Positions 1 to 64,000 of a stretch of DNA of 64,000 nt are shown here, one piece after another; positions within the stretch are counted from its first letter, which is position 1, and the number at the start of each line of letters is the position of its first letter. The stretch spans positions 1 to 64,000 of the forward strand of contig JAMDHS010000106.1 of NCBI GenBank assembly GCA_029717555.1, read 5' to 3'. Source of the stretch: Peribolospora baueri. Taxonomy: Eukaryota. The notes beneath the pieces were generated by a model. It had not been told where the DNA came from. It made no database searches and was given only the letters and a program-made list of their open reading frames with translations. Made by a program: the position numbers and the translations under genes.

Positions 1-3
1 AAC

Positions 4-47
<44 letters not shown>

Positions 48-983
48 CACGAGGGTTCATTTGACCGTCGCAAAATAGAAAGTGCAGTCACTCGTCGACA
101 AGGTAGGACCGTGCTTCAGGGAACTAGTCAACTCACCGCCTTTATCTTCTTCTCTACCTCTTCCTCCTCCTTCTCCAGCCTCCTGGTCTCCATCTCCAAC
201 CCGCCCACCTCCCCATCTCCACCGCCACCGAAATCCAGCCCGCGGTGATGCTCTAGAACGATCCCCTTCGCGGCAGCATCGGTGATTCCAAAGACGTTGC
301 GACCAGAAAGACAGAAGAGCTCGAACGTATCGAAGGCGTGGTCGATGGCGTTTTCGAGGAGGGTGAGAATCTGATGAACGCCCTGTGGTGGCATACCAAA
401 AGAGGTAGTGTGAAACCGGTTCATGGAGAAATAAGCTGGAAAATAGACGAACAACGAGTCAGAGTCAATTCAGCCGAGTCGACTTACTGCCTCGGCCTCC
501 AGCTCCTTGCCCGGTCCTAGCTGATCTTTGGCGAAAGACTCGAAAGAGTCTCCGATAGTGTAGAGGTGCTCGTTGGCGGAGTATACAACAGCATCTACGT
601 ATGCTCGAGGATTAAATCCAAAGTGCTACGAAGGCAAGACAAAACGTCAGTGTGATAGAGTCAGCTCAACTTGGGTATTGGACAGCGACCCCCAAGCACG
701 CGACAGCAAATGAACGGGCGGGCGGTTGAGGGCCACCCACCTCAATGAGCAGCTCGAGATGTTTATCCACAGTGTTCGTCGGAGCTGTCCTGTCGGGTTC
801 CTTCCCTTTCTTCTCCTTCTCCTTGTCTTTGTCCTTCTCCTTTTCCTTCGCTTTCACCTTCTCCCTCTCTTTCTTGTCCTGCTCTCTTTCGCACTTGGAG
901 CTCGGTTTATCTGCCCTTGCTTCTTGTGCAGAGGTAGGGGCCGGGTGTGCTGATGAGCGACGGTTGGGACGGGTTGGCGGCAT
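1..983 (-). CDS. MIS12: Mis12/Mtw1-family kinetochore protein; 3' end runs off the window
   Basis: The ATG is at 983. The spliced product reads ...LELLIE|HFGFNPRAYVDAVVYSANEHLYTIGDSFESF...EAEA|GVHQILTLLENAIDHAFDTFELFCL, which matches the Mis12 N-terminal domain pattern. Introns are GT-AG, and a third intron starts near 137. Confidence 0.85.
5..46. repeat. A42 homopolymer (T42 on the Mis12 sense strand, probably intronic)
   Basis: 42 consecutive A residues; lies downstream of the Mis12 donor site GTGAGT near 137. Confidence 0.9.
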
Positions 984-1342
984 GGTACCGGGACGTTTCG
1001 CAGGAGGAAGGCGTCGTAGAAAAAGACCAAGTCGGCGATGAAGCCCTTCTACTCGATGTTCCGACCCTTTCCCGGCCAACCGCTCCACGCCCTCCGCGTC
1101 CACGTCCACAAACGCGTCCAACCCTAACTCGGCCTGCCGTGCACGTGCCACCTCTTTGTCAATGCCGCAGTCGGTTTCTGGGAGTCAGTGCGAGCGGTGA
1201 GCGGTTGAACACTTCAGGGAAGATCCGAAGAAGCAGCAGCTGGACAACTCAGACAACAACTCGACGCTTCCTTCCTGCTATCTGCCACCCCTCCCCCCCT
1301 TTGATCTCCGCTTCCCCCTCTTTCTTTGCCCTAGCTGTCACT

Positions 1343-4210
1343 ATGGCTCAACCTGAACGCCCATCCCAACTGCGCGGCCAGCCAGACGACGCGGCCGCCA
1401 GATGGCTCGTCCAGAAGTACGGCGGCACGAGCGTCGGAAAGTTCCTGGACACCATCACGGGAGAGATTGCTCCGTGAGTTTTCTCTTCTGTCCCAAGTTG
1501 TCCTCGCTTCTGCATTTGGTAGCTGCTATCTTGCAATGTGCTGCTACGAGTCGACGAGTTCTTCGGCGGGCTTACTGCCTTCAGCCTCGCAGACGTCATT
1601 CTGCTAACGACTGAGCACGCTTCTGCCCCCGCCCCCTTTTCCTTGCTTCTAGCAACTACCTCTCTCAACACCGTCTCGTTATTGTCTGCTCCGCTCGCTC
1701 CGGGAAGACGAAGGCCCTCGGCACCACCAACCTCCTTCTTCGCGCCGCCTCTGAAGCACTTCGCCCCCCTTCTACTCCTGGCTCCGCTGCCGGTGGTCGC
1801 TCCTCGTCCCTCTCTGGATCCTTCAGCCCATTTGGAAACGGCGGCGGGCGACGGGTTGGATCTACCGCCCATGGCTGGGCAAGCGGCGCTGCTACTCCTC
1901 AAAGGAGAAGGAGCTTGAGTAGGAGCAATAGTTATCTCGGTGGAAGCGGTCGGAACGGCGTCCGAGACCAGAACGGTAGCACTTCTAGTGCAGCAGCCGT
2001 CGCGGTGGCCAAGCTGGAGCAGACCTTTAGCAGGCTACAAATGAGTCCTACTCGAACCCCTGTCCCCGACTCGCCTGTATTGGACTCGAGCGCAAACGCC
2101 TCTCCCGCGTCAGACTCGCCCGCTCCCAACGGCGCTTCCGCTTCCCCTGCCACTTCCTCCATCACTGCAACTCCTACCGCATATCCCACACAAGATTCTG
2201 AAGAGGTGCCGATAGGCTTCGACGCAACGATCGACAAGATTTTAGAAGATCACCTCGAGGCGGCTCGCAGCGCAGTCAAGGGCGGGGGGGAGATTTTGGA
2301 AACGTTGGAGGAGGAACTTTATGAGGATTGTGAAAGGTTGAGAGATTTCTTGACTGCTACGCAGGTGAGTGGAGCGACTCATTGTATCGTCAGTGGGTTG
2401 GAAGCATCAGTAGAAAGGGAAGGCTCGCTTCACTGACCGAATCAGTGGACACGCCTTTCGGGAGCGTCGTGCTGAGCCGTTCTTGTTGACTATGTGGCCA
2501 TCTGCGTATATCTGTACCTCAACCTCAGATCATCGACGAAATTTCTCCTCGCTCGAAGGACCTCATCATCGGCGTAGGAGAAAAGTTGAGCTGTAGGGTC
2601 GTTACCGCCGCTTTGAGGGATCGGGTAAGTTGCATCGTCGTTGTGGGATATGTCTCAACTTATTTTCCTTTCAGACCGTCCATACTGATCTATCCATACT
2701 TCTTCTTCTGTTTCCTCCGTTCATCTTCGTTTCCCTTTATGCGCGTGGCAGGGCATCGACGCAGAACTGGTAACGCTGGAGGACATCGTCCAGCGCGCCC
2801 TTGCAGACGATGATGCGGACGCTAGCACAGGGGCTGGCAGTGGCCGAGACGACCCAGATATTCCGACGTTGGACCAAGCGTTCTATGCCAAGCTTGCTCA
2901 CGCTCTTGGAGATAGGCTCAGAGAGACCAAAGGCGTACCTGTCGTCACCGGTGAGCGGGTCACTTGTCTTCTTCACTTCCTCCGATATAAGACTCGTCCG
3001 GATCGCGTTGCTCAACCGTTGCCATCCTTGCATGTGCGCATATGATCCTGAAAGGATATTTCGGTGTTGTCCCCGGCTCGCTGCTCGCCCAGATTGGACG
3101 GGGTTACACGGATCTTTGTGCAGCTTTGTGTGCGGTGGGCCTAGACGCGGAAGAGCTGCAAGTATGGAAGGAGGTGGACGGTATCTTTACGGCGGACCCT
3201 CGCAAGGTGCCCACGGCGCGGTTGATCCCCATGATCACGCCGGACGAAGCCGCCGAGCTCACCTACTACGGAAGCGAGGTCATACATCCGTTCACGATGG
3301 AGCAGGTCATCAACGCACACATCCCTATTAGGATAAAAAATGTGGAGAACCCATCGGGCGGCGGTACGGTCATCTTCCCTGACGAAGGTGAGGCAGCGGT
3401 TGGTGGTGACGGAGGGGCGGTACCAAGCATTCCAGTGCCGTGGGGTGTATTCCAACTGTCGTCAGGCGCGGGCGGTGCCGGGTCGACGAACGTCGGAGCG
3501 CTACGCACTTCAGATAGACGCTATCCGACGGCGGTGACGATCAAGGACAATATTCTCATCCTCTCCGTGCTCTCCAACCGAAAGACCATCTCCCACGGCT
3601 TTTTCGCGCGCATATTCGGATGTCTCGACCGACACGGCGTCGTCGTTGATTTGATCTCCACCAGCGAGGTGTACGTCAGCATGGCCATTGATGCTGGCAT
3701 CGGAAGGCGCACGCTGGATAGGGTCGTGACGGAACTGAAAAAGATTGGTACGGTGAGTCTGTATGTCCATCGGCAGTGAAGGAGCCATCTCGGGGCGATT
3801 TGCTCACTCAGCCCACACTGTGTCCTCGCTGTCTATCGCCGCCAGGTCTCACTATCCCGCAACATGGCCATTCTCTCCCTGGTCGGCAAGGACATGAAGA
3901 ATATGGTCGGCATAGCCGGCAAGATGTTCAGCACCTTGGCCGACGGCAACGTGAACATCGAGATGATCAGCCAGGGAGCTTCGGAGATCAACATCTCGTG
4001 CGTGATCCATGAAGCTTCGAGCGCCAAGGCGCTCAACCTCATTCATTATAGCTTGTTGAAGGAGGAGGAGAGGCCAGGTGGGGCGCATTTCGGTCGTGAG
4101 TTTGAGACGCCTTTTTTCTTCCAGTTCACGTCCGCTTCGCCGACTCATGTTCTTGTTTCCGTTGTTATCGCGTCGTGGAACCTACTTGCCTCTCAGGATC
4201 ATTTTTCTGA
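1343..4210 (+). CDS. HOM3: Aspartate kinase with C-terminal ACT domains, multi-exon
   Basis: Motifs WLVQKYGGTSVGKF, IVCSARS...GTTNLL, IGRGYTDL, WKEVDGIFTADPRKVP, ELTYYGSEVIHP and ACT-like VNIEMISQGASEINISCVI. The last short exon is inferred to end at TGA 4208-4210. Confidence 0.95.
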
Positions 4211-5174
4211 TCGGCTCGCCCCGCGCCGGGTCGGAAGCACCGCGCGCGCTCCGTTCTACTTGGGACATGTCTCCTTTTGCCGCCCTAGAACACGAGGAGT
4301 TGCAACCGCACTTGCTCACTATCCTTCGCCCTTTCACGGTAGATGTCGTCTTTCCGACTGCGTTCTCTCTCGGACTCTCTCGTCCTCCCGTTTCATGTAT
4401 CTTGCGTAGATGTGTCGTGAACCTGGATGATTCGTTTCGCCCGGCGCACTCTTGCGCCGATCATTCACGCTCCTTGCCGCAAAGAAAGAGGAAGACGGAC
4501 GACAGAGACGGACAGACGAACGCTTTGGAACACGTGTTATATTCTCCACTCCCGAGTCCGGCACTCGTCCCTGTTGCCCGTCCTCAAACGTCGTCGAATA
4601 ACCCCCGGGAGCACGGACGGATTGGAGAAGAAATCGCTGCAGCGGGTGTGAGAACGAAGGACGATTGCACCTCGCAATGTTGGACACGATCGACCCTGCT
4701 CCGGCATTACAAGCACCAGCTCGACGCGGACGCGGACGGGACGACACTCTGCTCTATCCCTCGAGGACTGGATGGTGGTCTGGAGCGCATTGAGCTTACG
4801 TCCAAGAGGGCCCCTTCCGGAGAGAGAGACCATGACCCCCCCCCCCTTGATGGTCGATCCAGCCTGAGGGGAGGCAAGAAGTGCGCAAACGAGGCAGGCG
4901 ATAGCGGGGCAAGTCGGGGAGACGGGAGTCTGCTGCTCTAGCTTGTCAGGCTTGAATGGTCTGGATACGCCAGAGGTCATCTCCATCTGGGAGATAGTCA
5001 CGCAGAGGATCAGGATCCAACTCTACCTGGGACAGGCGGGCCATTGACCGGAGCTGGGGCGGATCCGTCATGGATCTGTTGATTCGCCGCCTGCACCACC
5101 TGCTCGCCCAGCATCGAAGGACCTGCGCCGGCCAATTCCGTCCGGGCAGACCGACGAATTTTGAATCCTTCTTG

Positions 5175-6939
5175 TCATCCTGACGCGCATGTTCGTCCTC
5201 CATCTATCCGACGTCTTGGCAATGGAACTTGCACATGCAATAACCCTTGTGTGGTTCGTCGAAGGCAACCCAGCAGATCGGGAGGGTGACCTGGCCTTAG
5301 GTGGAGAGCTGCCGATGTGCCTGCGAACGTCGATCCTGACGGTGTTGCACGGGCGTATACGGGTGGAGGCGAAGTGAGGCAGTCTACCGATCCAACCGTG
5401 TTTCCCTCCGGGCTGCTCACCTCGCTCCGTGCCTGTTCTATTGGCGGCGACAAAGACCATCGACCTCTGTCGCTCATCCCTTTCAACCGACTCCGTCCTT
5501 CGCCACCCCTCCGTCCTGCCGGCCGTCCCCATCGTCCGCGCCCATTCCGCTTCCGTGACTTGGCCGCTCTCATGGAGCAATCGCAGACGTTCCGCACGCT
5601 CCCCCTCGTCCTCCCACAGCGGACGACACCGCTGAGCCCAATAATTGAGCGTCGACCAGCTGTATAATGATCGGGCCTCTTTGTCGCCCGAGGGCCCGAC
5701 GCCTGCGTCGTCGTCGTCGTCGTCTTCACTCGAAGCACCCTCCTTTTCGTCTGCCTGTCGGTCGGATCCATCGGAAGAGGAGTCGAAAGCTTGATGGGGA
5801 ATGTCCTTGACACTAGCGTTCCACGCCATGGGCATGAGGAGCATATCGACCTTCCGATCGCGGCAAAACGTCGCCAGCTCGTAGAGGGAGAAGCGCGCCG
5901 TAAAGTTGTAAGCTGGACGACCGACGGATGAGCATGGACGGGAACAGGGAGGGGAACGAGACGACCGTACCGTCAGCACGACTCTCGTTCCGCGTTCCCT
6001 TTTTGCGCGGATCTTCTGGTGTGAAAAATTACGCACGGTTCAAGTCCATGCAGATGGCGACGCAGATCTGTCCTGGCCGTCATTGCAAAGGAAAGCAGGG
6101 TCTGAGATCGGGGAAGAAAGCGGGGTATCGCAAGGCGAGCATAACGAGCCTCCTCACCCGTCCCAAGATGGGAAGATCGACGACCTCAAAACCGCGGCCT
6201 TCACTCGCCCATCGCACGTCGTCTTGGAAGAGGAAACGCTTGCGAAAGACGTGGAGGAGCGTGCCAGAAGGCGATACCAGCAAGGCCGAGTTGTAGGCCC
6301 TCTCTTCAGCGGCTGCACCGCGAGAGGGCGTGAAAGAGGAGGCCTCGGGAAAGCCGGCGATGACGTAGCATCGCAGGCGAGTAGCGAGTCTGGCAGAAAG
6401 AGAATACGTCGGGGAAGGGTCCCGAGCGGGCTCGTCGCTGCTCAGACTCGAAGAGACACCTTGGCGCGTTTGGGACGTCTGCAAAGGCGGAGAAGACACG
6501 GGCGGAGGTCGCTCCAGGAAGCGCGAGATCTCGGCCGAGTCCTGAAATACGTAACCTGGGCCGAAGAAAAGCGGGGCAGGGCCAGAAGGAAGGAGGCGAT
6601 GTGCGCATTGTCAAGGCTGGGGCAAGTCGACCGACGACCCCCTTCTCGATCGTGAGCGGAGGTGTCGTCTCACCCGTCAAAGCTAGCTCCGGAAGGACCA
6701 AGACGTCGAGGGTGCCGGGCAGAAGACTGTATTGTATGTCCAACGAAAAGCGGACGCAATTAGCCAAAGCCAACGTTCGCTGAGCTTTCTTTCGCTCGCT
6801 CGGTCTTGTCTTTTCCATCTACTTTATCCCATCCGGGAACTGACCTTTGGCAGATCCGCTCTATCTTGTCCGCATTCTTCTCCACCATTCCCCATCGCGG
6901 GGCGATCTGGACCGTCGCTATCCTCACTCTCGCTGCCAT
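5175..6939 (-). CDS. NTA1: Carbon-nitrogen hydrolase, protein N-terminal amidase (Nta1-like), multi-exon
   Basis: Reads IATVQIAPRWG...LVLPELALTGY...YNSALLVSP...FRKRFLF...ICMDLNPYNFTARF...MPMAW...NYWAQR...AANRTGTE. The Glu-Lys-Cys triad and the Nta1-type ICMDLNP motif are present. Confidence 0.85.
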
Positions 6940-7764
6940 GCTTGCCTGCTGCCGTCTGAGCGCCGTCCTGAACATTCGCTCATTCCACGGGTGAGAGAGG
7001 CCAAGCTAGGCAAGTGGCTGCCGTCGGCGTCCTTGTCTTTCTCTTGTCGGTCCTTCGCTTCGGTCCCGTGACTACGTGTGCCGCCGCGGTCGGTCGATCG
7101 CTAGCGGCCCGGAGATCATTGATCGGTGCGGAATAGAACACGGACGTGGTGGAGGGTGGAGGAGGGGAGGATGACGGGTGCAAAGGGCCGTGGTGCTCCG
7201 CATCCGGCAGGAAGTGCTATCGGAAGCGTCTTTCTGTCTCTACCTCTGGACTTACGCGCCACGGCCCATGCGGAGAACGAACGAACGACATCCATTCGAC
7301 TCGCATTCTCATTCGCATTCGCCTTCGTCTTCGCAGGCACATATGCGCTTGCATACACCTCGCCGAGGACACACGGGCTGCAGCAGATGCGTCAGCTGGT
7401 CTTACGCCCGGGATCAGTTCGGCTGTCCGGACCGCCGACCGCCGGGTAACCTTGGCCAATAACTTCCGGTCGTACGTGGGCGGCAGCAGCGACATGGGTA
7501 GGCAAATAACGACGACTCGTTTGCGTTGGCGGCGGGGAAGAGAGAGAAAAAGAGACGGCGTGAGGACGACGAGACTGACTAGCTAGCTCACTAGTCGGCA
7601 ACCTGACCGACCGACACACAGACAGCACCGCAGGCAGCTGGCTGATATAAAACGCAGCTTGGGTTCGGCTCGGCCAGTTGCGTCGCTCGAGCGTCCTTCG
7701 CCTGTCTTTCGTGGGTGCCCCGCCTCCTTCCTTCCCTACGCAGCACGAAACGGACGAATCGAAG

Positions 7765-10700
7765 ATGCGCCTCCTCGACCAGACTTCCTCCCTCGCCTTG
7801 CTGGCGGCGACCGGCCTGTCCGCCTCTCATCTCGCCGCTGCCCTGCCCTCATCTCCTTCCGACGCCGAGCTAGAGTACCAGGCCGGTCCGGCGACCAACA
7901 GGGGCGTCTTTGATCAACTCGACATCGCCGCGCTCCAAGCGCGCTCCGACGACGACGAGTACGGACTGGCCCCCGTTCGCAGGCAGCTTGTCGCTGCGCG
8001 CAATGGCACGGGCAATGCAAACTACACCCAGGCCGACTTGGACGCGCTGTGGGCCAACGTGAGTGGATCGTCTACGCCGTTCGCTGCGGGCAGCGTAGGG
8101 CGCAGCAAACGGAGGTCTTTCATTTCATGGTCCTAACTCCTCCTTCCATTCTTCCTTTTTCCCACCTCCATGATCAGGTCGAGAAGACTCGCCCGGTAGA
8201 GTATTCTCCCATCAACACCACCCGTCCGGCGCCGTCCCACATCGACATCCCGGTCGACCCCTTCACCCTCCAGAGCGAGGCGGATTACTACTCGCCCACC
8301 GACAAGACCTCCGGTCTTCGCTTCCCGCCTGGTTTCATTTACGGCGTGGCGAGCGCCGCTCCTCAGGTTGAAGGCGCCACTAAGGGTGAGTGCTGGGGAG
8401 AAGGAAGGATGCGCGTTATGGCATTTCGTTGACGGCTGTTTACTCCTCATTCCCACTCAACTCGCCTTGTAGATGATGGCAAGGGGTGAGCGAGCGCAGC
8501 GACCCGCACTTGTCCATCCGGACCTCCTTTCAGCCGTTCATTCTTGTCCATCTTTCCTTCGTTCCAGACCGAACACATGGGACTGGTGCGCGCACCGCGT
8601 TCCCAACTGCAGTGAGTAGACATCCTTTATCATCCTCAACATGCCTTTCCATTCACACCGCCGACGCTCTTTCCTCCCAGTCGCCGAAAACTTCACGCTT
8701 GATATCGCCGATAACCAGGTGAGCAGCGGGGGGAGTCCCTTTCCATCGCGGCGAGGCTGTACACGACTTTCTGACAAGGATGCTTTGATCACCTCCAGTA
8801 TTACCTCTACAAGCAAGACATTGTACTGTGTCGTGAAAGCCGCCTCCTTGTGCCGTTCGATGGTGACAGAATAGACGCATTGACGCCTCCCTACGCGTTC
8901 GCAGGCTCGGATTGCGGCGATGGGCATCAACGCGTACAGCTTCAGCATTGCCTGGACCCGAATTTACCCCTTCGGAAACGGTGAGATGAATCTTACTGTT
9001 TTCTTTTCTGACATTTCTGAACAAGGCGTATGCGGGTCCAAGCAAGGCTGTGGTGCGTCCGAGATTCCGAACGAGTGCTCGACGCTAATCCCTTCTGTCC
9101 GCGTCGTTGTGCAGGTCCTGTGAACGAGAAAGGCCTCGAGCATTACGATGCCGTTATCGACGAGGTCATCAAAGCCGGCCTTACGCCCATCGTCACCCTC
9201 TTCCATTGTACGTCGTATCCGATTCTCTCGGTTCCACCCTTTGCACGACCGCTAATATCATTTCCTTCTTATTACCCTAGGGGACACGCCGCTCAACATT
9301 GAGCTCACTTACGGCTCCTTCCGCAGTCCGGAAGTGGTCAACGACTTTGCGACGTATGCCAAGACCGTCTTTGAGAGGTACGGCAATAAGGTCAAGCGTG
9401 AGTGGTGACCAAGAAGGCGATGTGGACGTTAGGATCGCCTTGTGATTTCCATTCTAATTTGCCTCTCCTTCCCATGATGTCGCAGACTGGATAACGTTCA
9501 ACGAGGTGAGCTCTTCCCGTCATCTCCATTTGGACCTGGCGTTCATATGGGCTCATGACGCCTTTCCCTTTACTCTTAAACCCCCCCCCCCCCTCGGCCA
9601 TCAGCCCAACGTCTACTGCAGCGACTACTCCAAGACCGTGCCCCTTAACATCACCAACCCCACGGGCCTGAACGACACGCAGTCGAGGTTCCACTGCTCC
9701 TACTACCTGCTCAAGTCCCACGGCACTGCCGTCAAGATTTACCGTGACTTGGTTGCAAGCGGCAAGATTGCAAAGGGTGAAGTGCGTTGAACTTATTTCC
9801 TTGTCGGTCATCTCCTCTTAGGGTATGCGATGCCGAACTCGTTTTCTCCTGTCCACTTCTACTTCTGCGACGCAGGTTGGTTTCAAGAACGACGACAGCC
9901 TTCCTATTCCTGTGAGCTGGCCTCCATCTGGTCACCTGGCCCTCACCTTAATCCAGTATTGCCTTTTTAGTCACTCACCTCGTCCGTGCTCTTGGACCGT
10001 GCCTTGCGCGTAGTACCGCCCCGGCAACAAGGACGACCTCGAAGTGTGCGCCCGCCACGAGGCCTTTGCCATCGGTCTCTTTGCGGAACCCGTCTACGGG
10101 TCCGGGGACTGGCCGCAGATCGTCAAGGACACCATCCCGGCCAATGCTCTGCCTGCGTTCACCGAAGAGGACAAGCAGTTGATCAAGGGTGAGTTGACTT
10201 AGCAGACCTGCAAGACGACACTGTCAGTTGACGACGGCTTTCGTTCGATCCTTGTTTACTATACTCCTTTACGCAGGTTCGGCTGAGTGAGCGCTGATAC
10301 TGCGGACAGCTCTTCATGGAGAGTCATCGTGTCGCACCAACTGACACACCAGTTCCTTTCTTTCTACTTTCGCATTTTAAACAGCTTCTTTGCCATCGAC
10401 ATGTGAGACGCCGTGCACCTCACTTCCACTCGCCCGTCTGCCGATAGGAAAGACTGACTGATCTCTGACGAAATCGTCGCAGGTACGACACGAGAATCGC
10501 CAAGGCCGTCGAGAACGTCACGATTGCCGAATGCGCCGCCGATCCTAATAACGTCGCCTGGTTAGTTTTCCCTTTTTTTTCTCGTTTGGTCTTTGTGTGT
10601 GAGCTCTGCTTATAAGTTGACGTTTCCGGCTGCGAAATTCAGGCCGGTTTGCCAGGATCAGTCGGACCCTAAGTACAGCACTACGCGTGCCGACGGCTGG

Positions 10701-11769
10701 ACACTCGGCGAGCTGGCGGACCCCAAGGCCGCCTGGCTCTACAACTGTATGTTTCATGCTGGACTGAGGGAACCCTGGACAGGAACCAGCAGTCTTCTCA
10801 CTTTCTCTCCCATTTGCCTTCCTGCTCGTCCTTTTTTGCTTAGCCGCTGGGTGAGTCGCCGTCGTGTGTCAGACCCTCTCAATGACACGACTGACATGCG
10901 CTGACACTCTTTGCTCCCCGGACCTCGGCGCAGTTGGAACCGCGGGTTCTTGAAGTATCTCCACAAGACGTACCCGAGTCCCAAGATTTACGTGAGTCAC
11001 GCGAACCCCGTAGGGTTCCTGGTCCGTTTTATTGTCATAGCGGCGTTCGTACTAATCCTCCGCGCCCTTTTTTTGTTTTGGCAGGTCTCCGAGTTTGGTT
11101 TCGCCGAGCCCTACGAGAACAACAAGACCGAGCTCTTCCAGATCACTCAGGACAACGCTCGGTGAGATTCTTCCTTAACTCCCTTTTCTCGGCAACTGAC
11201 ACGTCAGGCTCACGCGCGGATAACATATATTTTACGCCCTTATCAGTGCCAGGTATTTCACTGACTCGCTCAGCGAGATCCTCCTCGCTTATCACGAGGA
11301 CGAATTGCCGATGGCCGGGTGAGAAATTCTCTCTTCTTTCCCGTCAGCTGTGGACGTCTGCTCCTTCCTCGGTCGATCATTTCTGACGTCTTGGGTCGCC
11401 GTTTCGCTCCCTCCTGCAGCGTCATCGCTTGGTCGCTTGTCGACAACTTCGAATGGTACCTCGGTCTCAGCCTCCGCTTTGGACTGCAGTACGGTAAGCT
11501 ATCCGACTTGCTGTCGTCATATCCCTCTCTCAAGTCCGCAGCAAACTGACCCTCGCGTGCCCGTTGGACACATGCATTACCTTATGATTTCCAGTCAACT
11601 ACACGGACACCGAGTGAGCAGCAGCTTTTTTTTCTGTTCTGCGACGCTTTAGGGATTCGTCACCAAACCCCTTGCCTCACTCTTGCATTTCTACAGGAAC
11701 CTGCCTCGCTACTACAAGCGCTCCTTCTTCGCCGTGCGAGATTTCGCCAAGAAGCATCTGTCCAGCTGA
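7765..11769 (+). CDS. Secreted glycoside hydrolase family 1 (beta-glucosidase/beta-hexosyltransferase-like), about 24 exons
   Basis: Signal-peptide-like N-terminus MRLLDQTSSLALLAATGLSASHLAAA. Motifs FPPGFIYGVASAAPQVEG, YSFSIAWTRIYP, TLFHWDTP, acid/base WITFNEP, nucleophile YVSEFG and WSLVDNFEW. The frame is continuous across 23 manually placed GT-AG introns. Confidence 0.93.
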
Positions 11770-11960
11770 GACGGTGGATCATCGGATGCTTGCCGAGACG
11801 AAGCGAGCCAGACGATCGATGCTTATGAAATTACATTCGGTATCTGAAATCGAGATAACCTATGAAATGAAGTGAAAGGACGACGGAGAAGGTCGAAAGA
11901 AAAAAATAATAAAAAACGAAGGTAGAACTTCACGAGGACCAGTCACTTGCGCACAATCGC

Positions 11961-14796
11961 TCAGAGGACCGGTTGATCGTTTCCGCCGAGCACGTCGACG
12001 TTCTCCTTCTTCTCCCTTCGCTCCTCGTCCCCATCGGACTCTACGTCTACGGTCTTTCTCAACTGCGCAACTTTGTCGAGAACAGGGCCCTTTTCAGCGG
12101 GACCGAAGGTGCCGTAGTAGTCGTAGTCATCCACCTCCCCTAGCCCTCGGGGCGGGAAGACACGAGAAAGTAGGGTGTGGGAAGTGAAGGAGATGAGGAA
12201 GCCAAGAGGCCAGGCCTGTCGACGGGAAAAAAAATGGAGGACCAAGGACCAGTCAGGCATGCCGAGCTTATCTCCGCGCTGGTCGTCAACTTGAGTGCGA
12301 CGCTCGAGCTTAACTCACGAGGTAGTAGAGGTGCATCCAGCCAGAAGCGAACTCCTGCTTGCGCACGGTGGCAACGAAGCCAGGCATGAGTGGCCAGACG
12401 CCAAAGACCCAGGAAATGGCGGCTCTCCCTGCATGCGAAAAATCAAGGCCTGTTCAACAGAGCAGCACATCCGGCACGATCAAAGGCCGGACGACAACGT
12501 ACAGTTCACGCCATGCCAGAAGAAGTAGATAGATGAAGGCGTAGGGTCATAGAGGTGTGTGAGCCGGACCTTTTGTTTCCGCACGACTGTGAGGACAAGA
12601 ATCATTCGCGTTTGGTCAACTTCCATGTCGGTGCGGGAGCAGGGTTGGAGCTCGAGGGTGCGTACCGTGGTAGTCTGAAATGATCAAGCCTGTCAGAGGT
12701 CCCAGGAATACAGCATACGAGCTCATGACGGACAAGTACACGGTGGCGCCGTTGAGGAGCTGCAGTGGTCAACAGGATTGCACATATCAGTCTTTGCGCT
12801 CGGGCGCATCTCAACACTTGGGCAGCGAGCAACAAATCAAGCCTCACCTGCCAAGGCTGGATGAGAACGGCGACAGCGGCGACTAGGTAGGCACCTCGTC
12901 GAATGTTTATGTACTTCGGGCTGTAGAAACGGAAAGAAGGGGCATAAGCCATTGACAAAGTGCCCGGGAGGGTGGTCGGGTTCTCTGGACGAATAATTGC
13001 CCTCACAGTAGTCCTGAAAGGTCAATTCCACCTCCAATGGCATTGCCAGCGACGTTGATACCTGCATTGACAGCAGGTATGTAGGGGAGGAGTGTCAGCC
13101 GACATTGCACGGACAGGCTCATCACTCTATCGAGAGCAGAGAATCAAGCCGCCACTCACCAAACTGGGACACGACAAAGCTCAAGCCGGCGAAGAAGACA
13201 GCAGCTCTAGCGCCGGGCCCACCGTGCTTTTGCACAGTAGACAAGAGATCATAGGGTTGCCAAAGCAGACCTTCGTCAGGGAAGAACTGTGCAGCGCAGG
13301 AGGTGGTCACCACGCCAATGAGGGAGGTGAGGATGGCGGAGAGAGGAATGGCGAACAGTTGGGACCAGACTTGGTCGAACGGCTTCACGGCGAAACGGCT
13401 GTAGTCGCTCTGGGAGAAAATGCCGGCACAAATGGAGCCGATCTGGGTAATGGGTGAGGAAGAAGGAGAACAGCATATGAAAAGTCAACAACGGGAAATC
13501 GAAATTTGCAAAATAATTATGAGGAGAGCTTACGTTGCTTGTGATGCCGTACACGAGCATCCAGCCAACTGAAGAAGCAGGAGCAAGCGTCTTAGGAAGC
13601 ATGACTTGTCTGCTGAAGGGGAGAAATAATCGAGCCGGACTCACGGTGGGATCCGGTAGCCTGTTGAACGCCAGAGGCGCTGGTGATATTGGAAAGCAGA
13701 GCACCACCTCCACCGGCCTTGGCGAGTGCCCAGATAAAGATGGAGAAGGCGGTGATGGTGATAGAGATGGAGGCGACGAGGAAAGGCTTATGGTAGCGCT
13801 CGGGAGGCACCCAGATGAGCGGCACTGGATTGAGCGAGAAAGGAATACAAAATGAAGGATGAGGCGGCCATGTCCACAAAAGCCCAAAGGAACTAGGGGC
13901 TAGTTTGACACTTACATGAAATGATGGCAAAGATGACGAAACCGACAAAGTCGCTGACCTATGAGGTCGAGGGCAAAGAGCGCACCAATTTCAGCACCCG
14001 AAATTAAAAGCATGCCATTCGGAGGCTGAGCGAGCACGTACGTTCATGGTGCCACCAGCGAGCAGTTTGGTGAGATTGTAGAAGGAAGGCCAGATCGCCC
14101 CAATGACGATCTTGACGCTCTGTCCGCCGAACCAGACTAGTCGTAACCGAGACCGTCGGGTCAACTGTGGTGGTTCCCTTTCGCTCGACTATCCCGCACA
14201 AACGCTTGCACTCACGCTGGGTAGAATACCATGTGAAACTCAGGATGATGCGATTGAGCAAGGGGAAGAAGCTGCCCCTTATGCCCCAGACAAAGCGGTT
14301 GACGATCGGAAAGCCAACGTGCCACTGGCCGCCGGGAAGGCCGGTGCCGACGACGGCACATGCGACGATGATTTGGCCAATGATGACGGCCAGCATCGCT
14401 TGCCACACGTTGAGACCGAGAGAGATAAGCGAAGACCCAGTCGTCCCTATCGTGTCAAGCCACGGTCAAGGGGAAGCACGGTCGTCAGCGAGGTTTCAGG
14501 GAAAGGGAGCGAGAGCGGCGTTGCTCACATTGAGTTATGTTAACCTAAGAACGAAATAAACCAGAAAACTTTTCAGCGGTCTTGACCCTTTCTCAAGTAC
14601 TCTGTCTCAAGCTAATCCTCACCCCGGTCGTGAGCCAAAAACCAACGAAACTCCAGGGTCCCCATGTCCTTCTAGAAGGAGGGAGGGGAATGATATCCCG
14701 GTTAATCCAGGGCGTCGTCTCCCACTCCACCCCGGGTTCGTGTGGGACCTCAAGCTTGCGGAGAGCCTGCTTGAGAGGCGCTGACTTGGCTGGCAT
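11961..14796 (-). CDS. NCS1 nucleobase:cation symporter (Fur4/Dal4-type uracil/allantoin permease family), multi-exon
   Basis: Motifs WINRDIIPLPPSRRTW, PGGQWHVGFPIVNRFVWGIRGS, QSDYSRFA, LLWQPYDLL, KYINIRRGAYLV...IQPW and PRGLGEVDDYDYYGTF, with many hydrophobic helices. Confidence 0.92.
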
Positions 14797-15466
14797 GTTG
14801 ATTTACGTATCTGGAGCGCAGCGCTTGAAGGAGAAATGGAAGGAAGATACGGGCGCTAGGGGCGGATATGAGAGGAGGGACACCGGCTCCCTGGGCGGTA
14901 TATGACTGGCGACAGGCAGCGTTCTGGACGTTGTGACTTGACGGCCTTCTTCCTTTCCCTCTCTCTTGAGTTGTGCATGCTCTGGCCGGCAGTATATCCC
15001 TGGTAATACCGTCCCTGCTTTGCAAACGAGGTAACCGACGACGCCTGATGGCGATGCGGCGAAGACGCCCATGGAGATAACCGTGAGTGCAAGCCTGATC
15101 ACTTGCCGCCGCGTCGTGAGTCGCTTATCAGACCGGCGATCTCTCCGCAGATTTCTGGTCCGACAGGCCGGAACAAAGATATACCCCACCTCGGCGGCCG
15201 GAGACAGAATGAGAAGAACACCGAATGTAAGCGACGGCGTTGGGAGATAAGCACGCCTGCATCTTGGTCAGACTCGCTTCCCTCGGCTTGTCTTCTCGAA
15301 TCCGTCTGGCCTCGACCTCCACCAGGCTCGTGTGGCTTTGACGTCGTAGTCGAAAACCCTCGCCTTAACCGCCCATCAGACATACAAGAAGAGAAAGCCG
15401 ACCCGCTGGCCGTGACGTTCACCCCCCGTACACACCTCACACTCTCTCGTCGAAAGCTCGCCTGTC
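14797..15466. promoter_or_regulatory. Bidirectional promoter with candidate GATA (nitrogen regulation) sites and a CreA/Mig1-like site
   Basis: 670 bp between divergent ATGs. GATAA at 15076-15080, CTTATC at 15124-15129, GATAAG at 15246-15251 and CCCCAC (GTGGGG on the minus strand) at 15184-15189. Confidence 0.5.
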
Positions 15467-18400
15467 ATGCATTCTGTCATCTCCCCGACCTACCGCATCG
15501 GTGTCGATGTGGGGGGCACCAACACAGATGCCGTTGTCCTCGCACTTTCGCCCGAGGCAGCCACCTCCCCCGACCGAGGAGTCAAGGCCAGCTTCAAGAC
15601 GCCAACCACGCCTGATGTGACCTCTGGCATAGAGGAGTGCGTCAGGACCGTCCTGACCAACAGCAAGGTTCGACCGGACCAAGTTTCTGCCCTCATGATC
15701 GGTACAACGGTGAGTCCAGCGTTTCATTAAGAGTCCACCATCTCATAGACTCCTTCATGAGCCACATCACCCCTTTCATCTGACTCTTTTGCCGGACGGC
15801 TTGCAGCACTTCATCAATGCAGGTGGGTCTCGCCAACGTGATTTTAAGCGCCATTCATCGCACTGACTAGAGTCTTGCCGCCTTTCTTCTGATACGGCTA
15901 GTCGTGCAAGCGGACCCCACTCGCTTGTCCCGAGTGGCAGTCCTACGTCTCGGAGCGCCCTACACCCTGGAATGCCCGAGCTTCATCGATTTCCCTCCTT
16001 CCCTCCGTGCCATAATGGAGGGATACACTGCCGTCATAAATGGAGGTCTGCAGATCGATGGGACCGAGATCGGCAAGGTGGACGAGGAGGAGTTGCGGCG
16101 AGAGTGTGTGAAGATCAAGGAGCTGGTCAGTAACCTGTCAGGATGTACACGGACTGACGACGCTCCTAGATGACGCCTTGGCCTTCCATTTTCACTGAAT
16201 TCTTGCTGCGAATTTCTTGTTTTACCTAGGGCCTGCACACCGTCGTCATAGTTGGCATCTACTCTCCTTTGGACAAGGGAGGCTCATCGCAAGAGGAACA
16301 TGTCCGCAAGGTTATCCTCAAAGAGATGGGAGGCAACGTTGATGTCGTCTGCTCTCGCGATGGTCAGTCGACGTACGGCCAAAGACAATTTGAGAGGCGT
16401 CCGATAAACGTCTTTCTGTTTACCTGCCTTCTTCAACTCTGACTTGCTTTTGTCTCGCCGGTGTTGCTATCACAGTTGGTCAGGTGGGCCTCCTCGAGCG
16501 CGAGAACGCCTCCATCCTCAACGCTTCGATCCTTCGCTTCGCACGCCGCACGGTCCGGTCGTTCCAAGTGGCCATGTCCCGCCTCGGCCTGGGTCAGTGT
16601 CCGCTCTACCTGACCCAGAACGACGGCACCCTCACCAGCGCCGCATCAGCGGCTAGGTTGCCCATCAGGACGTTTGCCAGCGGCGCAACCAACAGCATGC
16701 GAGGCGCGAGTTATTTGGCCGGCTTGGGGGCCGGACCGAGGTTGAGCAACGCCGCGGGTAGCATCATCGTTGCAGATGGCAAGTCCATCACTTTCTTCTT
16801 CCTGAAAATTTCGTGAAGCCCGTAGCTGATCTCCATGTGAATGCTGCATGAATTTTAGTCGGAGGTACGACCACCGACGTTGGCGTCCTCCTTCCCAGCG
16901 GATTCCCTCGTCAAGCTGCTGCATTCATCGAGGTTGGTGGCGTGCGAACAAAGTAAGTCTTCCCAAGTCGACCTCTCCTCTTCTCCACATCTTCGTGCAC
17001 TTCCCTCTACCTTTATACTCAAAGTCGATTTCGCTTTTGCTCTTGCAGCTTTGCAATGCCGGACGTTCAAAGCATTGGCCTCGGCGGAGGTTCTCGCGTG
17101 CGTTTCCAGAAAGACGAGAATGGCAAGCTGGCCAAAGCCGTCGTAGGCCCTGAGTGAGTGGAGGCAAAAAGATCCTGATGGTTGTGGTTATCGGCCTTGC
17201 TGAATGTCTGGAGGTTCGGATCTCCTCGCTTTCTGGCGGTGTACAGCTCCGTCGGCTACAAGCTCCTGTCCGAGGGCCTCGTTTTCGGAGGCACAACTCC
17301 CACAGCGACTGACATTTTTGTAGCTTCGTCGGCTGCATCGACGGCGCCTTCGTCTGAAAAAATTGGCGACCCTAGCAAGGTTGAAGGTCGTTTCGCAGCC
17401 GACGAGTTGCGCGAGGCGCAGAAGGCAATGAAAAAGCTGATGGAAGGCATAATCGACAGAATGAAGACCAGCCCTGAACCTGCTACTGTGCTCCTTGTGG
17501 GCGGTGGCAGTGTGATTGCTCCGGACGAGCTGGAGGGTGTTGGAGGTACGTACGGAAAAGCTCCGGCCTAAACAAGGACCGTACCTGTCGGTGGTTCTCG
17601 ACTCGAATCCACACCTGCTCACGACTTCATTCTCCTCGTGGTGCGACAGAGCTTATCCGGCCTCCCTTCTTTGCCTGTGCGAACGCCGTCGGAGCGGCAG
17701 TCGGGTCCGTCAGCGGGGAAGGTATGCACATTCGCTCTTTTACTTTCACGACCGACCGGCTTACGCACGGTCGCCCTTGTCTATGTCTTCGCAAGTCGAC
17801 ACGATCAAGATCCTCCAAAATCGCTCATTGGACGAGGTGGTCGAATCGCTCAAGACCGAGGCCATCCTCAAGGCTCAGAAGGCGGGCGCAAAGAAAGAAA
17901 CTATTAAGGTCGTCGAGGTGGAGAATTTGCCTGTGCAGGTGAGGTCGACGTAATTTTGAGGACATCATTGGAGAACCCATGTTAGGACGATGCTGACGAT
18001 TGTGATCCATTTGGGAACTCCGATGTCAGTATGTGACAAACAAAGCCACCCGTCTCATTGTCCGCGCGGTCGGCGAGCTGGACAATGAAGTCTTTGCCGC
18101 GAGCACCGAGTCCGCGGAGGCTCAGAAGGCAGGGCCCATTGGAGACGGATCTGAGGACGATGAATCCACTCCGGAGACCAGCTTCTCCAGGCCTGTGCCT
18201 GTGGCTCCGGAGGTGGATATTGCTGCGTATCGACCCAACGTCACCAGTGAAGGCGTATGGGAGCTGAGCGAAATTGACCTAGGTAAATTAACGTCGCTGA
18301 GGTCGTATCTTCTTTGGTAGAGCTATTTATTCACTTATCCTTCGCCTTACGTGCCGCCCCCGCCGAACAGAATGGATTTCCGAAGGCTGTGGCATCCTAG

Positions 18401-20803
18401 GCACCGGCGGCGGTGGTTCTCCCTACCCTCCCTATCTGATGGCGAGGGAGATTCTCCGTCAAGGTGGGAGCATTCGCGTGCTCGATGCGAGCGCTCTTCC
18501 TGATGATGCTATCGTAAGTGAATGTTCTCTGGGCTCGTCATCCTTGCTCTTGAGTTGACTCGCCCGCATGAAGGTGTCACTGATCCTAATCCTTGTTTTG
18601 TAGGTGCTGCGCGGGCACTTCATGGGGTAAGCTTCATTGCCACCTTCTGCTCAGCCGATGCCGTAATGGTCAGTTGAAAATGTCTAACACCAATCCCGAT
18701 CGAACAACCACAGCTCGCCCTCCGTGTCGAACGAGCGCCTCCAGTCAGGATATGAAGTCGAGACAGCCGCAAGGAACCTGTCGAAGTACCTTGGCATCGC
18801 TAAGGGTGCTGCTATTATTTCGTGAGCATTTTGCTCTGTGGCTCTTGATCTTGTACAAAAGCACTCATTGATTTTGCTTCCCTCTCACAGTGATGAGATT
18901 GGTGGAGGCAACGGAATCCAGCCTATGATCCTTGCTTCACAGAAGCACCTGGACGTGCCCGTCTTTGATGGTGAGATGCTCGTAGGAGAGCGATGGTCCT
19001 TATATCATTCTTCCGAAGTTCCCAATTCAAGCTAACTTGCACGACTGGTTTCGTGTTGCGAAGGCGATCTCATGGGTCGGGCTTACCCCAACATGCACCA
19101 GAGTTTGCCCGCCGCCTATGACGTGAAAGACAGGTGAGCGACGACGTTTTCCCCTCGCCATCCGAAGACAGAAACTCAAGCCGTGCTCCCTGCGGGCGTC
19201 GTCTGGACCATCCGCCTTTTTTGTATAGCCTCACGCCCTGCGCGATTGCAGATGGCGTGAACAACTCGGTGGCGAGTCGAATGGTCGCCAATACGGATCT
19301 CATATTGTCCGAAACTGCACTGACAATGTCTCGCTTGACCATCGTTGATCAGGTTCTGCCGTCTACTTCGACCAAGTGGCACGTCGAAGCAATGTGAGCT
19401 TTTCAGCATCCTCCTCCGCCCGTCTGGGATGTGCCGTTTGCTAAACGCTTCTCGTGGACATTCCCGTTCTGATGTCCAGTCTCAGAGGCGTGTGCACAAC
19501 GCTGGGAAGCAAGGCTGGCGTCTCAATGGCACCTCTCACGGCCAAGGTTTGCCGCGACTTCGGTGTCACTAGGACGGTGTCCCAAGCGTGGAGGATGGGC
19601 AGGGCCGTGGCCGAGTGCAGGAAGCGCAAGTGAGTTTAACTTTCTTCCGTGTATTCCACCGAGCGTGTGGCAACTGACCAAGCCGGACCACATATGGTTG
19701 TGCGGCTTCCCTACGACAGTGACGTCAAGGGTATCCCAGCGGCCATTCTCGAGCTGCAGAACGGAGCATGCATCTTCATTGGCAAGGTCAGTCGAGCCGA
19801 GGCACCACAGACTTCAGTCCTTCGTTTCCGTCCATTTCGGAGGTCGCGGGCTGAACGATGCATTAATGCGCTTCCCCTAGATCGTAGACGTGCAGAGAGA
19901 AGTCCGCGCCGGCTTCACGTGGGGGTCCGTCCGAAGTAAGTAAAAGTCAAGTCTACTCTCGGGCGATTCACGTTCTTCCCCGCCCCACTCTTCGTCAGTT
20001 TTGCCCGGCCCGACTCCGCCTCGTAGTGGGATACTGCTGACTCTTCCTTCACCGTCACTCGACGTGGCGCGACAGTCGCTTCCTTGGCGGAAGACGAGCA
20101 AGAGATTGCGCCAACGGCGACGGTCGCGAAGAACGGACATGATGAGGCGACGGAGAATGCGGAGATGACGATTTCATTCCAGAACGAAAACCTGGTCGCG
20201 ACGCTCGAGATGGCGGACGGGCGAAAGAAGGTAGGTGAAACTTGGGTGTTGCCGAAAGGCCAAGCCGGGCCCAAGATCGATGCGGGGCTGCGATGAGGTC
20301 GTCGGAGCAGGCTTTTCCGCCCCGCCGCGCAACGACATGCTCTGACTGAATTGGTTGTTGTCTTTTGCGTTGAACGCTCTTTTCGCTACACACAGGCGGT
20401 GGCAGTGGTGCCGGACCTCATCACGGTGCTGGACAGCCAGAGCGGGACGGCTTTGGGTACGCACGAGTACCGTTACGGCCTCAGAATCACCGTGATGGCC
20501 CTGGCCGGCGATCCCAAGTGGACCACCCCCGAGGGTCTCGCTTGCGGCGGGCCTGCTGCGTTTGGGTGAGTACCGAGGACGTGTGCGGGTGGCACTTGGT
20601 ATACTTGGACATCCGTTCCGGCCGCCCACGCGCAAGAGGAGCGGCTGAAGGGAGGGTCTCGCTTCCCTTTTGTGCACTGTGCGTGAGTCTCTCCTCGCTG
20701 ACGCTAGGACCGTTTCACTTCCAACAGGTTGACGGACGTGGAGTGGGTGCCAGTGGGAGAGTACAAGGAGCCTCGTTCAGTCATAGAGGAGTTCAAGCAG
20801 TGA
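15467..20803 (+). CDS. Hydantoinase-A/5-oxoprolinase ATPase domain fused to a C-terminal DUF917 domain, multi-exon
   Basis: N-half: RIGVDVGGTNTDAV, IGTTHFINA, ERENASILNA, LTQNDGT, FASGATNSMRGA, DVGGTTTD, SIGLGGGS, LVGGGS, ANAVGAA. C-half from about 18220: GILGTGGGGSPY, EIGGGNG, DGDLMGRAYP, ISFQNENL, PDLITVLD, YRYGLRI. Stop TGA at 20801-20803. Confidence 0.9.
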
Positions 20804-20936
20804 GAGGGGGGACCGAGGAGAGTATAGACGACCAACCAACCATTCGTTTTCGCGCTACGTAGAACCGCCCTCCGGTAGTGGCGGCCTCCCTTTCTCGGAT
20901 GGAATATCCCTACCATAAATAGAACTTGAATTTATT

Positions 20937-22932
20937 TTAAATTGTGTGAAAGTCGTAGGACACGCCGCTGTCGCCACGCTCTGGCCTTGAGGTCGCCGTC
21001 GTTGCTGACCCGGTGCGACCCTCTGGCCCATGTTTCCAAGCTTGACCGTCGTCCGTCCTTCCTTCTACATTCCGTCCCATTTCTTTCGCCTCTCCTGCTT
21101 CGTTCCTCTTTTCTCTCGCCAACTCCTCCAAACGCGCCCGCCTCGCTTCCTCTGTCGCCCTCCGCGCGGCCTGCTCCCCCTCCGCTTCCCATTGCCGCCG
21201 CTCCCACTCATCTGCGGGAATAATCCAAAGCAAGCGAAAGCGGGGAAGAGCGAGTCAGCGCTTCGCTCGACTCTCGAAGAACAAGCACGCGCTTGCACAA
21301 CACGAAGACGGAAAAGAGAGGATTGCGAGGCAGAGAAAAGAGAGAGAGAGAAAAAAAAAAAGAAGAAGAAAAAGGAAGGAAGAGAAGAGGAAGAGGACGC
21401 GGAAGCGGACGACGCACCCCAAGTCTCCTTCTCATCGAGCCATCTTTCCTGGACATGACCGATCTCTCCCCACGTGGCGATGCTCGAGTCAGCGACGCTG
21501 AACAGTGCCGCAGAGTTGATCGTCGTCGGGTCCTTCACCGCCGCCGCGGCGCTCGCATCGGGTGGAGAGGAGGCTGAAGGCGGAGTGAGGGCTGGTGTGG
21601 AGAAGGCGTACCCGGTGGCCTTGTCAAGCGTTCGGAGGAGGCGCATCATAGACAATTTGTCCTGCATAGATGACGCAAGAGAAGTATTAGACCATGCACA
21701 CCGCGAGCGTGATATCGGGTTCCACATCCATTCAAGGAACGAGTGAGACTCACCTCGACAGCCAAAGTCTCAAACCCGACGAGTCCAAAGTCCTCGACAA
21801 TCTCACATATAGCTCGGTTTAGGTCCCGAAAACGCTTCGCGTGTGGGTCCTTTTCCAGCTCCATCTGCAAGTAGGAGAGGTCTTGCACTTCGGTGTAGTA
21901 ATCTAGGTTGAATGCTGATAGCGAGCGGGTCCGAGGAAGAGGGAGGCCTGGTGAGAGACCCCTTCCAAGGTGCAGCACAGGCGCAACCAAAAATCTCACC
22001 CAGCTCTCCATACTGCGATAAAATATCGATCTTGCTTAAAACGTTAACGTGGGGAAGTTCTAGTTGGAGCATAGTGCGGAGGGAGAGGAGGAGGACAGAG
22101 GTGTACTTGGAAGCGTCTGTCACATAGTGCGCATCTGTCAGGTGGACGGCCACGAGCTGGGAATGTGCCAAGAGGGAGGAGATCAGCAATGACGCGGGTC
22201 AAATGTGAGATTCGCTTCATCCCATAGAAGGACGGACGAATAGGGCAGACGAGCGCTTCGTTCATGACGCCCACTCACGCGAAAGTCGAGCTTCTGCAAC
22301 CTCTCAACGATCATCTTCAGTGCGGGATGGTTAGTACTAAGCTCGACCTGGCCGGCGACGTCAAAGAGTACGTAAGCGCCCTTGCCCAACTTTGCCAACC
22401 GCTCCTCCAACCAGTCCATGTTCTGGAGGAGGTACTCCATGCAGTATAGCATGGCGCCGTTGGGGCCCAGGCCGAACTCCTCCATGACATCTTGGAGAGT
22501 TATGAGATCGTGGATGTTGACTGCGCAGGGATAAAGGATGCGCTCGTTCGCTGGGTCCAGGTTGACTATCGAGACGGGCCGGTCGAGGGCAGTGAGGAAC
22601 TTTGGTGGTGGCGGGTGCAAGCAGGGGAAGCGCGTGATGAATGGGCAGCGGAAAGATGAGCGGAGAAGCGGGTTCAAAGCGCTCAAGAAAAGAGGTCTTA
22701 CCTGGTACATGCCATAGCTATTCAAAGATGCAATGTTCGAACAGCGCACGGTCAGCACGGCCCTGGCTACGCCTCTCCGAGAGAGCTCACCAATACGTGG
22801 TCTTGCCCGAGCCGGGCGGGCCGATCTACCGAGAAAGCAGAGGGAATGTTAGCATTGCCGCCCACAGCATACCACGACAATCAGACGCTCGTAAACACGC
22901 ATCAGGCTCACCACCACCTGTCCAAACGGCAT
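20937..22932 (-). CDS. GPN2: GPN-loop GTPase 2, multi-exon
   Basis: Reads MPFGQVV|IGPPGSGKTTYC...VNLDPAN...LGPNGAMLYCMEYL...FDVAGQVEL...LELPHVNVLSKID...LDYYTEVQDL...DKATGY. Confidence 0.92.
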
Positions 22933-23350
22933 GAAGGGCGAACTGAGGGGCGTTGACGTCAATGAACAAGTCGACGAGTCTAATGTGACCGACTTAACGG
23001 ACAGTGTAGTCAGGACGACCGACCGACGCGAGTGATCGGCGCAGGTCACGTGAGATTAGGAAATTGTGGGATCCCTCCCCCTAACACCGCTTATCTCCGC
23101 CTCCTCGTTCTCACCTCGGATCTTCATTCCTATCATAGCACAAAACAGCCCATCCCTAGAAAAAATGATGCCACGTGACGTCGTGTGATGCCACGCTTGT
23201 GGGATTCTAGTCCATTGGTCCGGTCATCTCCGCTTGTGTCCGCCTCCGTCCCTACAAGGACGCTAGAGCTCCGCCAAAGGTTGTTTGAGTAAAGGGACCC
23301 AAGTGCAAGCCGACTTCAACAATCGAGCGTCCTACCCAGGCTCGCAGACT

Positions 23351-23360
23351 CTTTTATATA
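23351..23360 (-). promoter_or_regulatory. Canonical TATA box (TATATAAAAG on the minus strand) in the GPN2/CDC1 divergent intergenic region
   Basis: CTTTTATATA on the plus strand. Confidence 0.45.
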
Positions 23361-23660
23361 TGTACGTGAGGACCTCCAATCCGTTCTGAATATAGGCAAA
23401 CTGGAGAAGGTCCCTAACCCTACCCATGCCCTCGCAGTCCACCGCAGTCGCCGCAGCTCGTTGTCAAATTCGGCCGATCGCTCCCATCTGAGTGTCGACG
23501 ACTGCGGGCGAGAGCATGAACGCCGAGGCAACACGTTTCGCAGCGCAACGACGCCGGTCAGTCAAGTAGATGGAATCGTGGAAAAGGAAGACAGGAAGAC
23601 AGGAAGACAGAGGCCATCGCCCGTTCTCGCCTTCGTCTGTCCACCCCCTTCCCTCACAAC

Positions 23661-26147
23661 ATGTCCAGCGCCCCTTCTTCCTCCCCTCACACTCACCCGC
23701 ACTCACGTCGCGGCAGGCTCACCAGACTCGTCCGTGGCCTTCGATGGCTTTGGGTTCTCGTCGTGCTCTACGCCGAGTACGGCGCGTTTCGAATAGACGT
23801 CGACAAGTGCCAATGGCCGGTCGGTAACGGGGGAGAAGACACTTGGGTGGGTGGGGGCCGGATTGTTCATGGACGTCCATCGGCTCCATCGGCTTTAGAC
23901 GCAGCGGCTCCCGGCTTCCCTCTCACGCTTTCAGATCCCACTCAAAAGTTCGAGCTTGATCGACTCACTCGTCTTTCCTTCTTCTCTCGCAGTCACCTTG
24001 GCTCGCAGCAGGACATCGCCCGTTCCACGTTCTCCTCGTTGCCGATCCTCAGGTGAATAGTTGAATAATATGTTGCGTTCATGCAGGTATACACTGCCAA
24101 GGACCTCTTCCTACCACCCCTCGTCTTCGAGCGCACGCGTCTGTCCCAAGCCCAATTTGACCTCTTCCATACTTTTCCCTCCTTCCGGTCTCTACGGTGC
24201 TTCCTCAGATCATTGACCCGCAGTTATCCTACCCCACCCGCCCCTACTTCCTCGGGAAGCTCACCCAACTCATCACAAACCAGTACCTTCGGAAGAGCTG
24301 GAAGCTCCTCCTTGCGAGACGACCTCCGGATGCTGTGTTGTTTCTTGGGGACCTGATGGACGCCGGCGTTGCTTTGGACGATGAGGCGTGGGTACATCTA
24401 GACCGCCCCAAGTTCTACTCGCGTCTCGTCAGAAATTTCATTTCTTCTCACACCAAAGCAACTGATCTTCTGCGCTGTCCGCCTGATTCACAGCTTCTCC
24501 GCTACCCTCGCCACCTTCCGCACCATCTTCCCCGCGCCCCTCTCCAATGCTCAATTACCCATTCATTACCTCCCAGGAAACCACGACCTACCCTGCCGCA
24601 CACAATCCAACCGCACCCATATACGCTTCGCTCAGAACATCGGTCCGATCGAATACGTGACTGAATTGGGCAACCACACAATCGTAGCTGTAGACAGTCT
24701 CGGTATAGCTGAGGCGGGGAGGGAGTGGGAGGAAGAGCAAACGCTCTCGGGCATGAGATGGCGGGGCGTGGATGAATGGCTCGCGAGCGGGAAGAGGAGT
24801 AGGGCGCTGGAGTTCGTAGAAGGAGTCGAGAACAGTGAGCCAACTGCGACGTTCAGCGGATGAACTCTGCGTCGATCGTCCTTCCTTTCTCGGGCATCAC
24901 TCGTCGAGTTCGTGTTTCCGGCGCCCGCCTCTACCTTCTCGCTCACTCGGTCGCGCCCCCCTCGTCGCCTTGCCCCCAATCCAAGTCAACCCATCGCTTC
25001 CCCGCCTACTCCTCTCCCACATCCCTTTCCAACGCCCTTCCCAATCCTCCTGCGGACCTCTGCGCGAACACAACCGTGGCATCTTGCAGGGCTTCGGCAA
25101 AGGGTATCAGAACTTGCTCGACAAAGACATGAGCGAGTGGGTCTTGACCAGGGTCGGCCCTGTCGCCGTTTTCAGGTGGGTCGTCGTCTTTCGGAATCGG
25201 AAGTCAGATTGGGTTTGGCCTGAGGAGAGTGACGATCTTCGTCAAGCAACGGAGGCCGAGGGGGGCCAGAATTCTCGAGAGCTCATCATCATGTTCCATT
25301 CTATCCTCTCCGGTCCAACCCCATCGTCCTCTCATATTGGACCTCACCCCTTTCCTCCCATAGCGGCGACGACCACGACACCTGCGTGCACATTCACCGA
25401 TTACGCGACAGGTCGATCCCCGAAACCACGGTGCGACCGATGTCGATGGTGATGAACGTCCGTAGACCCGGCTACGCGCTCGTCTCGCTGCTCAACCCCG
25501 CCTCCACAGGGAATGGAGCTGGATCTTCTTCCTCTTGGTCGTATGATACGCTCCGCATGACGACTTGCTTCCTCCCCGACCAGATCCGCCTCTATCTCCA
25601 CCTCTACCTTCCCCTCTTTGCCCTTTCCGTGGCGACGATTTTACTTGTCCATCTCCGGGCATACGTTTCAGAGTGGAGGGGAAGAGCCGCGCAGGACGGA
25701 GAGGGTGCGGTCGAAGGCGAGGATGAAAGTGTTGACGAAGAGGCACTGCTAGGTGGAAGAGGGACCAAGAAGGGTGTGTACGTGAGCGCTGGAGAGGGAG
25801 GAGACAAAGGCAAGCTCCGGGATGGATGGCTCGGCATGCGATCCCGCGGCGCGAACGGCAACGCGATGGACAGCGGTTCGCCGCCCGACCGTGCTCCCGA
25901 GTCTGGTTCGCATGACAACGCTGACGGGGGCGGTGGGGATCCGGACGGCAAGTCACACGGACACTCGGACCAAGGACGAAGACAGCAACAACAGCCGCTG
26001 CTCGGCTTTTCGTCCACCGACTTTGGAAGAAGGGCGAGAAGCAGAATTGCCTTGGGACACTTCGGAAAGGTCGTCGCCGTTTCGGTGGTCCGGGCTGCGT
26101 GGGTGCCTGTGATCGTCTACTTGGGGGTATGGTGGACGTTCGCGTAA
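23661..26147 (+). CDS. CDC1: Cdc1/MPPE1(PGAP5)-family ER metallophosphoesterase (GPI remodelling), multi-exon
   Basis: N-terminal TM helix; motifs VLLVADPQIID, FLGDLMD, YLPGNHD, LLSHIP...CGPLRE, GKGYQNLL and FSGDDHD; C-terminal TM helices. Confidence 0.85.
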
Positions 26148-26557
26148 GCATGGGATGACAGAGGATGGGTCGAGCGCTTATTAGTCGTCGCAATTCTCGA
26201 TGAGGATGACGGTGCAGCAAAGTCCCTTTGGCGCTTACTTGTACTTTATAATGTAAGAATAGTAGCACTCGGCAGTCGTTTCGTTCTTGTCTGCTCGCTT
26301 TTTCCCCCGTCGGCTAGAGTGGACAGCGATTAAATGTGCGGTAAGGTATGCCGGGCGAAGGGCAGGTGAACGCGGCAAGGTACGCCAGTCGAGCGGCCCG
26401 CCCGTTCACAGGGAGAAAAGCTAGAATTAGATGAGAAAACAGGGGGGAAGAAAGGACCAGGACGGTTTTACCAGCGTCGCTGGCAGGGAAGCCGACAGGG
26501 AAAGACGGAAGAGGCCATGTCCGGTCAACCGTCCTATTCTGCGTCTCGGCTTCCTCA

Positions 26558-27873
26558 TCAGCCCATCCTCGATCTTCGGCCCTCCGATTGGCCCCTGCGC
26601 TCATCCCACGCGACGACGCTAACCTCCTCCACGAACCCGACCAACACGACCCTCCGTCCGTCGCTGATATCCACGCCCGCATGCTCGAGCTTGCCATCAT
26701 GCAAGAGCGCGGCGCCTTGGCGGAGGAAGAAGGTATGAGAGAGGCTTGAGTGGGAGAAGCGGGTGCCTCCGCCGGTGAAAGAAGCGGGGTCGTTGAGAAG
26801 GAGGGAGAAGGAGAGGAGGCTCCCGTCCATGTGAAGGGCCAGACCTCTTTGGGAGCCGACGCCTCGTCGCCGTCGCCGTCGCCGTCTGTCCTCTTCCGCT
26901 TCCGCCTCCCGAAAGCCAGCCTCGTGCTGGCCGTCGACGCTGTTTGAGACTCCTTGCTCTCCTCGATCCTCCTCGTCGACCGCATCGTAAGAGACGACAA
27001 ACAAATCCCTGAACCCGAGCCCTCCCTTAGGAAAGCCGGTCGTCTCCTCAAGGGGTGCCAAGACCCTCTCTCTCACCCACCCGGAGATCTGATCCCGGTT
27101 CCCAGGCGGAAAGTGAGAGACGGGCACGTCGGTCGTCGAGAAGGCGCCGTGTCTAGAGGTGGTGAAGCCGTGCGAGGCGACGTGCGTCTCTAGGGTGGCA
27201 AGGATGGCGGCGCATTCAGAGGCGGAGAGGATCGGGTCGAGGACGGTGGGCAGGAGCGGCGCTCGTACGCGAATCGAGGATGGGCGGTCGCTCGGACCAC
27301 CTCCGGACGACGCGGGCGTCTCCTTCCTCGTTTCTTCCTCGTGCGTGCGCGATGAGGTCGAGGCCGGAATGGCGTGCGTCGTAGCCTCCACGGCCTCGTC
27401 CATACCAATCCATATCGCCAGACCGGACTCGACCTCGCTCTCCACGTCCTTCGATCCGTTCAGCTCGTCCAGGTTTGCGAGACCGATCTGTCGAAGCATG
27501 ATGTACATCCTTCGTGCGTCCGCTGAGGAGCGATGGACGCAAGTTTTGTTGGCCAGGTCAACAGCGCCTCTTCGGAGCTATGTAGTGGGAAAGGAGACAG
27601 ACATGTGTCAAAGAGGAGAGGCAATGCTCCCAAGTCAAATGAGCGGGCCGGGGAATGTTCACCGACAGCCGTAGCCGACCCGAACCGAATCGGTCCACTC
27701 ACCCGGACAAGGTACGCCTTCTTCCTTCGGAGCGCATCCTCTCGCTCTCGCGTCGGCGACTCGGACGCAAAGAGGTCCAACGCAAACCGACTTTCCTCAT
27801 CGCCATTGACCTCGTCCGGTCTCGCTGATTCGCGAAGGTCCTTTTCCTCGGTACCAAGGTCCATGAACGGCAT
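26558..27873 (-). CDS. 2-oxoglutarate/Fe(II) dioxygenase resembling the lysyl hydroxylase (PLOD) catalytic domain, 2 exons
   Basis: Motifs RHGAFSTTDVP, DLFVVSY, LALHMDGSLLSFSLLLN (HxD), FTGGGTRF and LLHDGKLEHAG...GRRVVLVGFV (distal His and 2OG-binding Arg). One GT-AG intron at about 27703-27581 joins the frames. Confidence 0.8.
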
Positions 27874-28518
27874 TGGCCGGCAGGACCACCGATCGAGGTT
27901 GGTCCGGCAGGAGACTGACCAGCTCTTACACGAGGAGCAGTGGATCCTTCCTAATTTACGCGACGCGCGTCGACCAGAGAAGGCCCAGATGAGATGGACA
28001 CGCCGGCCTCAGTCTCGAAAGCAAGGCGACACTGCCGATGCCAACCGTTCCTCATTATAAACATGGCGCTTGGGTCCACGGAGGGATGTGTGGTGAGCTA
28101 GTTAAGAACTACAAAAAAAGGGCAGGGCAGGGCAGGGCAGGGCAGGGGCGTGTCCGCAGAAAAAGCAAATCTACATACTTCCTGTATAACGAGCTCACGG
28201 AAAACGAACGACAAGCAGAAGAGAGCATGCGATGAAAAAAAGGCGGCGAAGGGACGCGAATGATGATGACGACGGTGACGGTGAGGGCGACGATGATGAT
28301 GATGATGATGATGAAGGTGACCGACTAGATGAGGGATAGGACGGGCGTATATGGAACGAAGACAAGGGATTCGGGAAGTTTGACGAGGGTGGATAACATA
28401 ATGTCCGATGGAAAGCGGGAAGAAAAGGTGGAAGATCGATTTTCAGCGCATTGCCATCCCCTGCCGCAAAACGAAACCAAAAAGGACCGCGGAGGTCGCC
28501 AGCCTGCTCTCAGCCAGC

Positions 28519-31111
28519 TCAGGGCATGGTCAGCTGGCCGAGGGAGCGGTTGACGGTGTGGGTGATCTGGTTCTTGGCCTTGCTCATGCCCCTGCTCCAG
28601 ATGCCTGAGCTGCAGGAGGACGAGTTGGAGGGAGAAGGCGAAACGGAACGCTCGATGCGAGCGCCTATAGTGGCACTGTTGGCTCGCTGCGGGGGCGTGA
28701 AGGTGTGCGCTGGCTCGCGGATGGCGGGAGCCGGTGCCGGTGCCGGTGCCGGGCGAGGGTAGCAGAATGCAGCGTCAAAGTCCGGTGGCGCGTCGAGGAC
28801 GCCGGGATTGTTGGTCTTCGCAACAGGGCGAGGAGGCGGCCCGCTTGTTGTCGGCATCGGCATGGAGGAGAGAGAAGAGAAAGAGGAGACGGAGGACGTA
28901 GGATCGTGGCGGACGTGGGGCAGGTCCGCAAAGCGTTCCAGGCTTTGCAAGCTTCCCTGGGAGTCTTTACGGCAGAAGGTGGGCGATGGCGAGGGGGACG
29001 ACTCGTGGCGCTCGCGGTCGCGGTCACGATCGCCCTTGCGAGAGGAGCCGCGAGTGAAGAAAGAGCGGATGGAGGAAGGCGAGTGGAGACCGCGGAAGAT
29101 GTCGTGCTCTGGCGTACCCGGGCTGACGGGCAACTCGTCCATCGACGAAGGTGCTCCGCCGAGGAAGGCGGAAACCAGTTGACCCTTGCCCCTGGTGATA
29201 GAGCCGGCCGGAGAGCCGCTCTCAGAGCCTCTGGATGGCGACAAGGAGAGGGCTGTCGGTCCGGTTAGCGAGTAAGATCGCTGAAGAATGGGAACGGGCT
29301 GCTCTTGCTGCTGCTGCCCGACCACATCGGAGGCCGCCGTCGATGGCCTGTTCGCCGTCGGCTTGCGCAAGTCGTCCAATGGGCCTGCAGAACCTTGCCT
29401 CTGATGAGGTAGCGTTGAACGCTGGACTCTGGAATCAGATGGAGCCATAACGGCCGTCCGCTCGGGTGCGCGTGTCGAGTTGGAGAGGGCCTTGGACGCA
29501 TACGGAGTCCCTGGGTGTGGGGCGCCAAAAGGCTGCAACAAGGGCCGAGGAGGGCCAGTCTTTCGAACCAGAGCCGGGGCCTTGACACCTTCGGTGAAGT
29601 GCGCCAAAGCCAAAGGGGCCACCGAAGCGTTCTCCTGAGGGGCAGAGGTCGTGGCTGAGAAGGACTTGTCGTCGTCATCCGACTGGCTCCCCGCTTCAGA
29701 ACGCGCGTAAATTCCCCGATCTGAACGCGGGCTGCACGAACCATCGTCCTCGTCGGCGGACGACGAAACACCCTGACCCTGGTCACGGCGACGGCGGCGA
29801 CGAGAAGCAGATCGGTCAAGCCGGTTCGCTTTCTTGGCCGCCATCTCCTTGAACCAGTGGAACGAGGACCTGAGCTCGTTAAGGCTAGGAGAGCCCTCGC
29901 TGCGCATAGCAGCTCCCCTCTCCTCTTCCGTGGTATTGGGCCCAAGGCCATAAAAGGCGTCGATGAACTCATGCCAGGTATTGGGGAAGTCATCGTTCGT
30001 CGCCATGCGTGGCGCAGGCGGTTGCTCCTCCGGGGGAGCTTCTGGAGCCACGGGAGCCCTAACCGGAGGCCTGTTGGCTCCTTGAGCAGGTGCCGGGACC
30101 GGTGTCGTGGTTGGAGTTGCGACCGGGGCCGCCAACGGGGCCGGTACTGGCGCCGCGACCGGTGCCGCAACCGGTGCTGGGGCAAGAGTATGTCCCCGGG
30201 TCGACTCGCTTTCCTTGGGCGCTTCTTCGACCGCTTTGGTGACTCGGTTCGCTACTTCAGCCGTACTTCGGGCAGCAGCAGCAGGAGGTGATCCGGTCGT
30301 CTTCGACGCATTCGCTTGAGAGGAAGGCTCGGGCGAGGGAGACGAGCCGTCCACGTCCTTCGCCTCGTCCGCTTTCTCGACGCTGCCTCGCTCCGCGCCC
30401 GCTCGATCGATCTGCTCGTCCATCTCGGACCGGCCATCGACGGCCTCGTTGGCAGGGGCAGGGGCCGTCGGGTGGTGAAGAGTAGCGGCGCTAGAATCAG
30501 CTCCCCCTCCCCCTCCGCCCCACACCAAAGGCGTCCCAATAATACCATGCCTCGCCTTCCTATCCTTCCGTCTCGGCCTCAGCCTCTCAGACCGATGAAT
30601 GGCCAATTCCTCAACAAGACCTCCCTCGCCGCCGACGCCGCCGCCGCCATCGGCATTCGTCGTCGTCGTCGTACTACCCGCCGCCGCACCGGGCCGGAAG
30701 GTCATATCAACGGAGCGGGACACATAGGGCAGTACGCCATTTTTTCGGAACATCCGACCCCCCGTCGTCTTGGTCTTGGTCGCGGCCGCGTCTGAGACGG
30801 CGGCAGGAGCGGAGGCGACGGAGCAAGAGGAGACTGTGGAAGTGGTAGACGAAGACTCGTAGCCGCCGTCGCCTTCGCTCTCCACGAGGCTCGCTGCTGA
30901 AGAGGCGGATGCGGTGCGCAAGTGGCCGGCGGAGGAGGGTACGGAGGAGGCTGGGGACGACGGTCGCTGAAGGGCGGTCGGGTCGGGATTGGGAGAGGTG
31001 GAGCGAGACGCAAGGTTTTCTTCAATCGTCGAAGCGGACGCCTGTCGACGCGCATTGTGGAAGGTGGTAGACCATGGTCGAAACGAATCCTGCTGCTGCT
31101 GCTGCTGCTGC

Positions 31112-31142
<31 letters not shown>

Positions 31143-32778
31143 GCTGCTGCTGCTGCAAGTTCGCCAACAGCATCAACTCTCGAGGACCGGAGTGAGGGGA
31201 AGGCGACGTCCGGCCGGTGGCCGGCGTAACCGACGTGGTGGACGCCGATGCAGAGCGACCGCGCTGGCCTGCAGGCAAAGCCGCGCCCATGGCGTCTGAG
31301 CCGGACCGGAAGCGCTTGTCTGCTGTACGCGCTGGGGCGCTGACAGTGCCAGACGCTGGTGTCGTCGTTGTCGCTGTCGCTGATGCCTCTGCGTCGGTCT
31401 GCTTCTGCTGCTGCTTCTGTTGCTTCTGTTGCTGCTGTTGAGGACTCGGAGAGAAGACGGAGGAAGCGGAAGACGCGGTGTCCATGGGCGTCGGCGAGAA
31501 CAGGCTTGAGGCTGGTCCGGCGGACGTGGACCCGGACGACGGAGTGGTGGGGGAGAACATGGCAGAAGACGCGAGGCGGGTGTTTGACGACGACGGAGAG
31601 GGGTCCACCGGCGCGTCCTGCGAGGGTCGAGAGGAATGGAGGGAGAGGAAGTTGAGCGCCAAGCCGATGTCGTTCTCGTTGGAGTGTGCCTTGGAGGGGG
31701 AGCCGCTTCTCGGGTTGCCGCTCGTTGACCCAGCACTGTTCACCACTCTCATCGGAGCGGGAGAGGCGTTGAAGGGGGTCGACCGACGAGGAGAAGGCGG
31801 ATCATGGAGGGCGGCGGCGAGGTGCATGGCGACAAAGGCAGCGGATGTGAGCGGTGGGTCGGCAAGCACCTCCTCCTTCAGGTCGTCATCATCCGAGTCC
31901 CGCCTATTCGTCGGCGGCGTCCGTGATGGCGGTGCGACGTTCCGGACGGCCTGGCCGCGGTCTGCTTCGCGCTCGCTAAAACTCTCTTTCGCTCGTCCCC
32001 CCTGCTCGTATCCCGATACGGAATTCCCTCTAGGTCGAGAGGAGGAAGAGGATGGGCTTTGTATTGGAGCGTGACCGTCCGCGAGCGCCGGCGAGGCGGC
32101 GGGACTACTTGCCCTGAGGTCAGCGATGGATATGCCACGAGAGAGCTCGTCAAAGACGGCGGACATCTCGTCGGCCATGCTCCTGATATGCTTGGTCGTG
32201 GACTTTTTCTTCTTCCTTCCCGTCGAACCCCCTGGGCTGGATCGGGCGGAGCTGGTGGCGCGGAGTGCGGGTTCGGAAGGGCGGGAGTGAAGAGAAAGAG
32301 AGTAGGGTGAGGAAGAAATGGATGATGGCACGGCCGTTGACGTCGTCGGCCGGAAGCGATCGGAGGCTGACATGGGCGGGGAGAGGGAGGCAGAGGAGTA
32401 CACGGAGCGGAGGCTGGGTGCTGAAACGGGGGTGGGGATGGAAGAGGAAGAAGCTCCGAGGTCGGGATGATGGTAGAAGGCCTCTCCGCTGCGTCGAGAT
32501 GTGCGACGGCCTTCGACGGGGGTGAGAGAACGGGCAGGGGAGAGCGGGCTTGCGATGGAAATGCTGAGCGACGGTGGTGGAGAGGAGTGGCCCTGGAAGC
32601 GAGAGACGACGGCGCGGGCGAGGGGAGAATGGGAGGACGGCGTGGACGGCGAACCGGTCTGTGCGCTTGGGTAGGAACCCGCTGATGAGGCTCGCGAGAA
32701 GGGCCATGCAGTACCGCTTGTCCGAGAGGGGGAGGCTGCCAGGCTGTCCGACGGCCCAGCGTTTGCGTTTGGTCGCAT
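28519..32778 (-). CDS. Large intronless, Ser/Pro-rich, largely disordered protein of unknown function (1419 aa) with a polyQ tract
   Basis: 4.26 kb uninterrupted ORF of low-complexity composition with no recognisable domain. Confidence 0.75.
31090..31155 (-). repeat. (CAG/CAA)22 coding repeat giving Q22
   Basis: CTG/TTG triplets on the plus strand, in frame in the 1419-aa ORF. Confidence 0.95.
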
Positions 32779-34271
32779 CGTCTTGGAGGACGAGCCGACG
32801 CAGGGAAGCGCAGGCGAGCCCGTGGCAGCGAACGGAAGAGGGGAGAGCCGAAGGGCGAGGGGGAGGAGCGAGTGGTGAGAGAGAGAGGTCGGCGACGATC
32901 TTCCAGTGAAGGGAGGCCAGGTCGGTGCGAGGCCGTGGGCGGGGGAGAGGGAGGATGGTGGAAGAGGGAAGGAACAGGCGAGAGGGAGGGCGAAGTCGAG
33001 GGCAGGGAAGAGGCGAGGCGTGTGACGGATGCCGGGAGGAGGAGATATAAAATCCGCTTTCGTAAGGACCTTGGTGGTCCACGCCAGGTCAGGTCAGGTC
33101 AGTCAGGTCAGGTCCGCGGTGGGCGAGATCGAGTCCGTCCAGTGCAAGTCCAATCAATCTCTCTCCGTCCCGTCCAGTCCATCTCTCTCTCTCTCTCTGT
33201 CTCTCTCTGGCTGTGCCTGTCTCGAGTGTCGGCAAAAATGCTGATGCCGAGCGCTGGCCGGGCACTGGCACTGGCACGCGCACGTGAGGGATCCGCGAGT
33301 GCAGCCAAACATGACCGCCGATTATTAGCGATTAGCTGGGGAAGTGGTGCCAGGCGATGATGGCAAGCGCTTTCAGACATCCCGCTGGACAAGACAAGAC
33401 AAGACAAGACAAGCAGGCCGACGCCAATCCCTCGCCCCGGGCCGTCCCATCAATCCTTCCGAGGGCGCCTGCCGCCCGCCTCCTGCCAGCCAGAGCAGAG
33501 CAGAGCAGAGCAGAGCGTCAGCACCACCACCACCACCACCCCCTCTTCGTCGACCAGCCAGCCAGGGCGGCGACGAGCACGACAGGCAGAGAAGGAACAT
33601 AACAGACGAGCCTTAAGACGCGTCCCAGAGACGACCAGCGTGCGCCTTTCCGACCTCGCCCGCCAGTCGACGCCCGCGCCGTGCTCCGACGTCGATCGCA
33701 GCGCGCCCCACACATACTGCCGCAAAACCGCCGCGTGTGGGAGGAAGGTTGTGCGACGACGGCGGCGGTCAGCGGCGCCGACGCTCATCATCAGGCACAC
33801 AACGCCGCCTAGAGCGCAGCACAGAGCAGCGCAGCGCATGCGAGTACTTAGAGCCCAAGGAAGCGCCCATGACCAACAAAGTCGGGCCCATGAACGTGAA
33901 AGGTTGTGCTCCGTCGCTGTCCGCGACCCACTCACCGCCTGTGCTGTGCTGTGCGGTCGCCCGACACCGCGTGTCGAAGTTGCCGCCTTCTTCCACCCCG
34001 TCGCCGTCGGTCCACCACCGTCCATCCATGTGCGGCAAAGGCTCGATGCTAGATAGCGACGCGGAGTGCATACGCGTCGATGAATCTCCGTCACGACGAC
34101 CGGTAGGACGAACAGAGTCATTCGAGACCTGCCTGCGCACCGCGGCCGTGGGCCCAGTGGACGTGGACAGGGTGGGAACAGCAAAGAGCATTTCGGGACC
34201 GGCTCTTGTGCGAGGTCCGGCCTCGGCTCAGCCGTTCCGGGCGCCGAGACCGGTCCGCACGGCGTCCTGCC

Positions 34272-34368
34272 GAACAGAACAGAACAGAACAGAATAGAAT
34301 AGAATAGAATAGAACAGAATAGAACAGAATAGAACAGAATAGAACAGAATAGAACAGAATAGAACAGA
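34272..34368. repeat. Compound pentanucleotide microsatellite (AGAAC/AGAAT)n with a 10-bp higher-order unit AGAACAGAAT
   Basis: About 19 pentamer units read directly from the sequence. Confidence 0.95.
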
Positions 34369-35607
34369 GGCCGACACCGCGGCTGGAATTCGCGGCTGCC
34401 GGCGTCGACGACCTTCTCTACTTCTCGCCGGACGTGCCGCAAAGCGATGACACAATCAACGTCGACGACGTGCGACGCCCTCGTTTGTCCCGAAGTACCA
34501 TCTTTATTCCTCCTTTTCTTTCCTTCTCCTTTCCCCGGCCGTCGCGACTGGCTCTCGCCGTCTCGCCCGTTTCGAATGTGCACCAGAAAGAAGTGCCCTA
34601 TAGAAAAATCCAGAACTTACTCTCCAAGGTGTAGTTGTGGAGATGGAAAGTTCTCGTCTCCTGGAAATGACCATGACCAGGCTAGAGCGCATGAACTCTT
34701 CGAAGGACGAGCAGATCGACGGATCGAACGAACGCGCCGCGTCCGACGGAAGAGAGAGGAGAGAGGAAAAACGCGACCAGTAGGCGGGGCGTCCCGTGCG
34801 AAGGAAGTCGAAGCCACCGCTTTGACTGTCTGCTTACAGGGTATACAAAAGGGAGGCGGAAAATGGACAGAGGCAACAAGAAGCATCGGACGACATGGGT
34901 GCTCGTCGAGGAATCACCACCGAACTTTCGCGGGCGGATCGTTCCTCCCGGGAATCGGCCTAAAGTCTCTCACGACCAGATCGGGAATCGTCGCTCCCCG
35001 CGTCGCGTCCTCGCCATAATCCCCGGCGGACGGTGAACCTGGGCGGAGAGGTCCAAAAATTCATGGTAGTGCAGCACGACCTGGGAGAAGATGCTGATCC
35101 ACAGCCCGGAGACGTCGGGTTCCTCGAGCGTTCCTTCCTGCAGGATCTTGCTAATCGGCACGTCGTCCGGATTGTACATGCGCACCTGAAGGTTGTTAGG
35201 AAGATAGCCAGACACGTTCCGTTGGTTGAGGACCAGCGGCTCGGACCTCATGGCCTGTACGTTGTTGGGCTGGGCGACCGTACCTGATGAGGAGGACGGC
35301 GCCTATACGGTAGGACAGGCATAAGAGATGCCACGGTCGCAGTCCTCGAGTCGACTTATATACTCGCGCGTTCGGCCCTCTTGATGCAGATAGATGGATG
35401 ATGGATGGCTCACCCGAGCAACGTCTTCTTGTCTCTATAACCGAAGATGATGCGCGCAAGAGCTCATCAGCCACCCTTCCCTCGTGACTCTTCTAGGCGG
35501 AAAACGCAACTCCATACATGCATGCATTATGAGTGAAAGGCGGGGACGCGTGATCATCCCTCGCTATGAAGGGGGCGCCGGGATAGGAACGTTCCTGGGA
35601 TCTCAAC

Positions 35608-35692
35608 GGGGGTTTAGATCAGATGGTAGATCGCTTGCTTCGCATTCATGAGAACATGCAAGAGGTCCAGGGTTCAATTCCCTGAGCCTCCA
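35608..35692 (+). tRNA. tRNA-Ala (anticodon CGC) with a 12-nt intron at 35645-35656
   Basis: Acceptor stem GGGGGTT/AGCCTCC with the G3:U70 alanine identity pair; D arm GATC/GATC; anticodon stem CTTGC/GCAAG; T loop GGTTCAATTCC; discriminator A; downstream T-runs consistent with a Pol III terminator. Confidence 0.95.
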
Positions 35693-36151
35693 TTTTGGTC
35701 ATTTTTTTCTCGTTCTTCTCATCGTCTTCCCAACAACAGGCAAGCAGAGGCGAGAGGCGGTTCGGTCGGCGCTGCAGACCGCATGACGACGCGCTTGCTT
35801 TTTCTTGCCCGCCGCACGACGTTTACGAGCAGGTACGTGTAACATGGCCCCACTCTCATCCAAACTAAACCGGCGGACCCGATCGTATGGATTGCCCAAT
35901 AATTAGACGACGGCACGACAAAGCAGAAAGAAGGAGAAACCAATGGCGACTCCAGCGAAGAGGAGCAAGTTGCGGACCTACGTCCCGCTCCGCTCTCTGT
36001 CACGACGGGTGGGCCGTGCAAGGAAGCGAGCGGGATACGAAAAAGAAAACGAACGCGGGAAACACTTGGGAAATCCACACTCCCCGGCGAGATGATGACG
36101 TCTATCCTCCGTTCACATATTCCGCCCGATTTTCCCCATGCCACCGTAATC

Positions 36152-36396
36152 TCACCACCTTCCATACGGCCTCCCCGGCTCGCCCTTGGTCGACCGAGTG
36201 GTCGATCGTACGCCTTTCTTCAGCGGCGTCCTGCCGCCGCCCGCGCCATTGTCGCCAAATCTCGTGTCCGTCTCGCGCTCGGTGCCAAAGAGCGTCGGTG
36301 CCGCGGGGGGCGTGGGAGGCGGGGCTGTACTGGCTGTCGAGGTGGAGGAGAAGGAGGAGCTCGAAAAGGCTGGGAGGAGAGAGGACGCGGGGCCAC

Positions 36397-36428
<32 letters not shown>

Positions 36429-39045
36429 GTGCTGGAAAGGCCAAAGCTGAAGCTGGTGGAAGGAAGCCGAGCGGAGGAGGAGCCGGTAGGCTGCGAGGCG
36501 GGGAGCAAGGCCGACACGCGCTTGGTCGGACTGTGGGTCCTGTTCAGGTTGCCGCTGCCACCGCTAATGACGACGGGTTTGGAAGGACCGAACCTGGGCG
36601 GGCCCCTCGCTCCCAGTCCCATGGCAGCGAGGGTGGCCATGCGAGAAGAGCTCTCCAGCTTCCTCGCGCTCGTAGGCCCAATCGAGCCTTCTCGCTGGCC
36701 TCCTCGACCCGGCGTAAGCAAGCCGTCCTTGTCCGTCTCCGACGCATGCTTCGCCACATCTCCCTCGTCGCCTCTGCGGTCAACACCGCGGCGGGGAGAG
36801 GGAGATACGTTGCGGCGGCGAACGGGGCTCTTCATCGGCGGAGAAGAAGGCGTGGCGGGCGCAAAACCGGTGGCGGCGGCCTTTGCGTCGCCTCCACCCG
36901 CACCTCCATTGAGGCCGTTGGAAGAAGGTGTCTTAGTAGGCGACGTCTTGGGGATCAACGGAAAGGGAAGGCCAACGAGCGGCACATTCTCGTTGCTCGA
37001 CGGAAGCGGGCAGATGGGCTCTAGGGCTGCGGCCTTGGAAGAGCTTCTTGCTCGCGCCTCCGATCGAGGCGTGCGCTCGTCGACGGGGGGCGGAGTGCTG
37101 GGACGGTAGGCGGAGAGGCTGTTCGTGGGCGGAGCCTCGTCGTCGTCCGCGTTCTCGTCACCATATCCGTCCGCGGCGGCACGCCGCGCCTCTTCCTCAT
37201 TGTCGACCATCGCATCGACCAGCGTCGGTTCGCGCGCGAGACTCGAGTCCCGGCTCCTTTCCTCCAACCTCGCACGCTTCCTGGCTTTCCTTCCTTTCCT
37301 CCCCACGCCTAGTGCGCCGGTAGGATCAGTGATTTCTCCCGTCTCCGCATCCTTTGCGCTCGGCGGCGACGTGCTCACAGCGGAAGATACCTCCGAGCCA
37401 GCGTCGGAAGACCGGCTGCGCTTTCCGAGATGGAAGGCGCGAAGTGGCGAAGGGTCCGAAGGATCGTCCTCCGAGCCTTGAAGCGCAGCCACTGCCGGAT
37501 GACGGGCGGACGTCAAGGCTGAACCGGCATTCTTCGCGGTTCCTGCCGAGGCTTCCAGCGCGTGCACAGTCTTTCGGAGAGTGCCCACTTCGGAGCGCAT
37601 CGCCTGCACCGCCCTGGTGAGCTCTTGTACTTTGTTGGTGATATCCCCATCCGCCGAAGACGCGGTCTCCTGCAAGCCTTTCCAAGTGGACACTTGCTTT
37701 TCCAACGCCCGCTGAGCTTCCTGCACCGCTTTGAGCTCGGCTCTCGTCTTGGTGTCGGCAGCGTTTACAATGGCCGATCGAGGCTCCTTCGCCTCTTTAT
37801 CTTGCTTCCATCTCACCATCTCCGCCTCCAATTTCCGCTGCTCCTCGCGCACCGCCAGCAGCTCGGGCTTGATCGACGCCAGACCTTGCAAGATCTTGTC
37901 GAGCTCCTTGAGGCGGCTGACGAAGGACTGGTCAAGCTTGTCGATGCGGCCCCGCAGCGCCTCTTCGACGCCGTCAACGCGCTTCTCGAGCGTCGACCGC
38001 GTCTCTTCCATCTTCTCCAGCGCTTCCTGCGCAGGAACGGTGGACACAGAGCCGGAGCGACCACGCTCACTGGCTTGTGTTACTTCCGCCTTCGCCTTTT
38101 CGATCTCGGCTTGCAAGTCGCTCCTCAGAGATGCTAACTCGTCCTGCATCAATCGTTTCATGTCGGAGAAGCCTTCGCTGTCATGTTGATTAGAAGTGTG
38201 GATGGAGTCGGCGGCAGAGAGATGATCCTTGACTGATTGCGCTACTTGGGAATGGAGGGAATCGCGGAATGCCACGAAGAAAGATTCGAGTTGGGTGAGG
38301 TCCGCACGCAAGGAGGAAAGAGACCCTGGCATGTCGCGAAAGTCGGAGGAAGCGGGGGCGTCGGAAACCGCCTGCGCGCTGGTCGAAAATGCGGACGACA
38401 GCTGCTGCTCAAGCTGTGCATCAACATGGGCGTCCTGCGCTTTGGGCACGTTGGCCTCGTCCTCCTCCACCGCCTGAGGCTGTGTCGGCCTGGAGCCTGT
38501 CGCTGTGCGGTCCTTGGACGCTGCCTTCGCGGCGGCTTTGGGCGCGCGCTGCCCCTCTGGCGTCCTGAGCTTGAGCTCATCGTCGCTTTGATCGACATCT
38601 TCCGGTTCGCCCAGGTCGCCGCCACCCTCAGCCACCTCCTCTAAAACAATCTCAGCGGCCTGGCCTCTCCGGGTAGGTCGAGCCGTCGTGTGAGAAGATC
38701 TCGATGGGGGCGCAGAGTGCCTCGGAGAAGCTGGGGCGGCGTTGGGAGCGGGACGAGCGTTCGGAGCGCTCTTGCGCGGGGAGGCGGTTCGAGCGGCGGA
38801 GGATGCAGAAGAACCATAGTGGTCAACGAGAAGGGAGATGATCTTCTCTTTCTTCTGGTTGCCTCCCTTCAGCCCCGTTTCCTGCGGGCGCGAAGGGGCG
38901 GGGAACGGCGACGTGGAGAGGTCAGCAGCGAGCGCGAGGGGGGTCGTGGAAGGAAAGAAGACGGGCGTCGCACCTTGAGGAGCGTCTGCAGCCGAGCCCT
39001 CGGCATCTGGGCCAGCTCAATTTCCGTGAATGTTTCCCTGTTCAT
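36152..39045 (-). CDS. Unknown protein with a SAP/HeH-like N-terminal helical module, central coiled coil and disordered C-terminus, 2 exons
   Basis: Reads MNRETFTEIELAQMPRARLQTLLK|ETGLKGGNQKKEKIISLLVDHY, then a heptad-rich region (LASLRSDLQAEIEKAK...LRKTVHALE). Exon 2 is a long open frame ending at 36152. Confidence 0.75.
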
Positions 39046-39726
39046 CTTTGCTGTCCCCGTAGTCGATAGCGTGGGATGCGGTGTGCTGGAGCGGTGGTGT
39101 TTGTGTGCTGGGGATGCTGCTGGAAGGAGGGTAACCAGTTCGTGCCCAGGAGGGAGAACGGCTCGCCCGAAGCAGGAACGGGTATCAGGAGGCGGTGTGG
39201 TTAGAAGCGACGTCAAGAGGATATGTCGAAAAGGAGACTTGAGGCGGTGGATAGGGGGAGGAGGGGGTTGTTTGTTGCTCGTGCGAAGAGGCCCTTTCTC
39301 TTTGCCTCAGGCGTCCAGACGCGTAACATGCTGCGGCAGACGCGTCCACTGTTTTTTTTTCGGACTCGCACGAGGGCCGCCCGCAGGCCCAGCAGGCGCT
39401 CGACCAGGACGCCGGCGTCCTTGGTGCGTTACTGTGCCTGAGCGGTGAAGCGGGCAACGGACGACGAGGCCTTCTTATTGCGTGGCAACGGACTGAGGAT
39501 GGCCTCCGCTCTCTCCTCTCCCGAGCCAAGCTGGCGGGCGCCCTCGTAGATGAGGGACGCAGGCAGCTTGGGCGCGCAGATTGGCGGCGTATTCGCGTGC
39601 CTATGTGCGGTGCTGTTTGCGGTGCTGTTTGGAGCACACATGGGTTTCCTATCTGTGCAAAGTCACCCACCCTCCTTCTCAACCTGCGCAGGTCGGTGGA
39701 CGACCGTACGGGAAGACGGCGACAGG

Positions 39727-39760
<34 letters not shown>

Positions 39761-40127
39761 GAATGTCGAGGCGTTCGAACTGCTTCTTCTATCACGCGAC
39801 CGCCGGGCCGGCAAGCTCATCACCACTTCGCCGGTGTCCGGGGCGGATCAGGACCCGGCCCTAGGCTGGTCAACGAGAAGTGTCTGAGAAATGTCTCGCC
39901 TGAGTCCAATATGGCAACGAGCGCACAGAAGGCGATCTCAGGGGATCGACGACCGGCCAGGCGGAGCTCCATCCGGTGCGTTCCTGCGTCCTGCTCATTG
40001 ACGCAACCGACCGGCAAAAGAAGACCTTTAAGAGGACGTCTCGTTGTACGATACGACATCACCTCTCTTTTTCTTCCCTCCATACTCCCATCGTCCTCCC
40101 ACCCTTCCTCACGCCTCACGCCCCGCC

Positions 40128-43100
40128 ATGTCCAAGCCCACGTCAATACCGCCCGTCCTCCCTCGCGAGTCGCCGCCAACCGCGGCCTCGGCCGACACCG
40201 AGGCTGGCAGGGCCGACCGCGTCGTCCTTTCGGGCGACAAGGCCAAGGCACAGGCTCCCTCCACCCAGCATGTCTCGCCTCTCTCCGACGCCGAACCGGC
40301 GCCGAGGCCGAGCAGCGTCAGCTCGCTCACTCTTGAGGCCAAGAGGGCCCGCGCGGTGGGAGTGGACACCGCGTACGAGCGCAAGGTCAACTACCTCAAC
40401 ACCATCATCCACATCGAGGTCGGCTTTGGAAGATTTCAGTGAGTAGGCGCGGCGCTGGAGGAACTGGGAGAGCGGCAGGGGAGGACAATGCCAAGCAGGT
40501 CTACGCACAGCTTCCATGCTTGCTCGGTCATGAAGGAGGGGCGGCCCGCCGTATAATGGGCAACGGCGCTGACAAGCCATCTCTTCCTTCTTCCTGCTCC
40601 CCTCGAAATTCCCAGGTGGTGGCTCTTTGTCCTCGCCGGCTTTGGGTGGTTCGTGCGTACCAACGGCGTTTGACTGTCCGAACCGGTTCGCCCGTCTCTT
40701 TCCCTCCATCTACTCGTATTCCATTCGAAAGCCCAAATGCTCACACGCACTCCCTCCCCCCCCTTCCGTCCCCCGTCGGCCGGACCTTTTGCCCAGGTCG
40801 ACAATGTCTGGTTCCAAGCGCTCGCCACCGCACTCCCCCAGATTCAGCTCGAGATGAACCCGCCCCATATCGAGTATGCGACGCTCAGTCTGTACGGAGG
40901 CCTCTTGGCGGTGAGTCGAATGTAGATTGTATCAAATACCGACGGCTGGGCAATCCGCTTGTAATAGACTGGCAGCTTGTATGCGCACTTGTATGCGCAC
41001 TTGTATGCGCACTTGTCTCCACTTCCGCTCCCGAAGTTGTCTGCATCGATCCCTGAGCTGACTCTTGCGGCCCCGCGCCCCTTCTTTTGTAAAGGGCGCC
41101 ATCTTTTGGGGCGTCCTGGCAGACGTCATCGGCCGTCGCCTCGCATGGAACGCGACGCTTTTCATCTCCTCCGTCTTTGCCATCGCCGTCGGCGGCGCTC
41201 CCAACTGGCAGGTTGTTTTTATCCTCCTCGCCTTCCTCGGCTTTGGCGTCGGCGGAAACCTCCCAGGCGAGCAGCGAGCGCGACTTGATGCTGTCCAAGA
41301 TCGAAATCCTTCTTCCTTTCCGCTAAACTATACTCGTCTTTCCCTTCTCATGCAGTCGATGGCGCCCTCTTCCTCGAGTTCATCCCTGGCCCTAAACAGT
41401 GGCTGCTCACTTTCCTGAGCGTGTTTTGGTGCTTTGGCACGGTCTTCGCCAGCGTGGTTGCCTGGGTGAGATTATCTTCCCCGCCGATTTGTCAGATATG
41501 AACGCCCTTTTCACATTCCATTTTCTGTTCGTTCGAACTGACCTGTCTCAAAGGGTTTCATCGGGAATTTCGTGAGTGCCGTTCCACGCTCATGCTCCGA
41601 TCGTCGACTGATTTCAGCCCTCACATTCATGCTTCTCCTCCATATGCACAGTCCTGCGCCTCTGCTGACGACTGTCCACGTTCCTCCAACTCTGGATGGC
41701 GCTACACCTTCTACACCCTCGGAGCCATCACCTTCCTCATGTGGATCGCGCGCTTCCTCATCTATCGCATCCCAGAGTCGCCAAAATACCTCATCGGCAA
41801 GAACCGGGACGAGGAAGCGGTCGCAGTGATCGTGGACATTGCGACACGCAACGGCCGTACCGTCTCGCTCACCGTTGAACGTCTTCGGGCTGTTGCCGAG
41901 GGCGTGGACCCCGCCGAGCTCGACGAGGTGCTCGGTGCTCCTGGCTCAGAGGAGAAGAAGGAGGCTGATGCGAAAGCCGTGATGGCTGACCCGAAGGAGC
42001 GGGCAAACATGTGGGACTGGAGGTCCAACAAGGATATCCTGAAGCGCAATCTGGATATGCGCCATTTCAAGGCTTTGTTCGCGAGCCCAAAGATGGCCTG
42101 GAACACTTGTCTCATCAGCTTCCTGTGGGGTGAGTATCCTCCGATTTTCAGTCGGTTTCGTCGGATTTTCCTCTTTTTTGTTACGGATTGATCATTCTGA
42201 CGCATACGTTCATGGAACGCGTGCCTGCATAACAGGCCTGATCGGCCTCGCCTACCCCTTGTACAACGCATTCCTTCCCATTTATCTTACCACGGCCGGA
42301 GCAAACCAGGGAGACACCTCTGTTCACACCGTCTACACCCAATACGTCGTCATCGCAGTTTGTGGTATACCCGGCAGTTTCCTCGCCGCCGCTATGGTGA
42401 GCTTGCGATGAGTGGACGGGGGCATTCAATCGACCTGCACCCGCTGAGCTGACATTACGTGGATTGTACGCAGGTCGAGCTTCCCCTCATCGGCCGGCGC
42501 GGAACGATGGCCATCTTCACTGCTCTCACCGGCGTCTTCCTGTTCCTCGTACGTGTTATCACCACGACTTTTTCAAGCGTACTACCTGGCAAATTGCTGA
42601 ATCATTCAACCCCTTCATGCTCGCACCGACCCCTTATGTCATCGCTCGCCATCGCCTCCTAGTTTACCACGGCACGCACGCCCGCCGCCATCTTGGGTTA
42701 CAACTGCGCGAGTTCGCTGACGCAGAATTCGTTCTATGCTGTGTGAGTGTCTGTCCTCCTCTCTATGCCGATGAGCGCTCGTCATTTGCTTGAGTCTTGA
42801 CGAGTGTCGACTGATGATGCCTTGTTCATCACTGTGTCTGTGTAGTCTCTACGCCCTAACGTAAGTTTTGCGAAATCATTCCCTCCCATATGGTCTGTCG
42901 TTCATCCCAGTCCCATTTCTGGATGCCCATTCACGTCGGCAGGTACGAGGTCTTCCCCGCTCCTCACCGTGGCACTGGCGATGGCGTGGCCATGGCCGTC
43001 CAACGCGTCTTCGGTGTCTTTGCCCCCGTTGTCGGCGTCTTTGCTGGTACTAGCAGCGGCGTTAGTACGCCCATCTACGTTTGCGCAAGCCTGTTCATGG

Positions 43101-43254
43101 GTGCCGTGAGTTCTAACTGAGGCAGCGGAGGAGACGACGGACTTGTGAATGAGATGCGCTCACTCACTCTTTTCTTTCTCTGCGCCCTCTATTGGTCCAG
43201 GCCACTCTCATGCTCTTGTTGCCCTACGAGAGCCGCGGCAAGACGGCCATCTAA
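40128..43254 (+). CDS. MFS transporter (SVOP/SV2-related sugar-porter-like), paralogue 1, multi-exon
   Basis: Motifs YERKVNYLN...GFGRFQW, WGVLADVIGRR, GVGGNLPVDGALFLEFIP, NSGWRY, PESPKYL, AYPLYNAF, ELPLIGRRG and EVFPAPHRGTG. Confidence 0.9.
40976..41016. repeat. Intronic 12-bp tandem repeat (CTTGTATGCGCA) x3.4
   Basis: Perfect copies at 40976, 40988 and 41000, plus a partial copy at 41012. Confidence 0.9.
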
Positions 43255-44411
43255 GCTTGAGCACGACCAAAGACCGGGGCACCCACTCTGATGGTGCCAT
43301 CGCGGGCCTCTGCCTCCTTCACACAAGAGCCTCAGCCCGACGCGTTAGATCCGATCTTATGCCTACACTACCCGTTCGGAAAAAGACGATTTCTTGGATA
43401 GGACTAGACGGCGCAAGTTCTCATTCAAAGCACACCACATTGAGACAGGCAACGACAACGTTGCCGCCCGGCCCGCTCCTATTCACGTTCACTTCTTGCA
43501 TGACGCCTGTTACGTTACGTTACTTTGATTTTGTGTCGGTTCCTGGAAAAGCAGAGTTAGCATTTGTCGTGAAAGAAACTAGACAAGTGGGGTGTAAGTG
43601 CGAAGACGACGCCAACATTGGCTGTAGCAGCCTGAGGACCGGTCAGATCGTTCGATGGAACGTCGAGCTTTACTGCGGATACCCTCAGCTGGCGCTTTAC
43701 TGCCGGCCCAAGTGAGGTAGGATGAATGGTTGGACCACGGCCGTCCGCGATGACACGGCCATCCGCATCCGCCCCTCCGCCCCGTATCGGTGGAGGTGGT
43801 CGCATGCGAGGTACGCCGCCCAGCGCCCCGGTTCGGCTTTCAGGCAAGTGGTGTCGACGAAGCTCCACCCAACCCGATTTAGTACCCCCTAATTTCACCG
43901 CTCATCTTGCTTGTTCTCTGTTATCGTGCCTTCGTTAACCTTAGAAACAAGTCCATGTTTCTCTCTGACGGAAGCGAACAAGCACGTTTCCCTGGGCTGG
44001 ACGCTTGTCGTGCTTCTCCACTGGTCGCTGACGCTCGCTGACTTCACATCCTCGCTTCAGGCACCATCCATGTCTCCAATTTTTTCCCCTCATCCTCAGC
44101 GCCTTCGCTGAGCTCACATTCTATCTAAAGGGCTGGTCCCACGAGTGCATGAACTCGTCTTCTCCCTTCGTCCAGCGCCTACGCTGGGCCCCCATTTTTT
44201 TTCTTTCTTCAAGGCTAGCCCTTGCCCTTCGTTCTTTCATTTTATTCTCAGCGCCTACGCTGAGATACCTTCTTCCCTAGGGCTGGACCCTGAACTTCCT
44301 TCCACGCTCTTTTCTTTTGTGCAATTGGCCGGTGGTCCTTCGTTATCGGCGACGCGCTCGAACAGCTATCGCCTCCTCAAGTCATATCGGTGAACGCCTC
44401 AAGACATCATC

Positions 44412-47400
44412 ATGGACTCAGAATCGCGGAACGTGGCTAGCACGTCTGGCCACCCTTCGTCGCGGGGCGACCGGGACTCCGTGTCGGATTCTTTTACCAT
44501 GGTCGACATCAACAACGAGCACTCGTCAAGCGAGCGAGCAGTCAAAATCTCCCGCCGGCATTTGCATGTTCGATTTGGGCCTGTCGAGACCAGCGCGCGC
44601 GATGCTACCGACGCTCATCATGCCTCCGACAGCGAGCTCCACGACAGCGTCGCCGGCGAAAAGCCTAATCGGTTTGTCGTGGTCAACACAGCGGCGTCCT
44701 CTTCGAGTCCGACACCGTCTCCGACCAAGCATGACTCGTGGGATTCGGAAGTGCTCGTTAACGAATCTCGTTCTACGTCCCCCGCCTCGTTCGTTTCGTT
44801 GGATTCTTCGACGACGCGTAGGTCTCCCTCCCCGAGTTTGTCTAACTTTGAGCCGCCGATCACCGCCATCCCAGCACGGCCGGTGAAGATCGAGAGGAAG
44901 GGCACGGGATGGGGCGTCCCACGTCCTGTTGGGAGGGCAACCGGAAATGGGGAGCAGAAAGCGAACCCGACTCGGGTCAGTGCGAACGTTTCGGCGGAAG
45001 GGACAGCGTCGGCTACGTCCGATCATGGTACGGATGAAGAAACGGCTATTGGTTCTGGCTCGCCTACGTCTTCGCCGTCTCCACCCTCGAACGATCAAGA
45101 GTTCCCAAAGGCGTCCCGTGTGCTAGGAGCGACCCGGAAGGAACAAGTGAACGCCTTCTTCCTCGGCACCGCGCTCGTGCGCGCCCCGGACAAGATCAAG
45201 GAGGAGAGGAGGGCGAGAGAGGAGTTTGGCATTTTCGACACGGCGTACGAAAGGAAGTTGATGGCCATCAACGAAGCTATTGAGGAGTGCGGGTTTGGCA
45301 AGTTCCAGTGAGTGTCACTTTCGCATGGTCGCGTCCCGCTTGAAGAGTAATCGACTGATATGTACTCGGTGACCCTGCTTCGTATCAAGGTCCGGCCTGT
45401 TCGCTTTGGCCGGGCTTGGTTGGCTCGTGGACAATCTCTGGTTCGAGGCCTTGGCGCTAATCCTTCCTCAAATCCAGCTCGAGTGGCGGCCTGCCCACGT
45501 CCAATACTCAAACATGGCTCTATACGGTGGCTTGGTCGTCGGAGCCGCGTTCTGGGGGTTGACCGCTGACTTCATAGGGTAAGTCCTTCCCCTCCCGAGA
45601 CAAACTGCATTCTGACCTCTGGTTTCCGGAGTGATGTCTGACTGGAAAGCCACCGCCTGACACCCACCTTTCCTCGTCGCGACAGCCGCAAGGTATCATT
45701 TTCCCTGACACTCCTACTCTCTTCCATATTCGGAGTGTTGGTGTCTGTTGCTACGAACTTCAACGGTTTCTCAGTCATAATCTTCTTCCTGGGAATTGCC
45801 GTAGGTGGCAACCTGGTGCGTGATGAAACATCCTTTGGCTCCAGCATCGATAGCTACACATCTGATTCGCCCCATACGTCCCTCTCCGTCATCTTGGTTT
45901 TATAGCCAGTGGATGGGGCGCTCTTCCTGGAGTTCCTTCCGGCCAGCAAGCAATGGTCGCTCGTCTTCCTGAGCACATGGTGGAGCCTCGGCGCCCTGGT
46001 GTCCGCCTTGGTGGCTTGGCCTTTCATGGAGAACTTTGTGAGTTTTCATCCACACCGTGTCTATCCGCCATGTATGCTTTCTGCGCCTGTGTTGAACAAG
46101 CTCGCTTTTCTTATTGTTCCTCATCTGTGCCCTTTGACAGTCCTGCATGCAGTCCGACCAGTCTTGTTCCCCAAAAGACAATCTCGGCTGGCGCTTCACT
46201 TTCATGACCCTTGGGCTGCTCACACTGCTCATATGGATTGCCCGCTTCTGGCTCTTCCCTATTCCTGAGTCCCCCAAGTTCCTCGTCGGGAAAGGTCGAG
46301 ACAGCGAAGCAGTCGAAGTCATCGCCACCGTCGCCCGGCAAAATGGAACAAAGACCTCACTGACGCTGAAGAAGATGCAAAAGGTAGCCGGAGACGAGTG
46401 GCTGATTGTAGACTCGGAGGACAAGCTCCATGCCCATGAGGATGAGGATGCAGCGAGTCCCAAGTCGCCATCGGGCACGGCACCAGAGATGGCTTTTGAC
46501 GAGGCGGTGGATTCGGCGCCAATAAGCAAGATGGAGATTCTCAAGCGCAGCTTGTCCACCTTCAGTTTTGCACACTTCAAAGGTCTCTTTGGAACAACCC
46601 GGATGGCGGTCAACACCACACTGCTCTTCGTCATTTGGGGTAAGTCGGTCTCCTGATATACCTCGGTGACGCGCCCTCTTCCGGAGACTAAGGTTTCGAC
46701 TTTCATTTCCGCACAGCTCTTATTGGCTTGGCATACCCTCTTTATAACGCCTTCATTCTCATCTACCTCCAGAAGCTTGGTGACGACAATGGAAACGGAA
46801 GACTTAAGGCATACTGGCAATATGTTATCATTACCATAGCCAGCCTGCCAGGCAGTTTCATTGCTAGCTACCTTGTGAGTACCACTGCTCTTTCCTATCT
46901 TCTCGCTATGGCAGCTACGTCTACGTCGCTAACCGACTATTTTTGCTATACGCACTTGCAAGGTCGAGACACGCAGCTTCGGCCGGAAAGGTACGCTGGC
47001 GCTCTTCACAGGCTGCACCAGTATCTTTTTCTTCCTCTTCACCATTGCCCGAACGCCAACTACCATCGTCGTCTTCAACTGCTTAAGCGCCTTTGCCCAG
47101 CAGGGCATGTACGGCGTGTGAGTATTTGCTGCGCAGTTTTTGAGTCCCACGCAATCTGAGCCCCGAGTACAAGGGACTTCTAGTTGAAAAGTACGCCTTC
47201 TGCCACTCTTGCCGACCAGGCTTTACGCCATGACCTTCGAAGCGCTGCCTACAAGACATCGAGGCACTGGCGAAGGCGTTGCCATGGCCATCAATCGGAT
47301 CATGGGTATGATGGCGTCGTTGATAAGCACCAAGGCGGGTTTGGACCCTACGACGTGAGTTCGGTTGGCAAAGTTCGTGAAATGAGTGACCCCTGGTTGA

Positions 47401-47517
47401 CGGGCATCCATCCTTTGCCTTCCCAGCCCAGTATATATTTCCGCTTCTGTCATCATGGCCGCAGCCTTCCTAGCAGTCCTCCTGCCGTACGACGGCAGAG
47501 GCAAGCCTGCGCTGTAA
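44412..47517 (+). CDS. MFS transporter (SVOP/SV2-related), paralogue 2 with a long disordered N-terminal extension, multi-exon
   Basis: Same motif order as paralogue 1: YERKLMAIN...GFGKFQ, GGNLPVDGALFLEFLP, NLGWRF, PESPKFL, AYPLYNAF, FGRKG, EALPTRHRGTG. Confidence 0.9.
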
Positions 47518-47601
47518 TACCTCTGTTGCATCTCTCTACCGCCGACCAGAAGCGCCACCGCCCATGGGTGGAAGTCCATACAGATTGCACAGACGAATAG
47601 G

Positions 47602-50600
47602 TCACATGACACCTTCAGGATCCATCGCTCCTGCCGAAAGACACAGGTTGCGAGGCGTGAAATGAACGTTGACGATCGGTGTTCTCTTCGTCCTGAAGGT
47701 TGCCAAGAGATCGTTGCTGTAACACGAAGCCGAGAATCTTAGCTTCACATTCACATCCGAGAGACTAGAACGCCAAGCAGCTAGTTGGATCTCACCTTGG
47801 CACAGGCTCGTCCGCGTTGCTTTGTTGAGACCTCTTCGAGAACGGAATCGCGCTACCTGCAGCTCCCAATCCAGCAGCAGCCTCGTTCAAAGTACCCTCG
47901 TGACCATGCCCGCTGCCCCTCCTCTCCCCTCCGGCGGTCCCGACGTCCCAACATCGTACCGTGCAATCTGCACTCCCAGAGACGAGAAGGGAGCTTTCAG
48001 CAGAAAAGGCCAGCGAGTAGATGGATCTTGCGTGTCCAGTCATCTTTTTGACTCTTCGGCCGCTGCCGAGGTCCCACAGGTTGATAGAAAGGTCTTCGGA
48101 TGCAGAAGCCAGATACCGCCCATCGGGGGAGACGGCAAGGGCGGTTATGGCTCCGGTGTGGCCCACAAAGAGTCGCACGCAGGTACCTCGCTGCACATCC
48201 CAGAGACGGCAGGTGCGGTCGGCGGAGCCGGTGGCGAGATAGAGACTGTTAGGGTGGAATTTTAGGCACTGAGGCAGAAATGGGAGAATGAACATGAGTG
48301 TAAGAAGGGTAAGAAAGCTTTCGAACCGTCCCTCCATCACCTCACCTCGACATCACTCAAATGTCCCGCAAACATCCTTAGCGGAGCCACCCTTTCGGTA
48401 CTCCACAGCCTCGCCGTTCGATCTCGGGATCCGGTAGCGAAATATACGCCCATTGGGCCCCACTGGACATCCCACACCGGATCTTGATGGCCCCGGTAGA
48501 CCACGAGACTGCTCATGGTGTCCAAGCTCCATAGTCGCGTCGTGCCGTCCTGAGAACAAGACAGGAGATGCCGGGGCGATGTCGCCGAGCCGCCCAAAGG
48601 ATCGAAGGAGACCCCATATACGGGCCCAGAGTGGCCAACAAGGCGACGCGTCGTGGACCCGTCCTTTTCGCGGTACTTGCGGAGAGACTTGGCTGTGATC
48701 AACAAAATCAGCCGGATTTCGGATGAGTTCATGCGCCTCATCTCTGTCAAAAACGACGTCCTACATCAGAGAGGCGATGCGTACCATCTCGCACGTTCTG
48801 CATATTGAAGTCACTTCGCAAACCTCGTAGTCTGTCGCCCTTCAAGCTCCATAACTGGATGTAACTCTCCGAAAAACCGCCTGCGATGAGTGACACGTCG
48901 TCAGAGAATGTCGCGCAACACAGCCTGCCACGTGAGAGAGGAAAGGAAAGGAAGGCACGTCAGCTCGACCATGCGGCTCAATTGTTCCAGGAAAGCGGAG
49001 GCATCGAATGAAATCACTAACCCATCGCCAGCGTCGTGGAACGTGTACTGACACACGCTCGGCAGCGCGGCGACGCCTTTACTGCCGGTCTCCAATCCTT
49101 GCGCGATTTCTCCTCCCTCGAGCAAGCCAGGATCGAGCCTGATGCGCTTACGGGCGTCCCGCACTTTCTCCACCTCCCTTCTGACATCGACGTTTCGGAA
49201 GGAAGAGGGAAGAGGAAGCATGTCGCTGGGGAGGGGAGCTGTCAGGCCCAAGTGAGCAGCTTCTGGAGTAGGGGCAGGAGAAGCACTAGACGTTTCGCCG
49301 GGAGGCTGAGAAGCTCGGCCTTCGTCGGCGGAATCGGAAGGCTCCGGCTTCACGCTTGGCTCGCCTTCCTTTGCACCTTCCTTCTCACCCTCCTTCGGCT
49401 CGCCAGTGCTCTCCACGCCCTCCATTTGCGTTACAGCTTCACAGCCCTCAGCGCTTGCACCATCATCCTGCGCTGCTTTTTCACCAGCCGCCTCCTTGGC
49501 CTTCTCTCGACGCTCGTCATCCCGCAGAGCTCTCTCCACCTCGTCTTTCAGCTTTTGATTCATCGGTGCAGGCCCAAGCTTGAGAGTTTGCCCGGGCACT
49601 CGCGCGTTAAACGCGTCGGGGTCGGTCGCTACGCCGGTGTAAGCTCGGGCGCCGGATGAGGTGACGATGTGCGAGGGGCCAAGGGCAGTCAAGCCTGTGC
49701 CTTCTTCTAACATGGCCAGATCGAGGGCGGTTGGCCGGATGGAAAGAACTAGCGAGAATGGAGAGCAGGAGAACCGGATCAACGCGGCAAGCACGTATAG
49801 GAGACAATGAGATCCTCCGCTCACCTTTCATCTGCACCCTTTCATTCAAGATGCCCAGAATCACTTTCCTCCCTCTCCGCCCCGCCTCACCCACACCAAC
49901 GCCGTTTTCTTCGATCGATTCGGTGGCGCCGGCACCAGCCACGGGACCGGCGCCATCTGTGAGCCAACCCATGAGGAGATCGAGCACCGTCTTCGTCATT
50001 TTGATGACGTACTTCTCGTTCCGAAAGCGTTGAACAATCTCGTCGCTCTGGACATGAAAGGGGAGCTGCACAGCGGAGAGATGGGCAAGCAAGGCTTGGT
50101 GTGTCGGTGCAAATTGGCCTGCGTGACCTTGAAAGAAGGCGGATGCTGGAAGAAAGACGGGAATTTCGGCAAATTAGCCAGCAGTCCACAAGCCGAGACC
50201 AAGATAGATAAAGAGTTGGCCCTCGAAACATTTCTCACCAGCTTCCCGCAAACCGAGGTCGACCAAGTCAATGTAAGCATGGATGAACAAAGGGAGTAAT
50301 ACTGGCCGAAGCTGGGGCTATGAAGGGAAACGAGCCGGTGCCGATCGACTGTCAAAATGTGGGACCCCGCACGAGGATAACTTGCATGCAGCGCGAGACT
50401 CACCCGATAAATATCAAGGCTCCCCTCGATCCACTTCTCCAAAGCGCTCCATCCCCTCGCCCTATCGGTGGGGTCCAATAACAGTGCGTTCGCAGCGGCG
50501 GTAGCGCCCGGCCCATCCTTGTAGGTGTCGAGCAAACTCTCACTCGAAGGCAAATTGGCCTGTGGCGCGCTCTTGGATGCCAAGTCGGTCAGGCCCATCG

Positions 50601-50871
50601 TGCGAGGCCCGGCACCCACTTCCCCATCCGCACCCTCAACGCGTACGCCGCCGTAGAGCTCGGCCCTAAGCGCCGCCTCTGCTTTAGTATAGCCGCGCTT
50701 CTTAAGGTACTCGAGCACCGTCTCATTTGCGCTGGGGCCAGCAAGCGAAGGGCCCGAAGCAGATAGATTGGTAGGCTCGGCGCCGGCACCAGATCCGGAA
50801 GCGCTGCCCTCTGCTGCGGAGGCCGAGGGTGGCGCTGAGACGGCCGCGGTATTCGCCTCTTTGGACGTCAT
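47602..50871 (-). CDS. TAF5: TFIID/SAGA subunit Taf5 (LisH, NTD2, WD40 repeats), multi-exon
   Basis: Motifs VLEYLKKRGYTKAEAALRAE, WIEGSLDIY, LPSVCQYTF, LVGHSGPVYG, YRGHQDPVWDV, FHPNSLYLATGSADRTCRLWD and C-terminal TKRTPIVNVHFTPRNL. Confidence 0.95.
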
Positions 50872-51274
50872 GATGGATGTTTAGTCGGGCGACGGAGTAG
50901 CAAAGGCCTGATCTGGAGCTTCTTGGCACGCCCTTTCCGGGTCTGCAAAGCCGTAATCGCACCTCCAGAAAACCTTGATCCGGCAAAAAGAACCAAACAG
51001 AGACCAACGAGTGAGATGGCAGATGGATGGATGGTCGGATGGGTGTAGTGAACCGTCCGGACGCGGTTGAGAAGGAGCGCTTGACAATAACCGATCGGAC
51101 GGCACGTGATCATAAGCTGGCCGCAGCTAGACTTTCAACTTTGGTATTCAGATTCACCACGAATCTTGCGGTGGAGCAGAGCTCATGCTTACGATTGCCT
51201 TGCACCTGCTCCTTTGCTCTCAAGCATTCCCCATCTAGTAGGACGTGTGCCCCCTGCTGCATCCATAGCTGGGC

Positions 51275-53440
51275 ATGGCGAGAGGAAGAGGACGATCAGG
51301 GCGCGAGCGCGGAGAGAAACCCGGAAAGGGGAAGGGGAGGCATGAGCCGATTTACGATACACACGATGAGGCGCTTGAGGGTGGGATCGAGGCGGAGGAG
51401 AAAGGGGAGAGGTGGGCGATCGGGGCCAAGGTGAGCAGGCCGTCTTCGTCTCTCTATGGATTAGGAGCATGGTCACAGCGGTGTGGACAAGGGATGTGAC
51501 CATTTCCGCGGCCGTGTTGACGCATTTCTCTGCTTGCTGATCGCAGGCGCGCCGGTTTTACGAGAAGGCCTACGAGTTGTACCGGCGAGCAGCTTCGTTC
51601 TCGGAGACGCCGGACAGCCTCTACAATGCGTGAGCGACTCGGTTTCCTGAACTGGAAAAGGATGAGGAGCGAACCAGCATGTGTACATGCGACTAACTAA
51701 ACCTGCCTCGACACTGCACATAAACATCGCAGCGCTCGCGTCCTCTACCTCCTCTCCACGGCCTTCTACCTCGCCCCATCCGGTCTCTCTACCTTGAAGG
51801 AGTCTATTTTCCTCTACCGTCGCGCCTCATCTTCCCTCCTATCCACCACCCTCTCCGAACCTTCCAGTCAGGCGACACAGGGACAAGCAGGTGCTCCCAC
51901 AGAGTTTGGAACCGACATTACCTTCAACCTAGCTACGGCTCTTCAGACGCTCGGCGAGTGGATGGACGAGCTCGAGTTGAGGGAAATGAACACAGTAGAT
52001 TCGGGTTTTGGCTTGACACCGAAGGAGCTTTTGCTAGAAGCTGCGAGGCTGTTTGAGCAGGTCGCAAGGGACCAATACGCGTTGGTCACGTTTGACCGTG
52101 CGCCAGAGTCGGACTGTTCAGGAGGGAGCGACGACGGCATGTCCGAGATCTCTCCAGATACGGATTACAGTCATCAAACTTCTGGCGCCGAGCCGAACGT
52201 TGGCTCTTCTTCGTCCGGTCCGACGGCTACGGCTTGGGAATCGACCCTCACTACACCGTCCACCATCCTTGACACGCTGCTGTCCCTCCACTCTTGCGCT
52301 TCGTCGATATTGTCACTCGCGAACTCTCCCAGTGAGCTCAGCCAAGCTAAGGAGGCGGCGGCGACGGCCTTTGCGAGCGTGCAAGACCTCTACTCTGCGT
52401 ATCCTCATTTGCAAGCTGAGCGCAGCGCGGAGGTCTCTCTGGCTGGAGAGACATGGCGGATCGCCGAAGCATCGAAGGGCATCTCTCTCGGCCTAGCGGC
52501 CTCTGAGGACGCTTGGACGACCTTACGACAGGAGCAAAGCGCCGCTTTGGACCAGTTGGCCGCGATCGCAGCGTCTTCCGCCCCGGCGCTTGCTAGTTCC
52601 GCTCCGGGACAGCAGAACGACGCGGCTAAGGAGGCGAAGGAGTTTGCAATTCGCGTGCACTGTGAGCTCGGAGACGCGCGATCCACCGTCGCTTGGTCGA
52701 TCTTCCGCCGAGCTCTTCAGTCTTCCCTCCAAAACACCCCCCCTCAAGAGGCGGACCTGGCGCTTGTGTGGACGCTCGCCTCCCAATCCGTGCAAGCATA
52801 CAACGCCGCCCTACAAGCCACGTCCGCCTCGCCCTCTTCGTCCACCCTCGTTGTCGGCTCATCCGGAACCACGCCGACCTCACTCACCCGTTCCTCCATC
52901 CTCCGCTCCCTCTCCGTCGTATCCATCCTCCGCGCCCACCCACTCCTCGCGAACCTCCCCAAGGCGCAGGGCAAAATGGCGAGCCTGCTGGAAAACGCAA
53001 AAGTGTACGCGCGCAGGGCGTGCGAAGAGAGCGGGTGCGCTTGGATGTTCCGTGCGGGGACCGACTTTCCTTCTCATCAGATGGTCGCGCCCGCGTCTTT
53101 GTTTGCTGCGGGTCCTGAACCTCTGCGAGCGGCGTGCGATTCCGTCTTCCACCTCTTACGGGCCTACAGTTTCACCGAAGTGACCTCGGTCCCGAACGCC
53201 GACCCTGGAGCGGCTGGTGCTCCGCAACAGGGGACGGAAGTTCGGACGCTCGCACGGGTGCTCATGGCGATTTCGAAGGCGGAAGAAGCGGGCAGGTTAG
53301 CTGCGGGTCCGGGAGGGATTAGGAGGTGGGTAGAGGAGAGGGAGGAAGAGGAGGGCGAGTGGAGTGCGAGGGAGAGGGCATGGTGGAGTGCGCTGGCTGA
53401 GAGCGTCGAGGTAGATTTGCAGCGGCCTCCATCCGCTTGA
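51275..53440 (+). CDS. Helical-repeat (TPR-like) protein, possibly UPF0656-like, 3 exons
   Basis: Spliced start reads MARGRG...DEALEGGIEAEEKGERWAIGAK|ARRFYEKAYELYRRA...DSLYNA|ARVLY, joined to the long ORF ending at 53440. Confidence 0.65.
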
Positions 53441-56300
53441 GTGACGTAGCCTGGGCGATGGATCGCGTCATCCCATACAAACAGCAGCGTCTTCGCTGAC
53501 GGCGGCTGTGTCCTAAAGTGCCTCTGGAACCCACGTCTGCTTACGACCTGGACAGGTTGCTTGCCTGCCTAGTGTGTCGGACGCCTAGTCTCGTGATCGA
53601 TCGCACGACGACGACGGGGTCCGCTCATCGGGCTCTGGGAGGCGTCGGTGGTCCGTGCGCGCATATTCATACCCATACCCACTCCCAGCGGCAGCGGCTG
53701 CCAGCAAGAAGGCTGCCCCGTCCATGTACTCACTCGAGCATATATAGCACAGTCCGTGGGTGCGATTTGTCGGAATGAGCGGCGACAGAGCGTGAACGAA
53801 AGGGTGCTGGAGATATTTTTTTTTTTCGTGGCGAGCGCACCGGGTAGGTTGTAAGTGTCCGTTCGGTCCGGTCGTCGTGGCCACCATCCGCTCTCTGCCG
53901 CTTCGTTGTTCATCCGTCTGTCCCCCGTGGTCGCCAAGTGTCCGTCGTCCATATCACAGGAGGTGATCCTCGCTCCTCATCAAACGCCTGCCCCTCGCTT
54001 ACTCTTTACCTTTGCCCCGCGCAGTCCAGACAAAACCAAGGTCTGGGTCCGTCTCCGACCCCGATTTGGCAAGTCCCGAGACGTCCGCGAACAGAAGAGC
54101 ACGACACAACTGACGGATGGATGGGTACCCTTGTCCCACAACTCGATTACGGTCTATCCTTTGTGGAATCGATACCGGCCATGCAAAGGAGGTTCCCGCT
54201 CGCTTTTGAATGCTACGAACCTGTTCCATTCGCTTGACTTTGTTTGTTCTCTTGCCGGCGTCCCCGTAACGATGCCCACGGCGACTAGGCTCGCAGAGCG
54301 GGGCCGCCACTCGGAAGCACACGCCTTGCTGACCCGACTCACTTCGCGGACCCGTCCTCGGGGACAGCCGTCCGTCGTTGGCTGACCGTTTGTTTGGCTG
54401 CTCGGAAACCGCGTCGGCTTTTTCGGCAAGCTGGCTCGGTCCTGCGTGGATATATCCAGCGGAGATCACTCCGTTGGCGATACGCTCTCAGGCAGCGTCC
54501 TTGGCCACAGCCTCGGTGAGCCTTTGTCCCCGTCAGCCGTGAGATGATGTCGTAAATTTGACGACAAGGAACGATTCTTGCCGTCGTGCCTTGCTCGTCG
54601 CGTAGGTGACTGACGACGGCGTCGACCGTATTGTCCCGCCCGCCTACCTTTGTCTGACGTCGGCAATGATGGACGTTGCGTCGAAACCCGTTCATTCAAA
54701 CGCCGGACGCGATAGGTTTGGATTTGGAACTTTCTTGTCGCGGTGAGCGCAAACGGTGACGCTGGCGGAGGAGCCGGGTCGCGCCCGGGAAGGTAAGGAG
54801 GAGGGGCACTGACAGACGGCGGCTCTCGCAGGAAATCACGCCGACAGCGCTGGCAAAGATTCATAACCGCTACTTTATCGTCTTGGCCGGTGAGTGAGCG
54901 TCCGTCCCTCTCCCTTCCTTCCGTCCATCTAACCAAAACCTGACGTAATGAACGATTGAATGATGATGGGACGCGACGCGACGCGACGCGACAAATGCAT
55001 GCAATGCCTCATCCACCCCCACAACCTTCCTCCTATACCCCGAGACAGCGGGGCTAAAGCTGGAAGAGGTGGACGAGCTGTTTGTGGATGGGGAGGTGCG
55101 CCTACGTCGGTCGTCTTGCGCCCGCTGCGGCCTGGACGAGGACGAGGACGGCGACGGCGTTGGCATCGTTGTGAGTGGCGGGCGAGGGGAGGGAGATTTG
55201 GAGGCGGTGGGGACGCGGGAAGGGAGTGTGGGGGTGGGAAGAGAGGATGTCAAGGTTTAGCTAGCTAGGGCGGGCGACGCGGACGTGGGTCGTGAATGAA
55301 TGGATGAATGAATGAATGAATGAATGGTTGAATGGTTGGAAGGATGGATGAATGGATGGAAAAATGACCGCCCACGTCGTTCGTCATCTGAGAGACAAGC
55401 CTTCCGTCCACGACACCGACACCGACACGACACCGACGCACGAAGTCTTTTCCTTGGAGACGTCGTCGTCGTCTGTCCCCCTTGACGCATGCATGTCCGA
55501 CCCGACCACAAACATGTACATACAGCGTGCATTTTGTGGACTATACGGACGGTCTCACCGTTGGCCCGACTCTTACCGTACCGTCGCTGAACAAGCGACG
55601 AGCGACGCTGGAGCCAAGCTAAGCTGTCCGTACGCCTGGAACCCGTGCACACGCGCGACGATAAATGAAAACGGCCGACCGGGCCCGCTAGAGGCCCGAC
55701 GACGCTGACCGTCCCGTCCCAGGCGCCGCGACGCAGAGCAGAGTTCGTGGCTCAGACAGATGAGGTAAGACAGCGCAGCTGTCGTTTAGCTCTGGCGTCG
55801 CCCACAGAGCGAAGAACATGACGGACGGACAACCACACACACACATACGAGCGCGCACGCAAAGCTTAGGGGTGAACGGGTGCACAAATACCGGGTTGCC
55901 GAGCGCCAGTCGGCAATAACATGGCCAGAGGGGAAAAGAGGGGAGGGAACGGAAAAGAAGGATTCGAACGAACCGAACGGACCAAAATGGGACGGAGGGG
56001 GACGACGACCGAGGGCAGTGAAATAGGGATCTGGCCGAAACGAAGAGAACAAGACCAGCAAGTTGAATCGTTAAGTCGAAAGGAGGGAGAGCCGACCGAA
56101 GGAAAGCAAGCGAAGCATCGTCATCGTCATCATCACCGTTGGGACGGAGGTGCCATCGGAGATGGACGAGACGGGCGGGAGGGAGAATGTGAAGGGGTAT
56201 AGGGTATCGTCGCAAGGGGCCGGCGACGAAGAAGAGTTACCCCGAACGGGTGACGGTGGTTGGCCTTGGACGTCCTCCGTAAGACCCAGAGAGAGGGCGC

Positions 56301-57356
56301 TTAGGAGGAGACGAACTGCCAAGCGAGGTCGGTGAGACTGCCGCTGCCGGTCATGAGCGCGTCGAGCTCGTTGACGCCCTGCATGTTAGTGAGCGGGGCG
56401 AACCAGGCGTAGCCGAGAACCCAGTCCTGAGAGTCCATGTAGTTCATCGTGGTGGCCATGAAGGACTTGATCTCGCTGGCGCTGCACTGAGCACCGCCAT
56501 TGAAGTTCTGGCACGCGTACTCGGTGACGATGATGGGCTTGTTGTAGGCGCTGTGGAACTTGTTGATGAAGGCGATGAAGCCCTGAGCAGAGACGTCGTA
56601 GTAGTGGACGGCGATGGCGTCGACGTGGCAGCCGTTGCAGCCCTTGAGGAAGCTGCCGACCCAGTCGAAGCCGTTGGGCCTCGAGCTGGGCGCGGGGCTG
56701 ACGAGGAAGAAGCCGTCCTTGTGGAGGGGCTCGATGTACTGCTGCCAGAGCTGGATACCCTGCTGGGGAGACATGTTGGACTGGCCCTGCTCGTTGGGCT
56801 CGTTCATGCCGAACACGCACTTGGCGCTGACGTCACCCTTGCGCTGAATGACCTGCTGCTCGAACTGGGAGATCTGGTTGTAGCCCCAGAGCATGGGGCA
56901 GAAGGCGAGGCCGTGGTTGTTGCTCATGCCGTTGGGAGTCCAGGAGTAGTACCAGTTGACCTTGTTGTTGTTGCCCTGAAGGTACTGCCCAATGTTCAAG
57001 CTGTCGCCGTTGGGCCAGCAGAGACCGCGCTTCTTGCTCTTGTCGAAAGGGCCCCAGCCAGGGGAGCCAGCGACGGCGCCGGAGCCGGACTGGGTGGAGG
57101 CGGGCTTGGAGGAGGAAGAAGCCGGCTTGGGCTTGGAGGAGGAAGAAGCCGGCTTCTGAACGGCGGCCTGCTGAGCGTGCGTGGGGGCGGGGGCGGCGCT
57201 GGCCTTCTTGTTCTTGCACGAAGCGGCGCGCTTGGAGCCGGCGGCGTGGCGCCTGATGACGGCCTTGTTGTCGACGGGCTCGACGCCAGCGGCGACGCCG
57301 GCGATGGCCATGGAGGCCAGAAGGCCGAGGGAGGTGAGGAAGCGAACGGAAGGCAT
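56301..57356 (-). CDS. Secreted GH128 beta-1,3-glucanase-like (Asl1-like) protein, intronless
   Basis: Signal peptide and Ser/Pro/Lys linker, then KRGLCW, WYYSW, FCPMLWG, GMNEPN (acid/base), AVHYY, IIVTEY (nucleophile) and YAWF. Very strong C/G third-position bias. Confidence 0.9.
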   Translation of the reverse strand: MPSVRFLTSLGLLASMAIAGVAAGVEPVDNKAVIRRHAAGSKRAASCKNKKASAAPAPTHAQQAAVQKPASSSSKPKPASSSSKPASTQSGSGAVAGSPGWGPFDKSKKRGLCWPNGDSLNIGQYLQGNNNKVNWYYSWTPNGMSNNHGLAFCPMLWGYNQISQFEQQVIQRKGDVSAKCVFGMNEPNEQGQSNMSPQQGIQLWQQYIEPLHKDGFFLVSPAPSSRPNGFDWVGSFLKGCNGCHVDAIAVHYYDVSAQGFIAFINKFHSAYNKPIIVTEYACQNFNGGAQCSASEIKSFMATTMNYMDSQDWVLGYAWFAPLTNMQGVNELDALMTGSGSLTDLAWQFVSS

Positions 57357-59186
57357 TTCGACTTGGGGAACTTGGTGGAGGGGGTCTTGCTAAGCGGACG
57401 TGGTGAGGTCGGCTGGGGGTCGTCGAGGAGCGAGCGTGGGTGCTGCGAGGGGTTGTTGTTAATCTAGCTCAGAGGCGGCGCGGGCGGGGGGAAAGGAGTG
57501 TGATGGCGAGGAGCCGTGTTGAGAGGAGCAAGAGGGTGGGGGAGGGGTAGTCGTCGCTGACGAACGTAGAGGGTAAAGTAGGAGGGAGGGAATGGGGGCG
57601 TCGGATGGGATGGAGGAAGGAGGAGAAGAGGGAGAAGAGGGGCGCGGACAAGATGAGGGCGGGAGCGCGGCCCGGCCGACGCCTACACCTGGTCTTGGCT
57701 GGGCACGCCTTGGATCGGCAGGATCGGCAGGGCAAGGGCTGGGCTGCGGCCGTTGCTGCGGCTGGCTGCGGCTAGGCAGTCGATGGCTGTGTCGATCCGA
57801 GCGCGGGCTTGGCGGGGGTGGATTTGAAAATGAGGGGCGAGGGGTGACTTGAAATCACATTACAAGCGGCGGTAATAGCGGCGAACACGGCAGGGCGGCG
57901 CCGCTCTTTGTTCCGCCGTCCGGGCTGCACGAGGGCGATCAGAAGGTTTCCCTTCTTTCCGCATCCGCGATCCGCTGAGCAGGGAGGGGGCAAGCAGGAG
58001 ATGGAGACCCGGGCGAGGAGGACGAAGGGCTAAGCGTGCATGTCTTGCTTGTCTTGCTTGTCTTGGACGGACGGCCGCCGACAAGACGTACGCCGCTCCG
58101 CTCGCCGTCTCACTATCGCCCAAGGAGGCGCCAGCCACAGAGGGGGGCAAGCGAAATGACATGAAATGAGAGGAAGGGAAAGGAGGGGGAAGGAAGGAAA
58201 GGAAACGGGAAAAAATAAAATAAAAAGAAAAAAAGAAAGAAAGGACGGCGCCATCCATCGACGCCTTCTGCACCCGCCACGCCGTGCCCCCCGTTTGTCC
58301 TCGTTCTCTTTTCGGCGGCTGGCTGGCCCCCAGCTCGTAACACGACCACGGCTCCTTTTCCCGCGGCCACATCTGTGCTGGTGCTGGTGCTGGTGCTGGC
58401 TTGGACCCCACTGTATGTACGGTACGTACGGCACACAGAGCACAGTAAGGAACGGACACCGCTTCGCTCGCTCCCTCGCCCGCCGGCTGGCCGGACAAGA
58501 CGGGACGGGTTGCCGATGATGAGTGGGGGGACGACGTACGTATGTATGTACGTTCCTTGGCGTACAGGAGGGCGCCATCTATGTATCCATCCATCCATCC
58601 ATCCATTGCTCGCTCGCCCGCGCACGCTCGCTCGCTCCTAACGGCCGGCGGCAAGCCCCCTAGCCAGGTCCGCAAGGTCCGGCGGCACACACCAAAGGCC
58701 AAGGCCAAGGCCAAGATCTACATCCACATCTACGTCCACGTCCACGTCCATATCCACCCTCCACCCTCCACCCGTCCCTCCTTCTATCCATCCATCCATC
58801 AACGGACGGACGGACGTGGACGTCGCTGGCGTCCGTGTTCCTTTGCCCTCCGGCAAAGCGAGCATGACACTGCTCGGACCTCGTTCGCGAACCGAGTCAC
58901 ACAGAGCGAGCGAACAAAAATGACAAACGCAGGTATCTTAGTTCGATCATGGATGGAAAAAAAAAAAAAAAAAACAGGGCGAAGCACCGACAATGATACG
59001 TGATAGGTAGGTACGTACGTACGTAGGTAGGTACAACAGACGGATCGGATCGGATCGACCGGCAAACGATAGACAAATCAGTCAACGAAGAAGCCAAAGA
59101 CCGACCCCGACCGAGCGAGCGAGCGAGACAACAAACAGAGTACAACTACCTCTTTCCTCGTGTTTTTTTTTATTCCCTCTTTTCTT

Positions 59187-61173
59187 TCACTCCGCCATCG
59201 ACGAACCGTTCACGTCATCGCTGGCGTCCAGCAGACTGAAAGAGGGACGGATGACCGCCAAGGAACGACACAGATCGATCAGCGGCTAGGGCCAACACAC
59301 GCGACAGGGATGGCTCGGCTCGCTCACCTGTACTGCTTCATCAGCACACACTCGCCGCCTTGCTCCAGGTCGATATTGTACGAATAAAAGTATCCCTCCG
59401 ACGTGACGACCATCACTTGTGGCGTCGTGCTGTCGACAACGAACGAGAGCCAAACTCAGTCCACTCGTCCTATCCGTGCCAACGCACCCTCTCTCTTCCC
59501 ACCTTAAGACGACGACTCGGCTCGGCTCGGCTCGACTCACCTGCTCACCGCCACCGCACTGCTCACACCCTGGCTCGGCAGCTTGAGGTACGCAAAGTCT
59601 CGGCTCGGCTCCCAGATCTCCGTCACGCCCTTGGGAAGGTACCCTCCCACGCTCCCAGCCAGGTTCCGCCCCAATTTTAAAGAACCTCGGCGAAGCGTTC
59701 CGCTGCGTGCGTGCAAGACGGAAAACACGACTCAGCGAACGTCCTCAGACAGCGACGAACCCGAAACGCGTCCACTCGCTCACCCCACGCTCCCGTTCTT
59801 CTTCTTGTCGTTGATGAACGCCTCGTACCCGCCTCTCCCTCCGCTGCCATTACTCCCAATGCTGCCCACATCGCTCCCGTATTCGCCACCGCTCCCAGGC
59901 AAAGGCGTACCACCACCTGGTCTCCCGCCCTTGCCTCCTCCGTCCCCGCCGAGTTTGAAGATGTGCACCGTCTCCGTGTCGCTTGACACGCATAGCAGAG
60001 ACGACACCGCGTTGAAGCTCAGGCTGTAGATCCTCGCCGGGTAGGAGCCACGACGGAACTGGTAAATCTTCTGTGCCCCTGGCACTGAAAACACGCGGAT
60101 CACCGTGCCCTTGTCGCTCGCCGTGGCGAGCATCGTGCCGGTCGAGTTGAGCGTCAAGGCCGAGATCGGCGTCTTGTGCGCCTGAATGATGTTGACGACG
60201 CTTAGCGAGAGCAAATCGAAAATGAGCACATCTCCAGTCGACGAAGAAGGGCCTGAAGGGGACGAAGCAGAAGTACTGAAGGGAGAATTCGGAGACGGCA
60301 CAGGGGACGGGTAGGCGAGGTAGCAGTTTTCCGACGAAGGCGACAGGGCGCATATGGCTGCCGGGCGAGATGCAGACCCGATGAATCCGTGTTCCCATCA
60401 TGAGCATCCAAGGTCTAAGAAAGCTCTACGATCGCAGACACACGTGAACGCGAGACCCACCCTGCGGATTTGGAGAGGTCTCAATGGTGTGCAAGAGCTT
60501 CATGTTGGAGATGTCGTAGATGTAGATCTCCTCCTCCAGGATCACGACCAGTCTTCGGCGGTTCAGTTTGACGCCGAGGATGGTGGTAGGAAAGAGCAGC
60601 TCACAGATCGTCGATTGGCGCTGTCCGGAAGCAAGGTCGGGAGGTGTAAACGGTCTGAGCATGTTGTTCTCCATAACGGAACATCATTCTCAGGGTGCTC
60701 CACGCCATAACGCCTGCCGCAACGCTCACCTTGGTATTGATGATCTGCAATCGCCTCGGGCTACTACTCGGCGTATCGGCGGTACCGACGAGAGCGACGA
60801 GCGAGGTGCAAAAGAGCATCTCGACGATGCTCGCTGCTCCCTCGGTGCGAGAGTACACCTTGCCGAAGGGTTCACAGTTGAAGATGGAGTAACCCCGTCG
60901 GGTTCCGACGGCCACGCAGCTGTGAGAAGAGAGTCGGTATCGAAGCGACGAGATCGAGGCAGCCATGATTGGTTCAGTCAACTCGACTGCTGCTCATGGG
61001 CTCGGCAATCCGATGCGGTCCGGCGTTCAAGATATCGCCGGCCAGATCGCAAAAAGAAGATACATGAAACGCCACGTATATTCATAGCCGAAAGAGAGAA
61101 CTCACGTATGATCCTGGTTAAAGTTGACCGCCAAGAGGTCATTGGCCGTCTTCGTTCCGCCGGAGCGGGACAT
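59187..61173 (-). CDS. ATG18: Autophagy PROPPIN Atg18, multi-exon
   Basis: Motifs [29 protein letters not shown]...[32 protein letters not shown] (lipid-binding motif), [20 protein letters not shown] and [13 protein letters not shown]. Confidence 0.95.
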
Positions 61174-61580
61174 CGTGTCCGTGTGGGAGAGGGAGGCGGC
61201 GATGTCGAGATGTTAACGGGGCGGAGCGGAGAGAAAAAGAGAAGCTTGACGGACGCAACAGGAAGCAAGAAATAAAAAAAGAGGAGGCAAGAATGGAGGG
61301 TAAAGAAAAGGCGGACGAGGTGGGGACAGAAGATCAAGTGCGAGTGCCTTTGTGCCGCCGTTGAACACCGACCCAACGTCAGTGGAATCGACGGGCTGGC
61401 GTCGATGGCGTGCCGCAGTGGCACCTGCACGTGAGCATGTTCCATGGCCATCGTCTGGTCCGTGCGCTCCGCGTGGGAATTTGGGGTCAGCCGCAGTTTC
61501 TCCTCCAATACTGGATTAAGCAGCTCGTTCTCGTTTCGAATGCTGCATCTCTTCTGACCTAACGCCGACACAGCTTCAAA

Positions 61581-64000
61581 ATGGTTCGAGGAGCGCGGAA
61601 GTGGGACGCTCCGGATGATTTTATAGGTCTGGACGACAAGACGTCTGACTCTGGTCGGGAGGAGGAGGAGGAAGAGGAGGAGGAGAGCCAGGAAGAGGTG
61701 TTTAGCCTCGATGAGTATTCGTCTGGTTCGGACGGAGAGGAAGGCGAAGAAGACGAGGAAGACGAAGCTCTTGACCAGGAGGAATCGGCGCCTTCCGCCA
61801 ATGGGAAGAAGATGAAGAAGGGCGTCAAGTCAGCTTCTTCGGATGCGGGTTCGGACGGCTCAGAAGAGGAAGAGGAAGACGAGGGATGGGGCACGCGCAA
61901 GTCGGCGTACTACTCCGGCAATGCGATCGGCTCGGACGTGAGCGGGAGCGAGGATGAGGATGAGGCAAACGAGATGGAGGAGAGGGAGGCGAGGAGGTTG
62001 CAGGCCAAGGCGCGTTCAGGGATGACAGAGGAGGACTTTGGCTTGGGCAACGAACTCACCATGGAGGATGATAGCGCGGAGAGGAAAGAGAGGAGAGAGG
62101 AGGGAGGAGCTCACGACAACGACGTCATCGACCTGGTCGACTTTAGGGTGGATGAGGACCCGGTGAAGGACAGTGGCGAAGACGAGCTGGGCGGGGTGGA
62201 TCGCTTCAAAGGACAAACAACGATCGCCTTGGCCGGCGAGTACGCGGACATGGTGGAACAGCTGGAGCAGGTGGAAGAGAGCCTGAAGAAGCGTATGGCC
62301 GAGGACCCGGAACATTCGAGCCTGAGCTTGATGCATCTCCACCATCGTGAGTGCCACTTCCGTTTTCTATCTCTCCGTCGTGCGTGCTCGTCGGCTAGTA
62401 CGTGCAGATGCCTGTTGATCTTTTATAGACAGGATAGGATCACTGACCCATGGAATGGTTCTTCCTCGACATTGTACAGAAACCCTGTTAACCTATACCA
62501 CCACTCTGGCGTTCTACTTTCACCTCCGCTCCACACCTCGCTTCGCCTCCACTCTGTCCCTGCTCTCCTCTCACCCTATCATGAGCCGGCTGCTCCAGCT
62601 CAAGCTCTGCCTTTCCCAGATGGAGGACCTCGATCTCGCCGGCGCAAGCTCGCCGGAGAGCAGTTTAAGCGACGAGAGTGAGGCAGACGAGCTCGGTTGG
62701 GACGAAGATACGGACAGCCTCGGCCGGACCTCCCCCATCTCGGACCCAGAAGACGGCAAATACGAGCTTGCGGCGTCCGATGAGGACGAAGATGACGACG
62801 AGGAAGGACTGGACCCGGAGCTTCTCGGTCAGCTCGACAAGGGCGAGCTGGAGACTCTCCTCGCTGATGAAAAGGCGGGTTGGACGGAGGAGGACGCCTT
62901 GGCCGTCCGTGAAACCTGGCAGGCTCAGAGGGCGCTCATGGCGAAAGCGAGCGGGAAAAAGCGGAAGCGCGGGGCGGAGACGGCGGAGGACGAGGACGGC
63001 ACTGTGGAGACTGTGTCCTCGTCGACGTCGAAGCAGCAGAAGAAGAACAAGAAGAAGTCAGCAGAAAAGAAGCTTCTCGACTTGTCTTCCCTCGACTCTG
63101 AGCCCGCTCCTGACTTCGCTTCCTCGTCCCGAACGAAGTCGAAGAAGAGAATGACGGCGCACGCCGACGGTGAAGGGGTTGACGAGGACGCGGCTGCGTA
63201 CGGCGATCCTACGTCTTTGAGCGCCGCAGACGCGCAGGACAAATCGGCGCGACGGAAGAGCCTGCGGTTCTACACCTCCCAGATTGACTCCAAGGCTGCG
63301 AAGCGCGACGCGGCGAGGGCGGAGAGGCTCAACGGAGATATGGACATTCCGTATCGGGACAGGGAACGGTCCAGGATGGCGGTCATGCGGGCTCAGGAGG
63401 CGAAGGCTGCTAAGGAGAGGGAGAGGCGCGGGGGGAAGGACAAGAGCGCGGAGTTGGACGCGGAGGAGTGGGGAGAAGAGGACCGGAAGGCCGCTAGAAG
63501 CGTGCTCGGCGGGGGAGCGGAGGAGGACGACGACGCAGGTGGGGGCGATGACGGGTATTACGATCTTGTGAAGAGCACAAAGGCGAGGAGCAAGAAGAAG
63601 AAGAAGGAAGAGTACGAAGCTGCCGTCGAGGCACAGAGGTGCGTTTTCGAGTCCTTTGTGATGTCGAAGCTCCTTCACACTCGGCCACGGCTCGATCTGC
63701 CACGACTGCTCTATCTGACAACTGATCATCTTCTTGACCTTGCTTGCCCGTCCTCGTCCCCAGGACCACCAACGATCCTCTGCTGACCAGCGGCGAACAC
63801 CGGTCGATCAACCGAATGATTGAGAAGAACCGAGGCTTGACGCCGCGCCGTGCAAAGGAGGTGCGCAACCCACGGGTGAAGAAGCGGATGAGGTACGACA
63901 AGGCGAAGAAGAAGGTGGCCACCATGAGGCCGGTCTATAAGGGCGGGCAGTCGGCCTTGGAGGGAGGCTATGCGGGCGAGAAGAGCGGCATCAGCACAAA
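61581..64000 (+). CDS. SAS10: Sas10/Utp3 SSU processome protein; 3' end runs off the window
   Basis: Acidic N-terminus, [42 protein letters not shown] and the C-terminal Sas10 domain [11 protein letters not shown]...[14 protein letters not shown]...YAGEKSGI. Confidence 0.92.

Follow-up and report, generated by a model that had tools for sequence, protein, structure and literature searches.

Known relatives of the two genes

The closest described systems to the locus analyzed here are the classical HyuA/HyuB enzymes, the DUF917 (S-Me-THD) family, the prokaryotic HyuA-like/DUF917 operons described below, and the fungal Fur-type NCS1 permeases. Caprolactamase (CapAB), N-methylhydantoinase, 5-oxoprolinase, and the acetone and acetophenone carboxylases share Hydant_A_N, Hydantoinase_A, and both DVGGT motifs with the N-terminal part of our fusion enzyme. 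Classical HyuA is about 690-710 aa long, whereas the HyuA part of the fusion is about 540 aa, and the fusion lacks Hydantoinase_B and has DUF917 as its partner. As in the fused N-methylhydantoinase, the partner lies C-terminal to HyuA in one chain.

The DUF917 family is represented in the locus by PF06032 and PF20906; the domain is fused to the ATPase in fungi but encoded beside it in prokaryotes. Its only solved relative is CV_3147, a structural-genomics entry (PDB 2o3i). Curated NCBIfam names for DUF917 relatives are “thiohydantoin desulfurase” and, as the initial annotation had mentioned for one protein, “S-methyl thiohydantoin desulfurase”; both are enzymes of hydantoin-type rings. The literature searched contained no biochemical data for any HyuA-associated DUF917 and, in line with that annotation, no experimentally defined substrate for the fungal fusion.

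The A. nidulans FurA, FurD, and FurE, the yeast Fur4, Dal4, and Fui1, and the bacterial hydantoin permease Mhp1 share PF02133 with the permease described below, whose own subfamily, unlike theirs, is defined only by its neighbor gene. Permeases linked to catabolic enzymes are familiar from the yeast DAL cluster and bacterial hyu operons. The known Fur substrates are given in published abstracts as uracil, allantoin, and uric acid. Fur-type specificity is not readable from sequence, according to one report (PMC5307856).

An intact, divergent gene pair

The window, by which we mean the whole 64-kb stretch of DNA analyzed, carries an NCS1 permease gene and a HyuA-like/DUF917 fusion gene, both intact and arranged head-to-head across a 670-bp spacer. 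Spliced models from our own protein-guided aligner confirm this arrangement, as the initial annotation had proposed it, and reproduce its gene ends exactly to the base.

11961..14796, minus strand: NCS1 (Fur-type-like) permease gene, 14 exons, 575 aa (PF02133 exon matches, spliced alignment, own NCS1 profile); exons, high to low, 14796-14623, 14544-14529, 14446-14216, 14136-14042, 13958-13916, 13824-13645, 13568-13534, 13442-13160, 13061-13007, 12920-12848, 12759-12666, 12586-12503, 12428-12319, 12215-11961
14797..15466, unstranded: shared divergent spacer, presumed bidirectional promoter, 670 bp
15467..20803, plus strand: HyuA-like/DUF917 fusion enzyme gene, 24 exons, 1,021 aa (exon Pfam matches, spliced model, invariant columns); exons 15467-15709, 15807-15822, 15902-16125, 16230-16362, 16476-16778, 16859-16952, 17049-17153, 17247-17545, 17650-17721, 17796-17938, 18030-18282, 18371-18513, 18604-18626, 18714-18821, 18891-18970, 19064-19133, 19229-19271, 19353-19393, 19480-19629, 19720-19786, 19881-19935, 20076-20230, 20396-20565, 20728-20803

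The permease model runs from an ATG at 14796-14794 to a stop ending at 11961, and all 13 introns are GT-AG. The enzyme model begins with an ATG at 15467 and ends with a stop codon at 20803; its 23 introns, 69-165 nt long, are all GT/GC-AG, with model-dependent exon borders in the 3' part (19786/19881 and 20230 versus 20245) and at the 16-nt exon 15807-15822. With profiles from fungal homologues, consecutive matches cover the window exons from one end to the other. Residues 9-998 of the fungal homologue P0008 (1,002 aa) align with the enzyme model, which retains 181 of the 183 columns invariant among 39 full-length fungal fusions. Both genes are intact and under strong constraint.

Three of the six exon ORFs of the minus-strand gene match Transp_cyt_pur (PF02133). 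The spliced alignment was made to the homologues P0052, P0053, and P0057, and over positions 5-546 our NCS1 profile matches the permease in order. Its closest named homologue satisfies the NCS1 model TIGR00800 and is similar to allantoin permease; against the allantoin permease model PRK11375, P0052 reaches 183 bits, which is under that model's cutoff. The permease homologues carry the source annotation “uracil permease.”

DUF917 in the position of HyuB

The fusion enzyme divides into two conserved halves joined by a linker.

15488..18032, plus strand: HyuA-like ASKHA ATPase half, residues 8-545 (Hydant_A_N, Hydantoinase_A; own profile positions 2-523, 828 bits)
18033..18260, plus strand: poorly conserved acidic linker separating the two profile envelopes, about residues 546-621
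18261..20800, plus strand: DUF917 half (S-Me-THD_N and S-Me-THD_C), residues 622-1021 (PF06032, PF20906; own profile positions 2-395, 668 bits)

Exon-by-exon Pfam matches in the plus-strand gene agree with the expected composition: Hydant_A_N at 15467-15727, Hydantoinase_A at 16394-16813, S-Me-THD_N (PF06032) at 18301-18555 and 18826-19032, and S-Me-THD_C (PF20906) at 19445-19630 and 20297-20566. Hydantoinase_B was not found in the 64-kb window by tblastn with two bacterial HyuB proteins (best E value, 1.9), and PF02538 occurs in none of the 51 and 120 homologues listed. The DUF917 half occupies the position that HyuB has in the fused N-methylhydantoinase; the previously noted placement of DUF917 where HyuB would be is borne out by exon matches, tblastn, profiles, and structure comparison.

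The model of the orthologue P0008 matches N-methylhydantoinase (9h03_A), the caprolactamase subunit CapA (6yra_A), and acetone and acetophenone carboxylase chains (among them 5m45_B and 5l9w_B), and its counterpart of the linker has a pLDDT below 50 at residues 565-595. Two DVGGT phosphate-binding motifs lie in the HyuA-like half, the first at residue 14 and the second at residue 306. In CapA the ATP site has been located and D11 and D295 are needed, according to one study (PMC8453981). These motifs, the CapA site, and the match of the orthologue fold to HyuA-type chains make an ATP site in the HyuA-like half of the fusion plausible.

The DUF917 half contains the conserved motifs GGGGS (residue 641), EIGGGNG (722), DLMGRAYP (748), and VPDLITVLD (944), and glycine-rich and D-x-D-x-MGRA-x-P motifs are invariant in 53 DUF917 domains. 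A model of the DUF917 half from one fungal locus (L081; pLDDT, 93.6) matches only 2o3i, with the same fold (Z score, 38.7; rmsd, 2.5 over 341 residues).

Conservation of the pair in fungi

The fusion architecture is neither new nor rare. It belongs to a large annotated fungal family in Basidiomycota, Pezizomycotina, and budding yeasts, as seen in 44 of 51 matches in one homologue list and 119 of 120 in another, many of which already bear the name “HyuA and DUF917 domain-containing protein.” Some yeasts (Pachysolen and Kuraishia) have three fusion paralogues.

We assessed synteny in 80 metagenome loci, 22 of them of fungal type and 16 of these with enough upstream DNA to judge. A divergent NCS1 gene lies directly upstream of the fusion in 12 of the 16 (L080, L081, L082, L085, L086, L088, L089, L091, L092, L095, L096, and L097), or in 10 of 14 lineages, as L095, L096, and L097 are near-identical. 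In L104 the NCS1 gene is convergent and about 2.5 kb downstream. The pair is thus conserved in most loci but not in all: no NCS1 gene adjoins the fusion in three of the 16 (L083, L098, and L100), and three Polyporaceae species, Trametes cingulata, Pilatotrama ljubarskyi, and Cubamyces lactineus, have their nearest NCS1 gene on a contig other than that of the fusion.

Domains that mark fungal DNA (Fungal_trans, Zn_clus, HET, Fung_rhodopsin, SUR7, and RRN3) occur in the flanks of these loci and vary from one locus to the next. Because every other flanking gene differs from locus to locus, the NCS1-fusion pair is all that is kept. Its head-to-head order, with a spacer of about 480-1900 bp, is retained in a basidiomycete, in filamentous ascomycetes, and in a yeast-like contig, the intronless locus L091, whose fusion shares 69% identity with Saccharomycopsis and Pichia proteins. 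Pairwise identities of the fusion and its partner permease correlate with an r of 0.95 (66 pairs, 12 loci), and 11 of 11 partner permeases of usable length group in a single clade that holds 63 of the 119 NCS1 tips (support, 0.96), as is expected of any two orthologues tracking the species tree.

GATA sites in the shared spacer

The spacer of the window contains three HGATAR sites of the GATA-factor type.

15075-15080, plus strand: HGATAR site
15125-15130, minus strand: HGATAR site
15245-15250, plus strand: HGATAR site

Shuffling predicts 1.4 such sites, and of 372 segments of equal size taken from the 64-kb stretch only 16 have at least three. Across 11 shared fungal spacers we counted 69 sites against 25 expected by shuffling, an approximately threefold enrichment, and their density is 7.4 per kb versus 2.06 per kb elsewhere in the same loci; the baseline here is shuffles and whole loci rather than other fungal promoters. 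The module is probably under GATA-factor (nitrogen-catabolite) control, as this enrichment suggests.

A two-gene counterpart in prokaryotes

Both halves of the fungal fusion match prokaryotic DUF917 and HyuA-like genes end to end, and for each half the fungal sequences form a monophyletic group (support, 1.0). A full DUF917 gene adjoins a full HyuA-like gene of about 520 aa on the same strand at 71 of 79 genome loci, and the two are same-strand neighbors at 42 of 58 nonfungal metagenome loci; contig ends account for most of the exceptions. DUF917 often precedes HyuA, and 21 of the 58 metagenome loci have a second tandem DUF917.

The prokaryotic operons resemble the fungal module in their transporter linkage, but the enzyme genes are separate and, in our sample, lie mostly beside Opp/Dpp-type ABC importers: parts of these (SBP_bac_5, OppC_N, and oligo_HPY) flank the unit at 15 of 20 loci scanned. 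NCS1 adjoins it at only two of the 20 (L074 and L155) and is of another subtype. Of the bacterial co-occurrence of DUF917, HyuA, and NCS1 given in the initial annotation, the enzyme pairing stands strongly, whereas a frequent NCS1 partner is not supported in this sample. HyuA-family, DUF917, and cytosine-permease proteins of L. rhamnosus have consecutive accession numbers in one study (PMC7513527). Transporters appear to have been recruited to HyuA-like/DUF917 enzymes repeatedly and independently in prokaryotes.

Proposed function and alternatives

Because the head-to-head pairing is kept across very distant fungi, the permease probably imports, and the fusion enzyme probably degrades, one and the same small nitrogen-containing ring compound. 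On balance, we favor an old, conserved fungal nutrient module that combines NCS1 uptake with ATP-dependent cyclic-amide or ureide hydrolysis by the fusion, expressed from a GATA-controlled shared spacer. The permease would import a small ring compound resembling a nucleobase, hydantoin, or ureide, or else a cyclic amide closely related to these, and the cytosolic fusion enzyme would process it. The HyuA-like half would bind ATP and activate a carbonyl in an amide or ureide group of the substrate, in the manner of the HyuA subunits of caprolactamase, N-methylhydantoinase, and 5-oxoprolinase, and the DUF917 half may then hydrolyze the activated ring, standing in for the unrelated HyuB subunit. 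Both genes would probably be driven from the 670-bp spacer under GATA-factor control. The initial interpretation is partly supported.

The same module might instead act on a peptide-derived cyclic amide (a 2,5-diketopiperazine or cyclic dipeptide, an amino acid-derived 5-substituted hydantoin, or another lactam) rather than on a nucleobase- or purine-derived ureide. We consider this unlikely, though less so than the other alternatives. Since the usual prokaryotic neighbor is a peptide-type ABC importer and not NCS1, peptide-derived rings are suggested as substrates at least in prokaryotes; an AroM-GerE gene lies in the prokaryotic locus L124, and a preprint (bioRxiv 10.1101/2023.09.25.559410) describes DUF917, AroM, and hydantoin-racemase genes as enriched with dipeptide/oligopeptide transporters in cyclodipeptide-oxidase-like clusters. 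The fungal partner, however, is always an NCS1 permease resembling the allantoin and uracil permeases, the known Fur substrates are of the other class, and no peptide transporter is conserved beside the fusion gene in the 12 fungal loci scanned.

The adjacency could also be merely historical, with an ordinary uracil, allantoin, or uridine carrier beside an enzyme for an unrelated endogenous metabolite, for example in repair or recycling of damaged cyclic metabolites. The loci and Polyporaceae species without the pairing, the “uracil permease” annotations, and paralogue numbers in Pachysolen and Kuraishia that exceed the needs of a single paired module are consistent with such a history. We find it improbable, given that the order persists from basidiomycete to yeast-like contig while all other neighbors change and that the prokaryotic enzyme pair recruited transporters independently.

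It is more doubtful still that the enzyme is not a hydrolase and performs ATP-dependent carboxylation, isomerization, or ligation. The P0008 model matches acetone carboxylase (5m45_B and 5svc_B) and acetophenone carboxylase (5l9w_B) chains to much the same degree as caprolactamase, and NCBIfam matches to ApcA and ApcC are weak; these carboxylases, however, require HyuB-type and further subunits that are absent here, the DUF917 relatives with curated functions are hydrolytic, and a dedicated importer fits catabolism.

Least probable is the earlier idea of a sulfur heterocycle, in which the module scavenges a thiohydantoin or S-alkyl-thiohydantoin (e.g., ergothioneine derived) and DUF917 is a desulfurase: curated functions in the DUF917 superfamily are limited to the desulfurases NF058529 and NF058532, and the DUF917 halves match both models, but P0008 scores 33 and 46 bits, a tenth of the equivalog cutoffs of 440-450, bacterial HyuA-linked copies reach 76-127 bits, no ergothionase- or urocanase-like gene was seen in the flanks of the window or next to any of the 12 scanned fungal loci, and, to our knowledge, a plain hydrolytic desulfurase is not expected to need an obligatory ATPase partner.

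Our analysis adds a recurrent NCS1 partner, an end-to-end prokaryotic match, GATA enrichment of the shared spacers, and the ABC transporter context of the prokaryotic enzymes. The module is a good target for substrate finding rather than a new kind of system.

The fusion enzyme and its divergent permease

The DNA of the window is fungal and intron-rich, and its nearest proteins come from Agaricomycetes. We built spliced gene models with our own protein-guided aligner, using database homologs as guides. Two divergent genes were obtained, with 670 bp between their start codons and GT/GC-AG borders at 36/36 introns. The ends of both models are identical to the coordinates in the initial annotation. 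The two genes and the Pfam matches to exons of the enzyme are as follows.

Gene models and enzyme domains
15467-20803, +, enzyme gene (ATG at 15467, stop ending at 20803; 24 exons, 1021 aa, spliced alignment)
11961-14796, -, permease gene (ATG at 14796-14794, stop ending at 11961; 14 exons, 575 aa, spliced alignment)
15467-15727, +, Hydant_A_N (PF05378), single-exon match, 53.9 bits, above cutoff
16394-16813, +, Hydantoinase_A (PF01968), single-exon match, 25.4 bits, above cutoff
18301-18555 and 18826-19032, +, S-Me-THD_N (PF06032, formerly DUF917), exon matches, 60.7 bits for 18301-18555
19445-19630 and 20297-20566, +, S-Me-THD_C (PF20906), exon matches, 45.4 and 83.6 bits

The enzyme retains 181 of the 183 columns that are invariant among 39 full-length fungal homologs and is 67% identical to its best matches, from Heliocybe and Gloeophyllum. 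A few exon borders in its 3' part are model-dependent, as is a predicted 16-nt micro-exon (15807-15822, +) that encodes a conserved HFINA motif between GT-AG introns of 97 and 79 nt.

The exons carry Hydant_A_N, Hydantoinase_A, and DUF917 domains and no Hydantoinase_B, as the initial annotation had anticipated. Pfam finds no PF02538 match on the enzyme exons, and tblastn of the 64-kb window with two bacterial HyuB queries gave a best E value of 1.9, which is noise. The fusion thus differs from the two-component HyuA plus HyuB hydantoinases and oxoprolinases (EC 3.5.2.9 and 3.5.2.14) in having neither a Hydantoinase_B subunit nor such a domain, and DUF917 occupies the position that HyuB holds in the fused classical HyuA/HyuB enzymes.

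A large fungal family under misleading names

With one DUF917 exon as the query we recovered 51 proteins, 44 of which combine Hydantoinase_A and DUF917 domains in about 1,000 aa and belong to Agaricomycetes and Grosmannia; some of the 44 already bear the name "HyuA and DUF917 domain-containing protein." Precomputed Hydant_A_N and Hydantoinase_A domains are present on 42 of the 51. An intronless metagenomic copy from a yeast-like contig (L091) matched 4957 proteins at an E value of ≤0.001, and 119 of the best 120 of these are fusions. Carriers among the matches listed include Kluyveromyces lactis (KLLA0_D00528g), Eremothecium gossypii (ACR027C), Lachancea, Ogataea, Scheffersomyces, Cyberlindnera, Pachysolen (three copies), and many Pezizomycotina. 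In the ESM Atlas, several clusters (127, 142, and 70 members) share the fusion architecture; all are eukaryotic and mostly from Ascomycota. The fusion is therefore a large and already annotated fungal family rather than a rarity, and the instance in the window is an ordinary, intact member of it.

PF02538 is absent from all 171 listed homologs (0/51 and 0/120). The Amidohydro family, the TIM-barrel fold of hydantoinase/dihydropyrimidinase (EC 3.5.2.2), is found neither on any exon nor among the precomputed domains of the same 171 proteins. Family names such as "hydantoinase" and "hydantoin utilization protein A" were assigned by similarity. An automatic pipeline labeled A. gossypii ACR027C as EC 3.5.2.2 (dihydropyrimidinase), according to PMC4190384; the domain content does not support this label. 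Our literature search returned no biochemical characterization of, or substrate for, the fungal fusion or any HyuA-linked DUF917 protein.

The initial annotation had also mentioned a DUF917 protein annotated as an S-methyl-thiohydantoin desulfurase. This is borne out by curated names: NCBIfam equivalogs within the DUF917 superfamily include a thiohydantoin desulfurase (NF058529) and an S-methyl thiohydantoin desulfurase (NF058532). Against cutoffs of 440 and 450 bits, respectively, the 1,002-aa fungal ortholog P0008 scores 32.9 and 45.7, and bacterial HyuA-linked DUF917 proteins score 76 to 127. These scores fall far under the cutoffs, and we reject the HyuA-linked DUF917 proteins as desulfurase orthologs in favor of distant paralogs.

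Conservation of the fusion-NCS1 pair

A search of metagenome contigs, with 14 aligned fusions as the query, identified 80 loci, which we annotated with profiles from fungal proteins. Twenty-two loci look fungal (GC content of 0.43 to 0.57, with the fusion as one open reading frame [ORF] or split by introns), and their flanks carry Fungal_trans, Zn_clus, HET, Fung_rhodopsin, RTA1, SUR7, and RRN3 genes. Sixteen of the 22 have enough upstream sequence to be judged. A divergent NCS1 gene lies directly upstream of the fusion in 12 of these 16, in addition to the window; three loci are near-identical (L095, L096, and L097), and the collapsed count is 10 of 14 lineages. Gaps between the first aligned codons of the two genes range from about 480 to 1900 bp. 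All other flanking genes vary between loci, and thus only the fusion-NCS1 pair is conserved, in agreement with the two-gene module proposed in the initial annotation.

The paired loci come from two groups of ascomycetes, from an intronless contig of yeast-like character, and from the basidiomycete window, with fusions that are 41 to 52% identical between groups. Adjacency is not universal. One locus (L104) has its NCS1 gene about 2.5 kb downstream of the fusion in convergent orientation, three (L083, L098, and L100) have none by the fusion, and the closest NCS1 gene in Trametes cingulata, Pilatotrama ljubarskyi, and Cubamyces lactineus is on another contig than the fusion, which counts against universal adjacency. 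L083 shares downstream genes (mitochondrial carrier, Pyr_redox_2, and fungal rhodopsin) with L086, and only L086 has the upstream NCS1 gene; L083 has a methyltransferase and a sugar transporter in its place. The comparison suggests that the permease was recently lost or relocated.

Four of 12 fungal loci have Zn-cluster/Fungal_trans transcription factor genes within a few kilobases of the fusion (L082:17821-19914, L092:13834-14940, L098:15015-16184, and L104:5424-6869). These may act as pathway-specific regulators in certain lineages; no such gene was seen adjoining the pair in the window. In Clonostachys rosea, the six genes induced against both prey fungi include one for a "hydantoinase/oxoprolinase" and one for an NCS1 "uracil permease" (PMC5999205). 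We set these two genes aside as evidence for the module, as their identifiers are nonadjacent and their family membership is unconfirmed.

Other genes in the window
2991-4406, +, aspartate-kinase-like gene (AA_kinase and ACT)
6083-6610, -, exon-sized ORF with a carbon-nitrogen hydrolase match (PF00795, 27.4 bits), about 5.4 kb past the permease 3' end
21649-22848, -, GPN-loop GTPase gene (three exon ORFs match PF03029), the next gene downstream of the enzyme
28522-33093, -, 1524-aa open frame without a Pfam match, located where the GC content of the window is highest (0.61 to 0.65)
35608-35692, +, tRNA-Ala(CGC)
47795-50173, -, TAF5-like gene (TFIID_NTD2 and WD40)
56304-57389, -, Glyco_hydro_cc hydrolase
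59783-60397, -, PROPPIN (Atg18-like)

The GPN-loop GTPase is a housekeeping gene, and the pair is thus not part of a larger catabolic cluster on the enzyme side. The PF00795 family includes N-carbamoyl-amino-acid and beta-ureidopropionate hydrolases. As a third module gene the window's PF00795 ORF is rejected: no such gene flanks the pair at any of the 12 further fungal loci that we scanned, and its proximity is probably a coincidence.

A probable Fur-type permease that tracks the fusion

Three ORFs of permease exons match PF02133 (Transp_cyt_pur) at 63.6, 43.3, and 15.5 bits over profile positions 29 to 296, and the exons match our own profile of 30 fungal homologs in order over positions 5 to 546. 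A crude Kyte-Doolittle scan (19-residue window, threshold of 1.4) delimits 8 segments, against the twelve transmembrane segments of NCS1 proteins. We used a close named homolog, P0052, as a proxy for classification. It scores 374.5 bits with TIGR00800 (cutoff of 353.1) and 183.5 bits with the allantoin permease model PRK11375, under the cutoff of 620, and has no cytosine-permease match; the bacterial NCS1 protein beside L155 does match the cytosine permease model PRK11017. Judged by this proxy, the window permease would be of the Fur type (allantoin/uracil-like) rather than the Fcy/CodB type.

An NCS1 phylogeny of 119 proteins was constructed with FastTree from 76 representatives drawn from 1.8 billion cluster representatives, 30 named homologs, 11 fusion partners, and 2 bacterial sequences. 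All 11 partner permeases fall in one 63-tip clade with a support of 0.96 in this tree, which contains no reference Fur or Fcy sequences. Pairwise identities among the fusions correlate with those among their partner permeases (r = 0.95, 66 pairs). The correlation and the shared clade are consistent with a co-inherited orthologous pair, although they do not prove it.

GATA sites in the shared spacers

Fungal nitrogen-catabolic genes are driven by GATA factors. We counted HGATAR sites in 11 shared spacers (the window and 10 loci, 9.3 kb in total) and compared the counts with shuffles and with the rest of the loci. The spacers contain 69 sites against 25 expected from shuffles, a density of 7.4 per kb versus 2.06 per kb in the remainder of the same loci, and the 8-mers shared by the largest numbers of spacers contain GATAAG. 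The window spacer has three sites (15075, 15125, and 15245), a number reached by only 16 of 372 segments of the same size. This enrichment hints at nitrogen control.

The prokaryotic counterpart

A prokaryotic genome scan seeded with stand-alone DUF917 proteins identified 79 loci, of which 71 have a full DUF917 gene followed on the same strand by a full HyuA-like gene of about 520 aa. The latter matches the fungal HyuA half over profile positions 2 to 523. Among the nonfungal metagenome loci the pair is present in 42 of 58, mostly in the order HyuA then DUF917, and contig ends account for most exceptions. Of these 58 loci, 21 contain a second DUF917 gene, usually in tandem (L101-L159, e.g., L125:10001-13731 and L110:9974-13765), and an archaeal Halobaculum locus (L073) has three, which suggests that the prokaryotic DUF917 partner is hetero-oligomeric, in contrast to the one domain in fungi. 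Fungal sequences are monophyletic in both halves with a support of 1.0, suggesting a single fusion event.

We assessed the neighbors of the pair with Pfam in 20 prokaryotic loci chosen for long flanks (ORFs of ≥560 nt up to 4.5 kb away, with a GC3 filter in high-GC contigs). Parts of Opp/Dpp-type ABC transporters are near the pair in 15 of the 20, and an adjacent NCS1 gene is found in two, L074 (Streptomyces flaveus) and L155 (cytosine-permease-like). The regulators are of the PucR, LuxR, IclR, and AroM-GerE types. PMC7513527 gives consecutive accession numbers for a HyuA-family protein, a DUF917 protein, and a cytosine permease of L. rhamnosus. A classical HyuA/HyuB pair is next door in two of the 20 loci. 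A set of actinobacterial loci has genes for a classical HyuA (about 700 aa) and HyuB beside the DUF917/HyuA-like pair (L005:4009-7956 and L110:15738-19752); the two systems thus coexist in one cluster, with no mutual replacement there.

Folds and active-site residues

The AlphaFold model of P0008 has a mean pLDDT of 69.5. Its N-terminal half matches N-methylhydantoinase (9h03_A, E value of 1e-23), acetone/acetophenone carboxylase chains, and the caprolactamase subunit CapA (6yra_A), and its C-terminal half matches 2o3i, a structural-genomics protein without an assigned function. When the DUF917 half of the fungal locus L081 was modeled alone (53 sequences in the alignment), the pLDDT was 93.6, and the model matched 2o3i with a Foldseek E value of 4.5e-18 and a VIA-align Z score of 38.7 (root mean square deviation of 2.5 over 341 residues). 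Runners-up in Foldseek and VIA-align (CobE/CbiG-like and VirB10-like) have Z scores of 4.5 or lower and were rejected as noise, and no HyuB chain is listed among the fold matches from either program. A profile search of PDB sequences for DUF917 relatives returned 2o3i only.

In caprolactamase, the ATP site is in the HyuA-type subunit, where D11 and D295 are required for activity, and a zinc site is in HyuB, as described in PMC8453981. Both DVGGT motifs occur in the window protein (residues 14 and 306), and their residues do not vary among 40 HyuA-like proteins; the match to D11 and D295 of CapA was made by motif.

Proposed function and significance

We lean, with some caution, toward a conserved import-plus-catabolism module in which the NCS1 permease would import a small cyclic amide or ureide, the HyuA-like half would activate it in an ATP-dependent manner, and the DUF917 half would perform the hydrolytic step, with expression probably under nitrogen control. 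The co-regulation, ATP use, and chemistry of this module are what we infer from the evidence. In fungi, the NCS1 partner favors a substrate with a hydantoin-, ureide-, or nucleobase-like ring. The prokaryotic ABC transporter context of the HyuA-like/DUF917 pair argues for a peptide-derived ring, as does a preprint on cyclodipeptide-oxidase-like clusters (bioRxiv 10.1101/2023.09.25.559410). A sulfur heterocycle is the weakest candidate. The genes, domains, and coordinates of the initial annotation stand, and its proposed scavenging pathway is partly supported.

A broader proposal is more tentative. HyuA-like plus DUF917 may represent a second, HyuB-independent class of ATP-dependent ring-opening enzymes, one that became established as a single protein, alongside a dedicated Fur-type importer, before the Ascomycota-Basidiomycota split. 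It would give fungi a natural nitrogen-rich heterocycle absent from their known nitrogen sources, and archaea and bacteria would use the same chemistry, served by peptide-type or NCS1 importers.

What is noteworthy is the family, an orphan type of enzyme that is linked to its own importer across Dikarya and is matched by an operon in prokaryotes. This enzyme of about 1,000 aa is present in thousands of fungal genomes under misleading names, from "hydantoinase" and "hydantoin utilization protein A" even to dihydropyrimidinase. An importer held to its enzyme for hundreds of millions of years, together with a prokaryotic operon of the same parts, makes the search for the substrate a well-posed problem: it involves a single transporter and a single enzyme, the gene is present in tractable yeasts, and the promoter is likely nitrogen regulated. 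Finding the substrate would define the role of DUF917 when coupled to an ATPase and would give one orphan clade of Fur permeases its substrate.
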